A DNA stretch of 64,000 nt, taken from assembly GCA_947482665.1 (NCBI GenBank), contig CANKJK010000001.1, forward strand, positions 294,457-358,456. Reading direction: 5' to 3'. Positions 1 through 64,000 of the stretch are shown here, piece after piece. The position numbers and the translations under genes are program-made. The stretch is from Acidobacteriota bacterium. GTDB lineage: Bacteria > Acidobacteriota > Vicinamibacteria > Vicinamibacterales > UBA2999. The number at the start of each line of letters is the position of its first letter. Position 1 is the first letter of the stretch. Below the pieces are notes generated by a model, which saw only the letters and a program-made list of their open reading frames with translations, ran no database searches and was not told the origin of the DNA.

Positions 1-422
1 GCAACGAAGCTCAGTGGGTCGAGCCGGAGACCGGCCTGGTCCACGCGGATGCGTGCCGTGCGGTCGGTGCTCCCGATGAGGTCCGGAATGAGGTTGGCGC
101 GCGCCGGTGTCTTGAGCCAGACGCGCACCGCGCGGGGGCGGCGCGTGCTCTCGCCGGGGACCGGGTCCTGCGCGGCGATGCGGTCGGGCGCGACGGTGGG
201 ATGCTCACGACGGCTCGCGTCCACCCGGAGGGTCAGCCCTTCTGCTGCGAGGCGCCCGGTCGCGGCCGACACGGACTGGCCAATGAGGTCCGGGACGGCG
301 ACTTCACGCGAACGCAGGGCGACACGCAGTCCGAGCACGGCGCTGGCCGTGAAGGTGACGCCCAACGCGGCCAGAAGCACGAGGATGCGTCCGGCGCTCC
401 AGAGTCCTCTCGCGATGGGCAT
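1..422 (-). CDS. PASTA-domain membrane protein (runs off the window edge)
   Basis: Not in ORF track. Manual translation from ATG at 422 gives MPIARGLWSAGRILVLLAALGVTF... (TM helix), then two PASTA-like repeats (VAVPDLIGQS..., LIPDLIGST...). Sits downstream of fmt-rsmB. Confidence 0.8.
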   Translation of the reverse strand, partial: MPIARGLWSAGRILVLLAALGVTFTASAVLGLRVALRSREVAVPDLIGQSVSAATGRLAAEGLTLRVDASRREHPTVAPDRIAAQDPVPGESTRRPRAVRVWLKTPARANLIPDLIGSTDRTARIRVDQAGLRLDPLSFV

Positions 423-467
423 GTGCGGGCATCGTACCACGCGGGTTTCCTACTAGAATCAGCCCCC

Positions 468-1313
468 ATGCGCACACACATGACCCGGGCGGCGCTTGTC
501 GCCACGTTGCTCGTTACGGCCTCGTCGTTCAGCATCGCGCAGACCAAGCCTGCGCCGAAACCGTCTGGGAAGCCCGCCGCCGCAGCCACCGCGCCCTCGC
601 CGTTTGAGCCGCGTGTCGGCCAGTCGGGCAAGGACGTGGTGTGGGTACCGTCGCCGCAGGCACTCGTGGACCGCATGCTCGACATGGCGAAGCTGACGCC
701 GAAGGATTTCCTGATGGACCTTGGTTCCGGTGATGGCATCACCGTGATCACGGCGGCCAAGCGTGGCGCACGGGCCATGGGCATCGAGTACGAGCCGCAG
801 ATGGTCGAGCTCTCGAAGAAGAATGCCCAGGCAGCCGGCATGGCCGACCGGGCGACCTTCATGAAGGCGGATCTGTTCGAGACGGATCTCAGCAAGGCGG
901 ACGTGATCACCATGTTCCTGCTGCCCTCCATCAACATGCGCCTGCGCCCGACGATCCTCGAGCTCAAACCGGGCACCCGCGTGGTGGCCAACACGTTTGA
1001 CATGGAAGACTGGGAGGCGGACGAGCAGCAGAACGCTGGAGGGAACTGCACGAGCTGGTGCACGGCGCTCCTTTGGATCGTGCCGGCCAAGGTGCAGGGT
1101 GTGTGGCAGACGCCGCAGGGCGAGTTGACGCTGACGCAGCACTTCCAGTTCGCCAATGGGACGCTCGGCGGGGCGCAGATTACCGACGGACGTCTGCGCG
1201 GCGAGGATTTTGCCTTTAGCGCCGGCGGCGGGAAATTCCAGGTCAAGGTCAGCGGCACCACCATGACCGGCACCGGCCCGGCTGGCGCCTTCACGGCGAC
1301 GAAGAAGAACTAG
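468..1313 (+). CDS. Class I SAM-dependent methyltransferase with N-terminal signal peptide
   Basis: DVVWVPSP, motif I MDLGSGDG, GIEYE, ADLF, DVITMFLL. Hydrophobic signal ending SIA-Q followed by a Pro/Ala/Lys linker. Start at ATG 468 or 480. Confidence 0.85.
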   Translation: MRTHMTRAALVATLLVTASSFSIAQTKPAPKPSGKPAAAATAPSPFEPRVGQSGKDVVWVPSPQALVDRMLDMAKLTPKDFLMDLGSGDGITVITAAKRGARAMGIEYEPQMVELSKKNAQAAGMADRATFMKADLFETDLSKADVITMFLLPSINMRLRPTILELKPGTRVVANTFDMEDWEADEQQNAGGNCTSWCTALLWIVPAKVQGVWQTPQGELTLTQHFQFANGTLGGAQITDGRLRGEDFAFSAGGGKFQVKVSGTTMTGTGPAGAFTATKKN

Positions 1314-2662
1314 CGCCTGCGGAGCACGGCAGCGAAGAAGGCTTCGAGGCCGTGCTGATGCGGGGAGGTCCGTAGGACCCCATCGGCATCGATGAGATCG
1401 GGCGGGAGTGCCTCGGGGCGATCCGTCGTCAGATTGACGCGTGAGAAGTCCGGGTGGGCGGCGAGAAAGCTGGCAACCACCGCATCGTTTTCTTCCGGCT
1501 CACTGGAACAGGTTGCGTAGACGAGTCGCCCCCCGATGCGGACCGCCTCAGCGGCGCGCGTGAGGATGTCCAACTGGGTCACCGCGAACGTGGCCAGGTC
1601 CGCCTCGGTCCGTCGCCATTTGATATCCGGATCGCGCCGCACCGTGCCGAGCCCTGAGCACGGGGCGTCCACCAGCACCCAGTCGAAGACTGGCCCCACG
1701 GGCATGGCCTCCCGGCCGCCGACCTGCACTAGTCGAATGTTGTGTGCGCGAGAGGCGCGAACCGTATCGGAGAGGATGCGCATGCGCCGTGGGCGGATGT
1801 CGCAGGCCACGATGAGCCCTTCGTCGTGCATCCGGGCTGCAATGGCGGTGGTCTTTCCGCCGGGGGCGGCGCAGGCATCGAGAACGCGCTCCCCGGCACG
1901 CGCGTCTACGAGTGCGGCGACGAGTTGCGAAGCCTCGTCTTGCAGGATCGCCAGTCCGGCGGCGATGACCGGCTGGGGGTCGCCGGATTCCACCACGTAC
2001 GCACCGGCGGCCCAGCGCGCGGGCTGAAGGGCGACGTCGGCATCGGTCAGTGCCGCCAGTGTCGCGACGGCTGGCCCTGCAAGCGTGTTCAGGCGCAGCG
2101 TGGGCAGGGGCACAGCGGTATTGAAGCGAAGGCACTCTTCGGTGGCGGATGCCCCGAGGCGCGCGAGCCAGCGGGCGACGAGCCAGTCTGGATGGGCGTA
2201 GGTGATCCCGAGCCAGGAGACCAGTTCGGCCGGGGGCGCGTCGGGGGCTGGTCTGGCCGGGACCGGCAGCTGATTGCGCTGGCGGGAGAGCGTGCGCAGG
2301 ACGCCGTTGACGAACCCGGCGGCGGAGGTCTTTCGCACGGCGCGCGTGAGCGAGACGGCGTCGTCAACGATGGCGGAGGCCGGGACGCGGGTCAGGTGCA
2401 GGAGCTGATACGCCGAGAGCTCAAGCAGCGTGAGCACCTCGGGATCGAGGCGTGAGAGCTCGCGGCCAGCGACGACGCCCAGCAGGTAATCGAGGCGGCG
2501 CTTCCACCGTTCAGTGCCGGTCACAATCTCGCGCATGAGGGCGCGGTCGCGGGAATCGGAGAGCGCGCCGTCCTCGGCGGCGCAGGCCGAGGGCAGATCA
2601 CGCGTGCCGGTCGCGATGGCGCGCAGGGCGCGGTACGCGGCGCTCCGGGCTGGGGCGATCAT
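1310..2662 (-). CDS. rsmB: 16S rRNA m5C967 methyltransferase RsmB/Sun
   Basis: NusB-like N-terminus (FVNGVLR); QDEASQ, DACAAPGGKT, DAPCSGLG, YATCS motifs; follows fmt. Confidence 0.95.
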   Translation of the reverse strand: MIAPARSAAYRALRAIATGTRDLPSACAAEDGALSDSRDRALMREIVTGTERWKRRLDYLLGVVAGRELSRLDPEVLTLLELSAYQLLHLTRVPASAIVDDAVSLTRAVRKTSAAGFVNGVLRTLSRQRNQLPVPARPAPDAPPAELVSWLGITYAHPDWLVARWLARLGASATEECLRFNTAVPLPTLRLNTLAGPAVATLAALTDADVALQPARWAAGAYVVESGDPQPVIAAGLAILQDEASQLVAALVDARAGERVLDACAAPGGKTTAIAARMHDEGLIVACDIRPRRMRILSDTVRASRAHNIRLVQVGGREAMPVGPVFDWVLVDAPCSGLGTVRRDPDIKWRRTEADLATFAVTQLDILTRAAEAVRIGGRLVYATCSSEPEENDAVVASFLAAHPDFSRVNLTTDRPEALPPDLIDADGVLRTSPHQHGLEAFFAAVLRRR

Positions 2663-3603
2663 GCGCCCAGCGCCGTGCCAGCCGTGATCGGACGGCCCGC
2701 GAGGAAGGCGCGCGCGTCCATGGCCCGTTTGCCCTCGGGCTGGAGGCGGTCAATGCGAAGAGACGTGCCGGCGCCGGCTGCGACGAGAATGCCGTCCGCA
2801 TCGGCCTGGATGACGGCGCCGGGAGCGGCGTCGGTCTGCGGCCCCGTGCGCGCGTGGAGCAGGATGAGGCGCGCGCCGTCCAGAAACGTGTAGGCATGCG
2901 GCCACGGATAGAGACCGCGCACCCGGTTCCGGAGAGCGTCGGCGGGCAGGCTCCAGTCCACGCGGCCCTCTTCCTTCGTCAGGCGTTCCGCGTAGGTGGA
3001 GGCCGTGGCGTCCTGTTCGACTTCGGTGGCGCTTCCAGCGGCGAGCTGGTCGGCCACCTGCACCAGCAGGTCGGCACCGAGCTGTGAGAGGTCGCGCTCG
3101 ACCACGTCGCTGGTGTCCTCGGGCCCGATGGCCCGCGTGACCGTGGCGAACATGGCGCCGGCGTCGAGCGCCTGGACGACGCGCATGATCGTGACGCCTG
3201 TCTCCGCATCGCCGTTGATCACAGCCCGGTGCACCGGGGCCGCCCCACGATAGCGGGGGAGGAGCGACGCATGGACGTTGATCATGCCCAGCCGTGGCAA
3301 CGTGATGAGGCGGAGTGGAATGATGCGGCCGTAAGCCGCCACAACGCCCAGGTCGGGCGCCAGGTCGCGCAGCGCGGGTTCGATGGCCGGGTCCTTGAGC
3401 GTCGCCGGCTGGAACACCGGGATGCCGCGCGCAAGCGCCGCGGCCTTCACGGGAGTCGGTGCGGTCTGGTGCCCGCGGCCCGATGGACGGTCTGGCTGCG
3501 TGACCACGCCAACGACCGTGTGGGAGGAACCGGCGAGGCGCTCCAGCGTCGGCACGGCGAACTGCGGGGTGCCGAAGAAGACGACGCGGAGCGGCGTCAC
3601 CAC
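2659..3603 (-). CDS. fmt: Methionyl-tRNA formyltransferase
   Basis: FFGTPQFA, VVTQPDRP, NVHASLLPRYRGAAP. Confidence 0.97.
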   Translation of the reverse strand: MVTPLRVVFFGTPQFAVPTLERLAGSSHTVVGVVTQPDRPSGRGHQTAPTPVKAAALARGIPVFQPATLKDPAIEPALRDLAPDLGVVAAYGRIIPLRLITLPRLGMINVHASLLPRYRGAAPVHRAVINGDAETGVTIMRVVQALDAGAMFATVTRAIGPEDTSDVVERDLSQLGADLLVQVADQLAAGSATEVEQDATASTYAERLTKEEGRVDWSLPADALRNRVRGLYPWPHAYTFLDGARLILLHARTGPQTDAAPGAVIQADADGILVAAGAGTSLRIDRLQPEGKRAMDARAFLAGRPITAGTALGA

Positions 3604-4106
3604 TGGCCGGCTTTCGTGAGCTTCCGGATCTTGCGCGTGATCAGATCCTTCTGCAGACCCCGCAGCCGGTCCACGAAGACCTGTCCGTCCAGGTGGTCCA
3701 TCTCGTGCTGGAACGCGCGGGCGAGCAGACCCGTGCCTTCGACCTCGCGGCTTGTGCCGTCACGGTCGAGGCCGCGCACGATGGCACGGGCCGGTCGTGC
3801 GACGGTGGCATTGAAGCCGGGGACGCTGAGGCAGCCTTCTTCCTCGAGCTGCATCCCGTCGCGCTCGACCCACGCGGGGTTGATGAACACCATCAGGTCC
3901 GTGGTCGTGCGGCCCACCGACAGATCCACCACGAAGATGCGGAGCGGCACCCCGATCTGCGTGGCGGCCAGACCGATGCCCGGCGCGGCGTACATCGTCG
4001 CGATCATGTCGTCGACGAGGGAGAGCACTTCCGGCGTGATGGCGTCGACCGGGCCGGCGGGTGTGTGCAGGACTCCGGCGCCGTAGCGGAGGATCGGACG
4101 GATCAC
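3597..4106 (-). CDS. def: Peptide deformylase
   Basis: GIGLAATQIG, EGCLSVP, QHEMDHLDG. GTG start at 4106. Confidence 0.97.
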   Translation of the reverse strand: MIRPILRYGAGVLHTPAGPVDAITPEVLSLVDDMIATMYAAPGIGLAATQIGVPLRIFVVDLSVGRTTTDLMVFINPAWVERDGMQLEEEGCLSVPGFNATVARPARAIVRGLDRDGTSREVEGTGLLARAFQHEMDHLDGQVFVDRLRGLQKDLITRKIRKLTKAGQW

Positions 4107-4107
4107 G

Positions 4108-5319
4108 TCAGGCGGACGGCGCGGTGCGGTGGAACCGCCCGGCCACCGCGGTCGACGTGGCCGCGAGGTTGCGCGCGATCTCCTCGACCGAATCGGCGCC
4201 GAACTTCTCCAGGAGCGCGTCGGCGATGACCAGCGCCACCATCGCTTCGGCCACCACCGCGGCGGCCGGCACCGCACAGACGTCGCTGCGTTCGATGGCC
4301 GCGGGCTCCTCGGTGAGGGTGTTGAGGTCGACGGAACGGAGCGGCGTCATCAGCGTCGAAATCGGCTTCATGTAGCCGGTGATGCGCAGATCCTCGCCAT
4401 TGGTCACGCCGCCTTCGAGTCCGCCGGCGCGGTTGGTCGGCCGCCGCACCGGAAGGACGCCCTCGGCGGTGGCCTTGAGGATTTCGTCGTGCACGCCTGA
4501 ACCGGGTCGCACGGCGACCTCGGGACCGATTCCCAGGCCGACGGCCTTGATGGCGTGGATGCTCATGACGGCCTGTGCGAGCTTGCCGTCCAGCTTGCGA
4601 TCCCACTGGACGTAGGACCCGAGACCCACGGGGACGCCGGTCACGATCACTTCGAAGGCGCCGCCCAGCGTGTCGCCGGCCTTGCCCGCGACGTCGATGG
4701 CCGTCTTCATGCGCGTCTCCGCGGCCGCGTCCACGCAGTGCAGGGGGCCGTCATCGGGGAGCGCGTCGGCCTCGGCGAAGGAGACGAGACGGTCCGGCGC
4801 AATCGAGACGTCGCCGATGGTGGTGACGTGGCTCGCGATGCGTATGCCAAACCGCTCCAGGAGCTGCCGCGCGACGCTGCCGATCGCGACACGCATCGTG
4901 GTCTCGCGCGCACTGGCGCGTTCGAGCACGTCGCGGATGTCCTCGTGGCCGTATTTCACGGCGCCGGCAAGATCCGCGTGGCCGGGGCGTGGCCGGGTCA
5001 CGGCGGGTTTCACGACGCCGGTCGCACCGTCGGGCATGGAAGGCTCGACGAACATCGTCTGCTGCCAGTTCACCCAGTCCTTGTTGCGGACGATGAGCGC
5101 AATCGGGGCACCCGTGGTGACACCGTGCCGCACGCCGGAGATCCACTCGGCGCGGTCAGTTTCGATCGCCATGCGCCGGCCGCGGCCATAGCCGCCCTGA
5201 CGGCGCGTGAGCTGGCGGGTGATGGCGTCGGGCGAGAGTGCGAGCCCCGCCGGGCATCCGTCGAGGGTTGCGACCAGGGCCTGGCCGTGCGACTCGCCGG
5301 CCGTGAGAAATCGCAGCAT
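4108..5319 (-). CDS. aroC: Chorismate synthase
   Basis: MLRFLTAGESHG, RPGHAD, ERASARET, GGLEGG, MKPISTL, RSDVCAVP. Confidence 0.97.
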   Translation of the reverse strand: MLRFLTAGESHGQALVATLDGCPAGLALSPDAITRQLTRRQGGYGRGRRMAIETDRAEWISGVRHGVTTGAPIALIVRNKDWVNWQQTMFVEPSMPDGATGVVKPAVTRPRPGHADLAGAVKYGHEDIRDVLERASARETTMRVAIGSVARQLLERFGIRIASHVTTIGDVSIAPDRLVSFAEADALPDDGPLHCVDAAAETRMKTAIDVAGKAGDTLGGAFEVIVTGVPVGLGSYVQWDRKLDGKLAQAVMSIHAIKAVGLGIGPEVAVRPGSGVHDEILKATAEGVLPVRRPTNRAGGLEGGVTNGEDLRITGYMKPISTLMTPLRSVDLNTLTEEPAAIERSDVCAVPAAAVVAEAMVALVIADALLEKFGADSVEEIARNLAATSTAVAGRFHRTAPSA

Positions 5320-5445
5320 TGGTGTTCGATTGTATATGAAGAATCGCGAGCCCTCGGTGCAGCGCACCTGTTGAATCAACGAGTTGCAGCCGGTCGCCCG
5401 GCTTGCAGTGAAGCAGGTCAGGCGCAGCGGAGCACTGGAGGTCCA

Positions 5446-7371
5446 ATGGGGGAGCGGCGAGGGGCGCGGCGCGAGCAGCCCTGGGAACTGGAGCGGGATG
5501 GCGAGGGCGTGCGTGTGAGCGGCCGTTGGCGACGGCTGATCGACGAGGCCTGGGCGTCGGCACGGCGCGGCCGCCATGCGCAAGGGCTCCGCATGGCGCG
5601 CGCGGCCGCGGGCGCATTGGAGCGGCGAGGCGATGGGCCGGCGGCCGCGCGTGCGTGGGTGATGCTGGCGCGGCTACAACTCGAGCGCGGGGAGACGGCC
5701 ACCGCTATTCAGGCCTGCGACAGCGCGGAGGCGGTACTCGAGCATGTGCGCGAGCCGGGCCTCATCACCTGCGCCCGGTTGTGGCGGGCCTGGGCGGCGG
5801 CAGACGCCGGCGACTATGCGCGAGCCCACGGTGTGGCCGGCGCGGCGAGTCTCAATGCGGGACGCGACCCGGAGGGCCCGAGCGCCGCGGCCGCGTGGGC
5901 GGTGTCCACTGCGTGCGGCCTGAGGAGCGGCGTGACCGCAGGAACGCCGGCGCCGGGCGACGAGGCGTGGACGTGCCCGGAGGGGAGCCCCTTCGCGCCG
6001 TTGCTGGTGGCGGCGTGGGCCGTGCGGGTCGAGTGGAGCCTCGCGCACGGCGAGGTGTTCCGTGCGGGCAGCGCACTGGCGGCGTTGCGCCGTGTCGCGA
6101 CGGTTGATCCCACCGTCGCGGTCGAGGTCGCTCTTGCGCAGTTGCGCCTGGCGGCCGCGACGGGGGACGCCCCGTTGGTGGCGTCTGCCGCAGCGGAGTC
6201 ACTGCGCCGTGCCGACAGCGCGCATCTGCCCTGGGCCCGGTTGCGTGCGTTGGCCGCCTGGAGGGACGCGACCGCTCGGTTGGTCGCGCCCGAGGCAGGC
6301 ATCCTGCGAGTCCGGGTGCGTCGTGTGGCGGCACGGTCGCCAGTCGGGTGGCGTGACGCGGTGCGCGGGGAGGATACGGACGGGGATGGACGCACGGGAG
6401 GCCGGCTGCCCAGCATCAGGCGGCCGGAGCCTGCTCCCCACGCAACGGTGCCCGGACTGGTGGGTGAGAGCCTCGTGATGAGGGCGCTCCGGGCGGAGAT
6501 CATCCGTGCGGCGCGGACGCCCTTTCCGGTGCTGATCGAGGGGGAGAGCGGCAGCGGCAAGGAGTTGGTGGCCCGCGGGCTACACACGCTCAGTCCCCGG
6601 GCGGATAAGCCCTTCCGGGATGTGAACTGCGCCGCGCTGGCTGACGAACTGGTCGACGCGGAACTGTTCGGCCATGCGCGTGGGGCATTCACGGGTGCCG
6701 TGGCCAGCCGGGCCGGGTTGATTGAGGAAGCCTCGGGCGGCACGCTCTTTCTCGACGAAGTCGCCGACCTCTCGCCGCGCGCGCAGGCACGGCTCCTGCG
6801 AACGCTTCAGGAACAGGAGGTCCGCCGTGTCGGCGAGGTCCAGGGAAGGGCGGTGGACCTTCGCGTGGTCTCGGCCTGCAACCGACTTCTCGATGATGAA
6901 GTCGCCGTCGGTCGCTTTCGCCCGGACCTGGTCTATCGGCTGGCCGCCATACGCATCCGGGTGCCCCCGCTGCGCGATCGGCCCGGCGATATCCCCCTGC
7001 TGGTCTCGACATACTGGCCCGCTCTGGCAGCGCAGGTCGGCACCCGCGCCGCCATCTCGCCGTCGGTCCTGGCTGCGCTGGCGAGTTACCACTGGCCGGG
7101 GAATGTCCGCGAGCTTCAGCACGCGCTGGTCCGGCTCGCCATCCGTGCGCCGGCGACTGGCTCCATTGGCCTCGCGCTGCTGCCTGAGGGCTGGGTGCCA
7201 AGCCCCCAGCCGGACGTGGAGCCCCTGACCGAGGCGCGTGGACGCTTCGAGCGGGAGTACGTGCAGACGGCGTTGGCCCGTCATGGCGACTCGCGGGCGG
7301 CAACGGCACGGGCGCTGGGCCTCTCCCGGCAGGGTCTGCGCAAGGTGCTGGCGCGAACGGGCGCGCGGTGA
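5446..7371 (+). CDS. Sigma54-dependent enhancer-binding protein with Ala-rich TPR-like N-terminus and Fis-type HTH
   Basis: GGAGG RBS before ATG 5446; Walker A GESGSGKE, GAFTGA, FLDEV, WPGNVREL, ARALGLSRQGL. Confidence 0.88.
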   Translation: MGERRGARREQPWELERDGEGVRVSGRWRRLIDEAWASARRGRHAQGLRMARAAAGALERRGDGPAAARAWVMLARLQLERGETATAIQACDSAEAVLEHVREPGLITCARLWRAWAAADAGDYARAHGVAGAASLNAGRDPEGPSAAAAWAVSTACGLRSGVTAGTPAPGDEAWTCPEGSPFAPLLVAAWAVRVEWSLAHGEVFRAGSALAALRRVATVDPTVAVEVALAQLRLAAATGDAPLVASAAAESLRRADSAHLPWARLRALAAWRDATARLVAPEAGILRVRVRRVAARSPVGWRDAVRGEDTDGDGRTGGRLPSIRRPEPAPHATVPGLVGESLVMRALRAEIIRAARTPFPVLIEGESGSGKELVARGLHTLSPRADKPFRDVNCAALADELVDAELFGHARGAFTGAVASRAGLIEEASGGTLFLDEVADLSPRAQARLLRTLQEQEVRRVGEVQGRAVDLRVVSACNRLLDDEVAVGRFRPDLVYRLAAIRIRVPPLRDRPGDIPLLVSTYWPALAAQVGTRAAISPSVLAALASYHWPGNVRELQHALVRLAIRAPATGSIGLALLPEGWVPSPQPDVEPLTEARGRFEREYVQTALARHGDSRAATARALGLSRQGLRKVLARTGAR

Positions 7372-7453
7372 GTGCCCACCGGGCGCGGGTGGGGGATGCA
7401 CTCTCGCCGTTGTCGACGGCTGGTGACGCCGGAGTCGATAGAATGACGGCGTC

Positions 7454-8371
7454 ATGCGCTATCTCGCGCGACGGCTTCTGCTCACGATTCCGGTGCTCAT
7501 CGGGGTGCTGACGCTCGTCTTCGCCCTGATTCACTTCATCCCCGGAGACCCGGTGCAGGCGATGTTGGGGGAGACGGCCGCACCGAAGGACGTGGAGGAA
7601 CTGCGGCACCGGCTCGGGCTTGATGCGCCGCTCACCACGCAGTACGTCCGGTTCATGCGCGGCGTGGCGCACGGTGACCTCGGCCGATCGCTTCGCACGG
7701 GGCAGTCGGTCGTCAGCTCGATTGCCGAGCGTCTGCCGGCGACGGCGGAACTGGCGCTCGCCGCGGTCGCGCTCGCGGTGGTCATCGCGATTCCCCTCGG
7801 GGTTGTGGCGGCGGTGCGGCGCGGCTCGTGGATCGACCACGCCGCGATGGTGGCGGCGCTTGCCGGTGTTTCCGTCCCCGGGTTCTGGCTGGGACCGCTC
7901 CTGGCGTTCTTCTTTTCGGTGGAGCTGGGCTGGTTGCCGGTGTCAGGGCGGGGCAGCTGGGCGCATCTGGTCCTGCCGGCGCTGTCGCTCGGGGCGGCGC
8001 TGGCGGCCGTGCTGGCGCGCATGACGAGGGCCACGCTGCTCGAGGAGCTGTCGCAGCCCTACGTGCAGGCGGTGCGCGCCAAGGGTGCGTCGCCGGCCCG
8101 CGTCGTCGTTCGCCATGCGCTGCGCAATAGCCTGATTCCCGTGGTGACGCTCCTCGGGTTGCAGTTCGGCGCGGTTCTCACCGGCACCGTCGTCACAGAG
8201 ACGGTGTTCGCGTGGCCCGGGATCGGGCGGCTTCTGATTCAGTCCATCGGCTTCCGTGACTATCCGATGGTGCAGGGGTGCATCCTGTTCATCGCCGTGA
8301 CGTATGTGACTGTGAACCTGGTGACCGACCTCGTCTACGGCACACTCGACCCACGGATCCGCTATGAGTAA
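7454..8371 (+). CDS. Peptide/nickel ABC transporter permease (DppB/OppB type)
   Basis: PGDP N-terminus, GDLGRS, EAA-type loop VRAKGAS, RHALRNSLIP, ETVFAWPGIG. Confidence 0.93.
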   Translation: MRYLARRLLLTIPVLIGVLTLVFALIHFIPGDPVQAMLGETAAPKDVEELRHRLGLDAPLTTQYVRFMRGVAHGDLGRSLRTGQSVVSSIAERLPATAELALAAVALAVVIAIPLGVVAAVRRGSWIDHAAMVAALAGVSVPGFWLGPLLAFFFSVELGWLPVSGRGSWAHLVLPALSLGAALAAVLARMTRATLLEELSQPYVQAVRAKGASPARVVVRHALRNSLIPVVTLLGLQFGAVLTGTVVTETVFAWPGIGRLLIQSIGFRDYPMVQGCILFIAVTYVTVNLVTDLVYGTLDPRIRYE

Positions 8372-8377
8372 CCAGCG

Positions 8378-9181
8378 ATGACGCGACTCGGGGTCTGGCT
8401 CGTGGGTGTCGTGCTGGTCGCGGGGCTCCTTGGCCCGATGGTGCTCCCGCTGGATCCGGTCGCTCAGGAGCTGCCGCTCAGGCTGGCGGGGCCGTCGTGG
8501 AGTCATCCCTTCGGCCTTGACGAGCTCGGGCGCGACATCCTCGCCAGGCTGCTTGCGGGTGCCCGCGTGTCGCTGCTGGTGGGCATGGTCGTGGTGTCGG
8601 TGTCGGTGACGGTTGGGGTCACCCTCGGCGCGATTGCCGGGTATGCGGGCGGTATCGTGGATGATGCGATCAGCCGGGTGATCGACGTGCTGCTCGCTTT
8701 TCCTGGACTGCTGCTCGCGATCGCCCTCGTGGCCGTGCTCGGTCCGAGCCTCGCGCATGTGGTGCTGGCGCTCTCGCTGATTGGCTGGGTGGGCTACGCG
8801 CGGCTGGTGCGCGGGCATGTCCTCCGGGCGCGGGAGTGGGACTACGTGCAGGCCGCACGCGCGCTGGGGGCATCGACACCGCGGATTCTGCTCCGGCACA
8901 TCCTGCCGAGTGCGCTGCCGGCTGTCAGCGTGCAGGCGACGCTCGGGATGGGCGCGGCGATTCTTTCAGAGGCGTCGCTCAGTTTTCTCGGACTCGGGGT
9001 GCAGCCGCCCTCGCCGTCCTGGGGCACGATGCTGAACAACGGCCGCGTGCACCTGCTCGACGCGCCGCACCTGACGCTTTTTCCGGGGGTGGCGATTGCG
9101 CTGCTGGTGCTTGGCTTCAACTTCCTGGGAGACGGCCTGCGCGACCGGCTCGACCCGCACACAACGCCGCAGGCGAATTAA
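8378..9181 (+). CDS. Peptide/nickel ABC transporter permease (DppC/OppC type)
   Basis: HPFGLDELGRD, YVQAARALGAS, RHILP, LSFLGLG, NFLGDGLRD. Confidence 0.93.
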   Translation: MTRLGVWLVGVVLVAGLLGPMVLPLDPVAQELPLRLAGPSWSHPFGLDELGRDILARLLAGARVSLLVGMVVVSVSVTVGVTLGAIAGYAGGIVDDAISRVIDVLLAFPGLLLAIALVAVLGPSLAHVVLALSLIGWVGYARLVRGHVLRAREWDYVQAARALGASTPRILLRHILPSALPAVSVQATLGMGAAILSEASLSFLGLGVQPPSPSWGTMLNNGRVHLLDAPHLTLFPGVAIALLVLGFNFLGDGLRDRLDPHTTPQAN

Positions 9182-9184
9182 CGG

Positions 9185-10531
9185 TCAGGACTCGCGTGCC
9201 GGTTTCGCGGCGGAGGGGCCGGAGGCGGCAGGCGGGTGCACGTTCTGGCCGGTCCGTCTGCGGACCGCGTCAACCAGCGCGGCTACCTCATCGTCATCCG
9301 GCGCGGTCCGTTCGGCGCGGGCGGCCCACGTATCAGCCGTCTGCAGATCGCCGAGCTTCAGCGCGGCCGCGAGGATGCGCCGGGTGTGGGCGACGGCCCA
9401 CGCGCTGCCAGGGTCAAGCGCCTCGTGGCGGATGAGCGCGACCATGGCGTGATGCTCGTCACCCGCGTCCGAGGCGGCGCGAGCAAGGAGGCGCAGCGCG
9501 GCGGGGTCCACTGGCAGTTCGGCGGTCGCACGCTCAAGCCACGTGACCGCGCCCCTGGCATCACCCGCCAGAAGTCTCGCGCGGCCCATGGCGGCCAGGA
9601 CGGCTGACGCAGGATGGTCGCGGGCCGCCAGGGGAGCCAGCGTGGCTTCGGCGTCCGCTCGGAGCTGCCGATCCTGTTCTGCCTCGGCACGGTCGAGTAG
9701 GACCTGACCGTGCGCGGCCGTCAGGAGCACCTCTCCGGGGAACTGCTCCTCCGCGCGTTCCAACCGCCTCATGGCCGAGTCGTACTTGCCGGCGGCGGAA
9801 TAGGCGACGACCACCGCAGCGGCGCGCCCGGGGTTGCCCGGCTCCAGCGCGGCGATGGCATCCAGTGCTTCGGCGCCCTCTTTGACCCGCCCGATTGCGA
9901 GCAGGACGGCGGCAAGTTGTTCACGGGCGGGAATCAGAGCCGGCTTGAGCGCGATGGCCTGCTCGAGTGCCCGGGCCGCCTGCGCCGGGTCGGTGGGGCG
10001 GAGGGCGACGCCCTCCAGGTAGTGCGCTTCCGCCAGGCGGGCGTCGAGAGTCAGGGCTTTGCGGGCCGAGGCCAGCGCGTGGGCGGTCTGGCCGTCGGTC
10101 AGTTCGGCGCCAGACAGTTTGATGAGGACCAGTGGGGCCCGTTCATCAAGGGCCAGACAAGCGCGGTACGCGTCGACCGCCCGTGAGGGCTGGCCCAGGT
10201 CCAGGTGCACATCGCCAAGCAATTCCTGCACCCTGGGAGCGGACGGGTCCAGCGCCGCAGCGGCCGTCAGGTCGGCGAGCGCGGCCTGCAGTTCGCCTCG
10301 GCGGTGGTACGTGTCTCCGCGCTTGAGGCGCGCGACGGTCGAGTCCGGCTGGATGGCGAGGGCGCCGCTAAAGGCCGCCGCGGCGGCGGAGGTATCACCC
10401 GAGGCGAGGGCGGCCTCGCCCTGTCGGAGCAGCGCCCTGAACGCGCGGTCCTGTCCGATCGTGTTCCACACGAGGATGAGGCCAGCCACGACGGCGGCCA
10501 CGACGGCGGTGACGGCGGTGCTCCGGCGCAT
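9185..10531 (-). CDS. Membrane-anchored tetratricopeptide repeat protein
   Basis: N-terminal TM helix followed by many TPR-like units (ALAIQPD, AAALDPS, ALTLDAR, AIALKPA). Confidence 0.8.
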   Translation of the reverse strand: MRRSTAVTAVVAAVVAGLILVWNTIGQDRAFRALLRQGEAALASGDTSAAAAAFSGALAIQPDSTVARLKRGDTYHRRGELQAALADLTAAAALDPSAPRVQELLGDVHLDLGQPSRAVDAYRACLALDERAPLVLIKLSGAELTDGQTAHALASARKALTLDARLAEAHYLEGVALRPTDPAQAARALEQAIALKPALIPAREQLAAVLLAIGRVKEGAEALDAIAALEPGNPGRAAAVVVAYSAAGKYDSAMRRLERAEEQFPGEVLLTAAHGQVLLDRAEAEQDRQLRADAEATLAPLAARDHPASAVLAAMGRARLLAGDARGAVTWLERATAELPVDPAALRLLARAASDAGDEHHAMVALIRHEALDPGSAWAVAHTRRILAAALKLGDLQTADTWAARAERTAPDDDEVAALVDAVRRRTGQNVHPPAASGPSAAKPARES

Positions 10532-10573
10532 CCTGTCCGAATGCTACCGCAGGGCCGTGGACACGGAGCCTGG

Positions 10574-10601
10574 GGAACTCCAACGGTACGCCGGTGTCCA
10601 A
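10574..10601 (+). promoter_or_regulatory. Putative ECF (sigmaE-like) autoregulatory promoter
   Basis: GGAACT (10574-79), 16-nt spacer, GTCCAA (10596-601), directly upstream of the ECF sigma gene; resembles the RpoE-type consensus. Confidence 0.7.
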
Positions 10602-10665
10602 CCCGAATACGCGGCAGGAGTACACTCGCAGCACCGGCACGGGTATGGCCTCCGGAGGAGCAGGC

Positions 10666-11265
10666 GTGAACGAGTTGGATTCAGCAACATGGGACACGGC
10701 GGCGCCAGCCGAGGCCGCGCTGATTGCCCGGTGCACCAGCGGGGACGAGGCCGCGTGCGCGGAGTTGGTGAGCGCGCATCAGCGGATGGTGTTCGGCTTG
10801 GCGTTTCACCTGCTCGGCAACCAGGAAGAGGCACAGGACCTCTCCCAGGAGGTGTTCCTCCGGGTCTTCCGTACCTTGGGATCGTTTCGGGGTGAGTCCG
10901 CCCTCCGCACCTGGATCTACCGGATCGTCGTGAATCAGGCACGGAATCGCCATCGAGGATGGCTCCGGCGGCGGCGCGCGGATCAGGTGTCGCTGGATCA
11001 GCATGTGGCCGAGTCGGGCGACCTTCCGTGCCATGGCCGGCTCCCCGACGGCGTGCTCGCGTCCAAGGAAACTGCTGCACGGCTCTGGGCGGCGCTGAAT
11101 CGGCTGCCGTTTGATCAACGCACGGCGATGATTCTGCGCGAGGTGGATGGCCTGCGCTATGACGAGATCGCCTTCTCGCTGGGGATTGCCGTTGGCACCG
11201 TGAAGTCGAGGCTGACGCGCGCGCGGCAGGCGTTGCGGGCCGAACTGCTGGGGCTACGGCCATGA
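10666..11265 (+). CDS. ECF sigma-70 factor
   Basis: AQDLSQEVFLRV, FRGESALRTWIYRIVVN, YDEIA..LG...GTVKSRL. GGAGGAG RBS before GTG 10666. Confidence 0.93.
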   Translation: MNELDSATWDTAAPAEAALIARCTSGDEAACAELVSAHQRMVFGLAFHLLGNQEEAQDLSQEVFLRVFRTLGSFRGESALRTWIYRIVVNQARNRHRGWLRRRRADQVSLDQHVAESGDLPCHGRLPDGVLASKETAARLWAALNRLPFDQRTAMILREVDGLRYDEIAFSLGIAVGTVKSRLTRARQALRAELLGLRP

Positions 11266-12092
11266 CGCCGATGGTTGGATGCGAGGTCGCGCGGCCCCTG
11301 CTCGGTGAATACGCAGATGGCGAGTTGGCCGTGGAGACCGAAGTGTTGGTGCAGGGGCACCTGCGAGTCTGCCAGGCCTGCGCAGCCTACGTCGAGGATC
11401 TTCAATCGATGGGGGGCCGTCTGCGCGAGTATGGGATGTTCGTGCCCGACGTGAATCTGGACGCCGTCGTCTCGCAGGTGTCGTCTCGGGTGCACGCGGA
11501 GCAGGAGTGGTCATGGGCGGTGCGGCTCCGCCAGGCCTTCGATGACTACCGGGTCACCTACGCGGTGGTCGGTGCCACCTGTGGCGTGGTGCTCTGTGCC
11601 CTGCTGACGGCCGCGCTGGTGGTGGGCCTGGAGGTGCAGACCGCGCACTCGCTGGCCGGCGTCATGCGGGCGCTCGGCAGCCCGGGTTCGGACCTGAACC
11701 CGCTCCTGCTGGATGCCCGGATGCTGCCGCCGCGGTTGGCGATTCCGACCTACGCGGACGATGCCCCGGAACTGGTCGACCTGCCCGAGGATGACGCGGT
11801 CTATGCGATTGCGGGCACGGTCACGCGACAGGGCAAGCTGACGGACTACGCCGTGCTGGGCGATACCAGACGGCCCGATCAGCGGCATGGTTATGCGGTA
11901 CAGGGGCCGAGCGAGCAGTCCGAAGAGTCGGTGGCGCGGGCGATGTCGCGTCTCCGTTTCGCCCCGGCTCAAGCTTTCGGAGAAACCGTGGCGGTCAACG
12001 TGGTCTGGGTGGTCGCGCGCACAACCGTCCGCGGCACGGTGATGCCGGAATTGCCAGGGACAGGTCCCCAGGGCCTGCGGAGGCCCTCCTAG
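11262..12092 (+). CDS. Zinc-binding (ZAS/zf-HC2) anti-sigma factor with TM helix and TonB-C-like C-terminal domain
   Basis: C...HLRVCQAC (HxxxCxxC), one TM segment, C-terminal GTVTRQGKL...RLRFAPAQAFGETVAV. Coupled to the sigma gene by an ATGA overlap. Confidence 0.8.
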   Translation: MTPMVGCEVARPLLGEYADGELAVETEVLVQGHLRVCQACAAYVEDLQSMGGRLREYGMFVPDVNLDAVVSQVSSRVHAEQEWSWAVRLRQAFDDYRVTYAVVGATCGVVLCALLTAALVVGLEVQTAHSLAGVMRALGSPGSDLNPLLLDARMLPPRLAIPTYADDAPELVDLPEDDAVYAIAGTVTRQGKLTDYAVLGDTRRPDQRHGYAVQGPSEQSEESVARAMSRLRFAPAQAFGETVAVNVVWVVARTTVRGTVMPELPGTGPQGLRRPS

Positions 12093-12127
12093 TTCTCGGG
12101 TTCGGCGTCGTGCGGTGGCCGCACGAC

Positions 12128-14356
12128 TCAGCGGGGCGGCGTCGCCGGCGTCACGACGGCGGAGCCTGCGCTACCGGTGTTGTTCAGGGCGTCGGCGGCC
12201 CGGATCACCAACGACCGGCCCAGCAACTGGTCACGCTCCAGCGAGAACTCAAATCGCTCGTTTCGTGAATCGGCGAGGCCATCGGCCGGATAGAGCGGTA
12301 GCCATCGCTGGCCGTCGAGGGTGTACTCCGCGCTTCTGATGGCTGACTGCGCATCCCGTACTTCTACGGTGACCCTGAACCGCGTGCCATCCTGGCGGAT
12401 GTCGGGAACGCCGACGACGGGAGGCGTGTTGTCGACGTCGATCAAGGCGCTGTCGAGCACGCCGGAGAGCGCCGTGGCGGCCGGGTTGGACGGTGCATCC
12501 GATGCGACGATGCGGATGACATACGCGCCATCGGGCACCGACGCGGTGTCCCACACGGTGAGCGCCTCGGTCAGATGCTGGCGAAGGGGCTTCCAGGCGG
12601 TGTCGAACTCGCCCCGGTAGAGCACGTCGAATTCCAGATCGTCGCCGTTGTCGTCCTCCGCACGCCACTGCAGCGTGAGCAAGCCGCGCTCGTACACCTT
12701 CTTGCCGAGTTGTACGCTCTCCCGGGAGCCCGCTGTCAGAACCTTTCGCGCCGGCGGCTCCAGGTCGTAGCCGGCCAGGTCGGGGTCGCCAGAGGGATAC
12801 GGGCGCTGGAACACCGTGCCCGGTGTGTGCACGGTGATGCTCGCGACCTTCGGCCGGGCGTTGCGCGGGAGATAGCTGGCCGCAACCGAGGACAGCACGG
12901 GCCCGTCGCCCTGGCCTGTGAGCGTGGCGCGCCATTGCAGGTATCTGGCCTTCGGGCTTGTGACGGCGCTGCCCATCGGGGTGGTGTAGGCCGGTGACCA
13001 GTCACTCCAGGTGTCATCGGGGGCTTTGGTATTGCCGGTGCGCGTCGCGACGGCGACACCCGTGCCCGGGGGCACCGCGGCACGCCAGCGGATCACGCCC
13101 CATGTCGAGACCGATTGCGCGTCATGGACATCCGACTCGTAGGTGCCACTGCGGGCCGGTGTCGCGTCGAGGCGGTAGAGGCGGCCCGGGTTCGACGATG
13201 CGTAGACGACCGAGCCGGCTCGCGTCCGAAGGAGGGACGTGAGGTGCTGGGCCTTCTGACGGGTCACGAGCGTCGCTTCGGCGGGGTTGCCCGTCAGGCG
13301 ATAGAGACGGCCGCGACTTCCCGTGGCGACAAGCAGCGACCCGTCCTGATCGACGGCGACATCGTAGGGCACGTCGTTGCGGGTCTCCCAGACGACGTCC
13401 CAGAGTCCGTCTGGCTGGATGCGGTATATCGCGCCGCTACCTTCGCCGGAGGCGGCGGGCGCGGCCGAGCTGCTCCCGGCGTCGGAGGCCACGGCAACGG
13501 CAGTGACTTCCACCGTGACGGTCGCCGTGCCTCCAGCGGTCGGCGCACTCGTCGTCGATGTGCCGGACGGTATCTTGGGCGTGGCGGCGACCGGGCTGGC
13601 CTTGGCGCTTGAGGCGACGGCATACAACACCCCGTCCGGTCCCGGGCGCAGCGCATGGATATCGGTGTGTGGCGAATCGATCAAGACGAATGGTTTCCCG
13701 GTGGTGTCGAGCTGAATGACCCGGCCTGGCGACTCGGTGCCGATGACGAGGCGGGCCGCGCTGTCGAAGGCGAGCGACATGACGTGCGTGGCCTTCGCCG
13801 TGTAGAAGGTGGACGAGGACCCTGAGGACGTCACCTTGTAGACGTGCCCGGTCTCGCCGCCCGCGGCGACAAAGAGGGTGCCGTCTGCCTTGACTGCCAG
13901 GCTCCAGATGTAGCGGTCCGGCGGATCGAACACCCGCGTGGACTTTCCGGCCGTGTCCACCTTGTAGACCGCGCCATCGGGCGATGTGCCCACGTAGAGC
14001 GCACCACCCGGAGCGGCGGCCAGCGCATGCACTTCCAGTTGCTCGGCATCGAAGAGGATGCTGGCGCGTCCGGCGGCGTCCACCTTCAGCACGTGGCCGT
14101 CGTTGCCGGTGCCCGCGAAGATCGCGCCATCGGTGGCCTCGACGAGCGACCACACGAAGGGAGCTGACGGGTCATGCAGCACGGTAGAGCCCGGCGCCAG
14201 CAGGAGCCGCCCGTGTGCGTCGACCGCCAGATTCTCGAGATCACCCTTGAGGAACTCCGCCGCGCCGGAGGCCTGCCACACGGCGGGGGTGGCGGCCTGG
14301 ACGCCGGCCGTGGCCAGCGCGGCGAGCATGAGTGCGGAGAGAAGGCGGATACGCAT
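12128..14356 (-). CDS. Exported beta-propeller repeat protein with C-terminal Ig/FN3-like domains
   Basis: Signal peptide (VQA-A); repeated blades (GAIFAGTGNDGHVLKV, GALYVGTSPDGAVYKV, GSLLVATGSRGRLYRL); S/T/A-rich linker; DNTPP Ig-type motif. Confidence 0.7.
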   Translation of the reverse strand: MRIRLLSALMLAALATAGVQAATPAVWQASGAAEFLKGDLENLAVDAHGRLLLAPGSTVLHDPSAPFVWSLVEATDGAIFAGTGNDGHVLKVDAAGRASILFDAEQLEVHALAAAPGGALYVGTSPDGAVYKVDTAGKSTRVFDPPDRYIWSLAVKADGTLFVAAGGETGHVYKVTSSGSSSTFYTAKATHVMSLAFDSAARLVIGTESPGRVIQLDTTGKPFVLIDSPHTDIHALRPGPDGVLYAVASSAKASPVAATPKIPSGTSTTSAPTAGGTATVTVEVTAVAVASDAGSSSAAPAASGEGSGAIYRIQPDGLWDVVWETRNDVPYDVAVDQDGSLLVATGSRGRLYRLTGNPAEATLVTRQKAQHLTSLLRTRAGSVVYASSNPGRLYRLDATPARSGTYESDVHDAQSVSTWGVIRWRAAVPPGTGVAVATRTGNTKAPDDTWSDWSPAYTTPMGSAVTSPKARYLQWRATLTGQGDGPVLSSVAASYLPRNARPKVASITVHTPGTVFQRPYPSGDPDLAGYDLEPPARKVLTAGSRESVQLGKKVYERGLLTLQWRAEDDNGDDLEFDVLYRGEFDTAWKPLRQHLTEALTVWDTASVPDGAYVIRIVASDAPSNPAATALSGVLDSALIDVDNTPPVVGVPDIRQDGTRFRVTVEVRDAQSAIRSAEYTLDGQRWLPLYPADGLADSRNERFEFSLERDQLLGRSLVIRAADALNNTGSAGSAVVTPATPPR

Positions 14357-14373
14357 GCGTGACACCGGAAGCG

Positions 14374-16209
14374 TTAATCGACAGGAATCGTGAGCGTGCG
14401 GGACCCGGAGACGACGTAGTCGAAGGGAACATCCCAGTCGCCACTGAGCGTGCCGCCCACCCCCCGGAAGCTGCCCCCCTGACGGTCGCCCTCCATGACG
14501 GCGATGACCGATGCGGGAAGGGAGGAGAGCGATTCCCCGCGGACCACGGCACCCTGGTCGGGTTGCACGAAGCGGACGTAGAAGCGGTTGGCGTGCCGGA
14601 TCTCCGCGAGTGCCGCGAGCATCTGCGGCAGACTGCGCGTCTGGGCCGGAGAGGTGTCGCGTGGGTCGGCCTGCACCGTGCGCAGGGCGTCGGCCACGAG
14701 GATGGACACCGAGCCCTTCGCCTGAAGAGGAATCCGGATAGGGACAGTCCGGCTGATCGACTGGCCACGATAAGTACGAACGAGGAGCGTCACCGGCACC
14801 GTCTCGCCTGGCTTCACGCTCGGCCGGTCGATGCTGACCCGGTCGAGGATGGCCGTCCGGAGTTCCTCGGAGGCGGTGATGTTCAGTGTGACCGCGTCAA
14901 TCGCGATGGGCTCGTGCACGTTGCGGAGGAGCGTGGTGAGCGGGCCCATGATCGCGTTGCCCGCGCCCATCGGAGCCTGGTCCCCTGTGAACACATCGTC
15001 GATGACGACCTCGCCCCGGCCCTTGAGTACCGCGCGTCCATTGACCGTGTAGGTAGAGGCCCCCATCTGCCGCTGGTACGAGGTCAGCGTTTCGACGATC
15101 GTGAGATAGGTCATCAGCGGCGTGAAGAGCTGGTCGTGGGCTACCTGCATGCGGAAGCTGCGGGTGGCGCCGGCGGCGGTGAGGTTGATCGCCACCGGGA
15201 TCAGCGCCGGGCCAGGACCGAGGCGGCCGGCGACGGCCGTGGCGCGGTCCTGGGAGATGGTACCGATGACGGCGCCGGTGCTGGCGATCTTGATCGAGTT
15301 CTGCAGGCTCGGGAGCAGCGCGTGGACGTACGCGCGGGTCATGGGAAACGCCGTGGGGCCCAGGTTGTAGAAGGGATGCCCGAACGCATACACGGTGGAG
15401 CCGTCGACCTCGGTGACGGTTCCCGTGGCACCGACCTCGAGGTCGCCGCTCACCATCGTGATGCCGAGCGGGTCGCCAGGCCGAAGTGCCGGGGCGGGTG
15501 TGGACGTGGATGGCGTCTGAGCCGCGCCCGTGCCGGTCATCGCGGGCAGGAATCCGGCGGCATGAAAGAGCGACTCGAGCGGCGCCACGGTGGAAGCCGA
15601 GAATCCGCCGAGGCCGAGTGGCGTGGCGATGGGCCGCAGCATCGCCCCGAGAGCGGCCAGTGAGCCGGGGGTGCCGGCCGCCGGTTCGGCGTCAAACGGG
15701 GAGTGTGCGAACGGTGTGAGGGAGGCGAAGGCCTCGCGCACATCGGTGAGCGGGTCGTCGATGCCCGCGCCGCGGGGCACCCGGGCCGCAGCGAGCCGTC
15801 GGCGGGGCGTGTCGAGCGCGGCGTCCGCGATCATTTCCTCGATGGGAGTAATGCCGGCAATCGGCTCCTTCGCGAACGAACCGAGGGAATACGCCACGGC
15901 GCCCACGAGACGTCCGTCGATGTAGACGGGGCTGCCACTCATGCCTGCGATGACGCCCGTGTTGGCCAGCGGCCCACCCTCAAGGCGCGCCAGAATCAAC
16001 GTCCGCTGCGGGCCCATCACATTCCGGAGCACGCCAAGAATGTGGACCGTGAAGGATTCGAGCCGGGTGCCGGCAAAGACGGTCCGGCCCTCTGCCGTCA
16101 TGCCAGCCTTGACCTCGTCGACCGGGAACAGGCGCGAGGCGGCGGGCAGCGAGGCGCCGCAGCAGAGAGCAAGAGCGCAGAACAGGGCCAGGCCCCGGAG
16201 GTGCCGCAT
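14374..16209 (-). CDS. SpoIVB-like peptidase (family S55), exported
   Basis: GVIAGMSGSPVYIDGRLVGAV serine motif, GTVT...AFGHPF histidine motif, N-terminal signal peptide. Confidence 0.85.
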   Translation of the reverse strand: MRHLRGLALFCALALCCGASLPAASRLFPVDEVKAGMTAEGRTVFAGTRLESFTVHILGVLRNVMGPQRTLILARLEGGPLANTGVIAGMSGSPVYIDGRLVGAVAYSLGSFAKEPIAGITPIEEMIADAALDTPRRRLAAARVPRGAGIDDPLTDVREAFASLTPFAHSPFDAEPAAGTPGSLAALGAMLRPIATPLGLGGFSASTVAPLESLFHAAGFLPAMTGTGAAQTPSTSTPAPALRPGDPLGITMVSGDLEVGATGTVTEVDGSTVYAFGHPFYNLGPTAFPMTRAYVHALLPSLQNSIKIASTGAVIGTISQDRATAVAGRLGPGPALIPVAINLTAAGATRSFRMQVAHDQLFTPLMTYLTIVETLTSYQRQMGASTYTVNGRAVLKGRGEVVIDDVFTGDQAPMGAGNAIMGPLTTLLRNVHEPIAIDAVTLNITASEELRTAILDRVSIDRPSVKPGETVPVTLLVRTYRGQSISRTVPIRIPLQAKGSVSILVADALRTVQADPRDTSPAQTRSLPQMLAALAEIRHANRFYVRFVQPDQGAVVRGESLSSLPASVIAVMEGDRQGGSFRGVGGTLSGDWDVPFDYVVSGSRTLTIPVD

Positions 16210-16256
16210 CGCGAATCCGTTATAGGAAGAATACCGGCAAACTGCAAGCCGACCGG

Positions 16257-16286
16257 TTGACGCCCCGGCGCGGCGTGGGGTAACGT
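16257..16286 (+). promoter_or_regulatory. Putative sigma70 promoter of the aro/trp operon
   Basis: TTGACG (16257-62), 18-nt spacer, TAACGT (16281-86), just upstream of the leader peptide. Confidence 0.65.
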
Positions 16287-16302
16287 CTCCCCAGTTCACG
16301 CG

Positions 16303-16377
16303 ATGTCACACACGCTCTCTTTTGCGGTGCGCCCTGCCTTCACCAGCTCCTGGTGGCGGTACTGGTGCGCGGCTTAA
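16303..16377 (+). CDS. trpL: Attenuator leader peptide MSHTLSFAVRPAFTSSWWRYWCAA (24 aa)
   Basis: Manual translation; TGG TGG CGG TAC TGG cluster, followed by antiterminator and terminator, ahead of the trp genes. Confidence 0.88.
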   Translation: MSHTLSFAVRPAFTSSWWRYWCAA

Positions 16378-16427
16378 GAGGCGGGTTCATCGTCTGATTC
16401 CAGTCGATTTCCACGACGAGTTTCGAG

Positions 16428-16467
16428 CGCCTCTTCAGCCCCAGGGTTGAAGAGGCGTTTCTGTTTT
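16428..16467 (+). terminator. Intrinsic attenuator terminator
   Basis: 13-bp stem CGCCTCTTCAGCC / GGTTGAAGAGGCG (one G-U pair), 4-nt loop, followed by TTTCTGTTTT. Competing AAGAGGCG at 16376-83. Confidence 0.88.
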
Positions 16468-16486
16468 AGGCGGGATTGAGGAGGGG

Positions 16487-17938
16487 ATGACACGCCCGTT
16501 GCTGTGTGAAACCGTGACCGGGTCGACGCTTGCTGAGCTGCGAGCGGCCCGTGACGCCTCGACCGGGGCGGACATGGTGGAGCTGCGCCTGGACGGGGTT
16601 GCGGATCTTGACGTGGCCGGTGCGTTGGCCGACCGCCGGACACCCGTGGTGGTCACATGCCGGGCCTCGTGGGAGGGTGGACGATTCGATGGGTCCGAGG
16701 AGGATCGGCGCCGGATCCTGACCGAGGCGCTCGCCCGCGGCGCGGATTATGTCGACGTGGAGTGGAAGGCCGGGTGGGACGACCTGGTTCGCCACGAAGG
16801 CGGGCGTCGGATTGTGCTTTCGCATCATGACTTCGAGGGGATGCCCTCTGATCTTGAAGCGCGGCATCGTGCGATGCGGGCGACGGGCGCGGGCATCGTG
16901 AAGCTGGCCGCCACCGTGACGCGGGTGCGCGAGACGCTGCGGTTTCTCCCGCTCACCGCCGATGGGGTGACCATCGCGATCGGGATGGGGGCGGCAGGCG
17001 TGCCGACGCGGCTCCTCGCGGCACGGTTCGGGTCGGTGTGGACTTATGCGGGCCAGGGCGTGGCGCCGGGGCAGATGCCGGCAGCCGAGATGCGCGAGCG
17101 GTTCCGATTTGGAGAGGTGACGGCGACGACCGCTGTCTTCGGTGTTGCGGGGCGCCCGATCCTGCATTCGCTGTCGCCGGCGATGCATAACGCGGCGTTC
17201 CGTGCGGCGGGCATTGATGCGGTGTATGTGCCGATTGAGGCGGCAGACGCGGAGGACTTTCTGGCCTTTGCAGAGGGCCTGCCGATGGCCGGTGCCAGCG
17301 TCACCATTCCGTTCAAGCAGGACGTGATGGCGATGGCGACCGCCGTCGATCCCGACGCCGCGCTGATCGGTGCGGTGAACACCATCCGGCGGGAGGGAGC
17401 CGGCTGGGCGGCGACCAATACCGACGTGGCAGGGTTCCTCGCGCCGCTTGAGCGACGGGCGCACCTTCAGGGGTGGGCGCTGGCCGGGGCGCGGGTGGCG
17501 GTCATGGGCGCTGGCGGCGCGGCACGGGCCGTCGTCCGTGGTGCCGGCCGTGCGGGTGCAGCGGTGACGGTACACGCCCGGCGGCCCGAACAGGCTGACG
17601 CGGTTGCTCAGGGGCTGGGCGCCGCCGTGGGGAGTTGGCCCCCGGCGCCCGGCTCGTGGGATGTCCTGGTGAACTGCACGCCGGTGGGGAATCTCCATTC
17701 GGTCGAGGAATCGCCCTTGCCGGGCGGACCCTTTGAGGGGCGGCTGGTCTACGACCTGATCTACGCGCCTCGGGAGACGCGCCTGCTGCGCGAGGCGAAG
17801 GCGGCGGGGTGTGACACCCTCGACGGGTTGCCGATGCTGGTGGCGCAGGCTGAGGAGCAGAGCCTGTGGTGGACGGGCCGTCGGGTTCCGACGGGCGTAA
17901 TGGGGCGGGCCGTGGGACTTGGCGGCGAGGACGCGTGA
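16487..17938 (+). CDS. aroDE: Bifunctional type I 3-dehydroquinate dehydratase / shikimate dehydrogenase (AroD-AroE fusion)
   Basis: VELRLD, EGGRF, SHHDF, IVKLA, APGQ (AroD); then HSLSPAMHN, SVTIPFK, GAVNT, NTDVAG, GAGGAARA, DLIY (AroE). Confidence 0.93.
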   Translation: MTRPLLCETVTGSTLAELRAARDASTGADMVELRLDGVADLDVAGALADRRTPVVVTCRASWEGGRFDGSEEDRRRILTEALARGADYVDVEWKAGWDDLVRHEGGRRIVLSHHDFEGMPSDLEARHRAMRATGAGIVKLAATVTRVRETLRFLPLTADGVTIAIGMGAAGVPTRLLAARFGSVWTYAGQGVAPGQMPAAEMRERFRFGEVTATTAVFGVAGRPILHSLSPAMHNAAFRAAGIDAVYVPIEAADAEDFLAFAEGLPMAGASVTIPFKQDVMAMATAVDPDAALIGAVNTIRREGAGWAATNTDVAGFLAPLERRAHLQGWALAGARVAVMGAGGAARAVVRGAGRAGAAVTVHARRPEQADAVAQGLGAAVGSWPPAPGSWDVLVNCTPVGNLHSVEESPLPGGPFEGRLVYDLIYAPRETRLLREAKAAGCDTLDGLPMLVAQAEEQSLWWTGRRVPTGVMGRAVGLGGEDA

Positions 17939-19401
17939 TGCGACTGACAAGCTACGAGGAATTCGCCGAACTGGCCCGGCAGGGCACGTTCGTACCGGTG
18001 TGCAAGGAGATCGTGGCCGATCTGCTCACCCCCGTCTCCGCGTTTCTGAAGATTGCGGAAGACGCCGACCACGCGTTTCTGCTCGAGTCGGTGGAGGGCG
18101 GCGAGCAGGTGGCGCGCTACTCGTTCCTGGGCAAGGACCCGTTCATGGTCCTCAGATCCCGCGGCGGCCGCACGCTGATTCAGCAGGGCGGTACCCGCAG
18201 CGAATCGGAACGGCCCTTCTTCGAGGTGCTGCGCGAGGTGATGGCGGGCTATCAGGCCCCCTTCGTCAAGGGCCTGCCGCGCTTCACCGGGGGCGCTGTC
18301 GGCTACCTCGGATACGACACCGCCGCGTGGTTCGAGCCGGTGCCTCTGGTGCCGTCGGTCGATGAGGATGATGCCGGTTTCATGCTGTTTGAGACGGTAC
18401 TGGCGTTTGATCACGTCCGGCACCGGATTCTCATCATCGCGAACGCACGGATTGCTCCGGGCGATGACCTTCGGGCGCAGTACGACTTCGCGTGCACGCG
18501 AATCGGTTTCGTGGAGCGGGAACTCGAGCGGAGCCTCTCGCACCAGGCGCCAGCCCATGGCGGGGCGCTCGACGTGCAGTCGAACATGTCGCAGGTGGAC
18601 TACGAGGTGATGGTGCGCACCGCGAAGGAGCACATCGCCGCCGGGGACATCTATCAAGTTGTGCTCTCGCAGCGTTTCGAAACGGCGATCAAGGCCGACG
18701 CGTTCACGGTCTACCGTGCGCTCCGGCACGTGAATCCGTCGCCCTATATGTATTTCCTCCGGATGGGCGGGCGCTCGATCGTCGGTGCGTCACCCGAGAT
18801 GCTCGTCAGAGTGGAAGGGCGAACAGCGCAGACGCACCCGATTGCCGGCACGCGGCCGCGTGGGAAGTCAGAGGTGGAGGACGCCGCTCTTGCCACGGAG
18901 TTGCTGGCGAGCGAGAAGGAGCGTTCCGAGCACGTGATGCTCGTTGATCTGGGTCGCAACGATTTGGGACGGGTGTGCGAGTACGGCACCGTCCATGTGC
19001 CCCGATACATGGCGATCGAGCGGTACTCCCACGTGATGCACCTCGTGTCCGTGGTGGAGGGCACGCTGGCCGCCGGGAAGGATCGCCTCGACGCGCTCGC
19101 GTCCTGTTTTCCGGCGGGCACCGTGTCCGGCGCTCCCAAGGTGCGGGCCATGGAGATCATCAACACGCTTGAGCGGGACCGTCGTGGGGTCTACGCCGGT
19201 GCGGTCGGGTACCTGGACTTCGCCGGCAATCTCGACTGCTGCATCACCATCCGCACAGTCGTGATGGAGCATGGCCTGGCGAGGGTGCAGGCGGGCGCGG
19301 GCATCGTGGCGGACTCGGACCCGGCCGCGGAGTATCAGGAGACCCGGGACAAGGCGCGGGCCGTGCTGAGCGCGCTCGAACTGGCCGAGGCAGGACTGTG
19401 A
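17938..19401 (+). CDS. trpE: Anthranilate synthase component I
   Basis: FLLESV, NPSPYM, PIAGTRPRG, EHVMLVDLGRND, FPAGTVSGAPK. TGATG coupling to aroDE. Confidence 0.96.
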   Translation: MRLTSYEEFAELARQGTFVPVCKEIVADLLTPVSAFLKIAEDADHAFLLESVEGGEQVARYSFLGKDPFMVLRSRGGRTLIQQGGTRSESERPFFEVLREVMAGYQAPFVKGLPRFTGGAVGYLGYDTAAWFEPVPLVPSVDEDDAGFMLFETVLAFDHVRHRILIIANARIAPGDDLRAQYDFACTRIGFVERELERSLSHQAPAHGGALDVQSNMSQVDYEVMVRTAKEHIAAGDIYQVVLSQRFETAIKADAFTVYRALRHVNPSPYMYFLRMGGRSIVGASPEMLVRVEGRTAQTHPIAGTRPRGKSEVEDAALATELLASEKERSEHVMLVDLGRNDLGRVCEYGTVHVPRYMAIERYSHVMHLVSVVEGTLAAGKDRLDALASCFPAGTVSGAPKVRAMEIINTLERDRRGVYAGAVGYLDFAGNLDCCITIRTVVMEHGLARVQAGAGIVADSDPAAEYQETRDKARAVLSALELAEAGL

Positions 19402-19411
19402 GGGCGGCGTC

Positions 19412-19977
<566 letters not shown>

Positions 19978-19978
<1 letters not shown>

Positions 19979-21003
19979 TGTCGACGCTCGCCCCCCTCAT
20001 TGAGAAGCTGATGCGCCGCGAGGACCTCTCCTCGACGGAGACGGCGGCTGCGATGGAAGAGGTGATGGCCGGTCGCGCGGTGCCCGCGCAACTGGCGGGA
20101 TTCCTCGTGGCGTTGGCCATGAAGGGGGAGCGCCCGGCGGAGATCGTCGGCCTCGCACGGACGATGCGCGCCCAGGCCGTCCCGGTTCTGCGGGCGGCGG
20201 GTGATGTGTTTGATACCTGCGGCACGGGCGGTGATCGCGCCGGCACGTTCAATATCTCGTCCGCGGCGGCTGTCGTCGTGGCCGCATGCGGCGTGAAGGT
20301 GGCGAAGCACGGCAACCGGTCGGTCTCAAGCCGCTGCGGCAGCGCGGATGTCTTCGAGGCGCTGGGTGTCCGCGTGGACGCGTCACCGGACACGGTGGGC
20401 AGGTGCCTCGACGAAGCGGGTATCGCGTTCTTCTTCGCGCCCACGTTCCATCCGTCGATGCGGCATGCCGCGGCGACACGGAAGGAACTGGGCCTCAAGA
20501 CCGCCTTCAACATGCTGGGCCCGCTGACCAATCCGGCTGGTGCGACCAGGCAGATCGTGGGTGTGCCGCGCGCGGAGTGGACAGAGCTGATGGCGCTGGC
20601 ACTCGGGCAACTCGGCAGCCGGCGCGCCTGGGTGGTGCACGGCGCGGACGGGCTCGACGAGATCTCAACGACCGGGCACACCCGGGTGGCGGAATGGCGT
20701 GACGGCGAAGTGCACAGCTTCTTCCTGCATCCAGGGGACGCCGGACTGGCGACGGCTGCTCCGGAGTCGCTGGCCGGCGGTGATGCGGCCGAGAACGCGG
20801 CGACGATCCGGCGCGTGCTGGACGGCGAGTCAGGACCGGCGCGCGATGTCGTGGTGCTGAACGCGGGAGCGGGCCTACTGGTCGCGGGCGCGGTCCACAC
20901 GCTGGTGGAGGGTGTGGCGCGCGCGTCGCAGGCGCTTCACGAGGGTGCGGCGCGGCGGACGCTGGCCGAGATGGCGCGCCTGTCCCAGGAGGTGAGGCCA
21001 TGA
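19978..21003 (+). CDS. trpD: Anthranilate phosphoribosyltransferase
   Basis: DTCGTGGD, NISS, KHGNRSVSSRCGSAD, GLDE. Confidence 0.96.
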
Positions 21004-21800
21004 CCGCGGGCACTCCCGATCTGCTCCAGGCGATTGTGGCCGCGACCGCGCGGACCATTGAGACACGCCGGCAGGAGGAGCCTGACGCGGCCCTCGAGGC
21101 GCGGGCGATGGCGGGGCGGGTGCCGCGGGGCGATCTGTTCGAGGCGGCGCTCGGGCGCGCCGGACGCGTCAACGTGATTGCCGAGTGCAAACGTCGGTCG
21201 CCGTCGAAGGGGATTCTCGCGGCCGACTACGACCCGGTGGCTATTGCCCGTGCCTACACCGAAGGGGGCGCGGCGGCGATCTCGGTCCTGACCGAGCCCT
21301 CGTTTTTCGATGGAGCGTTGGCGCATCTGGCTGCCGTCCGGCCAGCCACGCCCCTGCCGTTACTGCGGAAGGACTTCACGATCGACCGGTATCAACTGCT
21401 CGAGGCACGGGCAAACGGGGCAGATGCCATTCTGCTCATCGTGGCGGCCCTCGATCAGGCCACACTGGTACGTCTGCAGGCGCAGGCCTGGGCCCTCGGG
21501 CTGGCGGTGCTCGTCGAGGTCCACGACGAGGCCGAACTGGAACGGGCCGTGGCCGCAGAGGCCCGGCTGATCGGCGTCAATAACCGGAATCTGCGGACGC
21601 TCGCGGTGGACGTGGAGGCCTCGCGGCGTTTGTCCGTGCGCATGCCCGCGTCGGCCATCGGCGTCAGCGAAAGCGGGCTGTCGTCCGTCGAGGAGCTTCG
21701 GGCCCTGTCCGCGCTGGGCTACCGGGCGTTCCTGATGGGCGAGCGTTTCATGACCGACGCCAACCCGGCCAGGGCCATTGCCGCGATGGTGGGTGCGTGA
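21000..21800 (+). CDS. trpC: Indole-3-glycerol phosphate synthase
   Basis: IAECKRRSPSKG, ISVLTE, LRKDF, GVNNRNL, SESG. Confidence 0.96.
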   Translation: MTAGTPDLLQAIVAATARTIETRRQEEPDAALEARAMAGRVPRGDLFEAALGRAGRVNVIAECKRRSPSKGILAADYDPVAIARAYTEGGAAAISVLTEPSFFDGALAHLAAVRPATPLPLLRKDFTIDRYQLLEARANGADAILLIVAALDQATLVRLQAQAWALGLAVLVEVHDEAELERAVAAEARLIGVNNRNLRTLAVDVEASRRLSVRMPASAIGVSESGLSSVEELRALSALGYRAFLMGERFMTDANPARAIAAMVGA

Positions 21801-22414
21801 CGTTTGTAAAGGTCTGCGGCATCACGCGCGAGGACGACGCGCGCGCGGCACTGACCGCGGGCGCGACCGCGTTGGGGTTCGTGTTCTGGCCGAAGAGTCC
21901 GAGGGTGGTCACGGCGGAGCAGGCCGGCGCCATCATCGGAGCCTTGCCGTATGGGACCAATGCCGTTGGGGTCTTCGTGAACCAGTCGGTGGAGGAGATC
22001 GACCGGGTCGTGCGGACTGCCGGGCTGACGGCCGTGCAGTTACACGGCGATGAATCGCCCGTCGCTCTTCCCGGGATCCACAGGCCGGTCCTCAAGGCCG
22101 TGACGCTGGAGGGTGCGAACGAGGCGCTGGAGACCTGGCCCGACTCGGTGTTGCTGCTGCTGGATGCCCACGATCCGGTGAAACGGGGCGGCACCGGACA
22201 GGCGGTGGATTGGGCCGGCGCGGCCCGCGTTGCCGCGCGGCGGCCGATCGTGCTCGCCGGAGGGCTGCGGCCCGACAACGTGCGGGAGGCGATCGAGACG
22301 GTCCGGCCCTTCGGTCTGGATGTGTCGTCAGGGGTGGAGGACGCCCCGGGAGTGAAGAGCGTGCGAAAGTTGACGGAGTTCTTCGAGATGGTGAGGTCCG
22401 CTGATGGCCGGTGA
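21797..22414 (+). CDS. trpF: Phosphoribosylanthranilate isomerase
   Basis: [35 protein letters not shown]. Confidence 0.96.
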
Positions 22415-23630
22415 AGCAGGACGCGTCGGGCGCCGTGACCCGGATGCCAGGGGCTACTTCGGGGCCTACGGAGGCCGTTTCGTACCTGAAACCCTTGTCG
22501 CGCCGATTGAGGAGCTGACCGAGGCGTATTTCGCGGCGCGCGGCGAGGAAGCGTTCCAGCGCGAACTGGACGACCTGCTGGCGCACTACGTGGGTCGGCC
22601 CACGCCGCTCTACGAGGCGACGAGGCTTGCGGCATCGGTTGGGAACGCGCGAATCTTCCTGAAGCGCGAGGACCTGACCCACACAGGCGCGCACAAGATT
22701 AATAACGCCCTTGGCCAGGTGCTGCTGGCGAAGCGGATGGGCAAGCGCCGCATTGTCGCGGAGACCGGGGCGGGCCAGCACGGCGTGGCGACGGCGACGG
22801 CCTGCGCGCTGCTCGGGCTGGAGTGTCATGTCTACATGGGCGCCGACGATATGGTGCGGCAGGCGCTCAACGTCGTGCGGATGGAACTGCTTGGCGCGAC
22901 CGTGCGGAAGGTGACCGCTGGCAGCCGGACGTTGAAGGACGCCATCAGCGAAGCCATGCGGGACTGGGTCACCAACGTCACCGACACGTTCTACGTGCTC
23001 GGCTCGGCGCTGGGACCGCATCCCTATCCGTTGATGGTGCGGGAATTTCAGGCCGTCATCGGTCGCGAGGCGCGCGCGCAGGTGCTTCGGCAGGCGGGCC
23101 GCCTCCCGGACCTCGTGGTGGCGTGCGTCGGCGGCGGCAGCAACGCCATCGGCATCTTCGATGGGTTCATCGACGACGCGTCGGTGCGCCTAATTGGTGT
23201 TGAGGCCGGTGGAGAGGCGATCGAGCCCGGCCGCCACGCGGCGAGGTTCGATGGCGGCAGCACGGGCGTGCTGCAGGGCACGCGCACCTTCGTGCTGCAG
23301 GACCCGGCCGGGAACATCGAACTCACGCACTCGATTTCGGCAGGGCTCGACTATGCAGCCGTGGGACCGGAACATGCCTGGCTGCGCGAGATCGGCCGGA
23401 CCGAGTACGCGCACGTCAGTGACGCGGAGGCGCTCGACGGCTTCAAGGCGCTCGCGAGGCTGGAAGGCATCATCCCGGCGCTGGAGTCGTCGCACGCCAT
23501 CGCCCACGCGATGAAGCTCGCCCCAGGACTGCCGCAGGGGACCGTGATGGTGGTGAATCTGTCTGGGCGGGGCGACAAGGACGTGCAGAGCGTCTCCGCC
23601 GTGCTAGCGGCCGCGGAGGCGCGCTCATGA
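22404..23630 (+). CDS. trpB: Tryptophan synthase beta chain
   Basis: [47 protein letters not shown]. Confidence 0.98.
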
Positions 23631-24412
23631 GCCGTATCGCGGCAGCATTCGCCCGCCTCAAGGCGGAGGGCCGCACGGGCCTGGTGACGTTCGTAACCGC
23701 CGGAGACCCTTCGCTGGAGCACTCGGCCGAGATCCTCATGGCGGCCGACCGCGGCGGTGCGGACGTGCTCGAAGTCGGCGTGCCCTTCTCCGAGCCTCTG
23801 GCCGATGGTCCCGTGATCCAGCGGGCGACGGAACGGGCGCTGGCCGCGGGCACGACGCTCGATGGCGTGCTCACCATGGTGGCGGGGGTCCGGAGCCGCC
23901 TGCGGGCGCCGGTGGTTCTCTTCAGCTACGCCAACCCGATTCTGCGGATGGGTGTCGAGGCCTTTGCCGAACGGGCGGCCTCGGCTGGGGTGGATGGGGT
24001 CCTGATGGTCGATCTACCGCTCGAAGAAGCGGGGGACTGCCGGGCCGTCTACGAATCCCGCGGGATTGATACAATTTTCCTGCTGAGCCCCACGACAAGC
24101 GATCGTCGGATTCGGCAGGCCTCAAGTCTGGGTAGTGGTTTTCTGTACGCGATTTCGCGGCTGGGGGTCACCGGGTCCCGTGACACGCTGGCGGACGGGG
24201 CCGAAGCGATCGTGGCCCGGATCCGGGCCGCGAGCCAGTTGCCGGTTGCAGTGGGTTTCGGCATCTCGAAGCCGGAGCATGTGCACGAAGTGGGAAAGTG
24301 GGCGGACGCGGCCGTGGTCGGCAGCGCCCTGGTGAACCTGATCGCTGAGTCCGGGACGGCGCCGGATCTTCCGGCGCGTGTCGAGGAGTATGTGCGGTGG
24401 CTGAAGGACTGA
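23627..24412 (+). CDS. trpA: Tryptophan synthase alpha chain
   Basis: [36 protein letters not shown]. Confidence 0.97.
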
Positions 24413-24696
24413 CAATCGAGGAACTCCGGGGGCGCATCGATGTGATCGATGACCAACTGGTGCGTCTGCTGAATGTGCGGGTGGCGTGCGCGGTGGAAGT
24501 GGGACGGCTGAAGCAGGCACAGGGCCTGCCGGTCTATCAGCCCGATCGCGAGAAGCAGGTGCTGGGCCTGGTGCAGGAACGCGCCACGACCCTTGCCGGT
24601 CCGCTGAATGCGGATGCGGTGGTCAGGATTTTTGAACGGGTGATGGATGAATCCCGTCGGGCCGAACGCCGCGCGGCGGACGGCGACGAGACATAA
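24397..24696 (+). CDS. Chorismate mutase (AroQ class, monofunctional)
   Basis: [22 protein letters not shown]...VGRLK...VYQPDRE. Confidence 0.9.
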
Positions 24697-24706
24697 GGGG
24701 CACGTC

Positions 24707-25744
24707 ATGGTTGTGGTGATGCAGGAACGGGCGAGTGAAGCCCAGATTGATGCGGTTATTGCCAAGATCGTCGGGCTCGGGATGGACGTGCACCGCTCGT
24801 CGGGTGCCACGCGGACCGTGCTCGGGGTGGTCGGGGCGCACAAGGTGGACCCCGATTTGCTCCGGATTCTCGACGGAGTGAAGGACGTGGTGCGGATCAG
24901 CGAGCCGTTCAAGCTCGCGAGCCGGACCTTCAAACAGAGCGACACCGTGATTTCGATCGGTGACGTGAAGATCGGCGGAGACGAGGTCATCGTGATGGCC
25001 GGTCCGTGCTCTGCCGAGAACCCCGCACAGGTGGACGCCACGGCCGCTGCCGTCAAGCGCGCCGGCGCGAAGATTCTGCGCGGGGGTGCATTCAAGCCGC
25101 GCAGTTCCCCGTACAGCTTCCAGGGCCACGGCGAAGCCGGGCTGCAGATGCTGCGCGAGTCGGGTGATAAGTACGGCCTGAAGGTGATCTCCGAGGTGAT
25201 GGACGTCAGTCAGATCGAGCTGATCGGCCGCTACTGCGACATCTATCAGGTCGGAGCGCGCAACATGCAGAACTTCACGCTGCTGCGTGAGCTCGGCAAG
25301 ACGCGCAAGCCCGTCATGCTCAAGCGCGGGCTGTCGTCGACGATCGAGGAGTGGTTGATGTCGGCGGAGTACATCCTCTCCGGCGGCAACTCGGATGTGA
25401 TGCTCTGCGAGCGCGGCATCCGGACCTTCGAGACCGCCACGCGGAACACGTTTGACGTCTCCGCGATTCCGGTCGTGAAGAAGCTGAGCCACCTGCCTGT
25501 CATCGCGGACCCAAGTCACGGTGCGGGACGCCGGGACATGGTCGCGCCGATGGCGCGTGCGGCCGTGGCCGCCGGTGCGGACGGGCTCATCATCGAGGTG
25601 CACAATGATCCCGACCGGGCGCTCTCGGACGGGGCGCAGTCGATGTTCCCGGAGCAGTTCGACCGGTTGCTGTCGGAGCTGCGGATCATCGCACCGGCCA
25701 TTGGCCGGAGCATCTGCCTCGACCCGCCCGCGACGCGCCGCTAA
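24707..25744 (+). CDS. aroF: DAHP synthase type I-beta with N-terminal ferredoxin-like/ACT regulatory domain
   Basis: [42 protein letters not shown]. Confidence 0.93.
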
Positions 25745-25762
25745 GGCAGGCCGGGCGGTTGC

Positions 25763-26677
25763 ATGGCTGAGAACCCGACGGGCCGGGCCCTGCCGATGGT
25801 GCAGGCGAGAGACCTGACGCCGGATCCGGTGTTCGAGCGGATCGGGATCGTCGGTCTCGGGCTCATCGGGGGGTCGATTGCGCTCGCGGCCCGCGCCCGC
25901 TGGCCACGGGGGCTGGTGATTGCCGTGGATCGGAAGGACGTCCTCGAGCAGGCGATGCTCCGCCATGCCGTGGATGTGGCCGCCGATGACCTCTCCATTC
26001 TCGCGGGCGCGGATCTGGTCATTCTCGCCGCGCCGGTTTTGGAGAACGTCCGTCTCCTCGCGGAGCTGCCGCGGCATCTGGCCGGGCCGGCGATCGTGAC
26101 GGACGTCAGCAGCACGAAGGCGGCCATCGTTGAGGCCGCGCGCGTGCTCCCTGCAGGGCTCCGTTTTGTCGGCGGGCATCCGATGGCAGGGGCGGCGGTG
26201 GGCGGCTTCGGACACGCGAGGCCGGATCTTTTCCAGAACCGGCCATGGCTGCTGACGCCCGACGCGACGATCCCGCCCGAGGTTGTGCAGCAGCTCTCGG
26301 CCTTCGCCGAAGGGTTGGGGAGTGCCGTGTCGACGCTGACCCCGTCGGAGCACGACCGGTTGCTGGCGGCGCTGAGCCACCTACCCCAGCTCACCGTAAG
26401 TGCGCTGATGGCGGTGGTGGGCGCGGAGGCTGGAGAGGCGGGGCTGGCGCTGGCCGGCCGCGGCCTCGTGGATACGACGCGGCTCGCCTCGAGCCCTGCC
26501 GATGTGTGGCGCGATATCGCGTCGACAAACGCTGAGCAGCTCGGCCGGGTGCTGGACGCGCTGATCGCGCGTCTGACGCATCTCCGCCAGGGGCTCGACG
26601 ACGGCCAGGCGCTTGAGGCCACGTTTGAAGAGGCTGCCCGTTGGCGGGCGGCGTTGATGAAGGATCGAACCAGTTAG
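25763..26677 (+). CDS. tyrA: Prephenate/arogenate dehydrogenase
   Basis: [24 protein letters not shown]...SHLPQ, TRLASS...W. Confidence 0.92.
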
Positions 26678-26699
26678 ACCTGTTCCCAGAGGAGTCACG

Positions 26700-27896
26700 A
26701 TGTCGAAGTACGAGCCTGCTGTCATTCTGAGCGCCGTCCGCACCCCCATCGGATCATTCGGTGGATCGCTGAAGGACCTGTCCGCCGTGGACCTGGGTGC
26801 GATCGTGGTCCGCGAGGCGCTCTCGCGCGCGGCCGTGCAGGGCAGTGACGTGGGCGATGTGATCCTGGGCTGCGTGCTGCAGGCCGGTAACGGCATGAAT
26901 GTCGCGCGTCAGGTGTCCCTCAAGGCGGGTCTGCCGCAGGAGGTGCCGGCCGAGACGATCAATCGCGTCTGCGGTTCAGGCCTTCAGGCCGTTGCGCACG
27001 CGGCCGAGGCGACGCATCTTGGGTATTCCGAGGTTGTCGTCGCCGGTGGTACCGAGTCGATGACCAACGCGCCGTACATCCTGAAGGGCGCACGCTGGGG
27101 CTACCGGATGGGGAATGCCGAAGCCGTCGACATCATGGTCGGCGAGGGGCTGACCTGCGCGCTGGAGCAGTGCCACATGGGCATCACGGCCGAGGAAGTC
27201 GCGAAGCGCTGGAACATTAGCCGCGAGGACCAGGACGCCTTCTCCGCCGAGAGTCAGCGGCGTGCCGTGGCCGCCGTCGAAGGCGGACTCTTTGCAGACG
27301 AGATCATCCCGGTCACGATTCCCCAGCGCAAGGGCGACCCCGTCGTCTTCTCGAAGGATGAGTTCCCGCGCGCGGGGACGACCGCGGACAAGCTGGCGGC
27401 GCTGCGACCTGCGTTTACGAAGGAGGGTTCGGTCACCGCGGGAAACGCCTCGGGCATCAACGATGGCGCCGCGGCGCTGATCGTGGCCTCCGCGGCGAAG
27501 GCCTCTGCGCTCGGTCGCGCGCCACTGGCGCGCATCCTGTCGTTTGCCACGGTGGGTGTTGAGCCGAAGGTCATGGGTATCGGTCCGGTGCCGGCGGTCC
27601 GCAAGGCCCTTGAGCGCGCGGGCCTCACGATGGCGGACATCGATCTGTTCGAGCTCAATGAGGCGTTTGCCTCGCAGTCACTGGCGGTGGCGCGTGAACT
27701 GAAGGCGGACGCGGCGCGCGTCAACGTGCGTGGCGGGGCCATCGCTCTCGGTCATCCCATTGGTGCCAGCGGCGCGCGCGTGCTGACCACGCTCATCTAT
27801 GCGCTTCGCGCGCAGGGCGGCGGAAAGGGTGTCGCAGCGCTGTGCATTGGCGGCGGGCAGGGCATCGCGATGGTCGTTGAGGTGCCGAAGGCCTGA
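26700..27896 (+). CDS. atoB: Acetyl-CoA C-acetyltransferase (thiolase)
   Basis: [42 protein letters not shown]. Confidence 0.93.
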
Positions 27897-27929
27897 CGGC
27901 GCTGCGTGATCGGGGCCCGGCGCCGAAGA

Positions 27930-27978
27930 GCCCCATGCTGGCGTGCTCGCCCTCACCGGGTGGCGCGCAGCATGGGGC
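27930..27978. repeat. Long inverted repeat between convergent genes (possible terminator or REP-like element)
   Basis: GCCCCATGCTG (27930-40) pairs perfectly with CAGCATGGGGC (27968-78); no U-tract. Confidence 0.55.
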
Positions 27979-28031
27979 GTCTCGTGAGGAGGCGCTAGGG
28001 TCTGGTCACTGCCGAGGCTGCGGTCGGCCGC

Positions 28032-29207
28032 TTAGGTACGGCGGGAACGGCTCAGGACCGACTCGACGCGCGCCATGACGACCGGCCAGCGATACTCCCG
28101 GTCGACGTAGTCCCGACCTGCCGCCCCGAGGGTATGGGCCTCCGCCTCGTGGGTTAGCAGGTAGGACAACGATTCCGAGAACTCGAGCGGAGACCGGTAG
28201 GCGAGACCACCGCCGGCGCGGTGTACCTGGCCCGCAAGGACGCGGCACTGACCGTTGACGAGCGCGGGCACGCCGCGATTCCACCCCTCGAGGAGCGCGA
28301 TGCTGAGGCTCTCAAAACGCGAGGGGACGGCAAGCAGTGTCGCGTGCGCGAAGAGCGCATCGCGAACCTCGGCTGAGACGAAGCCAAGACTCCTGATCCG
28401 GCTGTCAGTCGGCAAGGGCTCGGCCCCTGGACCGGCGAAGACGAGCGTCGTGGGCTGACCACCCTGCGCGAGGTGTTCCAGGAAGAGTGCGGCGAGCGTA
28501 TGCGCGCCTTTGTTCCGGTCGACGCGTCCAAGGCAGAGCACGTACTGCTCGGGGAGTCCGAGGGCGTCAAGCGGTGCCCGATCAGGCGTCGTCCCTGCTG
28601 GTTCGATGCCGATGCCACTGACGGCCGTGACCGGAAGGGCTCGCCCCGCACTCGTTTCCACGAGCGTCTGTTCCTCAGGCGTCATGAACAGATAACCGGC
28701 CGGACGTGAAAACAGCGCCTCGAGTTGACCGAGCCGGATGGCGGGATCCTCCTCGGCAGTCGGGACGAGAATCGCCCGATTCGCCACGTGCGGCAATCCG
28801 AAGTAGGACGGGTAGTAGCGGAACGTGAAGAAGAGTACCCGGTCGTACCGCGAACCCTCGGCGCGGAGATGCTCGACCAGTGCCGGGACCTGGGGACCAT
28901 TCTCGCGAAACCACTCGTCCTCGAGGTCCGGAGACACCGGATCAGGTCCGAAGACGGCGTCGCTCAGATCACGAAACCGCCCGGCCTGGCGTTCGCGCAG
29001 GACGGGAAAGCGTCTGACTGTGACACCGCGCTCCTGTGTCACGCCGGCCGGGACCGCATTGGCCCAGGTGAGGTAGTCGCGGGCGCAGGAGGTGAGAACC
29101 GTGACGTCGTGGTGTGCGGACAACCGCTCTGCGTATTCCCGGCAGAGCGCTTCAGAGCCGCCTGCGATGTCGGCGCCGTAGCGTTGAACGACGAGGGCGA
29201 GCTTCAC
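28032..29207 (-). CDS. Glycosyltransferase family 4 (GT-B fold)
   Basis: VVQRYG...GGSE, LGRVDRNKG, PSRFESLSIALLE (E-x7-E motif). Confidence 0.9.
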   Translation of the reverse strand: MKLALVVQRYGADIAGGSEALCREYAERLSAHHDVTVLTSCARDYLTWANAVPAGVTQERGVTVRRFPVLRERQAGRFRDLSDAVFGPDPVSPDLEDEWFRENGPQVPALVEHLRAEGSRYDRVLFFTFRYYPSYFGLPHVANRAILVPTAEEDPAIRLGQLEALFSRPAGYLFMTPEEQTLVETSAGRALPVTAVSGIGIEPAGTTPDRAPLDALGLPEQYVLCLGRVDRNKGAHTLAALFLEHLAQGGQPTTLVFAGPGAEPLPTDSRIRSLGFVSAEVRDALFAHATLLAVPSRFESLSIALLEGWNRGVPALVNGQCRVLAGQVHRAGGGLAYRSPLEFSESLSYLLTHEAEAHTLGAAGRDYVDREYRWPVVMARVESVLSRSRRT

Positions 29208-29662
29208 CGGCCGGCAAGGCGCTGGAGTTCAGCGTTGAGCCGCGTATTTTCGATGGCGAGCTCTTGCACGGCGGCAAAGAGGGCCTCGTTCACCCGTTGC
29301 TGCCGCGCGAAGTTGTCTCGACTGAACTCGAAGAGCCAGCGGACGACGGGTAGCACGGTGCGGATCTTCAACCAGACCAGAAGGGGCCCGAGGACGCCGC
29401 CGCGATGCGACTGTGTTCGAAGCGCCGTCTCAAGACGCCACGTGGACGGTTCGCCGAGGACCTCGGCGAACAGGAGGCCGCCGGGGTGGTGGTCGGCCGC
29501 TCGACGCAGCACGGCCTCGACGGCGTCGAGTACGCGGGGGTCGTCCAGCGCCTCGGAGGCGCCGTGACGCCGGAGCTCGACGCGGAGCCGCTCGCGAATG
29601 CGGGCGCGGACCTCGGTCGCGATGAGGTCGGCCGGTCGGTGCTGGTCGGTCGTCGCCGTCAC
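29204..29662 (-). CDS. Hypothetical protein with amphipathic helix and C-terminal coiled coil
   Basis: GTG start overlaps the upstream stop and its own stop overlaps the GT4 start. SHRGG...RWLF...QQRVNEAL...ENTRLNAEL. Confidence 0.65.
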   Translation of the reverse strand: MTATTDQHRPADLIATEVRARIRERLRVELRRHGASEALDDPRVLDAVEAVLRRAADHHPGGLLFAEVLGEPSTWRLETALRTQSHRGGVLGPLLVWLKIRTVLPVVRWLFEFSRDNFARQQRVNEALFAAVQELAIENTRLNAELQRLAGR

Positions 29663-30096
29663 TGTTCGCCCAGGGCGCTCTGGATCTGCACGTTGGCGGA
29701 GGTGAACGCGTTCACGCGCCCCTTCTGCTTCAGGCGCAGTGTCAGTTTGTAGGTGCCGCCCGCGCGGTAGGTGTGCTCCGCGCCGTAGCGGCGGGTGATG
29801 ACGCTGCGGCCCGCCTCGTAGGGCTCGCAATCCGCTGAGGATTCCGACGTGGTGTCGTCGCCCCAGACCCATTCCAGTTGTGGGCAGTAGAGCTCGGGGT
29901 TGTCCTCGGCCCCGCCCTTGATCTCGACCGATGCCCGCACGCGGGCAGGGGCCACGGCCATGGAGGGTGTGACCTTGAGTGATAAACTCACTCTTTTGCT
30001 TTTGTCGTCCGCCGCGCCACTCGCGCCCCCCGAGACGAGGAGGGTGAGCAGGACGGCCAGTGTCCAGGTGGTCGAGCGGACCAGCGTGTGAGTCAT
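29659..30096 (-). CDS. Exported PKD-like domain protein
   Basis: Signal peptide; WVWGDD and HTYRAGGTYKLTL match the PKD pattern (WDFGDG / HTY...G.Y.V.L). Confidence 0.72.
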   Translation of the reverse strand: MTHTLVRSTTWTLAVLLTLLVSGGASGAADDKSKRVSLSLKVTPSMAVAPARVRASVEIKGGAEDNPELYCPQLEWVWGDDTTSESSADCEPYEAGRSVITRRYGAEHTYRAGGTYKLTLRLKQKGRVNAFTSANVQIQSALGEQ

Positions 30097-30141
30097 GTGA
30101 ATATCCGGAGCAGGATGACCGGATTGTAGCAAGGAGCAGGG

Positions 30142-31653
30142 ATGCCGAGCGTTCATCAGCCTGTGGTGGTGCGCATTGATGGGGGACGGCCAGAGAACGG
30201 CCAGGTGGACGCCTGGATTGTCCCCGTCTTCGAAGAGGACGCCTTCGTCGATCTGCCGGGGCTCGATGAGGCGACCGGCGGCGAGCTGAGCGCGGCGCGC
30301 ACGCGCGCCGAGTTCAAGGGCAAGGCTTTCGAAGTACTGGCATGTCCGCTGCGTGCCTGGGGCGCCCGGTACCTCATCGCGGTCGGTGCCGGGGCGCGGG
30401 CTGCGTGGACGGGGGCCCAGGCGCGGCGCGTGGCGACCGTTGGGGCGCTGGCAGCCCGCTCCCGCCGCCTCCCGCGCGTGGGGGTGCTCTGTCGCCCCTG
30501 TCCCAGTGACCAGGTCGCCTCCGTGGTCGAGTCCCTTGTCGAAGGCGTGTATCTCGCCAATTACGACGGCGCGGCCCGGAAGAGCGAGGGCCCTGCGCAG
30601 TCCTGGGTCAGCGAGCTTGTGATGCAGACGGCGGATACAGCGGCCGCACGGCAGGCGGTTGCGGTGGGCTCGGTCGTGGGGGAGTTCACCAACCAAGCAC
30701 GGGAACTGGTCAACGAGCCCGGCAATATCCTGACGCCACGGGAACTGGCCGAGCGCGCCACGGCGCTGGCCGGCGCGGCCAGCCTGCCGATTGAGGTCCT
30801 CGATGATGACGCGATCGGCCGTCTGGGTATGGGCTTGCTCCAGGGCGTGGCCCGCGGCAGCAAGGAACCGCCTCGCGTGATCGTGCTGCGACACGAACCC
30901 GCAGGGGTGACGGCGGGTCCGGTCCTCGCCTTCATCGGCAAAGGGATTACGTTCGATTCCGGTGGCATCTCGATCAAGCCGGCCGAGAACATGGACAAGA
31001 TGAAGGGGGACATGGCCGGCGGCGCCGCGGTCATCGGCGCGATGTGCGCCATTGCCAGGCTCAATCTCCCCGTGCGCGTCCTCGGCATCGTCCCGGCAAC
31101 GGAGAACCTTCCCGGCGGAAATGCCATGAAGCCAGGAGACGTCCTCACCTCGGCAGCGGGGAAGACTGTCGAGGTCCTCAACACGGATGCCGAGGGGCGG
31201 CTCGTACTCGGTGACGGTCTCTGGTACGCGCGCCGCCTCGGCGCGACCCATCTGGTCGACGTGGCGACGCTGACGGGCGCCTGCATGATCGCGCTGGGCA
31301 AGACGACGACGGGCCTGTTCGCCGCGCCAGAGTCATGGGGCGCGACCGTGCTCGCGGCCAGTGAACGGGCCGGAGAACGCACCTGGTCGATGCCGGTGTT
31401 CGAGGATTACCGGGAACTGTTCCGCAGCGACATCGCGGATTTCTCCAATACTGGCGGGCGCTATGGTGGCGCCATCACTGCGGCACTTTTCATCAAGGAG
31501 TTCGCGGGCGACCTGCCGTGGGCGCACCTGGATATCGCCGGGCCGGCCTGGGCCGAAGAGGCGAAGCCCTACCAGCCGAAGGGCGCGACTGGCGCAGCGG
31601 TCCGTACCCTTGTTGAGTTGGCCCGCGCGGCTGGTGAGTGGGCCGGCCGCTGA
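30142..31653 (+). CDS. pepA: Leucyl aminopeptidase (M17)
   Basis: GKGITFDSGG, MKGDMAG, NTDAEGRL, ATLTGA, HLDIAG. Confidence 0.96.
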   Translation: MPSVHQPVVVRIDGGRPENGQVDAWIVPVFEEDAFVDLPGLDEATGGELSAARTRAEFKGKAFEVLACPLRAWGARYLIAVGAGARAAWTGAQARRVATVGALAARSRRLPRVGVLCRPCPSDQVASVVESLVEGVYLANYDGAARKSEGPAQSWVSELVMQTADTAAARQAVAVGSVVGEFTNQARELVNEPGNILTPRELAERATALAGAASLPIEVLDDDAIGRLGMGLLQGVARGSKEPPRVIVLRHEPAGVTAGPVLAFIGKGITFDSGGISIKPAENMDKMKGDMAGGAAVIGAMCAIARLNLPVRVLGIVPATENLPGGNAMKPGDVLTSAAGKTVEVLNTDAEGRLVLGDGLWYARRLGATHLVDVATLTGACMIALGKTTTGLFAAPESWGATVLAASERAGERTWSMPVFEDYRELFRSDIADFSNTGGRYGGAITAALFIKEFAGDLPWAHLDIAGPAWAEEAKPYQPKGATGAAVRTLVELARAAGEWAGR

Positions 31654-31853
31654 TGATGCAGGAGTCCGGCGCGATCGTCATCGACGTCATCAAGCAGCCG
31701 CCGATCACTCGTGAAGTCGGCATGGGCGAGGTCGTGCTTGGCGCCGTGGGGCTGACCGGCACGATCATGATCGCGGCGGTCACCGTTGGACTCCTGATCG
31801 GGCTCGTGGTTGTAGGCCTCAAGATGGTCCGCAGTCGGAGGCCGACGGGGTGA
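31653..31853 (+). CDS. Small membrane protein (66 aa)
   Basis: TGATG-coupled to pepA and GTGA-coupled to the kinase gene; long hydrophobic Gly-rich segment with basic tail. Confidence 0.6.
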   Translation: MMQESGAIVIDVIKQPPITREVGMGEVVLGAVGLTGTIMIAAVTVGLLIGLVVVGLKMVRSRRPTG

Positions 31854-33601
31854 GCTCCGAGACGTCGCCCGACGACGCGGCGTCCACCTCGCCCAGCGTT
31901 CGTTTCGAGAGCGTGCTCGGAGTTGGACGTCTGTTCCTGACACTTGCCGGCCTTCTCGCCGTCTATATCGACCCGACCGACCCGCCAGCCTTCATCCGCA
32001 TCATCTACGCGCTGCTCGGCGGCTATGCGTTCTACGCCGCCGGACTTCTCGTGCTGTTGCGCGGGGCAAGCCAGGTGCCCCCGTCGCAGGCGCTGACGAT
32101 CCATCTGGTCGACATGGTGTGGATCGCCCTGCTGACCGTGTTCAGCGAGGGAGCCGTCAGCCCGCTGGCACTGTTCTTCCTGTTCGCGCTGTTGGCGGCG
32201 GCGTATCGCTGGGGATTCCGCGAAACCGTGGCGACGGCAGCCGCAGGGATTGCCTTTCTGCTTGGCGAGGTCGCGGTGGCCGTCGTCGCCCCCTGGGAAA
32301 CCACCTGGCGGACAGCCCTGCAGGCGGATCTCAATCGCACGATCCTGCGTGGTGTCTACTTCGTGCTGACGGGGTTTCTGCTCGGCTACCTGGCCGAGGA
32401 GCAGCGACGCTACCGCACCGAGATGCAGACGATCGCCGACGCGGCACGGCGCATGCGACTTGATATCGACCTCGGTGCGGCGATGGGTTCCATCGGTCGA
32501 ATCGTGCGGCAGGCGTTTCACGCCGACGCGGTTGATATCGTGTTGAAGGATCTCGAGGGCGGGCGGACCGTCCGATGTCGAGTGGACGCGAGTGCTCCCG
32601 ACCCGGCAACCGAGGCCATTCCGCTATCGCCTGAGGACGAGCACGCCTGGCTGTTTCCAGATGGTGGGCGAGCCTGGCAGCTGTCGGCGCGAGAGGACGG
32701 GATGGCGCGCGGGACGGATGCGAGCAGTTGGCGCTTGCGCCGGTTGGCGCTGCACCTGCCGCCGACCTTCGGAGCCGGCCGTGCCTGGTCGTCGGTGAAG
32801 GCCTGCAACATGGGTGTCTCCGGTGAGTGGCTGGCCCGCGTGTTGATCTGGGACGCCAGGCCAGAGGTCAGCCGTGAGCACGCGCTGCATTTTCTAGAGG
32901 CGCTGGTGGAACATGTCACGCCAGCCGTGACGAGCGTCTTGCTGATGCGACGGCTCCACCTGCGAGCCGGGGCCGCGGAACGTGCGCGTGTGGCGCGGGA
33001 GCTCCACGACGGCGCCATCCAGGCGCTCTTTGGCATTGAGATGCGCGTCGCGGCGCTCATCCGCGCCGGCAACGATCGGCCACGCGTGGATGTGGAACTG
33101 GCAGAGATTCAGCGCATGATTCGCGACGAGATTCAGGGCATCCGCGAGCTGATGCTGACCCTGCGCCCGATTGAGCTGGACTCGGGCGAGCAGCTACCGG
33201 ACGTGCTGGCGGCCCTCGTCGAACGGTTCCGGCGCGACAGTGGCATGTCGGCCAGGTTCGTGGCTGTCGGACGCCCCGCGGGACTCTCAGCAGAGGCCGG
33301 AGTCGAGATCGTGCGAATCGTGCAGGAGGGTCTCGTCAATGCACGAAAGCACAGCCGGGCGCGGAATGTGCTCGTGCGACTGACCTGCGATGAGCGGCAT
33401 TGCCGGCTGGTCATCGCGGATGACGGCATCGGCTTCCCATTCGAGGGACGCCTTACTGCGGCAGAGCTTGATGCGCTGCGGGAAGGGCCAACCATCATCA
33501 AGGAACGTGCGAAGATCGCGGGAGCGGGCCTGGTGGTGCACTCAACGCCAGGCTGCGGCGCCACACTCGAACTTGAGATTCCGATGCTGCCCCATGCCTG
33601 A
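31850..33601 (+). CDS. Membrane sensor histidine kinase (HisKA_3, NarX-like)
   Basis: Several TM helices; ERARVARELHD H-box; RIVQEGLVNARKHS; DDGIGF; STPG.G. Confidence 0.9.
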   Translation: MSSETSPDDAASTSPSVRFESVLGVGRLFLTLAGLLAVYIDPTDPPAFIRIIYALLGGYAFYAAGLLVLLRGASQVPPSQALTIHLVDMVWIALLTVFSEGAVSPLALFFLFALLAAAYRWGFRETVATAAAGIAFLLGEVAVAVVAPWETTWRTALQADLNRTILRGVYFVLTGFLLGYLAEEQRRYRTEMQTIADAARRMRLDIDLGAAMGSIGRIVRQAFHADAVDIVLKDLEGGRTVRCRVDASAPDPATEAIPLSPEDEHAWLFPDGGRAWQLSAREDGMARGTDASSWRLRRLALHLPPTFGAGRAWSSVKACNMGVSGEWLARVLIWDARPEVSREHALHFLEALVEHVTPAVTSVLLMRRLHLRAGAAERARVARELHDGAIQALFGIEMRVAALIRAGNDRPRVDVELAEIQRMIRDEIQGIRELMLTLRPIELDSGEQLPDVLAALVERFRRDSGMSARFVAVGRPAGLSAEAGVEIVRIVQEGLVNARKHSRARNVLVRLTCDERHCRLVIADDGIGFPFEGRLTAAELDALREGPTIIKERAKIAGAGLVVHSTPGCGATLELEIPMLPHA

Positions 33602-34247
33602 GACTTCGACTGTCACGATCGGTATTGCCGACGACCATCCCATTTTTCGCGACGGCCTGCGCCGGCTCCTTGAAAGCGAGCCGGGTTTCCGGATAGTCGG
33701 GGAGTGCGCCGACGGAGACCAGGCGGCGGCGCTGGTGCGTGACCAGGAGCCTGACATCCTCCTGCTGGACGTGGCGATGCCACGTCGAGGCGGCCTGGAG
33801 GCGCTGCAGGGGCTGCTGGGCGGTCACACGAAAGTTGTGCTGCTGACCGCCGCTATTCAGCCGCGGGATATTCTGAAGGCCACGCAGCTGGGGGTCTCTG
33901 GCGTGGTGCTGAAGGAACGCGCGACGCAGTATCTCATCGACGGCATTCGCCGGGTGATGGCGGGTGAGTACGTCATCGGTGTGGAAGCCGGGGCGGATCT
34001 CGGTGGCGTGATGCAGCGCGTGGCCGCCAGCACGGAGCGCCCCTATGGATTGACGCCGCGTGAGCATGAAGTGGTCGAGGCCATTGGCGGCGGTCTTTCG
34101 AATCGGGAGATCGCCGGGCGGTTCGGCATCAGTCAACAGACCGTGAAGCATCACCTCACCAGCATCTTCAGCAAGATGGGTGTGACGAGCCGTCTGGAAC
34201 TGGCGATGCTGGCGGTCCGGGAAGGGCTCGTCTCCACCCGGACGTAG
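33594..34247 (+). CDS. NarL/LuxR-family response regulator
   Basis: IADDHPIFRDG, LLDVAMP, LTPREHEV...SNREIA...TVKHH. Confidence 0.93.
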   Translation: MPETSTVTIGIADDHPIFRDGLRRLLESEPGFRIVGECADGDQAAALVRDQEPDILLLDVAMPRRGGLEALQGLLGGHTKVVLLTAAIQPRDILKATQLGVSGVVLKERATQYLIDGIRRVMAGEYVIGVEAGADLGGVMQRVAASTERPYGLTPREHEVVEAIGGGLSNREIAGRFGISQQTVKHHLTSIFSKMGVTSRLELAMLAVREGLVSTRT

Positions 34248-34251
34248 CGCG

Positions 34252-35670
34252 TTATTGGGCGGCGAGACGCTGGGTCGACTTCAGCCCGCGCTGATAGCGG
34301 AGGATGCCCTGCAACAGGGCGTCGGCGATGTGCTGCCGGTATTCGACGGTCTTGAGCAACGGCCCCTCGTCGTCGTTGGTGATGAACGACACCTCCGCCA
34401 GAACACTGGGCATGGTGGCGCCGATGAGGACCATGAAGGGCGCCTGCTTCACGCCAAGGTCACGGGTATTCCGGTTCGACCGACGGAGTCGGTCCACCAG
34501 CGACGTCTGTACCTGCCCGGCGAAGTCCCGTGATTCATCAATCTTGTTGTTGAGGGCGATCGCCTTGACGATGTCCGGCAGCGCGTGCATCGTCCGGGCG
34601 GAGCCGGCGTTCTCGCGAGCGGCGATCCGCTCGGCCTCTGGGTTCGGCGCGAAATTCAGGTAGTAGGTTTCGAGCCCGCGGGCTTTGGAATTTTCGCTGG
34701 CATTGGCGTGGATGGAGAGAAAAAGATCCGCGCCGTCCCGGTTGGCAATCGCCGTCCGCTCCTCCAGGGGGATGTAGACATTCGTACGGCGGGTCAGCAT
34801 TACCTCGACGCCTGGCTGGGCCTTCAGCAGCTTCTCAAGCCGCACGGCAATGTCGAGCACAAGGTCTGCCTCGTTGAGTCCCTTGACCTGGGCGCCAGGG
34901 TCGTGACCGCCGTGGCCTGGATCGATGACCACGCGGGAAATGCCCAGTCCAAGTTGCCGCGAGAGCGAGTAGCCCCCGTTGGCATTGGCGGCCGGGGAGA
35001 CCGGCGGAGGCCCGACACGCGCCGCGATGGAGGCTGGTTGGCGCGCGACCTGCGTGGAACTGGCGACAGCCACGGCGATGGCGCGTGCGGGCAGCAGATC
35101 GGGCTGCCAGGAGGCGCCAGGCGTAGGCCGAGGCCCCGTGACACCCCGGGTGAGTTCTCGAACGGGGAACGCGGGCCGCGCTGGAAGAGGCGCGGGCACC
35201 GCGGCGATGCGTAGCCCGGGGGCGACCCGGGTCGCCGGGGGAGCCGGAATCGTGGCCGCGCGTTCGACATCAATGACGAGACGAAACGGCTGGTAGAGAG
35301 GATAGACGCTGTAGCGGGCCGCCCCGTCGAGGTCGAGCACGACGCGCGTGAGGCTTGGAGCTGGACGACCCAGTCGGACGTGCCGGACAACATCGCCCCC
35401 GAAGCTGAAGGAGCGGTCGCGCAGGGCGGGGGCGGCCATGGCGTTCGTCAGATCGAGAAAGACGCGGGGAGGCCCATCGATGCGCTCATCGTGAAACGCG
35501 ACCTCGCGGTCAAGTTCCACGGTGACGCGCACGACCTCGGGAAGCGACTCCCGCCGGACGGCCGTCACGGTGGCCTTGGACGAGGCGTTCGACTGCGGCA
35601 CGGCCGGCGCGGCCGGCAGCAGCACGACCAGGGACAGCGCCGCGGTCCGCCAGTTAGCGGAGCTGCGCAT
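34252..35670 (-). CDS. amiC: N-acetylmuramoyl-L-alanine amidase with AMIN domain
   Basis: AMIN (PRVFLDL, TRVVLDL, RLVIDV) plus Amidase_3 (IDPGHGG, SIHAN, LAEVSF). Confidence 0.9.
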   Translation of the reverse strand: MRSSANWRTAALSLVVLLPAAPAVPQSNASSKATVTAVRRESLPEVVRVTVELDREVAFHDERIDGPPRVFLDLTNAMAAPALRDRSFSFGGDVVRHVRLGRPAPSLTRVVLDLDGAARYSVYPLYQPFRLVIDVERAATIPAPPATRVAPGLRIAAVPAPLPARPAFPVRELTRGVTGPRPTPGASWQPDLLPARAIAVAVASSTQVARQPASIAARVGPPPVSPAANANGGYSLSRQLGLGISRVVIDPGHGGHDPGAQVKGLNEADLVLDIAVRLEKLLKAQPGVEVMLTRRTNVYIPLEERTAIANRDGADLFLSIHANASENSKARGLETYYLNFAPNPEAERIAARENAGSARTMHALPDIVKAIALNNKIDESRDFAGQVQTSLVDRLRRSNRNTRDLGVKQAPFMVLIGATMPSVLAEVSFITNDDEGPLLKTVEYRQHIADALLQGILRYQRGLKSTQRLAAQ

Positions 35671-37963
35671 CCACCTCCTCGAAGTACCCCGCGTCCACCA
35701 GTACGTCGCGGGCCTTACCGCCCGTGCCCGAGGAGACGATGCCTTCCGCCTCCATCATGTCGACCAGGCGCGCGGCCCGGCTGAAGCCGATCCGTAGCTT
35801 GCGCTGGAGAAAGGAGATTGAGGCCTGGCCACTCGACACGACAATGCGGGCGGCATCGTCGTAGAGGTCATCCTTCTCGTACTCGATCCCGCCAGGGCCG
35901 GTCTTTTCATCATCGGCCGTGATGGCGTCGTTGAAGGTGGGCGAACCCTGCTTCCGCAGGAAGCTGGCGAGCCGCGCGCTCTCCTGTTCCGAAATATAGG
36001 GCCCGTGGAGCCGGATGGCCCGCGAGGAGGCGGGCGGCATGAAGAGCATGTCGCCCTTGCCCAGGAGCTGCTCGGCGCCGTTCGCATCGAGAATGGTGCG
36101 CGAGTCGATCTTCGAAGACACACGGAAGGACAACCGGGACGGCAGATTGGCCTTGATTAGGCCGGTAATGACGTCCACGGAGGGACGTTGCGTGGCGAGA
36201 ATGAGGTGGATGCCGACAGCGCGCGCCATCTGCGCGAGCCGGGCAATGGACTCCTCAACTTCGTTGCTGGCCACCATCATCAGGTCGGCGAGCTCGTCGA
36301 TGACCACCACAATAAACGGCAGCGTCTTTGGCGCGTCGTCGCCGACGGGCGCATCCGGGCTCTCGCGCTGATTCCGAATGTTGCGGTTGTACTGCTCGAT
36401 GTTTCGGACCCCTTCCGCCGCGAGCGTCTTGTACCGCTCCTCCATCTCTCGCACGGCCCAGCGCAGCGCATTGGCGGCCTTTTTGGGATCGACGACGACC
36501 GGCGTCAGGAGGTGCGGAATCTCCTCATACATCCCGAGCTCGAGACGCTTGGGGTCGATCATGATGAGGCGCACTTCATCCGGCGTGGCGCGGTAGAGCA
36601 GGCTCGTCAGCATCGCGTTGAGGCCGACGGATTTGCCGGTTCCTGTCGAACCGGCAATCAGTAGGTGCGGCATTTTCGCGAGGTCCGTCACATACGGCTC
36701 GCCGTGAATGGTCTTGCCGAGGACCAGCGTGAGCTTGGACTCCGAGTTGACGTAGGCGGGGGATTCCAACATCTCCCGGAGAGAGATGGCCTGGCGGTTC
36801 GGATTCGGGATCTGGACGCCGACAGTCGCCTTACCCGGGAGCCGGTCAATCAACACGGACTCGGCTTCCATCGCAAGACAGAGGTCGTCGGCGAGGCTGG
36901 TGATCCTGGCGTACTTGACGCCGGCCTCTGGCTTGAACTCATAGGTCGTGACCACCGGACCTGGGTGAATCTGCACGACTTGTCCTTCGACGGCGAACTC
37001 ACGGCACTTCTCTTCGAGCTGGATCCCGCGCTCCCGCAAATGCCGTTCGTCGACGGCCTGTTCCGCCTTCGGGGCGTCGAGGAGCGTGATGGGCGGCAGC
37101 GTGAACGCGCCCTGCTTTCGCGGAGCCGGCTTTGGTGCATCGGGCGCGGGAATCGGGAGCGACGCCTGTCGCTTGACGACGGCGGGCGCGGGGCGCACGG
37201 CCATGGCTGAGGAGGGATGGGCCACGATTGTGGCGGTCCCGCCGGCGTCACTCGCGTCGCTGTCGACAGCCGCGACACGACGCTTCTTCGTCTGAACCGG
37301 CACGTCGGTGGGTGTCGGATCGACCGCCCGCATCGCGCGGCGTCGTGCCCGTGCCTCGATGAGTCGCTCCCACCAGGCGCGCAACTGGCCTACGCCGACG
37401 GAGGAGGCGGCCCGACCGTGCTCAGACGCCTGGGAGAACAGTCGGCCCAGGGAGACCTGCGTCGCCAGCACGACGGCAAGCAGGATGAACGTCACGAAGA
37501 CCAGGCCGGCCCCGGTGCGGTTCATGTATTCGGCGATGGTGCCGGACAGAAAGGCCCCGAACGAGCCGCCCGCGTGAAAGGTCTTGCCTGCCTGCTCGGT
37601 GCTGCCGAAGGCCAGGCTCAGGAGTCCACTCATCGAGGACACGAGCATCGTGACGCCGAGGGCCTTGGTGTAGATCGCGTCAACAGTCACACACCAGAAG
37701 TAGTTCCAGCCGACCAGCCCGATGAGGAGCGGCACCAGAAAGGCGGCGTAGCCAAGCGCCTGGAACGAGAGTTCCGATCCGAACGCGCCGACGCGGCCAA
37801 TGAAGTTGGCGGGCGCGTGGCTCGTGTCCGTTGTGAAGAACCACACGGGGTCCGAGGGGTCGTAGCTCACCAACGCGATCATCCAGATCAGCGCCGCCAT
37901 GAAGAGGGCAACGCCGATGACTTCGCTGAACCTCCGCGAGAGGGATGTGTCGGTTCGCGCCAT
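35654..37963 (-). CDS. ftsK: DNA translocase FtsK
   Basis: N-terminal TM helices, GPVVT, PHLLIAGSTGTGKS, IDELADLM, ATQRPS, gamma domain LQRKLRIGFSRAARL. Confidence 0.96.
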   Translation of the reverse strand: MARTDTSLSRRFSEVIGVALFMAALIWMIALVSYDPSDPVWFFTTDTSHAPANFIGRVGAFGSELSFQALGYAAFLVPLLIGLVGWNYFWCVTVDAIYTKALGVTMLVSSMSGLLSLAFGSTEQAGKTFHAGGSFGAFLSGTIAEYMNRTGAGLVFVTFILLAVVLATQVSLGRLFSQASEHGRAASSVGVGQLRAWWERLIEARARRRAMRAVDPTPTDVPVQTKKRRVAAVDSDASDAGGTATIVAHPSSAMAVRPAPAVVKRQASLPIPAPDAPKPAPRKQGAFTLPPITLLDAPKAEQAVDERHLRERGIQLEEKCREFAVEGQVVQIHPGPVVTTYEFKPEAGVKYARITSLADDLCLAMEAESVLIDRLPGKATVGVQIPNPNRQAISLREMLESPAYVNSESKLTLVLGKTIHGEPYVTDLAKMPHLLIAGSTGTGKSVGLNAMLTSLLYRATPDEVRLIMIDPKRLELGMYEEIPHLLTPVVVDPKKAANALRWAVREMEERYKTLAAEGVRNIEQYNRNIRNQRESPDAPVGDDAPKTLPFIVVVIDELADLMMVASNEVEESIARLAQMARAVGIHLILATQRPSVDVITGLIKANLPSRLSFRVSSKIDSRTILDANGAEQLLGKGDMLFMPPASSRAIRLHGPYISEQESARLASFLRKQGSPTFNDAITADDEKTGPGGIEYEKDDLYDDAARIVVSSGQASISFLQRKLRIGFSRAARLVDMMEAEGIVSSGTGGKARDVLVDAGYFEEVDAQLR

Positions 37964-39661
37964 TTAGATCTCCAGCAAGGCCGGGAGCACCAGGGGCCGG
38001 CGGCCTGTCCGCTTCTTGAAGAATCGCCTCAGCTCATCCCGTACGATCTCGGTCATCAGTCCTTGGTCGGCGCGCTGCTCGGCACTGGTGGCAGTAATCG
38101 CATCGGCGACGGCCTGCCCCGCGTCCGCGAAGAGCCTGGACTCAGCGTCCGGTTCGATGACCATGCCCCGGGAGAGCAACTCCGGGGGGCCGACGAGTTG
38201 GCCGGTCTGTCGATTGAGTCCGACGACCGCCACCACGACGCCGTCCCCACTGAGATGACGACGGTCGCGCAGGACTTCATCGTTGACCTCGCCCAGACGC
38301 GTCACGTCGATCAGCACACGGCCCACCGGCGCGTGGCCGGCAATGCGGCCCGTGGTTGCCGTGAAGTGGAGCACATTGCCGTTCTCCGCGAGGATGACGT
38401 CGTGACGGTCCGGACCGCCGGCAAGAACCTGTGATGCCACCTCGCCATGCCGGCTGAGCTGGCGATACTCCCCGTGCACCGGTACGAAGAACCGGGGCCG
38501 GACGAGCGAGAGCAGGAGCTTGAGCTCTTCCTCGCTGCCATGCCCGGAGACGTGGATCCGCCGGGCGCTATCGACGATGGACGCGCCGCGTCGCGCGAGG
38601 TGGTTCATGACGCGCGCGATGGCCTTCTCATTGCCCGGAATGGACCGTGCGGAGAAGACCACCGTGTCGTCGGGTTCGATCGTGACGTAGCGGTGGTCGC
38701 TGACCGCCATGCGTGAGAGCGCCGCGCGCGGTTCCCCCTGGGAGCCGGTCGCGAGACAGAGCACGTCCTCCGCAGCAAAACTCGCCAGATCCACGTCTCG
38801 TATCTGCACGCCGGCCGGGATGCGTAGTCGGCCCAGGCGCTGGGCAATCTCGCTGTTCTGCACGAGGCTGCGGCCGATGAAGGCCACCTTGCGATCGAAC
38901 TGCACGGCCAGGTCGACCAATAACTGCATCCGGTGGAGGCTGGACGAGAACAACGCGACGACGAGCCGCCCGGGCGCAGTGGCGAAGAGTTCCTCGAATG
39001 CGCCGAGCACGACGCGTTCGGATCCGGTGAAGCCGGGCCTGTCGACGTTGGTGCTGTCGCCGAACATCGCCAACACGCCCTTTGCGCCCAGTTCGGCAAA
39101 CCGTTGCAGGTCGCAGGCCTCGCCGTCGAGTGGCGTCTGGTCGATCTTGAAGTCGCCGGTGTGGATGATGGTGCCGACGGGCGTATGAATCGCCAGCGCA
39201 ACGCAATCCGGCATGCTGTGCGTGACGCGGAGGAACTCGATGCTGAACGGCCCGACGGTCACCACGTCGCGTGGCCGGACAGGCATCAGTCGACCGGACT
39301 CATCCGAGAGACCGTGTTCCTCAAGCTTCGGCTCGACCAGGGCGAGCGTCAGAGGCGTGCCGTAGACGGGACCGTCCACGAGGGGCAGGACATAGGGGAC
39401 ACCCCCGATGTGGTCTTCGTGGCCGTGGGTGAGGACCAGCGCCTTGACCCGGCCGCGGCGCTCGCGCAGCCACGTCAGGTCCGGCACGATGAGGTCCACC
39501 CCCGGCTGGTCGGGGTCCGGGAACATCACACCGGCATCGATCACGATTGTCGTGTCGGCGTACGACACCGCCATCATGTTCATGCCGAATTCGCCCACGC
39601 CACCGAGCGCGACGACTTCGAGCGTGTCGGCGGGTGGAGCGTTCTGTCCCTGATCGGTCAT
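37964..39661 (-). CDS. rnj: Ribonuclease J
   Basis: LGGVGEFGMN, THGHEDHIG, HTGDFK, TGSQGEP, HVSGH, PVHGE. Confidence 0.95.
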   Translation of the reverse strand: MTDQGQNAPPADTLEVVALGGVGEFGMNMMAVSYADTTIVIDAGVMFPDPDQPGVDLIVPDLTWLRERRGRVKALVLTHGHEDHIGGVPYVLPLVDGPVYGTPLTLALVEPKLEEHGLSDESGRLMPVRPRDVVTVGPFSIEFLRVTHSMPDCVALAIHTPVGTIIHTGDFKIDQTPLDGEACDLQRFAELGAKGVLAMFGDSTNVDRPGFTGSERVVLGAFEELFATAPGRLVVALFSSSLHRMQLLVDLAVQFDRKVAFIGRSLVQNSEIAQRLGRLRIPAGVQIRDVDLASFAAEDVLCLATGSQGEPRAALSRMAVSDHRYVTIEPDDTVVFSARSIPGNEKAIARVMNHLARRGASIVDSARRIHVSGHGSEEELKLLLSLVRPRFFVPVHGEYRQLSRHGEVASQVLAGGPDRHDVILAENGNVLHFTATTGRIAGHAPVGRVLIDVTRLGEVNDEVLRDRRHLSGDGVVVAVVGLNRQTGQLVGPPELLSRGMVIEPDAESRLFADAGQAVADAITATSAEQRADQGLMTEIVRDELRRFFKKRTGRRPLVLPALLEI

Positions 39662-39836
39662 GAATCCAGCGCGCGATCCGTTACGACAGCACACGCCGTG
39701 AGTCCGGGCGGACTCCTCCCGTGGACGTGCCGTAACCGAAATCAGGCGGCTGGGACGCCTGGCGGGCCGCGGACCTCACCGGGGGTGATGACGTCGCGTC
39801 AGGCCCAAAACTCTGGCGGGCTCAATAACTTCCGGA
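39662..39836 (-). ncRNA. Candidate structured 5' leader or ncRNA upstream of rnj (family not recognised)
   Basis: Extended -10 TGcTATATT (39839-47, minus strand) followed by at least four hairpins and a 9-nt direct repeat; see findings. Confidence 0.4.
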
Positions 39837-39853
39837 GAAATATAGCACAGGGC

Positions 39854-40651
39854 TCAGGCGGAATTGGGCAGGGAATTGACGAGCCGGACGAACGTGTCGA
39901 TGCCCACCTGCTCCGGTCGAATCTGGGGGTCGAGGCCCACCCCCACGATTGCGGCTCGGGCCTCTTCGGCCTCGAGCCCCGTCGCATGGCGAAGCGCATT
40001 CAGCAGCGTCTTGCGGCGCTGAGTAAACACTCCGCGGACGACCTCGGTGAATCGTCCGGCGTCGTCCACGGGCGGGCGGGCGGCGTGAAAGTGCATCCGC
40101 ACGACGGCCGATCGGACCTTCGGCGGCGGCCGGAACGCGCCCGGGGGCAGTTCGAGCGCCAGTTCCACGTCGGCGGTCAGTGCAGCCTGCAAGGAGAGCA
40201 CGCCGTAGTCATGCGACCCGGGAGGGGCCGCCAGCCGGTCGGCCACCTCCCGCTGCAGCATGAGTGTGGCATCGGCAATGCGGCGCCCGGCGTCATGGGC
40301 CGCGAGGAGACGAAACAGGATCGGTGAGGAGATGTTGTACGGGAGGTTCCCGACAACCCGGATGGCGGTCGTGCCCGTCTCCACGCACACCGTCGCCAGG
40401 TCGAGTTGCAGAATGTCGCCGCGAATCAGCGTCACGTTCGTGGGGAGGCGCGGTTCGAGATCGTCCGCGAGGTCCCGGTCAATCTCGACCGCGATGAGCC
40501 GCCCCACATGCGGTGCCAGCGCAAGGGTGAGCGCGCCGCCACCCGGGCCGATTTCGAGGATGGTGTCATCGGGACGTGGATTGACCACTGCGACCAGTTT
40601 CGCCACCCAGGCCGGCTCGAGGAAGTGTTGTCCGAATCGCTTCCTGAGCAT
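39854..40651 (-). CDS. rsmA: 16S rRNA adenine dimethyltransferase RsmA/KsgA
   Basis: RKRFGQHFL, EIGPGGGALT, GNLPYNIS, QREVA, FRPPPKV.S, QRRKTL.N. Confidence 0.96.
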   Translation of the reverse strand: MLRKRFGQHFLEPAWVAKLVAVVNPRPDDTILEIGPGGGALTLALAPHVGRLIAVEIDRDLADDLEPRLPTNVTLIRGDILQLDLATVCVETGTTAIRVVGNLPYNISSPILFRLLAAHDAGRRIADATLMLQREVADRLAAPPGSHDYGVLSLQAALTADVELALELPPGAFRPPPKVRSAVVRMHFHAARPPVDDAGRFTEVVRGVFTQRRKTLLNALRHATGLEAEEARAAIVGVGLDPQIRPEQVGIDTFVRLVNSLPNSA

Positions 40652-41055
40652 CAGGCGTCCTCCGGGCCGCCCTCGCGGGCGTGCCAGAAGCGGGTCTCGA
40701 CCTCCTCGATCTCCTCTTCGCTCATCCCGAAATAGTGACCGACCTCATGGAGGAGGGTCTCCGCGATGATGATGCGCACGTCGTCGGCGTCGGCGGCATC
40801 CTCCTCGATGGGCTGTTGGAAGAGCGTGATGTGGTCGGGTAGCCGGTTGCCATCGTCCCAGTGGCGCTCGGGCAGGGGAGTGCCGCTGTAGAGCCCATAG
40901 AGCGAGTCGGGGGGCTCGACCTCCATCTCCTCGAGGAGAGACGCTGAGGGATGGTCCTCGATGACGACGGCGAGGTTCGTCATCGCCCGGCGGAACCGGG
41001 CAGGGATGAGCGCCACCGCCTCCTCAGCGAGCCGTGCGAACTCGGCGTGGGTCAC
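40651..41055 (-). CDS. Minimal zincin-like metallopeptidase (Zincin_1)
   Basis: LYGLYSG.P, PDHITLF, ETLLHEVGHYFG. Confidence 0.85.
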   Translation of the reverse strand: MTHAEFARLAEEAVALIPARFRRAMTNLAVVIEDHPSASLLEEMEVEPPDSLYGLYSGTPLPERHWDDGNRLPDHITLFQQPIEEDAADADDVRIIIAETLLHEVGHYFGMSEEEIEEVETRFWHAREGGPEDA

Positions 41056-41725
41056 GGCGTGGAGCAACAGGACCGAGGGTTCGGAAATAGGCGCACTGCT
41101 CTCGCACGGCGCAGCGGTCGCAGAGCGGTGCCGGCCGGCAGATGCGCCGGCCATGCAGGATCTGGGCGTCCGAGGCCAGGACCCAATGCGTGGCTGGCAG
41201 TAGGGCGCAGAGCGCCTCCTCGACCTTGACCGGGTCATCACTGTGTGCCAGACCGATGCGATTCGCCACGCGCAGGACGTGGCGATCGACCGGCAACCCC
41301 GGGACCCCAAGGGCGTGCCCGAGCACGACGTTGGCCGTTTTGCGGCCCACACCAGGCAGAGCCGTCAGCGCATCCAGGCTGGCAGGCACCTGGCCAGCAT
41401 GCTGGTCCACGAGTTGCTGCGACATGCCGATGAGAGACCGCGCCTTCTGCCGGAAGAAGCCCGTGGCGTGGATGATCGGCTCGAGGTCGTCGGGCGTGGC
41501 GGTGGCAAGCGCCGCGGCGTCGGGATAGCGGGCGAAGAGGGCTGGCGTGACGCCGTTGACCCGAACGTCGGTTGACTGCGCCGACAGCATCGTCGCCACC
41601 AGGAGTTCGAATGGTGTGCGGAAGGACAACTCGGTATCGGCGTTTGGATGCTGCCGGGACAGAGCATCGATGACAGCCATCGCCGCCTTCGGCGTAAAAC
41701 CCGGGGTGGTACGCGGAGCCCCCAC
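41024..41725 (-). CDS. nth: Endonuclease III
   Basis: FELLVATMLSAQSTD, HhH LPGVGRKTANVV, VDRHV, C-terminal four-Cys Fe-S cluster. Confidence 0.95.
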   Translation of the reverse strand: MGAPRTTPGFTPKAAMAVIDALSRQHPNADTELSFRTPFELLVATMLSAQSTDVRVNGVTPALFARYPDAAALATATPDDLEPIIHATGFFRQKARSLIGMSQQLVDQHAGQVPASLDALTALPGVGRKTANVVLGHALGVPGLPVDRHVLRVANRIGLAHSDDPVKVEEALCALLPATHWVLASDAQILHGRRICRPAPLCDRCAVREQCAYFRTLGPVAPRRDPRRVRTAR

Positions 41726-41736
41726 GGTGACGCGGG

Positions 41737-42051
41737 TCAGTGGACCGGCCCCTGCTGGACGCTGGGATGCGATTCGGAGAAGACGCGCATGTGTTCCTGC
41801 AGGGCGGTAATGAGGCTGGGCACGAACTGGACGGGGACGGCCACTCTGGCGCGCACCGGAGCCTTCACCACATGGTCAGATTCGGCGCTGCGGACGGCCG
41901 CCTCGGAAAGCGGCATCACCTCACAGAAGGTCAGTGTGAAGTCGAAGGGGGTGTGGGCGATGGAGCAGAAGTTCGCGTAGATGCGCGGCTCCCCGGGCTG
42001 CTCGTCGGGAACGATGGTGAAGTTGATAGGGGAACGGGTGTCGTCGGCCAT
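41737..42051 (-). CDS. DUF3467-like small protein
   Basis: YANFCSIAHTPFDFTLTF...VRARVAVP pattern. Confidence 0.7.
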   Translation of the reverse strand: MADDTRSPINFTIVPDEQPGEPRIYANFCSIAHTPFDFTLTFCEVMPLSEAAVRSAESDHVVKAPVRARVAVPVQFVPSLITALQEHMRVFSESHPSVQQGPVH

Positions 42052-42072
42052 AGGCCGGCATTGTATCCGGCG

Positions 42073-42678
42073 TCAGTATTTCCGCATCACGCCGACGACG
42101 ACGCCCTGCACCTGTACCTGGTCCGGCGCCACATAGATCGGCTCCATCGTTGGGTTGGCGGGCTGAAGCCGTATACGGTCCTTCTCGCGGTAGAGCTTCT
42201 TCAACGTGACGTCAGAGCCCCCCATGAGTGCCACCACTGTTTCACCGTCGAGCGCCGTTCGGCGATCCTCGATGATCACGAAGTCGCCGTCACAGATCTG
42301 CTCGTCGATCATCGAATTGCCCCGGACGCGGAGCACGTAGCTGTCGCGCTTCCCGGCCAGGGCCTCCGGTACGGCGATCGTGTCCTCCGAGGCAATCGCC
42401 TCAATCGGGGTGCCGGCGGCGACAAACCCAAGGAGGGGGAGTTCGACGGCGCGCGAGGCGCTCCGGGCCGGGATGACCTCAACGGACCGGCTCCGGTTCC
42501 ACGCACGACGGATGAAGCCCTTGTCCTGGAGGTTCGTCAGGTGCTTGTGCACCGTCGCCAGAGAGGATAGGTGGAAGCGGCGGCCGATTTCCTCCAGACT
42601 GGGCGCGTAGCCATGCTGCTGGATGAAGTCATTCAGGTAGTCCAGGATTTCCCGCTGGCGCTTGGTGAGTGGTTGCAC
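42073..42678 (-). CDS. lexA: SOS repressor LexA
   Basis: LTKRQREIL, PSLEEI, VAAG cleavage site, GNSM serine, VTLK lysine. GGAGG RBS before the GTG start. Confidence 0.96.
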   Translation of the reverse strand: MQPLTKRQREILDYLNDFIQQHGYAPSLEEIGRRFHLSSLATVHKHLTNLQDKGFIRRAWNRSRSVEVIPARSASRAVELPLLGFVAAGTPIEAIASEDTIAVPEALAGKRDSYVLRVRGNSMIDEQICDGDFVIIEDRRTALDGETVVALMGGSDVTLKKLYREKDRIRLQPANPTMEPIYVAPDQVQVQGVVVGVMRKY

Positions 42679-42701
42679 GTCGTCCTCCCGAGAACGGTTG
42701 G

Positions 42702-42730
42702 ACTCTACGCGAATAAAGAGCGAAAATCAA
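42702..42730 (-). promoter_or_regulatory. lexA sigma70 promoter with an overlapping direct-repeat LexA-box candidate
   Basis: Minus strand TTGATT-N17-TAGAGT; TTTC-N7-ATTC (42711-25) lies in the spacer. Confidence 0.7.
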
Positions 42731-42733
42731 CTC

Positions 42734-43690
42734 GTGCTGCCCCCGCTGTCCACGCAATCCCGCACCTATGACGTGATCGGGCTCGGAGAGTCGAGTGTTG
42801 ACCTCCTGCTGACGATGGAGCGGTTTCCCGAGCCCGACGGCAAGATGCGGGCACTGGAACAGGCGCGGCAGCCCGGGGGCCAGATCGCGACGGCGATTCG
42901 CGCGGTAGCCCGTCTGGGATGGCGCGCGGCCTTCGCTGGGTCGGTCGGCGACGACGCGGACGGCCTCCTGCTGCATGACGCGCTGCGCTCGGACGGTGTG
43001 GATGTCTCCGCGTCACCGCGTGTGCGGGGCGCAACGACCCGGAGCGCCGTCATTCTGGTGGATCGCGCGCGAGGGACCCGCAGCGTGATCGAGCACCGGG
43101 ACCCGGCCCTCAATCTTCCCGTGACCACGCTGCCGGGGGCCGCCCTCAGCGCATCTCGTGTGTTGCTGGTGGACGGCACGGACCTCGTGGCTGCGGTTGG
43201 CGCTGCAAGGGTGGCGCGAGCGGCGGGCGTGCGCGTGGTGGTCGACGTCGACGAGGCCGTGGGCGACGGGGGTGATCTGCTGCGGCTGGCGGATGTCGTG
43301 ATCACGTCGGAGGGTTTCGTCAAAAGGGTAGGCCTGGGCAGCGTGGATGCCGGTCTCGCCGCGCTGGCCGAGGCGTGTCCTGGGGCGGCGCTTGTGTGTG
43401 CGACGCTCGGCCGTCGCGGGGCGCGGGGCCGCTCGGCGGGGTCGTGGGTGGCGGTGCCGGCCTTTGAGGCGCCGTGCGTGGACTCGACCGGCGCAGGGGA
43501 CGTCTTTCGGGCCGGATTCATCGCGGCGTGGCTCGGTGCGCAGGGTGGGCCTGACGCGGCGGACGCGTTGCGACATGGCTGCGCGGCAGCGGCGCTGAGC
43601 TGCGCGGCGACGGGAGCGCAGGGGAGTCTTCCCACCGCACGCGAGGTGCAGGCGTTGCTAGACTCAGGCCGCGTGGTGACAACGATATGA
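42734..43690 (+). CDS. PfkB/ribokinase-family carbohydrate kinase
   Basis: PGGQIATA, GSVGDDADG, TLGRRGA, DSTGAGDVFRAG. Start position approximate. Confidence 0.9.
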   Translation: MLPPLSTQSRTYDVIGLGESSVDLLLTMERFPEPDGKMRALEQARQPGGQIATAIRAVARLGWRAAFAGSVGDDADGLLLHDALRSDGVDVSASPRVRGATTRSAVILVDRARGTRSVIEHRDPALNLPVTTLPGAALSASRVLLVDGTDLVAAVGAARVARAAGVRVVVDVDEAVGDGGDLLRLADVVITSEGFVKRVGLGSVDAGLAALAEACPGAALVCATLGRRGARGRSAGSWVAVPAFEAPCVDSTGAGDVFRAGFIAAWLGAQGGPDAADALRHGCAAAALSCAATGAQGSLPTAREVQALLDSGRVVTTI

Positions 43691-44289
43691 GCGGCCTGGC
43701 ACGGGGAGGCGTGTGCGTGCTGGTGCTGGTGTGGGCCCTTCATGCGGGTATCAGTGCGGCGCCGGCGCCGACGCGCGAGCTCGCGGCGGCCTGCGCGCGG
43801 AAGATCGACGCCATCTCCAAGGGATCGCAGAGCGGCAGTGCGCCGCGGCGCACGACCATTTCCGAGGCCGAGCTCAATGCCTGGCTCGTCTTTACCGGCG
43901 CTGAGCGGCTCCCAGTCGGCGTCTCGGAGCCGTCGGTGAGCCTGCTCGGCGAGGGCCGCGCGTCTGGCCGTGCCGTTGTCGACCTGGACCTGATGGGCCG
44001 GAAGAAGGGCAGCGGGGGGCTCCTCGATCCGTGGAGCTATCTGGGCGGCCGTGTTCCGGTGCTGGCGACCGGTGCGCTGCACACGGAGGCGGGCGTAGGC
44101 CGGTTCGTGCTGGAGTCGGCGCAGGTATCGGGGATCCCCGTGCCGAAATGGCTCCTCCAGGAACTCGTCAGTTTCTACGCCAGGTCCCCGTCCCGGCCGA
44201 GAGGCGTCAGTATCGATGATCCCTTCCCGTTGCCCGTCGGCATCGACCGCCTGGAGGTTGGACCGAGCCAGGCGGTGGTGGTGCAGTGA
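43687..44289 (+). CDS. Exported hypothetical protein (possible LmeA/YpmS-like fold)
   Basis: Signal or TM helix; ISEAELNAWL motif; coupled to both neighbours. Confidence 0.6.
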   Translation: MSGLARGGVCVLVLVWALHAGISAAPAPTRELAAACARKIDAISKGSQSGSAPRRTTISEAELNAWLVFTGAERLPVGVSEPSVSLLGEGRASGRAVVDLDLMGRKKGSGGLLDPWSYLGGRVPVLATGALHTEAGVGRFVLESAQVSGIPVPKWLLQELVSFYARSPSRPRGVSIDDPFPLPVGIDRLEVGPSQAVVVQ

Positions 44290-46403
44290 GCGGGGGAGGG
44301 ACTCCGCCTGTCGACCCGCTGGCGCTTCGGCTGCAGTTCCTGAAGGGCGTGGGGCCGCGCAAGGCGGCGGACTTCGCGAAGGCCGGTCTCGAGACGGTCG
44401 AGGATCTGCTGTATCGCCTGCCGTTTCGGTACGAAGACCGCTCGCGCATGCGACCGGTGCGCTCCTTGAAGCCAGGGGAGCGGGCGGCCGTGTCGGGGAC
44501 GATCATCAGCGCGCATCTGCTCCGGACGCGCCGGCGCGGCTTCACCATCTTTCATGCCGTCCTGAGCGACGCGAGCGGGTCGATTCGCTGCACGTGGATG
44601 AACCAGCCGTTTCTGGCCGACGTCCTCGTGCCGCAGCTGTCCGTGGTCATTTTCGGCGACGTGCGTCTCGACTCCAGCGGCCTGCACTTTCTGAATGCGG
44701 AATATGAGGCCGTCGAGGCCGAGGACGCCGACGGGCGAACACCCCTCCGCACGGGCCGCATCGTGCCGTTCTATGAACGCACGGGCCAGGTCACACCGAA
44801 CATGCAGCGCCGGCTCGTGCGGGATGCCCTGGACCGATTGCCGCCAGTGCTGAGCGACCGGATCCCGCCTGAGGTCGTGGCGCGGGTGGGCCTGCCGGAT
44901 CGGCGCGAGGCATTTGAGGGAGCGCACTTCCCGCCGAATGAGGCGGATGTCGAGGCTCTGAACCAGTGCGCGACCGCCGCGCAGCGGCGTCTCATCTTCG
45001 ATGAGTTCTTTCTGTTTCAGGCGGGGCACGCCTGGCGCCGCCTGTCGCTCGCCGGTGAGTTGAAGCCCAGGCCGGTCGTGATGTCGGACGCGATTCGGGC
45101 GGCGGCCGCTCGCGTGCTGCCTTTCAAGCTGACGCCCGGACAGCGCACGGCCCTCAAGGAGATCGTCGACGACATGTGCCGGCCTGAGCCGATGCACCGG
45201 CTGTTGCAGGGGGACGTCGGTTCGGGAAAGACCATCGTTGCGTTGATCGCCGCGGTCGTCGCGATGGAGCACGGGCTGCAAGTGGCGTTCATGGCGCCGA
45301 CCGAGATCCTGGCCGGGCAGCACTATCGGAATATCGCGACGCTGCTGTCGCACTCACGCTTTCGCGTGGAACTGCTGACCGGAAGCACGCCGGCTCTCGA
45401 AAAGCGAGCGGCATACGCGAGCCTGGCGCGCGGGTCCACCCATCTGGTCGTCGGCACGCACGCCCTGGTGCAGGACGATGTGGCGTTCCGGGAACTGGGG
45501 TTCGTGGTCATCGATGAGCAGCACCGGTTTGGTGTCGCGCAACGCGCCGCACTGCGCGCCAAGGGCCTTCGGCCAGATGTCCTGTTGATGACGGCGACGC
45601 CAATTCCGCGCACGCTGGCCCTGACCGACTATGCCGAACTGGACGTATCGAAGATTCCGGATCGTCCACCGGGCCGCACGCCCATCACGACGCTGGTTCG
45701 GCCGGAGTCACGGCGCGATGAGGTGTATGCGCTTGTGCAGGCGCAGATCGCGGCGGGGCGTCAGGCCTATGTCGTGTATCCGCTCGTGGCCGAGTCCGAG
45801 AAGTCGGACCTGAAGTCGGCAACGGAGATGGCAGAGCACCTGCAGACCGAAGTGTTTCCGGCGTTCACCGTAGGCCTGTTGCATGGTCGGATGAAGGCCG
45901 ACGAGAAGGCGCAGGTGATGCAGGCGTTTCTGTCCGGACGGACGCATCTCCTGGTCTCCACGACCGTGATCGAGGTGGGCGTCGACGTGCCGAACGCGAC
46001 CGTCATGGTGATCGAGCACGCGGAGCGGTTTGGCCTGTCGCAGCTTCATCAACTGCGCGGGCGGGTGGGACGGGGCACACATGCGTCTACCTGTGTCCTG
46101 CTGTATCAATCACCGTGGACCGATGAGGCTCGGCAGCGGCTGCAGGCCATGCACGAGACCGATGACGGGTTCGTGATTGCCGAGCGCGACCTTGAACTGC
46201 GCGGACCCGGGGATTTCTTCGGCACGCGGCAGTCGGGCGTGCCGGCGCTGAGGACCGGAGACCTGGTGCGCGATCGGGACCTGATGGAACGGGCACATGC
46301 GGAGGCGCGGCAGGTCATCGCGGAGGCCCGTCTCCCGGAGTCGCTCGTGACATTCCTGCGAGACGAGTGGCCGGCGCGGTTCGGCTTCATCGAGGTGGGC
46401 TAG
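44286..46403 (+). CDS. recG: ATP-dependent DNA helicase RecG
   Basis: LKGVGP, wedge OB domain, QGDVGSGKT, DEQHRFG, TATPIPR, QLRGRVGRG, DGF.IAE.DL..RGPG. Confidence 0.97.
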   Translation: MSGGGTPPVDPLALRLQFLKGVGPRKAADFAKAGLETVEDLLYRLPFRYEDRSRMRPVRSLKPGERAAVSGTIISAHLLRTRRRGFTIFHAVLSDASGSIRCTWMNQPFLADVLVPQLSVVIFGDVRLDSSGLHFLNAEYEAVEAEDADGRTPLRTGRIVPFYERTGQVTPNMQRRLVRDALDRLPPVLSDRIPPEVVARVGLPDRREAFEGAHFPPNEADVEALNQCATAAQRRLIFDEFFLFQAGHAWRRLSLAGELKPRPVVMSDAIRAAAARVLPFKLTPGQRTALKEIVDDMCRPEPMHRLLQGDVGSGKTIVALIAAVVAMEHGLQVAFMAPTEILAGQHYRNIATLLSHSRFRVELLTGSTPALEKRAAYASLARGSTHLVVGTHALVQDDVAFRELGFVVIDEQHRFGVAQRAALRAKGLRPDVLLMTATPIPRTLALTDYAELDVSKIPDRPPGRTPITTLVRPESRRDEVYALVQAQIAAGRQAYVVYPLVAESEKSDLKSATEMAEHLQTEVFPAFTVGLLHGRMKADEKAQVMQAFLSGRTHLLVSTTVIEVGVDVPNATVMVIEHAERFGLSQLHQLRGRVGRGTHASTCVLLYQSPWTDEARQRLQAMHETDDGFVIAERDLELRGPGDFFGTRQSGVPALRTGDLVRDRDLMERAHAEARQVIAEARLPESLVTFLRDEWPARFGFIEVG

Positions 46404-46407
46404 GGGC

Positions 46408-46962
46408 GTGCGGGTGATTGCGGGTGACTGGAAAGGGCGACGGCTGGCCGCGCCGACCTGGGAGGGCCTTCGGCCCACATCGGACCGGCTGCGGGAGACG
46501 CTCTTTAATGTGCTGGCGACGCGCGTCCGTGGCGCACGCGTGCTGGATGCCTATGCCGGCACGGGTGCCGTGGGTCTTGAGGCGCTGAGCCGGGGCGCGG
46601 CGTGGGTGACCTTCCTCGAGCGTGACCCGCGGGCGGTTCGGCTCATCGAGCGGAACCTGGAGACCTGCCGGGCGGTGGAGGAGCAGCCCCGCCGGTATAC
46701 TGTGGACCGCGGGGATGTGACGCGATGGACGGGCGGCGACGGGTCGCTCTTCGATCTGGTCTGGCTGGATCCGCCCTATACAGATTCTGCTGCCGCGGCC
46801 CTGACGCAGTTGCGTCCCTGGGTGGCCGATGACGGACTGGCCCTTCTGGAGCACGCAACCCGACGCACGCCGGATGTTCCGGTGGGCTGGACCGTGACCC
46901 GGGTGCTCGCATCCGGTGACAGCGCGCTGACGTTCCTGCATCCGACCCCGGTATACCCATGA
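46408..46962 (+). CDS. rsmD: 16S rRNA m2G966 methyltransferase
   Basis: RVIAG..KGR.L, RPTSDRLRETLFN, DAYAGTG, EALSRGA, DPPY. Confidence 0.94.
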   Translation: MRVIAGDWKGRRLAAPTWEGLRPTSDRLRETLFNVLATRVRGARVLDAYAGTGAVGLEALSRGAAWVTFLERDPRAVRLIERNLETCRAVEEQPRRYTVDRGDVTRWTGGDGSLFDLVWLDPPYTDSAAAALTQLRPWVADDGLALLEHATRRTPDVPVGWTVTRVLASGDSALTFLHPTPVYP

Positions 46963-47462
46963 CGACACAGGCACCCCCACCCGGCCGGCTCGCGATTTAT
47001 CCGGGCTCGTTCGATCCCCTGACAAACGGGCACGTGGACATCATTCTCCGCGGGGCGCGCATGTTCGACCGGATTCTCGTGGCGGTGCTGGTCAATGCCG
47101 GCAAGCAGCCCATGTTCGAGGCGGTTGACCGCGTGAACATGGTGCGCGAAGTCTTCCGGGAGTATCCGAACGTCGAGGTCGACACGTTTGGTGGCCTCCT
47201 GGTGGACTACGCGCGGGAGAAGCGCGCGACCGTGATCGTGCGGGGCCTTCGCGCCGTGTCGGATTTCGAATACGAATTTCAGATGGCGCTGATGAACCGC
47301 CATCTGGAGCCGGCGCTCGAGACGGTATTCATGATGCCGGCGGAGCAGTACACTTATCTGAGTTCCCGGTTGATCAAGGAAGTGGTCAGCCTGGGCGGCG
47401 ACGTGCATGGGCTCGTGCCGCCGTTGGTTGAGGCCCGCCTGCGGGAGCGCCGCCAGGCGTAG
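46959..47462 (+). CDS. coaD: Phosphopantetheine adenylyltransferase
   Basis: YPGSFDPLTNGH, RGLRAVSDFEYE, SS.LIKE. Confidence 0.97.
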   Translation: MTTQAPPPGRLAIYPGSFDPLTNGHVDIILRGARMFDRILVAVLVNAGKQPMFEAVDRVNMVREVFREYPNVEVDTFGGLLVDYAREKRATVIVRGLRAVSDFEYEFQMALMNRHLEPALETVFMMPAEQYTYLSSRLIKEVVSLGGDVHGLVPPLVEARLRERRQA

Positions 47463-47491
47463 GCCCGGAAGTTGGCAGAGGGAGGACGAAC

Positions 47492-48691
47492 GTGGGAGTG
47501 ATCGCGGATCGGCTGAGTGCGATTTCGGAATCGCCGACGCTGAAGGTAGGGGCCAATGCCGAGAGGATGCGGCGGGCCGGGATCGATGTCATCGACCTGG
47601 GGGCCGGGGAGCCGGATTTCAACACGCCCGAGCACGCGAAGGCGGCTGCCGTGGCGGCCATTGCCGCAAACTTCACGCGGTACACCGCAGCCAGCGGTGT
47701 GCTGGAGTTGCGCGAGGCGATCTGTGCCCGCTATGCCGCCGACTATGGAATTTCGTTCAAGACGAATGAAGTGTCCGTGGCCGCGGGAGGGAAGCAGGCG
47801 CTGTTCAATGTGGCGCTGGCCCTCTACAACCCCGGAGATGAAGTCATCACCCACGCGCCGTACTGGCCGACGATTGTCGAGCAGGTAAAGATGGCGGGTG
47901 CGACACCGGTCATTGCCCGTACCAGTTCCGATGACGGTTTCGCCGTGCACGCGGATGCGATCATCGAACGCATTACGCCCAAGACGAAGGCCATTGTCAT
48001 CAACTCGCCGGGTAATCCCACAGGCGCGCTGATTTCCGAGGCCGAACTGGCGAAGATTGCGGACGTCGCCGGGCCGAAAGGGATCTGGATCGTCATCGAC
48101 CTCTGCTACGAGCAGCTGATCTACGACCGTGATCCCCACAATCTGCCGAAGGTCTTGTTCGACCGGATGCGAGAGCGCACCATCCTGTGCGGGTCGGCCT
48201 CAAAGGCCTATGCCATGACGGGGTGGCGCTGCGGGTGGACCATCGCGCCGGCTGAAGTGATTGCCGCCTGCAACACGATTCTGAGTCACGCGACCTCGAA
48301 CATCGCCTCAATTACGCAGAAGGCGGCGATCGCGGCGCTGACCGGGCCGCAGGACGACGTCACGCGGATGCTGGAGGAGTATCGGGTCCGGCGCGACAGC
48401 GTGCACGCCTGGCTGACGGCGCATCCCGCGATCAAGTGCGTGAAGCCCCGTGGCGCGTTCTATCTCTTCCCGGACCTCACGGGCCTCCTCTCGCCGGAGA
48501 TTCCGACGACCGGTCTCTTTGCCGATCGGCTCCTGGAGGAGGCGCATGTGGCGCTGACGCCAGGCGAGGCGTTCGATGCGCCGGGCTATGTCCGCATTTC
48601 GTATGCGACGTCGATGAAGAACCTCGAGGAAGCCTCGAAGCGTCTCCTGGCGTTCGCGGACAAGATCAAGCCCGCGCCTGCTGCGCGCTAG
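47492..48691 (+). CDS. aspC: Class I PLP-dependent aminotransferase (aspartate aminotransferase-like)
   Basis: GEPDF, GGKQAL, NSPGNPTG, SASKAYAMTGWR.G, GAFY, RISYA. Confidence 0.9.
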   Translation: MGVIADRLSAISESPTLKVGANAERMRRAGIDVIDLGAGEPDFNTPEHAKAAAVAAIAANFTRYTAASGVLELREAICARYAADYGISFKTNEVSVAAGGKQALFNVALALYNPGDEVITHAPYWPTIVEQVKMAGATPVIARTSSDDGFAVHADAIIERITPKTKAIVINSPGNPTGALISEAELAKIADVAGPKGIWIVIDLCYEQLIYDRDPHNLPKVLFDRMRERTILCGSASKAYAMTGWRCGWTIAPAEVIAACNTILSHATSNIASITQKAAIAALTGPQDDVTRMLEEYRVRRDSVHAWLTAHPAIKCVKPRGAFYLFPDLTGLLSPEIPTTGLFADRLLEEAHVALTPGEAFDAPGYVRISYATSMKNLEEASKRLLAFADKIKPAPAAR

Positions 48692-48699
48692 CACGGTGC

Positions 48700-50115
48700 G
48701 TGGTGCTGGCACCTGCGGTTCTCCGCGAACTGGCTGAGGCCGTCGGTGCCGCATGGTGCCGGACCGATGAGGCGTCGCGCGATGCCTGCGCCGCCGACGC
48801 CCTCCGGATCCCGTGCAGGCCGGATGCGGTGGTGTGTCCGGCCTCAACCGCTGAGGTAGTGAGGGTCGTGCGCGTCTGCGCCGCGGCTGGCGTGCCGATG
48901 GTCGTGCGCGGGGCCGGCACCGGCTATACCGGCGGCGCGGTCCCCGTGGCCGGCGGTGTGGTGATCTCGATGGAGCGCTTCACGCGCATCCTCGAGATTG
49001 ACCCACTCAATCTGGTCGCCGTCGTTGAGCCCCAGGTCATCACCGGGGACCTGCAGCGCGCGGTGGAAGCCGTCGGTCTCTTCTATCCTCCCGATCCGGC
49101 CAGTCTTGAGCAGTCCTCAATCGGGGGCAACGTGGCGGAGTGCGCCGGCGGGCCACGTGCGTTCAAGTACGGCACCACGAAGCGGTACGTCCTCGGCCTT
49201 GAGGCCGTACTGCCAACGGGTGAGGTCATTCGCACGGGCTCGAAGGCCGTGAAGAACGTCGTGGGTTACGACCTCACGCAGTTACTGGTCGGTTCCGAGG
49301 GCACGCTGGCCATCATCACGCAGGTGACGCTCCGCCTCATTCCGCGGCCATCGGCGCGGGCCGTCATCCTGGCGGGCTTCAGCGGCGTCGGACCGGCCGT
49401 CGACGCGGTGACCGCACTGATCGCGCGACGTGTTGTGCCGGCGGCGGTGGAGTTTATCGACGACCGATCACTTGACGCGCTCCGGCGTCATGCGCCCTCG
49501 ACCGCGATCCCGGCGGACGCGACCGCGATGCTGATTGCCGAAGTGGATGGCACACCCGCGGCCGTGGAGGCCGACGCCACGGCGGTCACAGCGGCCTTTC
49601 GGTCGACTGGTGCCCGTGGGGTGGTGCGGGCGGACGGAGCAGCGGAGATCGAGGCGATCTGGACGCTTCGGCGTCAGCTCTCCTATGCGCTCCGCGCAAC
49701 CGGGCTGACGAAGATCAATCACGATGTCGTGGTTCCGCGGGGGCGGGTTCCGGCGCTGATGGAGACTGTGGCGGCGCTGCGCCGTGAGCTCGACCTCGAC
49801 ATCGCCTGCTTCGGACATGCCGGTGACGGAAATATCCACGTGAACGTGATGATTCCGCCCGGCGATGCCGACGCGCGGGCCAGAGGCGCCGAGGCCGAGA
49901 GTCGGCTCTTTGCCGCCGTGGTGGCGCTCGAAGGGTCCATCAGCGGCGAACACGGAATCGGGTTCACGAAGGCCCGCTTTCTGGGGCTTGAACTCGACGC
50001 CGCCCAGATTGCACTGATGCGCCGGGTGAAGGCCGCCTTCGATCCGGCCGGCCTGCTCAATCCCGGCAAGATTTTTCCGACAGACACGGAGGAGACATGG
50101 CAACGATCAAGGTGA
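48700..50115 (+). CDS. glcD: FAD-linked 2-hydroxyacid oxidase (GlcD/D-lactate dehydrogenase family)
   Basis: RGAGTG..GG, YPPDPAS, GGN.AE.AGG, GSEGTL, GHAGDGNIH, SGEHGIG, LNPGK. Start position approximate. Confidence 0.85.
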   Translation: MVLAPAVLRELAEAVGAAWCRTDEASRDACAADALRIPCRPDAVVCPASTAEVVRVVRVCAAAGVPMVVRGAGTGYTGGAVPVAGGVVISMERFTRILEIDPLNLVAVVEPQVITGDLQRAVEAVGLFYPPDPASLEQSSIGGNVAECAGGPRAFKYGTTKRYVLGLEAVLPTGEVIRTGSKAVKNVVGYDLTQLLVGSEGTLAIITQVTLRLIPRPSARAVILAGFSGVGPAVDAVTALIARRVVPAAVEFIDDRSLDALRRHAPSTAIPADATAMLIAEVDGTPAAVEADATAVTAAFRSTGARGVVRADGAAEIEAIWTLRRQLSYALRATGLTKINHDVVVPRGRVPALMETVAALRRELDLDIACFGHAGDGNIHVNVMIPPGDADARARGAEAESRLFAAVVALEGSISGEHGIGFTKARFLGLELDAAQIALMRRVKAAFDPAGLLNPGKIFPTDTEETWQRSR

Positions 50116-50306
50116 GACAGAACGGCCCGTACCTGATTGAAGGGGACGACATCACCGTCGTGGACTGGAACGGCGCGTCCTATCCGGTCGAGCGGCGTCC
50201 GTTCGCGCTGTGCCGCTGCGGCGCTTCGGGCAAGCGTCCCTTTTGTGACGGTGCGCACAATAAGTGCGGTTTCACCGCGACGGAAGGCGCTACGGCCGCA
50301 GAGTAA
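50097..50306 (+). CDS. CDGSH-type [2Fe-2S] protein
   Basis: NGPY and LCRCGASGKRPFCDGAH; GGAG RBS. Confidence 0.92.
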   Translation: MATIKVRQNGPYLIEGDDITVVDWNGASYPVERRPFALCRCGASGKRPFCDGAHNKCGFTATEGATAAE

Positions 50307-50328
50307 CCGGGACTGGCTGACTGGGCGA

Positions 50329-50348
50329 GGCCGGACGGACGTCCGGCC
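50329..50348. terminator. Hairpin between convergent genes (possible terminator)
   Basis: Perfect 8-bp stem GGCCGGAC-ggac-GTCCGGCC; no U-tract. Confidence 0.4.
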
Positions 50349-50354
50349 CTGGCT

Positions 50355-50930
50355 TCACGGAAGGAATGTGAAGCGCGCGAGGCCGGAGACGGCGCTTGAC
50401 CAGGGGATCGAACTATTGCGTGGCTGCGTGCGCGCACTGACGCGAATGTAGTACTCCCGATTGGCCTCGAGACGAGCCGTGTCAAACAGGGGAATACGCT
50501 GCAGCGACGTCAGCCAGTTACGGATGCTGGCCTCGTCCTCGAGGAGCTTCGTTTCATCCGCCCGGCCGTCCACGGAACGCGTCACTGAAGCCCGTCGGGT
50601 CAGATTGTCGTATTGCACGCTGCTGCTGACCACGGCTTCGGCAATCGTGCGGTCAACCCAGAAAGGCACCTCAAGCCGCAGCTCGACGGTGTAGGTAATG
50701 GTGGTGCGCAGGCCGCTAGCGATGGCGGCCCGGACGTCCTCTGTAAAGCCGTCAGCCAGATTGAACGATACAAGGACCGACCCATCACGGGCGAGGGGCA
50801 CGACCCGAATCGATTCCTGGGCGGACACGGGCCGAGCGGCGCCAGTCATCACCAAGGCGCACAGCATCATCAGCCCCGCAGACCGGGACGAATGGGCCAT
50901 GAGAAGACGGAGAAGAGCCGGCATATGCAC
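50355..50930 (-). CDS. Exported DUF4390-like protein
   Basis: Signal peptide (VSA-Q); EDVRAAIASG...Y.VEL...FW.D....YDNLTRR. True start may be nearer 50900. Confidence 0.65.
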   Translation of the reverse strand: MHMPALLRLLMAHSSRSAGLMMLCALVMTGAARPVSAQESIRVVPLARDGSVLVSFNLADGFTEDVRAAIASGLRTTITYTVELRLEVPFWVDRTIAEAVVSSSVQYDNLTRRASVTRSVDGRADETKLLEDEASIRNWLTSLQRIPLFDTARLEANREYYIRVSARTQPRNSSIPWSSAVSGLARFTFLP

Positions 50931-50992
50931 GCGTTTCCCGTGAAATGTAGCACAAAGGGCACCCCGCTGCGGGGTGCTATCATCCGGGCGTC

Positions 50993-52057
50993 GTGTCTCT
51001 GAGGCGTGGCGTTCTTCTGCGTGCGGCCGCCGTGGCCGTGGGTCTTGCCCTTGTGGGCGGGACCGCGCATGCCCAAAACCTCGCGTTCTCCCTCTTTGAG
51101 CGCTACCTCGACTCGCTCAGGCAGCAGGCCGGTATCCCGGGGCTGGCGGCGCTCGTCAGCCAGAACGGACTCACTGAGTGGGAGCGCGGCTTCGGGCAGC
51201 GGAGCATCGAGCGCAATCTGCCGGTCCTGTCGGATACGCCTTTTCCCGTCGGTGGGCTGACGCAGGCCTTTTCCTCCACCTTGGCGCTCCAGTGCGTGGA
51301 CGGGGGGCAGGCAACGCTGGATGATGCGGTCAGCCGTTGGGTCCCGTCGAGTGCCCCCGACCTCACGCTGGGTCTCCTGCTGAGCCATGGAATTCCCGGT
51401 GATGGCTTCCGGTATGACGCTGCCCGCTTCACGCAGCTGACGCCGATGATCGAGGATTGCTTCGAGCGCCCGATTGCGAATGTCGTGGCGACCGAGATTC
51501 TGGACCGCCTGGCGATGCGTGCGTCGGTGCCGGGAACTGACCTGATGCTTCAGGGCAATGATGCGCGGGCCGCATTTGATGCCCAGGTTCTCTCCCGGTA
51601 CGAGGGGGTGTTGGACCAGGTGGCCACGGCCTACCGTCTTGACCGAGCGGGCCGCCCTGTCCGCGTGGAACAGTTGCCGGCGGGCCTCAATGCCTCCACT
51701 GGCCTGGTGACCAGCGTGCGGGATCTCGGCCGCTTTGCCTCGGCGCTGGATGACGATGTGCTCATGTCCCAAGCGACCCGGACGCTCGCATGGTCGAGCC
51801 GCGTGTCGGCGGCCGGCAAGCCAACCCCAGCTGGTCTGGGCTGGTTCGTGCAGAGCTACCGCGGTGAACCCCTCGTCTGGCAATTCGGCTCCCTGAACGA
51901 CGGCTACTCGTCGCTGCTGTTGATGCTGCCCAGGCGGCGACTTGTGTTCGCGCTGCTGGCCAACACCGACGGACTCAGTGCCCCGTTCGCGCTTGCCAAT
52001 GGCGACGCGACAGTCTCTCCCTTTGCCGAGCTTTTCCTTCGCACGTTCCTGCCCTGA
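50993..52057 (+). CDS. Beta-lactamase/serine hydrolase-fold protein, exported, catalytic motifs degenerate
   Basis: Scaffold motifs IPGLAALV, LLSH, PG..F.Y, GL..S..DL.RF, GLGW are present; the SxxK position reads GLTQ. Confidence 0.8.
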   Translation: MSLRRGVLLRAAAVAVGLALVGGTAHAQNLAFSLFERYLDSLRQQAGIPGLAALVSQNGLTEWERGFGQRSIERNLPVLSDTPFPVGGLTQAFSSTLALQCVDGGQATLDDAVSRWVPSSAPDLTLGLLLSHGIPGDGFRYDAARFTQLTPMIEDCFERPIANVVATEILDRLAMRASVPGTDLMLQGNDARAAFDAQVLSRYEGVLDQVATAYRLDRAGRPVRVEQLPAGLNASTGLVTSVRDLGRFASALDDDVLMSQATRTLAWSSRVSAAGKPTPAGLGWFVQSYRGEPLVWQFGSLNDGYSSLLLMLPRRRLVFALLANTDGLSAPFALANGDATVSPFAELFLRTFLP

Positions 52058-52061
52058 CCGG

Positions 52062-52658
52062 GTGATTCGCACAGCTCTTGCGACTGTGGCCCTCTGGGCC
52101 GCGTTGGCGCCAGCCGGCGCGTCGGCGGACTGGCTGGTGACGCCGTTTGTCGGGGCCAAGGTGGATGCCAAGACCAATCTCGTCGATCTCGATCAGGCGT
52201 CCGGGTCGACGAAACCGGGCGTCGGCGTGTCGCTCAGCCGGATCGGTCAGGGGGTGGTTGGTGTTGAGGCGGACCTCGGCTATCTCCCGGGATTCTTCGA
52301 TTCGTCCACGCGAGGGGGGCTGGTGTCGTCCAGTCGCGTGGTGAGCCTCACGGGGCTTGTCGTGGCCTCAGCCCCGGCGCGTGTGATGCGAGACTCGCTC
52401 CGCCCCTACGCCACGCTGGGCGCCGGCTGGATCCATGTCGGCATGACGGACCTGCGCGGCGTGCTGGGCGTGAGCGACAACTATGCTGCGGTCGCGGTGG
52501 GTGCCGGAGCCATCGGGCGCACCGGGCGCAAGACGAGCGTCCGATTCGACCTGCGCCGGCTTCAGACGGTCACCGCCGGTCACGCCCGCACCGTCGGATT
52601 TGGTTCCGCCCACCTGAGCTTCTGGCGGGCGTCCGTCGGCCTCAGCCTTCACTACTGA
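52062..52658 (+). CDS. Small outer-membrane beta-barrel protein
   Basis: Signal peptide (ASA-D), alternating beta-strands, LRPYATLGAG, C-terminal SVGLSLHY ending in an aromatic residue. Confidence 0.78.
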   Translation: MIRTALATVALWAALAPAGASADWLVTPFVGAKVDAKTNLVDLDQASGSTKPGVGVSLSRIGQGVVGVEADLGYLPGFFDSSTRGGLVSSSRVVSLTGLVVASAPARVMRDSLRPYATLGAGWIHVGMTDLRGVLGVSDNYAAVAVGAGAIGRTGRKTSVRFDLRRLQTVTAGHARTVGFGSAHLSFWRASVGLSLHY

Positions 52659-52705
52659 GAGAGCACCGGGGACGGCACACCCGCACTGCAATCCCCGGAC
52701 GGGCC

Positions 52706-55306
<2,601 letters not shown>

Positions 55307-55332
55307 GGTGTCCTCCGGAATTCACAACGTGC

Positions 55333-56280
55333 TCAGTTATCCAGCGCGGCCAGCATCTCCCAGAGTTCCCGTGCCTTGGGAGAGAGCGCGGACGGCAGCT
55401 GAATGTCGACTCGCGCGTACGCATCGCCGGTGTCGGCGGGTCTTCCCGCTTGCGGCATGCCGTAGCCCTTCACGCGGAAGAGCTGGCCCGGCTGCGTGAG
55501 CGGGGGAATGCGCAGGCGGACCGGCGTGCCGCTAATCGTCGGGACCGAGGCCTCGCCGCCAAGGACCGCCGTGGTCGCAGGCAGCCGCAATTTCACATAC
55601 AGGTCCCGCTCCCGCCGTTCGAAGGTGGGATGCGGCGCAATCCGAATACGGAGGTAGAGATCTCCGGCCGCACCAGCCACCTGTTCGCCTTCGCCGGCGA
55701 CCCGGACCCGGCTGCCATCAGTGACGCCGGCCGGAATGCGGACGTCCACGGTGCGGGTGCCCGCTGTCGCCGGAAGCGTCAGGCGCTTGGTCATGCCGCG
55801 ATAGGCCTCCTCAAGCGTGAGCTCCAGTTCATGCTCGATGTCGCGGCCGCGACGCGCCCGGCGGCCGGGTCTGGCCGCACCGCGACGAGCCTGCGGCCCC
55901 GCGCCAGCGCCTGGGGCACCGCCGAAGAAAGTGCTGAAGAAGTCGGAGAAGGCCCCGTCCCCCCCGAAGAGATCGGCCATTTCCTCGGGGCTGACACTCC
56001 GGCCGCCAGGCCCCGGATGCCCGGCTTCATGGGGCCCTGGCTGGGCGTGTTCGTACTGTCGCCAGTTCGCGCCGAGTTCGTCGTACTTGCGGCGGGAGTC
56101 CGGGTTGCCCAGGACCTCATTCGCCTCGTTGATGTCCTTGAAACGGGCCTCGGCCTTCGCGTCGCCCGGATTGACGTCGGGGTGGTATTTACGCGCCAGC
56201 TTCCGGTAGGCCTGCTTGATCTCCTTCTCGGTAGAGGAGCGGGTCACTCCGAGAGCGGCGTAATAGTCCTTGAACTCCAT
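55333..56280 (-). CDS. cbpA: Class B J-domain co-chaperone (CbpA/DnaJ-like, no zinc finger)
   Basis: DYY..LGV, HPD motif, FSDFF..FFG, C-terminal substrate-binding domain; no CXXCXGXG repeats. Confidence 0.88.
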   Translation of the reverse strand: MEFKDYYAALGVTRSSTEKEIKQAYRKLARKYHPDVNPGDAKAEARFKDINEANEVLGNPDSRRKYDELGANWRQYEHAQPGPHEAGHPGPGGRSVSPEEMADLFGGDGAFSDFFSTFFGGAPGAGAGPQARRGAARPGRRARRGRDIEHELELTLEEAYRGMTKRLTLPATAGTRTVDVRIPAGVTDGSRVRVAGEGEQVAGAAGDLYLRIRIAPHPTFERRERDLYVKLRLPATTAVLGGEASVPTISGTPVRLRIPPLTQPGQLFRVKGYGMPQAGRPADTGDAYARVDIQLPSALSPKARELWEMLAALDN

Positions 56281-56289
56281 CGCGGCCCT

Positions 56290-56628
56290 CTAGAATCCGA
56301 TGATCTGGTTGAGGCGACGCACTTCTGCGCCCAACTGCCGTCGGCCCTGCGGTGTGTCGACACCGCCGTCGTCGAGTAACGGCCGCACCCGCTGGACAAC
56401 CTCAGCCACCGCCAGCAGCCGCTGTACGCCGGCAAGGTTCACGCGGTGTTCATCCACAAGTCTGCGGATGAGCCGGATCCGTGCCAGCTCGTCGAGGGAG
56501 TACACCCGCATACTGCCGAGTGTTCGTGACGGTCGTACCAGTCCGAGCCGCTCGTATTTCCGCAGCGTCTGAGGATGCATCCCCAGCATCCCCGCGGCCA
56601 CACTGATGAGAAAGACTGCCTGTGTCAT
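56290..56628 (-). CDS. hspR: MerR-family heat-shock repressor HspR
   Basis: ISVAA.MLGMHPQTLRKYERLGLV.P.R..G..R.YS, VNLAGV; first gene of the J-protein-clpB operon. Confidence 0.9.
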   Translation of the reverse strand: MTQAVFLISVAAGMLGMHPQTLRKYERLGLVRPSRTLGSMRVYSLDELARIRLIRRLVDEHRVNLAGVQRLLAVAEVVQRVRPLLDDGGVDTPQGRRQLGAEVRRLNQIIGF

Positions 56629-56646
56629 GTCGCTCCGGGCTACAAA

Positions 56647-56690
56647 GGTGAGCCTATTCGACTCTAGGCATTGATACGGTTCATGTCAAT
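56647..56690 (-). promoter_or_regulatory. hspR sigma70 promoter overlapped by two HAIR-like inverted repeats
   Basis: Minus strand TTGACA-N17-TAGAGT (56689-56661); CTAGAGT-N7-GCTCACC (56647-67) and ATTGACA-N7-TATCAAT (56670-90). Confidence 0.8.
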
Positions 56691-56748
56691 GTATGTTCCC
56701 GTTGCACGGGGGCGGGCGTTGAGGCGAACAGTCAGGTAATCTGAGGAC

Positions 56749-57480
56749 GTGGGTGCAGACGTACTGACCATTGCCATGCTCGTCGGCCTTGAAGGCCTGC
56801 TGAGCGCCGACAACGCCTTGGTGATCGCCGTGATGGTGCTGGGACTGCCAAAGCGGGAGCAGAAGCAGGCCATGCGCTACGGCATGGGTGGGGCCTTCGT
56901 CTTCAGGGCCGTGGCGATCTTCCTGGCCGCGTATCTCATCCGGGTGGCATGGGTGAAGGTGGCCGGCGGGGCATACCTCCTCTATCTCACGGGCTCGCAC
57001 TTCCTTGGGGGCGGAGACACCGACGAGCGCCGCACCCCACTGGGGCCGCGGACCATTCTGGGCCTCTCGCCCTTCTGGTCAACCGTCCTGCGGGTGGAAC
57101 TGGTCGATGTGGCATTTTCGATTGATTCCATCCTGGTGGCCGTCGCCATGTCTCCCAAGCTGTGGGTCATCATCACCGGGGGCATCCTGGGCATCGTGGC
57201 GATGCGGCTGGTTGCCGGCCGGCTGCTGGCCCTTATTGAGCGCTATCCCGTGCTCGTGGATGGGGCGTTCGTCATCATCGCGTGGGTCGGCATCAAGCTC
57301 CTGCTGGAATACCTCCACACCGTCGGCCTTGTCGGCTTCGAAGTGCCGAAGTGGCTCTCGCTCGGTGCCATCGCCGTCATCTTCGGCGCGTTCGTCGCCT
57401 ACGCGGTGTGGAAAGGGGAGGCCGAGCCCGAGGCGACGGCTGCTCGCGCCGACGCCCTGGTGGAGCAGGAGTTCGAGTGA
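56749..57480 (+). CDS. TerC-family membrane protein (YkoY-like)
   Basis: LEGLLSADNALV, D.AFSIDSIL.AVA, GG.LGI.AMR; about 7 TM segments. Confidence 0.9.
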   Translation: MGADVLTIAMLVGLEGLLSADNALVIAVMVLGLPKREQKQAMRYGMGGAFVFRAVAIFLAAYLIRVAWVKVAGGAYLLYLTGSHFLGGGDTDERRTPLGPRTILGLSPFWSTVLRVELVDVAFSIDSILVAVAMSPKLWVIITGGILGIVAMRLVAGRLLALIERYPVLVDGAFVIIAWVGIKLLLEYLHTVGLVGFEVPKWLSLGAIAVIFGAFVAYAVWKGEAEPEATAARADALVEQEFE

Positions 57481-58196
57481 GGGCGGAAGCGCTCCCGACT
57501 GAGGCGCTGGTGCGGCTGAACAGCGCCAGTGTTGCGGCGCGACTGGTGTCCAGTGTCGTGCACGACCTGAACAACGGATTGCTGGTCATCGGCGGGTCGG
57601 TCGAGCTGATGGAGGATACCCCGCTCACCGAACAGCAGCGGCCGCGACTGGAGCGCATCGGGCGGCAACAATTGCAGATGGCTGAGACGTTGCGGGAGTT
57701 GACTGCCGTGCTGAAGCCGGAGGAGACCGACCGGAAGTGCGAAGTCGCGGCCACCGTCGCGCACGCCTGCCACCTGCGCGCAACGGCGTTCCGGCGCCTG
57801 GGGATTCAGGTCAAGGGTCTCCCCGTCGATCGGGTCGGATTTCACGTGTCTCTGCCATCCGATCGCCTCCTGCAGATTCTGCTGAATCTGCTGCTCAATG
57901 CGGAGTCGGCGCTGCGCGACGCGCCAGTACGAGAGCTTGAGCTGCAGCTGGTGGAATCATCGGGTAACGCTCGGCTGACCCTGTCCGATTCGGGCCCGGG
58001 CTTTCCGGCGGCTCTGAGACCAACACTGGGACAGCCGTTCGTCACCGCGACTCCCGAAGAATCGGCGGGCCTGGGCCTGTTCGTCTCGCGAGTGCTGGCG
58101 GAGCGGGCAGGCGGTTCGCTGACGCTCGGAGGCGAAGCAGGTGGCGCCAGGCTTGACCTGACGCTCCCGCTATGTCGACTACCAGAAGGGCGCTAG
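57477..58196 (+). CDS. Sensor-less histidine kinase (HisKA + HATPase only)
   Basis: VVHDLNNGL H-box within about 25 aa of the GTG start; QILLNLLLNA, DSGPG, PFVT, GLGL. Confidence 0.8.
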   Translation: MRAEALPTEALVRLNSASVAARLVSSVVHDLNNGLLVIGGSVELMEDTPLTEQQRPRLERIGRQQLQMAETLRELTAVLKPEETDRKCEVAATVAHACHLRATAFRRLGIQVKGLPVDRVGFHVSLPSDRLLQILLNLLLNAESALRDAPVRELELQLVESSGNARLTLSDSGPGFPAALRPTLGQPFVTATPEESAGLGLFVSRVLAERAGGSLTLGGEAGGARLDLTLPLCRLPEGR

Positions 58197-59602
58197 GCGA
58201 CGTTCAGCCGCTGCAGCTTGTCGATAAACGTGGTCCGGCTCAGATTGAGGAGCCGTGCGGCCTGGCGCTTGTTTCCGCCGGTCTTTTCAAGGCACTGCAG
58301 AATCAGATCGCGCTCAAGGCTGGAGACGACGTCCGTGAAGCTGATGCCTTCGTCGGGAATCGTCGGCGTGGAGGCCACGCTTCCGGAGGTACGCTCCCGC
58401 AACTGGGCTGGCAGGGTGTCGGGGCCAATTTCTACCGACGCACCGCTCATCGCCACGGCGTGTTCAATCGCGTTCTCAAACTGCCGGATGTTCCCAGGCC
58501 AGTGGTACGCCATGAGGATACGGAGCGAGTCCTGCGAGAGGGTCTTCGCAGGCAGGCCGTTGTCCTTGCACGACTTCTCCACAAAATGTCGTGCCAGAAG
58601 CGGGATGTCCTCAAGACGCGTCCGCAGTGGCGGCAGCGTCACCGGGATCACGTTGAGCCGGTAATACAGGTCCTCGCGGAACGTGCCCTCCTTCACCATC
58701 TGGCGCAGGTCGGAGTTGGTGGCGGCGATGATGCGAATGTCGAACTTCATCGACTTTGAATCGCCTACGCGCTCGATCTCCCGCTCCTGCAGTGCCCGCA
58801 GGAGCTTTGACTGCAGGGGGATCGGCATGGACGACACTTCATCGATGAAGAGAGTGCCCCGGTGAGCCAGCTCGAAGCGTCCGACGCGGGCGGATACAGC
58901 GCCCGTGAAGGCGCCCTTCACGTGGCCGAAGAGTTCAGCCTCAGCAAGATTCTCCGGTATGGCGGCAGCGTTGAAGGCGACGAAGGCGTGGGCGGCGCGG
59001 GGGCTGTTGTGATGAATCGTTCGCGCGATGAGTTCCTTGCCCGTGCCGGTCTCGCCCTCGATGAGGACCGTACTGTTCATCGGTGCCACCAGCTCCAGGG
59101 TCGAGAAGAGGTGCTGCATCGTGCTGTGGCGGCCGATCACATTGTCGAAGCTGAAGCGGCCCCGCAACTGGGCGCGTAGAGCCGCGTTCTCCGTCCGAAG
59201 ACGTCTCTGGTCGATCGAGGCCCTGAGCACGCGCGCAAGCTGTGTGATCTGAAAGGGCTTGATATAGAAGTCGATGGCACCGCGCTTGATTGCGGCCACA
59301 GCATCAGTCACGCCGCCAAACCCCGTGATGACCACCGCGCTGATGTCGGGGTACCGCCGCATCGCCTCATCAAGGACTGCCATGCCGTCTCCATCCGGCA
59401 GCCGGAGATCCACGACGAGCGCGTCGTAGGCGAACCCTTTGATCCGGTCAAGGGCGTCGGCGGCATCTCCCGACTGGGCCGCCGCGAATCCCTCCTGCTC
59501 AAGGGACTCGGCGATGGTGGCGCGGAGGTCCTGTTCATCCTCGACGATCAGTACGGAGATGGGCGTGGTCGCTGGAGTCATGGTTTTGACGTTCTGCATC
59601 AT
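58193..59602 (-). CDS. NtrC-family sigma54 response regulator (REC-AAA+-HTH); candidate flagellar activator
   Basis: IVEDE, DLRLPD, GETGTGKE, GAFTGA, FREDLYYRL, WPGNIR, HTH. Start at 59602, 59599 or 59581. Confidence 0.92.
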   Translation of the reverse strand: MMQNVKTMTPATTPISVLIVEDEQDLRATIAESLEQEGFAAAQSGDAADALDRIKGFAYDALVVDLRLPDGDGMAVLDEAMRRYPDISAVVITGFGGVTDAVAAIKRGAIDFYIKPFQITQLARVLRASIDQRRLRTENAALRAQLRGRFSFDNVIGRHSTMQHLFSTLELVAPMNSTVLIEGETGTGKELIARTIHHNSPRAAHAFVAFNAAAIPENLAEAELFGHVKGAFTGAVSARVGRFELAHRGTLFIDEVSSMPIPLQSKLLRALQEREIERVGDSKSMKFDIRIIAATNSDLRQMVKEGTFREDLYYRLNVIPVTLPPLRTRLEDIPLLARHFVEKSCKDNGLPAKTLSQDSLRILMAYHWPGNIRQFENAIEHAVAMSGASVEIGPDTLPAQLRERTSGSVASTPTIPDEGISFTDVVSSLERDLILQCLEKTGGNKRQAARLLNLSRTTFIDKLQRLNVA

Positions 59603-59736
59603 AGCCGTGTCGGGAATCCGGCACCAGGCACTTGCCTGAGCCATCGCTGAGCTGTTCAAGTCCTAAGAAGGCCTTCCGATTACGTGTCTACGTAGGCTGC
59701 AGATACTCATTTTGGTTAGCGAAATCTGCAAACAGC

Positions 59737-60213
59737 ATGCCGTCAGATGTGCCGGATTACCGTCTTCGCGTCCTGATTGTGGACGATGAGCCCGACATCC
59801 GGGCCCTGTTGGAGGAGGTGTGCCGCGTCAGGGACTTTGCAGTTCTGACCGCAAAGGACGGCCTTGACGCGATCGGCGTACTGACGAGGAGCCCGGAAGC
59901 GCCGGATATCGTCATCTCCGACGTACAGATGCCCGGGGCGGACGGCTTCGCGGTTCTGGAAGCGGCCTTGCAAAAGTCGCCCAGGACCCAGGTCGTGTTG
60001 ATCACCGGTTACGGTACAGATGAAGGGCGGGCGCGCGCACAGCAGGGTGGCGCCGTGGCCTACCTCCTGAAGCCGGCATCCCTCCCCACGATCACCGCGA
60101 TGCTTGACCAGCTCGCCAAGACGGCCGCTGACGCCCGGGCTGCAGGGCACGGACATCCGTCCCGTTCGTGTCGGTATCCCGGCGCAGCCACAGAGCCCAA
60201 CCCGAAATCCTGA
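59737..60213 (+). CDS. Single-domain response regulator (receiver only)
   Basis: LIVDDE, ISDVQMPG.DG, ITGYG, LLKP; no output domain. Confidence 0.85.
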   Translation: MPSDVPDYRLRVLIVDDEPDIRALLEEVCRVRDFAVLTAKDGLDAIGVLTRSPEAPDIVISDVQMPGADGFAVLEAALQKSPRTQVVLITGYGTDEGRARAQQGGAVAYLLKPASLPTITAMLDQLAKTAADARAAGHGHPSRSCRYPGAATEPNPKS

Positions 60214-60235
60214 GCAATTCCACGCTCTTCACTCC

Positions 60236-60251
60236 CGGCATCTGTCTTGCG
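60236..60251 (+). promoter_or_regulatory. Sigma54 (-24/-12) promoter of the flg/fli operon
   Basis: CGGCATCTGTCTTGC: GG at 60237-38 and TTGC ending at 60250, with exact GG-N10-GC spacing. Confidence 0.78.
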
Positions 60252-60339
60252 ATGTGAGCCGGTGCCGGCAGGTGAATTCCCGAGTCGGTATTCGGCAGCC
60301 CGCGGCCATTCTTGAGGCCGTCGGCAGGAGAGCACAGCG

Positions 60340-60693
60340 ATGGATGGGATCAGAGACCTGGATGTTGTCACGGCCCTTCGGCGTCAGATGACGATCTCGG
60401 CTGCGCGCCAGGTCGCCTCCGCAGGCAACCTCGCAAACGCCGAGACCCCCGGCTACGAAGCCGTTGAGCCAACCTTTGCGGACACCCTCGCCAGCAGCGT
60501 GAGTGACCCCGGAGCGCTATCGGTCGGCGTGCAACCCGTACCCGGCCTTCCCGCTCGTCGCGATGGCAACACCGTACAAGTGGATCGCGAACTGCTCACC
60601 ATGGGACGCGCCGCAGGCGACTTTGCCGCGGCACAGACCGCTCTGGCCGCCAAGTTCCGGCTGGTCCGCTACGCCATCAACGAGGGCCGGTAA
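60340..60693 (+). CDS. flgB: Flagellar basal-body rod protein FlgB
   Basis: RQ....NLANAETPGY, R.DGNTV.VD.E. Confidence 0.9.
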   Translation: MDGIRDLDVVTALRRQMTISAARQVASAGNLANAETPGYEAVEPTFADTLASSVSDPGALSVGVQPVPGLPARRDGNTVQVDRELLTMGRAAGDFAAAQTALAAKFRLVRYAINEGR

Positions 60694-60695
60694 GT

Positions 60696-61124
60696 ATGGC
60701 TACCCTCAACGCCGCGATGTCGGCGAGCGCCAGCGCGCTCGCGGTCCAGCGAACGCGCATCGAAGTCGCTGTGTCCAACATGGCCAATGCCGAGTCCACG
60801 AAGGGCGCCAATGGCCAGCCGTACAGGCGCAGGAACGTGCTGCTGGCGCCAGAGCCGGTGGCGTCCTTCGACGCCACGCTTGGGGGCATGCAGGCCACCG
60901 GCGTGCAGGTCACCGGCATCACCGAGGACCAGACGCCGTTCAAGCGACGGTATGACCCGGGGCACCCGGATGCGGATCCCGACGGCTTCGTGTCGATGCC
61001 GAACATCGACGCCCCCGAGGAAATGGTCGACATGATGGGCGCCGCCCGTGCCTATCAGGCGAACCTCGCGGCCATCGGCATGATCCGGGATCTCGTCAAC
61101 AAGTCATTGGAGCTGGGGAAGTAA
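60696..61124 (+). CDS. flgC: Flagellar basal-body rod protein FlgC
   Basis: NMANAEST, PYRR, YDPGHPDA...G.V.MPN, EMVDM..A.RAYQAN. Confidence 0.95.
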   Translation: MATLNAAMSASASALAVQRTRIEVAVSNMANAESTKGANGQPYRRRNVLLAPEPVASFDATLGGMQATGVQVTGITEDQTPFKRRYDPGHPDADPDGFVSMPNIDAPEEMVDMMGAARAYQANLAAIGMIRDLVNKSLELGK

Positions 61125-61127
61125 GCC

Positions 61128-61421
61128 ATGCCGATTGATCGGGTGCAAGGATCGTCGTTTGAGTCGGCCCTGAAAGGGGTCTCGACAATGGCGACGGGTG
61201 GCGCGGGTGGATTTGCCGAGGCACTGCAGGGGCTGGTCAAGTCGGTCGAGGAGTCATCGGCCGGCGCAAACTCGGCGGTGACCGGCATGCTCGACAAGAC
61301 CAATGACGTGCACGACGCCATGATCGCGCTGCAACGGGCAGAGATGGCGCTCGAACTCACGGTGCAGGTCCGCAACAAACTCGTGGCGGCCTATCAGGAC
61401 GTCATGCGGATGCCGGTCTAG
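61128..61421 (+). CDS. fliE: Flagellar hook-basal body protein FliE
   Basis: DVHDAMIA...A......QVRNKLV.AYQDVMRMPV. Confidence 0.93.
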   Translation: MPIDRVQGSSFESALKGVSTMATGGAGGFAEALQGLVKSVEESSAGANSAVTGMLDKTNDVHDAMIALQRAEMALELTVQVRNKLVAAYQDVMRMPV

Positions 61422-61433
61422 TCAGGTTCAGAC

Positions 61434-63191
61434 GTGGCCCCACTTCCTACTCTCAAGCCTGACGAGCTCCTCGCACGCGCGCGCGTGCTGGGGGGCTCAT
61501 TCACCACGGCGCAGCTCGCGACGCTCGGTGCCGTACTCGTCGTGGTCTCTGGGCTGATCGTGTTCTCCACGCGTTGGATTGAGCAACCCAGTTACGCCGT
61601 TCTGTACTCGCGCATGGAGCCGGAGGCCGCCAGTCAGGTCGTGGCCAAGCTCAAGCAGATGAAGGTCGCCTATCAGATCGAGGACGCGGGCGGCACGCTC
61701 CGGGTACCCGCGAGCCGGGTTGATGAACTGCGTCTTGAGCTGGGTGGACAAGGGCTACCCAGCTCCGGGCGGATCGGCTTCGAGATCTTCGACAAGACGG
61801 CATTCGGCGCGACGGAGTTCATGGAGAAAGTGAACTACCGTCGAGCGCTCGAGGGAGAGATCGCCCGGACCATCGCGACGATCTCTGAGGTCGCCAGCGC
61901 GCGCGTGCACATCGCAATGGGCAAGGACAGCACGTTTGGGGAATCTCGACCGACGAAAGCATCCGTGGTGCTCAAGCTCCGCGGTCAGTCCGGTCTGCCA
62001 GCCGGCACGATCGCCGGAATTGCGGGACTGGTGGCTGGCAGTGTCGAAGGCCTTCGCCCTGAGGCTGTCGTGATTCTCGATAGCTTTGGCCGCCCACTCT
62101 CACGATCCATGGGTGACGACGACATGACAGGTGCGGCCGGGCAGCTCGAACGCCAGCAGCGCCTGGAGCACGACCTGTCCGCCAAGGTGATGGCGATGCT
62201 TGAGCCCGTGGTCGGACCGGAGCGTGTCCGCGTCAATGTCGCGCTGAAGCTGAATCCCCAGACGCGCGAGGAGACGGAGGAGCGTTGGGACCCGAATGCC
62301 GTTGTGCGGACCCGCCAGATGACGAGCGACTCGCTCGCGGGTGGTGCGACGGCGACGGGGGGAATCGTCGCGGGAGCGCGGGGGAACGCGCCACCGCCCG
62401 CCACGCCGGCGCCACTGCCCGGGCAGGCGCCGGCACAGGCCGGGAGCGCGACAGGGAGTATTGGCGGACCTGGACGGATGGCGGAGACCACTAGCTATGA
62501 GGTGAGCCGGACCATGCGGCATGTCTCCTCGCCTCCAGGCGAGGTGGCCAAGATGTCCGTGGCCGTCATTCTGGATGACGCCGTGGTGGTAAAGAAGGGC
62601 GCGGACGGCACCATCACGAGTACCCGGACGCCCCGGACACGGGAGGAACTCCAGAAGGTCCAGACGCTCGTCGCGGCGGCCGTGGGACTCGACACGGGCC
62701 GTGGTGATCAGTTGACCGTCGAGCATATGGCCTTTGACGAGCCCCCAACGGAGGAGGTCAAGGCGCCGTCGATCGTTGACCGGATCGCGCCGCGTGTGAC
62801 GGAGTGGAGTCGTCTCGGCGTCATCGCGGCCATCTCCATCTTTGCGATTCTCGTCGTCGTGCGGCCGCTGATGAGGCGGGCCGCGCCGGCGCCATCGCAG
62901 GCGACGGGAGAGCTGATGCCACGCGCGCCGAGTAGTCTCGAGTCAGCGACGGCGCCGGCCCTGATCGCGGCTCCTGGGGCGCTGGCCCAGCCGGGACCGC
63001 CTATCAGGTCCGCCGAGGACATGGAGCACGAGATTGAAGCGCAACTCGATGCCGAGACCAGCGACCTCGGCGTGGATGCCTTCCGAGTGCCCGTGCTGAC
63101 ACGGCGCATTTCGCAGATGGCCACCAAGGAGCCGGAAAATGTTGCGCGTCTGATGCGGTCATGGATGCGAGAGCGGGGAGAGCGCGCGTGA
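61434..63191 (+). CDS. fliF: Flagellar MS-ring protein FliF
   Basis: GFEIFD, RALEGEIARTI, ARVHI, ASVVL, AAVG....RGD, two TM helices. Confidence 0.95.
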   Translation: MAPLPTLKPDELLARARVLGGSFTTAQLATLGAVLVVVSGLIVFSTRWIEQPSYAVLYSRMEPEAASQVVAKLKQMKVAYQIEDAGGTLRVPASRVDELRLELGGQGLPSSGRIGFEIFDKTAFGATEFMEKVNYRRALEGEIARTIATISEVASARVHIAMGKDSTFGESRPTKASVVLKLRGQSGLPAGTIAGIAGLVAGSVEGLRPEAVVILDSFGRPLSRSMGDDDMTGAAGQLERQQRLEHDLSAKVMAMLEPVVGPERVRVNVALKLNPQTREETEERWDPNAVVRTRQMTSDSLAGGATATGGIVAGARGNAPPPATPAPLPGQAPAQAGSATGSIGGPGRMAETTSYEVSRTMRHVSSPPGEVAKMSVAVILDDAVVVKKGADGTITSTRTPRTREELQKVQTLVAAAVGLDTGRGDQLTVEHMAFDEPPTEEVKAPSIVDRIAPRVTEWSRLGVIAAISIFAILVVVRPLMRRAAPAPSQATGELMPRAPSSLESATAPALIAAPGALAQPGPPIRSAEDMEHEIEAQLDAETSDLGVDAFRVPVLTRRISQMATKEPENVARLMRSWMRERGERA

Positions 63192-64000
63192 ACCTTCAGG
63201 GACCACAGTCCGTCAGCGGCCTCACCAAGGCTGCCATCGTGGCGCTGATGCTCGGCGAGGAGGTCTCGTCTGGGCTCTTCCGCCATATGAGCGAGTCGGA
63301 GGTCGAACTGCTCGCGCAGGAGATGGCTGAGTTGGGGCCAGTGCCGGGCAACCTCGTGGAGAGGGTACTCACGGACTTTCATGCGGCCGTTGCGGCACCA
63401 TCACATGGCACGCGCGGCGGAGTGGACTACACGAGACGGGTTCTGACGAAGTCGGTGGGAGAGCCCGCCAGCCGGGCAATCATGGACCGCGTTCAGCGCG
63501 CATTCCAGTCGAATGCCGGGTTCGCCGCGATCGATAAGACCGACCCCAGCCAGCTCTCGAAGTTTATCGCCGGCGAACATCCACAAACGGTCGCGCTCAT
63601 TCTCGCGCGGCTGAATCCAACGAATGCGGCGCAGCTCATCACGATGCTGCCCGAGGCGGCCCGTGTCGACGTGCTGACGCGCATGGCCCATATCGAGGAG
63701 ATTTCCCCGGAGGTGGTCACGCGCATCTCGGACGTGATCGAATCCCGGATCAAGTCACTGGCGGGGCCGACCATGGAGCAGTCCGGCGGGCTGCGCGCGG
63801 TGGCCGATCTCTTCAATCGGCTGGACCGGAGCGTGAGTGCGCCGGTGCTGGAGGCACTGGAGGAGAAGCGGCCGGAGCTGGCCGTCTCCATCCGAAACCT
63901 GATGTTTGTCTTTGATGATTTCGTGAGCCTCGATGACACGGCGATGCGGGAGATTGTGCCGAAGATCGACAGAAAGGATCTGGTCATCGCCCTCAAAGGG
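63188..64000 (+). CDS. fliG: Flagellar motor switch protein FliG (truncated by window end)
   Basis: Not in ORF track. Manual translation from GTG 63188 gives KAAIVALMLGEE, EHPQTVALIL, MFVFDD. Confidence 0.93.
   Translation, partial: MNLQGPQSVSGLTKAAIVALMLGEEVSSGLFRHMSESEVELLAQEMAELGPVPGNLVERVLTDFHAAVAAPSHGTRGGVDYTRRVLTKSVGEPASRAIMDRVQRAFQSNAGFAAIDKTDPSQLSKFIAGEHPQTVALILARLNPTNAAQLITMLPEAARVDVLTRMAHIEEISPEVVTRISDVIESRIKSLAGPTMEQSGGLRAVADLFNRLDRSVSAPVLEALEEKRPELAVSIRNLMFVFDDFVSLDDTAMREIVPKIDRKDLVIALKG

Follow-up and report, generated by a model that had tools for sequence, protein, structure and literature searches.

The aromatic amino acid genes in the DNA analysed here, a 64,000-nucleotide stretch from an Acidobacteriota bacterium (the window), are very probably controlled by a ribosome-mediated, leader-peptide transcription attenuator. 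Judged from sequence, the attenuator would sense charged tRNA-Trp and control read-through from a sigma-70-type promoter into aroDE-trpEGDCFBA-chorismate mutase-DAHP synthase-tyrA. Its elements are present and conserved among relatives, both of the alternative helices covary, and their spacing from the Trp codons is compatible with the dimensions of a ribosome. The first-pass annotation of this DNA had described a promoter, a leader, a terminator and an antiterminator strand, and reading the sequence places each of them where it had been reported (Table 1).

Table 1. Elements of the predicted attenuator and genes of the aromatic unit, in window coordinates
Feature	Position	Strand	Basis or remark
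Promoter (predicted): -35 TTGACG, 18-nt spacer, -10 TAACGT	16257-16262 (-35), 16281-16286 (-10)	+	Sequence and conservation
Leader ORF, 24 codons, ATG 16303 to TAA 16375-16377, MSHTLSFAVRPAFTSSWWRYWCAA	16303-16377	+	Predicted ORF, unannotated
Regulatory codons: TGG TGG (16351-16356), CGG, TAC (Tyr, 16360-16362), TGG (16363-16365)	16351-16365	+	
Segment 1, possible anti-antiterminator strand, CGC-U-CUCUU	16313-16321	+	MFE-predicted partner is 16376-16383
Segment 2, antiterminator 5' strand, GGCTTAAGAGGCG	16371-16383	+	Overlaps leader stop codon; partner 16428-16440
Antiterminator core, AAGAGGCG	16376-16383	+	Complementary to 16428-16435
Segment 3, terminator 5' arm, CGCCTCTTCAGCC	16428-16440	+	Common to antiterminator and terminator
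Terminator loop	16441-16444	+	Sequence
Segment 4, terminator 3' arm, GGTTGAAGAGGCG	16445-16457	+	Sequence and covariation
U-rich tail, TTTCTGTTTT	16458-16467	+	Sequence; T-run conserved
aroD-aroE fusion (type I 3-dehydroquinase and shikimate dehydrogenase), first structural gene	16487-17938	+	Pfam DHquinase_I, Shikimate_dh_N, SDH_C
trpE	17938-19401	+	Pfam
trpG	19412-19978	+	Pfam
trpD	19978-21003	+	Pfam
trpC	21000-21800	+	Pfam
trpF	21797-22414	+	Pfam
trpB	22404-23630	+	Pfam
trpA	23627-24412	+	Pfam
Chorismate mutase, CM_2, 99 aa	24397-24696	+	Pfam; 16-nt overlap with trpA end
DAHP synthase, N-terminal ferredoxin-like (FXD) domain	24707-25744	+	Pfam DAHP_synth_1, DAHP_snth_FXD; ATG 24707
tyrA (prephenate dehydrogenase), last conserved gene of the unit	25763-26677	+	Pfam PDH_N, PDH_C

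In the proposed mechanism, a ribosome would translate the 24-codon leader as RNA polymerase transcribes it. Under a shortage of Trp-tRNA, one of the TGG codons (16351, 16354 or 16363) would occupy the A site of a stalled ribosome, whose 3' edge, some 12 nt downstream of that codon's first base, would fall short of AAGAGGCG (16376-16383). The freed AAGAGGCG, together with GGCT at 16371-16374, could then pair with the newly made CGCCUCUUCAGCC (16428-16440, the RNA form of segment 3) to give the antiterminator, which would remove the 5' arm of the terminator and allow the polymerase to read into aroDE. With ample Trp-tRNA, the ribosome would instead reach the stop codon and mask segment 2, so that segment 3 would pair with segment 4 and transcription would be expected to end in the U-tract, at about 16458-16467. 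If the RNA is untranslated, or once the ribosome has been released, segment 1 could hold segment 2 in a long hairpin, favouring termination.

The leader peptide MSHTLSFAVRPAFTSSWWRYWCAA contains three Trp, two Phe and one Tyr residue. The core of the antiterminator strand, which overlaps the leader stop codon, has the same letters as part of the terminator 3' arm. The terminator stem has 13 pairs, lengthened to 16 (16425-16460) by a terminator scan, and the predicted intrinsic terminator with its U-tract (16425-16467) separates the leader from the first structural gene. The TTGACG-N18-TAACGT promoter was missed by a simple promoter scan of the window, its -10 hexamer being too unlike TATAAT. 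The promoter call is supported instead by conservation: the pattern TTGnnn-N16-19-TAnnnT occupies the corresponding position ahead of the leader ORF in 65 of the 67 leaders examined, most commonly as TTGACA-N17/18-TAnnGT, and is invariant in the genus alignment. The predicted promoter would give the window's transcript a 5' UTR only some 9-10 nt long, which counts against the leader-peptide model together with the scarcity of Shine-Dalgarno cores described below.

Downstream of the terminator, Pfam identifies all 11 genes of the aromatic unit that had been claimed. The ATG of the aroD-aroE fusion is preceded by GAGGAGG. TGATG stop/start overlaps join aroDE to trpE and trpG to trpD, and the other junctions from aroDE to trpA are 4-11-nt overlaps or a 10-nt gap. 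The order of the 11 genes is kept in 8/9 complete relatives, with tyrA in the same place.

The arrangement is far from unique to this genome. Among related loci, 72 have upstream DNA, and in 68 of these the promoter, Trp leader ORF, antiterminator strand and terminator recur upstream of the aroD-aroE fusion. A covariance model of the region (R1) matches 143/151 sampled genomes of the order Vicinamibacterales and 79/80 genera, and gives a single real match in the genome that holds the window. Outside the order, a full-length weak match (G106) has no trp gene downstream and was rejected; the other eight weak matches involve the 3' part of the model only, mostly just the terminator.

An alignment of 69 leaders, an analysis that the first-pass annotation had proposed, brings out a conserved Trp cluster and covariation in both helices. 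Every leader has two to four Trp codons within 8 codons (69/69), and the frame that contains them is open over 24 codons in 69/69, compared to 49/69 and 24/69 for the other two frames. In many relatives an ATG lies 16 codons ahead of the first Trp codon. The terminator helix is 95.5% paired across the 69 sequences, compared to 38-57% in slid controls, with five pairs changed on both sides, and a T-run follows the hairpin in all 69. The antiterminator helix (alignment columns 106-116 with 201-211) is paired in 91.5% of cells, compared to 42-56% in slid controls, with four pairs changed on both sides. The covariation scores are 0.221 for the terminator (0.129 shuffled) and 0.219 for the antiterminator (0.163 shuffled), and neither value was reached in 500 shuffles, though the relatives are kin and such shuffle statistics overstate their independence. 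Segment 2 lies inside the ORF in 63 leaders and spans or follows the stop codon in six, the window included. Its nucleotides are kept whatever their place relative to the ORF, and the constraint is therefore on the RNA and not on the peptide. Conservation is high in the RNA sequence of the switch region and, outside the W/Y cluster, poor in the leader peptide.

When the region 16290-16480 is folded, its energy corresponds to z = -6.2, and none of 200 shuffled sequences folds as well. This value, together with the recurrence of the elements in the 68 related loci, indicates that the leader is structured beyond chance. The antiterminator consists of the AAGAGGCG helix and GGCT 16371-16374 paired with AGCC 16437-16440, giving 12 pairs around one U-C mismatch. 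Folded alone (16370-16441), it reaches -28.4 kcal/mol, compared to -28.1 kcal/mol for the terminator, and free RNA in which the 3' arm has yet to be made adopts the antiterminator fold. A ribosome stalled with the third Trp codon (16363) in its A site would hide GGCT 16371-16374, limiting the antiterminator to its 8-pair core. Folding with and without a ribosome footprint had also been suggested at the outset. The terminator was kept in every masked full-length fold. Since the terminator always wins at equilibrium, with ribosome masks included, the switch must be kinetic. Equilibrium folding cannot model a kinetic switch, and a simple ribosome mask lets helices close around the ribosome, which is non-physical.

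The geometry of the leaders fits a ribosome-mediated switch. Measured from the first base of the final Trp codon, segment 2 begins after 12-24 nt (median 18), with 12 nt as the lower limit in all leaders (69/69), and this spacing is quantised in codons. The stop codon lies 3-15 nt past segment 2 in 61/69 leaders (6, 9 or 12 nt in 59) and overlaps it in 6/69, so one or other arrangement holds in 67/69; in the two outliers (L070 and L085), the stop codon is 27 and 66 nt past segment 2. The footprint spacing found in 69/69 leaders, along with the compensatory changes in an antiterminator that is 91.5% paired, lends strong support to the original suggestion of classical trp-type attenuation.

Could the hairpins act without any translation, the Trp codons being incidental? 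The leader would then bind a protein or ligand, as a TRAP-like, T-box-like or otherwise unknown riboswitch element. The high conservation of the switch-region RNA would suit such an element, as would the scarcity of ribosome-binding signals: a Shine-Dalgarno core 4-16 nt upstream of the leader start is present in only three of 67 leaders and missing in 64. However, the TGG runs are in frame with the open frame in 69/69 leaders, and the spacing from Trp codon to segment 2 is codon-quantised with its 12-nt minimum. The known candidates for such binding were also looked for. A search of 15500-28500 on both strands against 4227 Rfam families, T-box and Trp_leader included, gave no match at E <= 1. 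No TRAP gene (TrpBP, PF02081) was found in the 97.5%-complete genome by a search that did find TRAP in Bacillus subtilis as a control, and no (G/U)AG repeat array was found in the window. A translation-free leader is thus very unlikely. It is barely credible that the small ORF encodes a trans-acting peptide, with the hairpin merely its terminator and read-through unregulated. There is a precedent in the trp leader peptide of Sinorhizobium meliloti, which reportedly acts in trans (PMC7298713). Against this, the peptide here shows little conservation beyond its W/Y cluster, conservation of the 3' part follows RNA pairing and not the reading frame, and a plain terminator would need no conserved, covarying competitor helix. 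A role in trans would, in any case, not exclude attenuation.

A more serious question is whether the Trp attenuator also reads a second amino acid, which would extend the Trp explanation and not exclude it. Sensing of more than one aromatic amino acid had been proposed from the start; the codons favour it for Tyr, which is found within or adjoining the Trp run in 66/69 leaders, but not for Phe, which flanks the run in only 10/69. If Tyr codons also sense, a shortage of either tRNA would stall the ribosome before segment 2 and open the operon. The codon before the first Trp is Tyr in 37/69 leaders (TAT 26, TAC 11) and the third codon after it is Tyr in 44/69 (TAT 25, TAC 19), so that Tyr is conserved even where the codon used for it is not. 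In the window, a ribosome with the Tyr codon at 16360 in its A site would end at about 16372 and leave AAGAGGCG free. The operon itself includes tyrA and common-pathway genes, and of the two leaders that come from other families of Acidobacteriota, one has its Trp run bracketed by Tyr (YSWWWY). But the other leader from these families has no Tyr (SWWWH). Tyr codons are also few, one or two where they occur, and are never strung together. In known leaders that respond to an amino acid besides Trp, several codons for it are the usual pattern. The pattern could also reflect shared ancestry or some other constraint around the TGG codons. Nor does the gene content downstream favour dual sensing. 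The leader of G084, which lacks Tyr, precedes trpEGDCFBA alone, and that of G149, which has Tyr, precedes trp genes and DAHP synthase with no tyrA within 14 kb. Dual sensing of Trp and Tyr is therefore a possibility, but a rather doubtful one, and the simpler Trp attenuator is the preferred explanation.

The first-pass annotation had also argued that no separate 1:2 hairpin is needed. For the window itself this goes too far: in the MFE fold, AAGAGGCG is base-paired to CGC-CUCUU (16313-16321) as part of an extended hairpin across the leader ORF, predicted to be strong (-44.1 kcal/mol; z = -3.0 compared to a shuffled upstream part). In the wider set, a 1:2 hairpin is predicted in 55/69 leaders, compared to 57% (1574/2760) when the upstream part is shuffled, and RNAalifold on the leader region of the 69 sequences returned no consensus pairs and hence no column-conserved 1:2 helix. 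Across the order, then, a 1:2 hairpin is weakly supported. A candidate apical hairpin that takes in Trp codons one and two (in the window, CACCAG/CUGGUG) was set aside, being 67.9% paired compared to 67.0% in shuffled sequences.

The same genome has four other attenuator candidates at three loci, among them candidate Ile, Cys and Thr leaders. Rfam has no match in these three loci, nor in the two trp leaders from other families, and a leader looked for upstream of the genome's hisG was not found. One could tentatively picture the leader studied here as a two-signal sensor and as one of a leader-peptide set in this genome (Trp, with candidate Ile, Cys and Thr leaders). If this were true, a single attenuator would tune tyrA, along with the Trp branch and the common part of the aromatic pathway, to a shortage of Trp or Tyr, and leader-peptide attenuation would be a general regulatory habit of the Acidobacteriota that is in no database yet.

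As far as sequence comparison can tell, the element is a real, unannotated Trp attenuator of a kind already known. Acidobacteriota are abundant in soil and fresh water, and little is known of their gene regulation. A literature search on trp attenuators in Acidobacteria or Vicinamibacter, with subscription journals outside its coverage, found nothing relevant, in line with the earlier remark that no characterised attenuator is known in this lineage. A 2010 survey reports that the predicted attenuators of Acidobacteria had almost no assigned functions, and gives leader-peptide systems as then known only in Proteobacteria, Actinobacteria and its own Firmicutes cases (PMC2965389). What is added here is a concrete cis-regulatory element, near-universal in one order and outside the Rfam families. 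The annotation gains a small ORF and an RNA element, and the leader alignment and covariance model could seed a new RNA family. The attenuator would also account for the conserved grouping of aroDE, the trp genes, chorismate mutase, DAHP synthase and tyrA, and the conserved Tyr codons offer a handle on whether a single leader reads two aromatic amino acids.

In E. coli trpL, a short leader ORF has adjacent Trp codons, the terminator and antiterminator have a strand in common, and the position of the ribosome decides between them. The Acidobacteriota leader has the same plan, with a Trp-codon leader ORF, an intrinsic terminator before the first gene, and an antiterminator strand in common with the terminator. 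It differs in that it gives no profile match to the E. coli type (Rfam Trp_leader) at E <= 1 and has two to four Trp codons, mostly flanked by Tyr. These codons lie near the apex of the predicted leader hairpin and not within segment 1, and in most relatives the antiterminator strand is in the 3' end of the ORF. The unit that follows also differs, starting with aroDE and ending with chorismate mutase, DAHP synthase and tyrA. The first description of the E. coli attenuator is cited in PMC4833913, which also names the Corynebacterium glutamicum trp leader and the Streptomyces venezuelae trpE leader as actinobacterial trp attenuators. By description, these are alike in their high-GC genomes, Trp-codon leader peptides upstream of trpE and classical attenuation logic, and are set apart by their phylum and their gene set. 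The soil bacterium S. meliloti has a ribosome-dependent attenuator of this type upstream of trpE(G), with the uORF trpL (PMC7298713 and bioRxiv 10.1101/864512). That attenuator reportedly governs only trpE(G) and has a leader peptide that acts in trans, whereas an 11-gene unit follows the leader here.

The aromatic supra-operon of Bacillus subtilis is a parallel in gene content, with trp genes among aro and tyr genes in one long unit and a choice between terminator and antiterminator in the leader. There, TRAP, a Trp-activated RNA-binding protein, selects the helix. In the Acidobacteriota unit, no TRAP gene or triplet repeats were found, a leader peptide is present, and the gene order is different. 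Lastly, E. coli thrL (Thr and Ile codons) and ilvL (Ile, Leu and Val) have many codons of each amino acid they sense, unlike the one or two Tyr codons of the leaders described here, whose sensing role is putative. Should these Tyr codons be functional, the leader would join thrL and ilvL as a single leader integrating two amino acids whose enzymes share an operon.

The 11-gene aromatic operon of the window is very probably preceded by a ribosome-mediated attenuator of the trp type. The first-pass annotation had described a promoter, a leader open reading frame (ORF), a terminator and a complementary strand at the leader stop codon, and all of these read exactly as it stated (see the table). 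In the terminator scan, the stem comprises 16 pairs at 16425-16460. Folding of the leader region, which the annotation had proposed as a check, gave -92.6 kcal/mol for RNA 16290-16480 (z = -6.2), and equally good folds were seen in 0 of 200 shuffles. In what follows, segment 2 is the 5' strand of the antiterminator, and segments 3 and 4 are the 5' and 3' arms of the terminator.

Features of the window and candidate leaders elsewhere in its genome (G000; contigs C1 and C6)
Feature	Position	Strand	Basis or remark
Divergent upstream gene	14374-16299 (ORF)	-	likely start is the Met of MRHLRGLALF...
Promoter: -35 TTGACG, 18-nt spacer, -10 TAACGT	16257-16262 / 16281-16286	+	sequence reading
Leader ORF, 24 codons, MSHTLSFAVRPAFTSSWWRYWCAA	ATG 16303 to TAA 16375-16377	+	sequence reading
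Antiterminator strand AAGAGGCG	16376-16383	+	overlaps leader stop codon; complement of 16428-16435
Terminator 5' arm CGCCTCTTCAGCC	16428-16440	+	sequence reading
Terminator 3' arm GGTTGAAGAGGCG, then TTTCTGTTTT	16445-16457	+	sequence reading
aroD-aroE fusion (aroDE)	16487-17938	+	Pfam
trpE, G, D, C, F, B, A		+	Pfam
CM_2 chorismate mutase, 99 aa	24397-24696	+	Pfam
DAHP synthase	real start ATG 24707	+	Pfam
tyrA	25763-26677	+	Pfam
Thiolase gene	26700-27896	+	22 nt after tyrA; own GAGGAG
Ile-rich leader ...GIIRISIMSIPGFISSPGYGG, 6 Ile codons in 13, and terminator (L119)	G000:C1 ~40700-40905	+	
Two divergent Cys-rich leaders, MVPTLCPCACCCCPRPCEGSRARGL and MFLTACPACCCPISVRLRAVSVCPCN, each with terminator (L120)	G000:C1 ~46030-46400	both	
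Thr-rich leader MFSVIATTTTGCRT..., four Thr codons and one Ile, and terminator (L121)	G000:C6 ~237310-237480	-	

The element is widespread among relatives. A scan for AroDE proteins, one genome per species, gave 141 pattern matches, of which 88 were confirmed and 80 kept, yielding 79 loci whose titles are nearly all Vicinamibacterales, Acidobacteria or Acidobacteriota. Seven loci (L021, L027, L049, L063, L066, L072 and L084) were excluded because the match lacked usable upstream DNA. In 68 of the remaining 72, the same arrangement lies upstream of aroDE: a small ORF with a Trp run, a GAAGGGGCG-like strand, CGCCTCTTCAGCC...GGTTGAAGAGGCG and a T-run. The four loci without the attenuator are L073, L080 and L081 (both titled Bacteroidota) and L083 (titled Planctomycetota). 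L073 is a second aroDE-like copy that lacks both leader and terminator, and L029, from the same metagenome-assembled genome (MAG), has the full attenuator. Five loci (L009, L033, L075, L078 and L087) come from MAGs titled "uncultured Bifidobacteriaceae bacterium" and carry Vicinamibacterales-type aroDE (up to 81% identity) with the leader; these record titles look wrong.

A covariance model, R1, was built from 69 leaders and spans the stretch between 15 nt ahead of the Trp run and the first bases of the T-tract. It finds a single real copy in the window's own genome and, at E <= 1e-5, hits 143 of the 151 genomes sampled from the order, representing 79 of 80 genera and 19 of the 19 families scored. 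In a separate 151-genome sample of the phylum, all 10 other genomes of the order match (E <= 1.5e-13), and the one genome of the same class and another order gives no match. Outside the order there are three weak full-length matches. In G149 (L104, 1468-1620), MFETRIKSNAISAKYSWWWYSSAFCGS and a terminator stand directly before trpE, followed by trpD, C, F, B, A and a DAHP synthase. In G084 (L105, minus strand), MNNLFTNSWWWHSSDKGGERPPG and a terminator stand directly before trpEGD in a full run of trpEGDCFBA, with GGAG preceding the ATG and a promoter TTGACC-N17-TACAAT. These leaders, from two Acidobacteriota families, are genuine relatives or analogues. The third match, in G106, was rejected as spurious.

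The two competing helices are both conserved in pairing. The 69 leaders were aligned with MAFFT without fitting to any structure (alignment A2). The 13 pairs of the terminator are formed in 95.5% of 896 cells, with two-sided changes in five pairs and a covariation score of 0.221 compared to 0.129 when shuffled (reached by 0/500); registers slid out of place are 38-57% paired. The antiterminator (columns 106-116 x 201-211, or window 16373-16383 x 16428-16438) has 11 pairs, formed in 91.5% of 756 cells, with two-sided changes in four, a score of 0.219 compared to 0.163 (0/500) and slid registers 42-56% paired. The aligned sequences are kin, so these shuffle counts overstate independence, but the slid controls preserve relatedness and agree. 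For example, L028 has CCGGAGAGG opposite CCTCTCCGG, where the majority of leaders have CTGAAGGGG opposite CCTCTTCAG. In the window the antiterminator reaches 12 pairs (GGCU.AAGAGGCG x CGCCUCUU.AGCC), and the stretch 16370-16441 folded as antiterminator has -28.4 kcal/mol compared to -28.1 for the terminator. Free RNA 16303-16441, with the 3' arm omitted, folds as the antiterminator.

The position of the Trp codons suits a stalling ribosome. Every leader has two to four of them within eight codons (three in 48 leaders, two in 15 and four in six), and the core of segment 2 starts 12-24 nt (median 18) past the first base of the last Trp codon. The minimum of 12 nt (n=69) roughly coincides with the expected 3' edge of a ribosome that has the Trp codon in its A site. 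In the window, free RNA would begin at about 16364, 16367 or 16376 when the A site of the stalled ribosome is at 16351, 16354 or 16363, respectively; a ribosome at the stop codon would reach to about 16387 and hide the whole of segment 2. The stop codon lies 6, 9 or 12 nt beyond segment 2 in 59 of 69 leaders (3 nt in one, 15 nt in another), overlaps it in six (the window, three genus-mates, L030 and L033) and comes much later in L070 (by 27 nt) and L085 (by 66 nt). L085 (2330-2501) is an exception in geometry, having lost the usual leader stop; its frame crosses the terminator and ends 17 nt before aroDE. Since the sequence of segment 2 is kept whether it is translated or not, the constraint is on the RNA.

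In favor of leader translation, the Trp frame is free of stops over 24 codons in 69/69 leaders, compared to 49/69 and 24/69 for the other frames. A large share of leaders have an ATG 16 codons ahead of the Trp run; two genus members have ACG in its place, with GTG in frame one codon earlier. Against translation, a Shine-Dalgarno core placed 4-16 nt before the leader start occurs in only 3/67. Among 67 leaders (L051 and L052 left out), 65 have a promoter motif TTGnnn-N16-19-TAnnnT, most often as TTGACA-N17/18-TAnnGT. Between promoter and start codon lie 5-40 nt (16 nt in the window, and 9-26 nt in 62 of the 65 leaders with the motif), so the predicted 5' untranslated region is short, a further point against translation. 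The promoters of L009-L087 have a near-perfect TTGACA, 17-18 nt spacing and a -10 of the form TAnnGT (TACTGT, TACAGT, TATCGT, TACGCT) rather than TATAAT, and may be useful for learning what promoters look like in Vicinamibacterales.

Other explanations of the leader fare poorly. The hairpin is not the terminator of a convergent gene, since the upstream neighbor is divergent. A T-box leader was rejected because no Rfam family, T-box included, matched at E <= 1. Control by TRAP was rejected as well; the 97.5%-complete window genome has no TRAP gene (with Bacillus subtilis as the positive control) and the window no (G/U)AG repeat array. An RNA switch that works untranslated, in place of a leader-peptide attenuator, is very unlikely, and a leader peptide acting in trans is a shade less likely again. 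Both would leave unexplained the in-frame Trp runs, the codon-quantized spacing and the covarying competitor helix. The logic of classical trp attenuation, as the first-pass annotation had it, is well supported comparatively by the conservation, the covarying helices and the ribosome spacing.

That annotation also held that no 1:2 hairpin, in which a segment 1 would pair with segment 2, is needed. The two-helix model is sufficient on paper, but the remark does not fit the window sequence because its minimum free energy fold contains such a hairpin. AAGAG-GCG (16376-16383) and CGC-U-CUCUU (16313-16321) pair to close a long hairpin with the Trp codons near its tip, and the leader up to segment 2 has -44.1 kcal/mol (z = -3.0 relative to shuffling of the upstream part). 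Support across the order is weak. The pre-Trp region pairs with six or more of the eight bases in the segment 2 core in 55 of 69 leaders, but it does so as well in 57% (1574/2760) with the upstream part dinucleotide-shuffled. The partner position is variable, RNAalifold finds no consensus 1:2 pair in these leaders, and a short hairpin spanning the first Trp codons does not exceed its shuffled control. A 1:2 anti-antiterminator is likely within the window's genus and unproven as a family feature across the order.

The annotation further proposed that the leader senses several aromatic amino acids. A Tyr codon lies within or adjoining the Trp run in 66/69 leaders. Tyr is the commonest residue just before the run (37/69; TAT 26, TAC 11) and again three codons past the first Trp (44/69; TAT 25, TAC 19). 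An amino acid held constant while its synonymous codons vary points to selection on codon meaning. Stalling at the Tyr codons would likewise free segment 2, and they may conceivably be additional sensing codons of a dual Trp/Tyr leader, a tentative reading that is rather less probable than not. The proposal thus survives as an attractive hypothesis for Tyr and is not supported for Phe, which has no comparable pattern beside the Trp run (10/69).

Pfam identifies all 11 genes of the unit that had been claimed. The N-terminal domain of the DAHP synthase is ferredoxin-like (FXD) in Pfam rather than a chorismate mutase. Overlaps of the form TGATG at aroDE/trpE (17936-17940) and trpG/trpD (19976-19980) suggest translational coupling; the remaining junctions have a 4-16 nt overlap or a 10-18 nt gap. 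For trpE and trpD the ORF listing offers longer GTG-started frames, and the real starts are probably elsewhere. Terminator-like sites are not enriched inside the operon (five, the leader hairpin among them, compared to 4.8 expected from shuffles), and the scan of the window found none after tyrA or the thiolase gene. The 14 kb that follow the attenuator were compared in 10 genomes of Vicinamibacterales. The order of all 11 genes is the same in eight of the nine loci uninterrupted by a contig end (L116 is interrupted). L109 is without chorismate mutase and DAHP synthase, and the aroDE match of L107 spans residues 5-269 only. Of the nine relatives, only two have the thiolase gene within these 14 kb, at least 1.3 kb beyond tyrA, and it probably does not belong to the conserved unit.

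The genome of the window was also scanned roughly for a hairpin plus T-run before a gene. The scan gave 164 sites, and in 109 a gene starts no more than 160 nt away. It yielded four more candidate leader-peptide attenuators, all outside the window and without a match in Rfam. The Ile-rich leader (L119) precedes a TPP enzyme of the acetolactate-synthase type (Pfam) and has the same build as the trp leader: GGTGGATGATG, overlapping the leader stop, can pair with the terminator 5' arm CATCATCCACC as its complement. One Cys-rich leader lies before a PAPS_reduct-domain gene and the other before a TauE/SafE gene; they resemble cysteine leaders reported in mycobacteria. The Thr-rich leader precedes homoserine dehydrogenase and is a candidate thr-type attenuator. 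Taken together, the four suggest that leader-peptide attenuation could be a general habit of this lineage.

Bacillus subtilis has a similar supra-operon arrangement, but there TRAP throws the switch. Full-text searches of the literature outside subscription journals turned up no trp attenuator from Acidobacteria or Vicinamibacter. Naville and Gautheret (2010; PMC2965389) stated that predicted attenuators of Acidobacteria were almost without assigned function, and that leader-peptide systems were at that time known only in Proteobacteria, Actinobacteria and the authors' own Firmicutes cases. The mechanism would be unsurprising to a specialist; the element is apparently new for the phylum, near-universal in the order and absent from Rfam. 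It shares its logic with the trp attenuator of E. coli and actinobacterial trp leaders (PMC4833913) and with the rhizobial trp leader (PMC7298713; bioRxiv 10.1101/864512).
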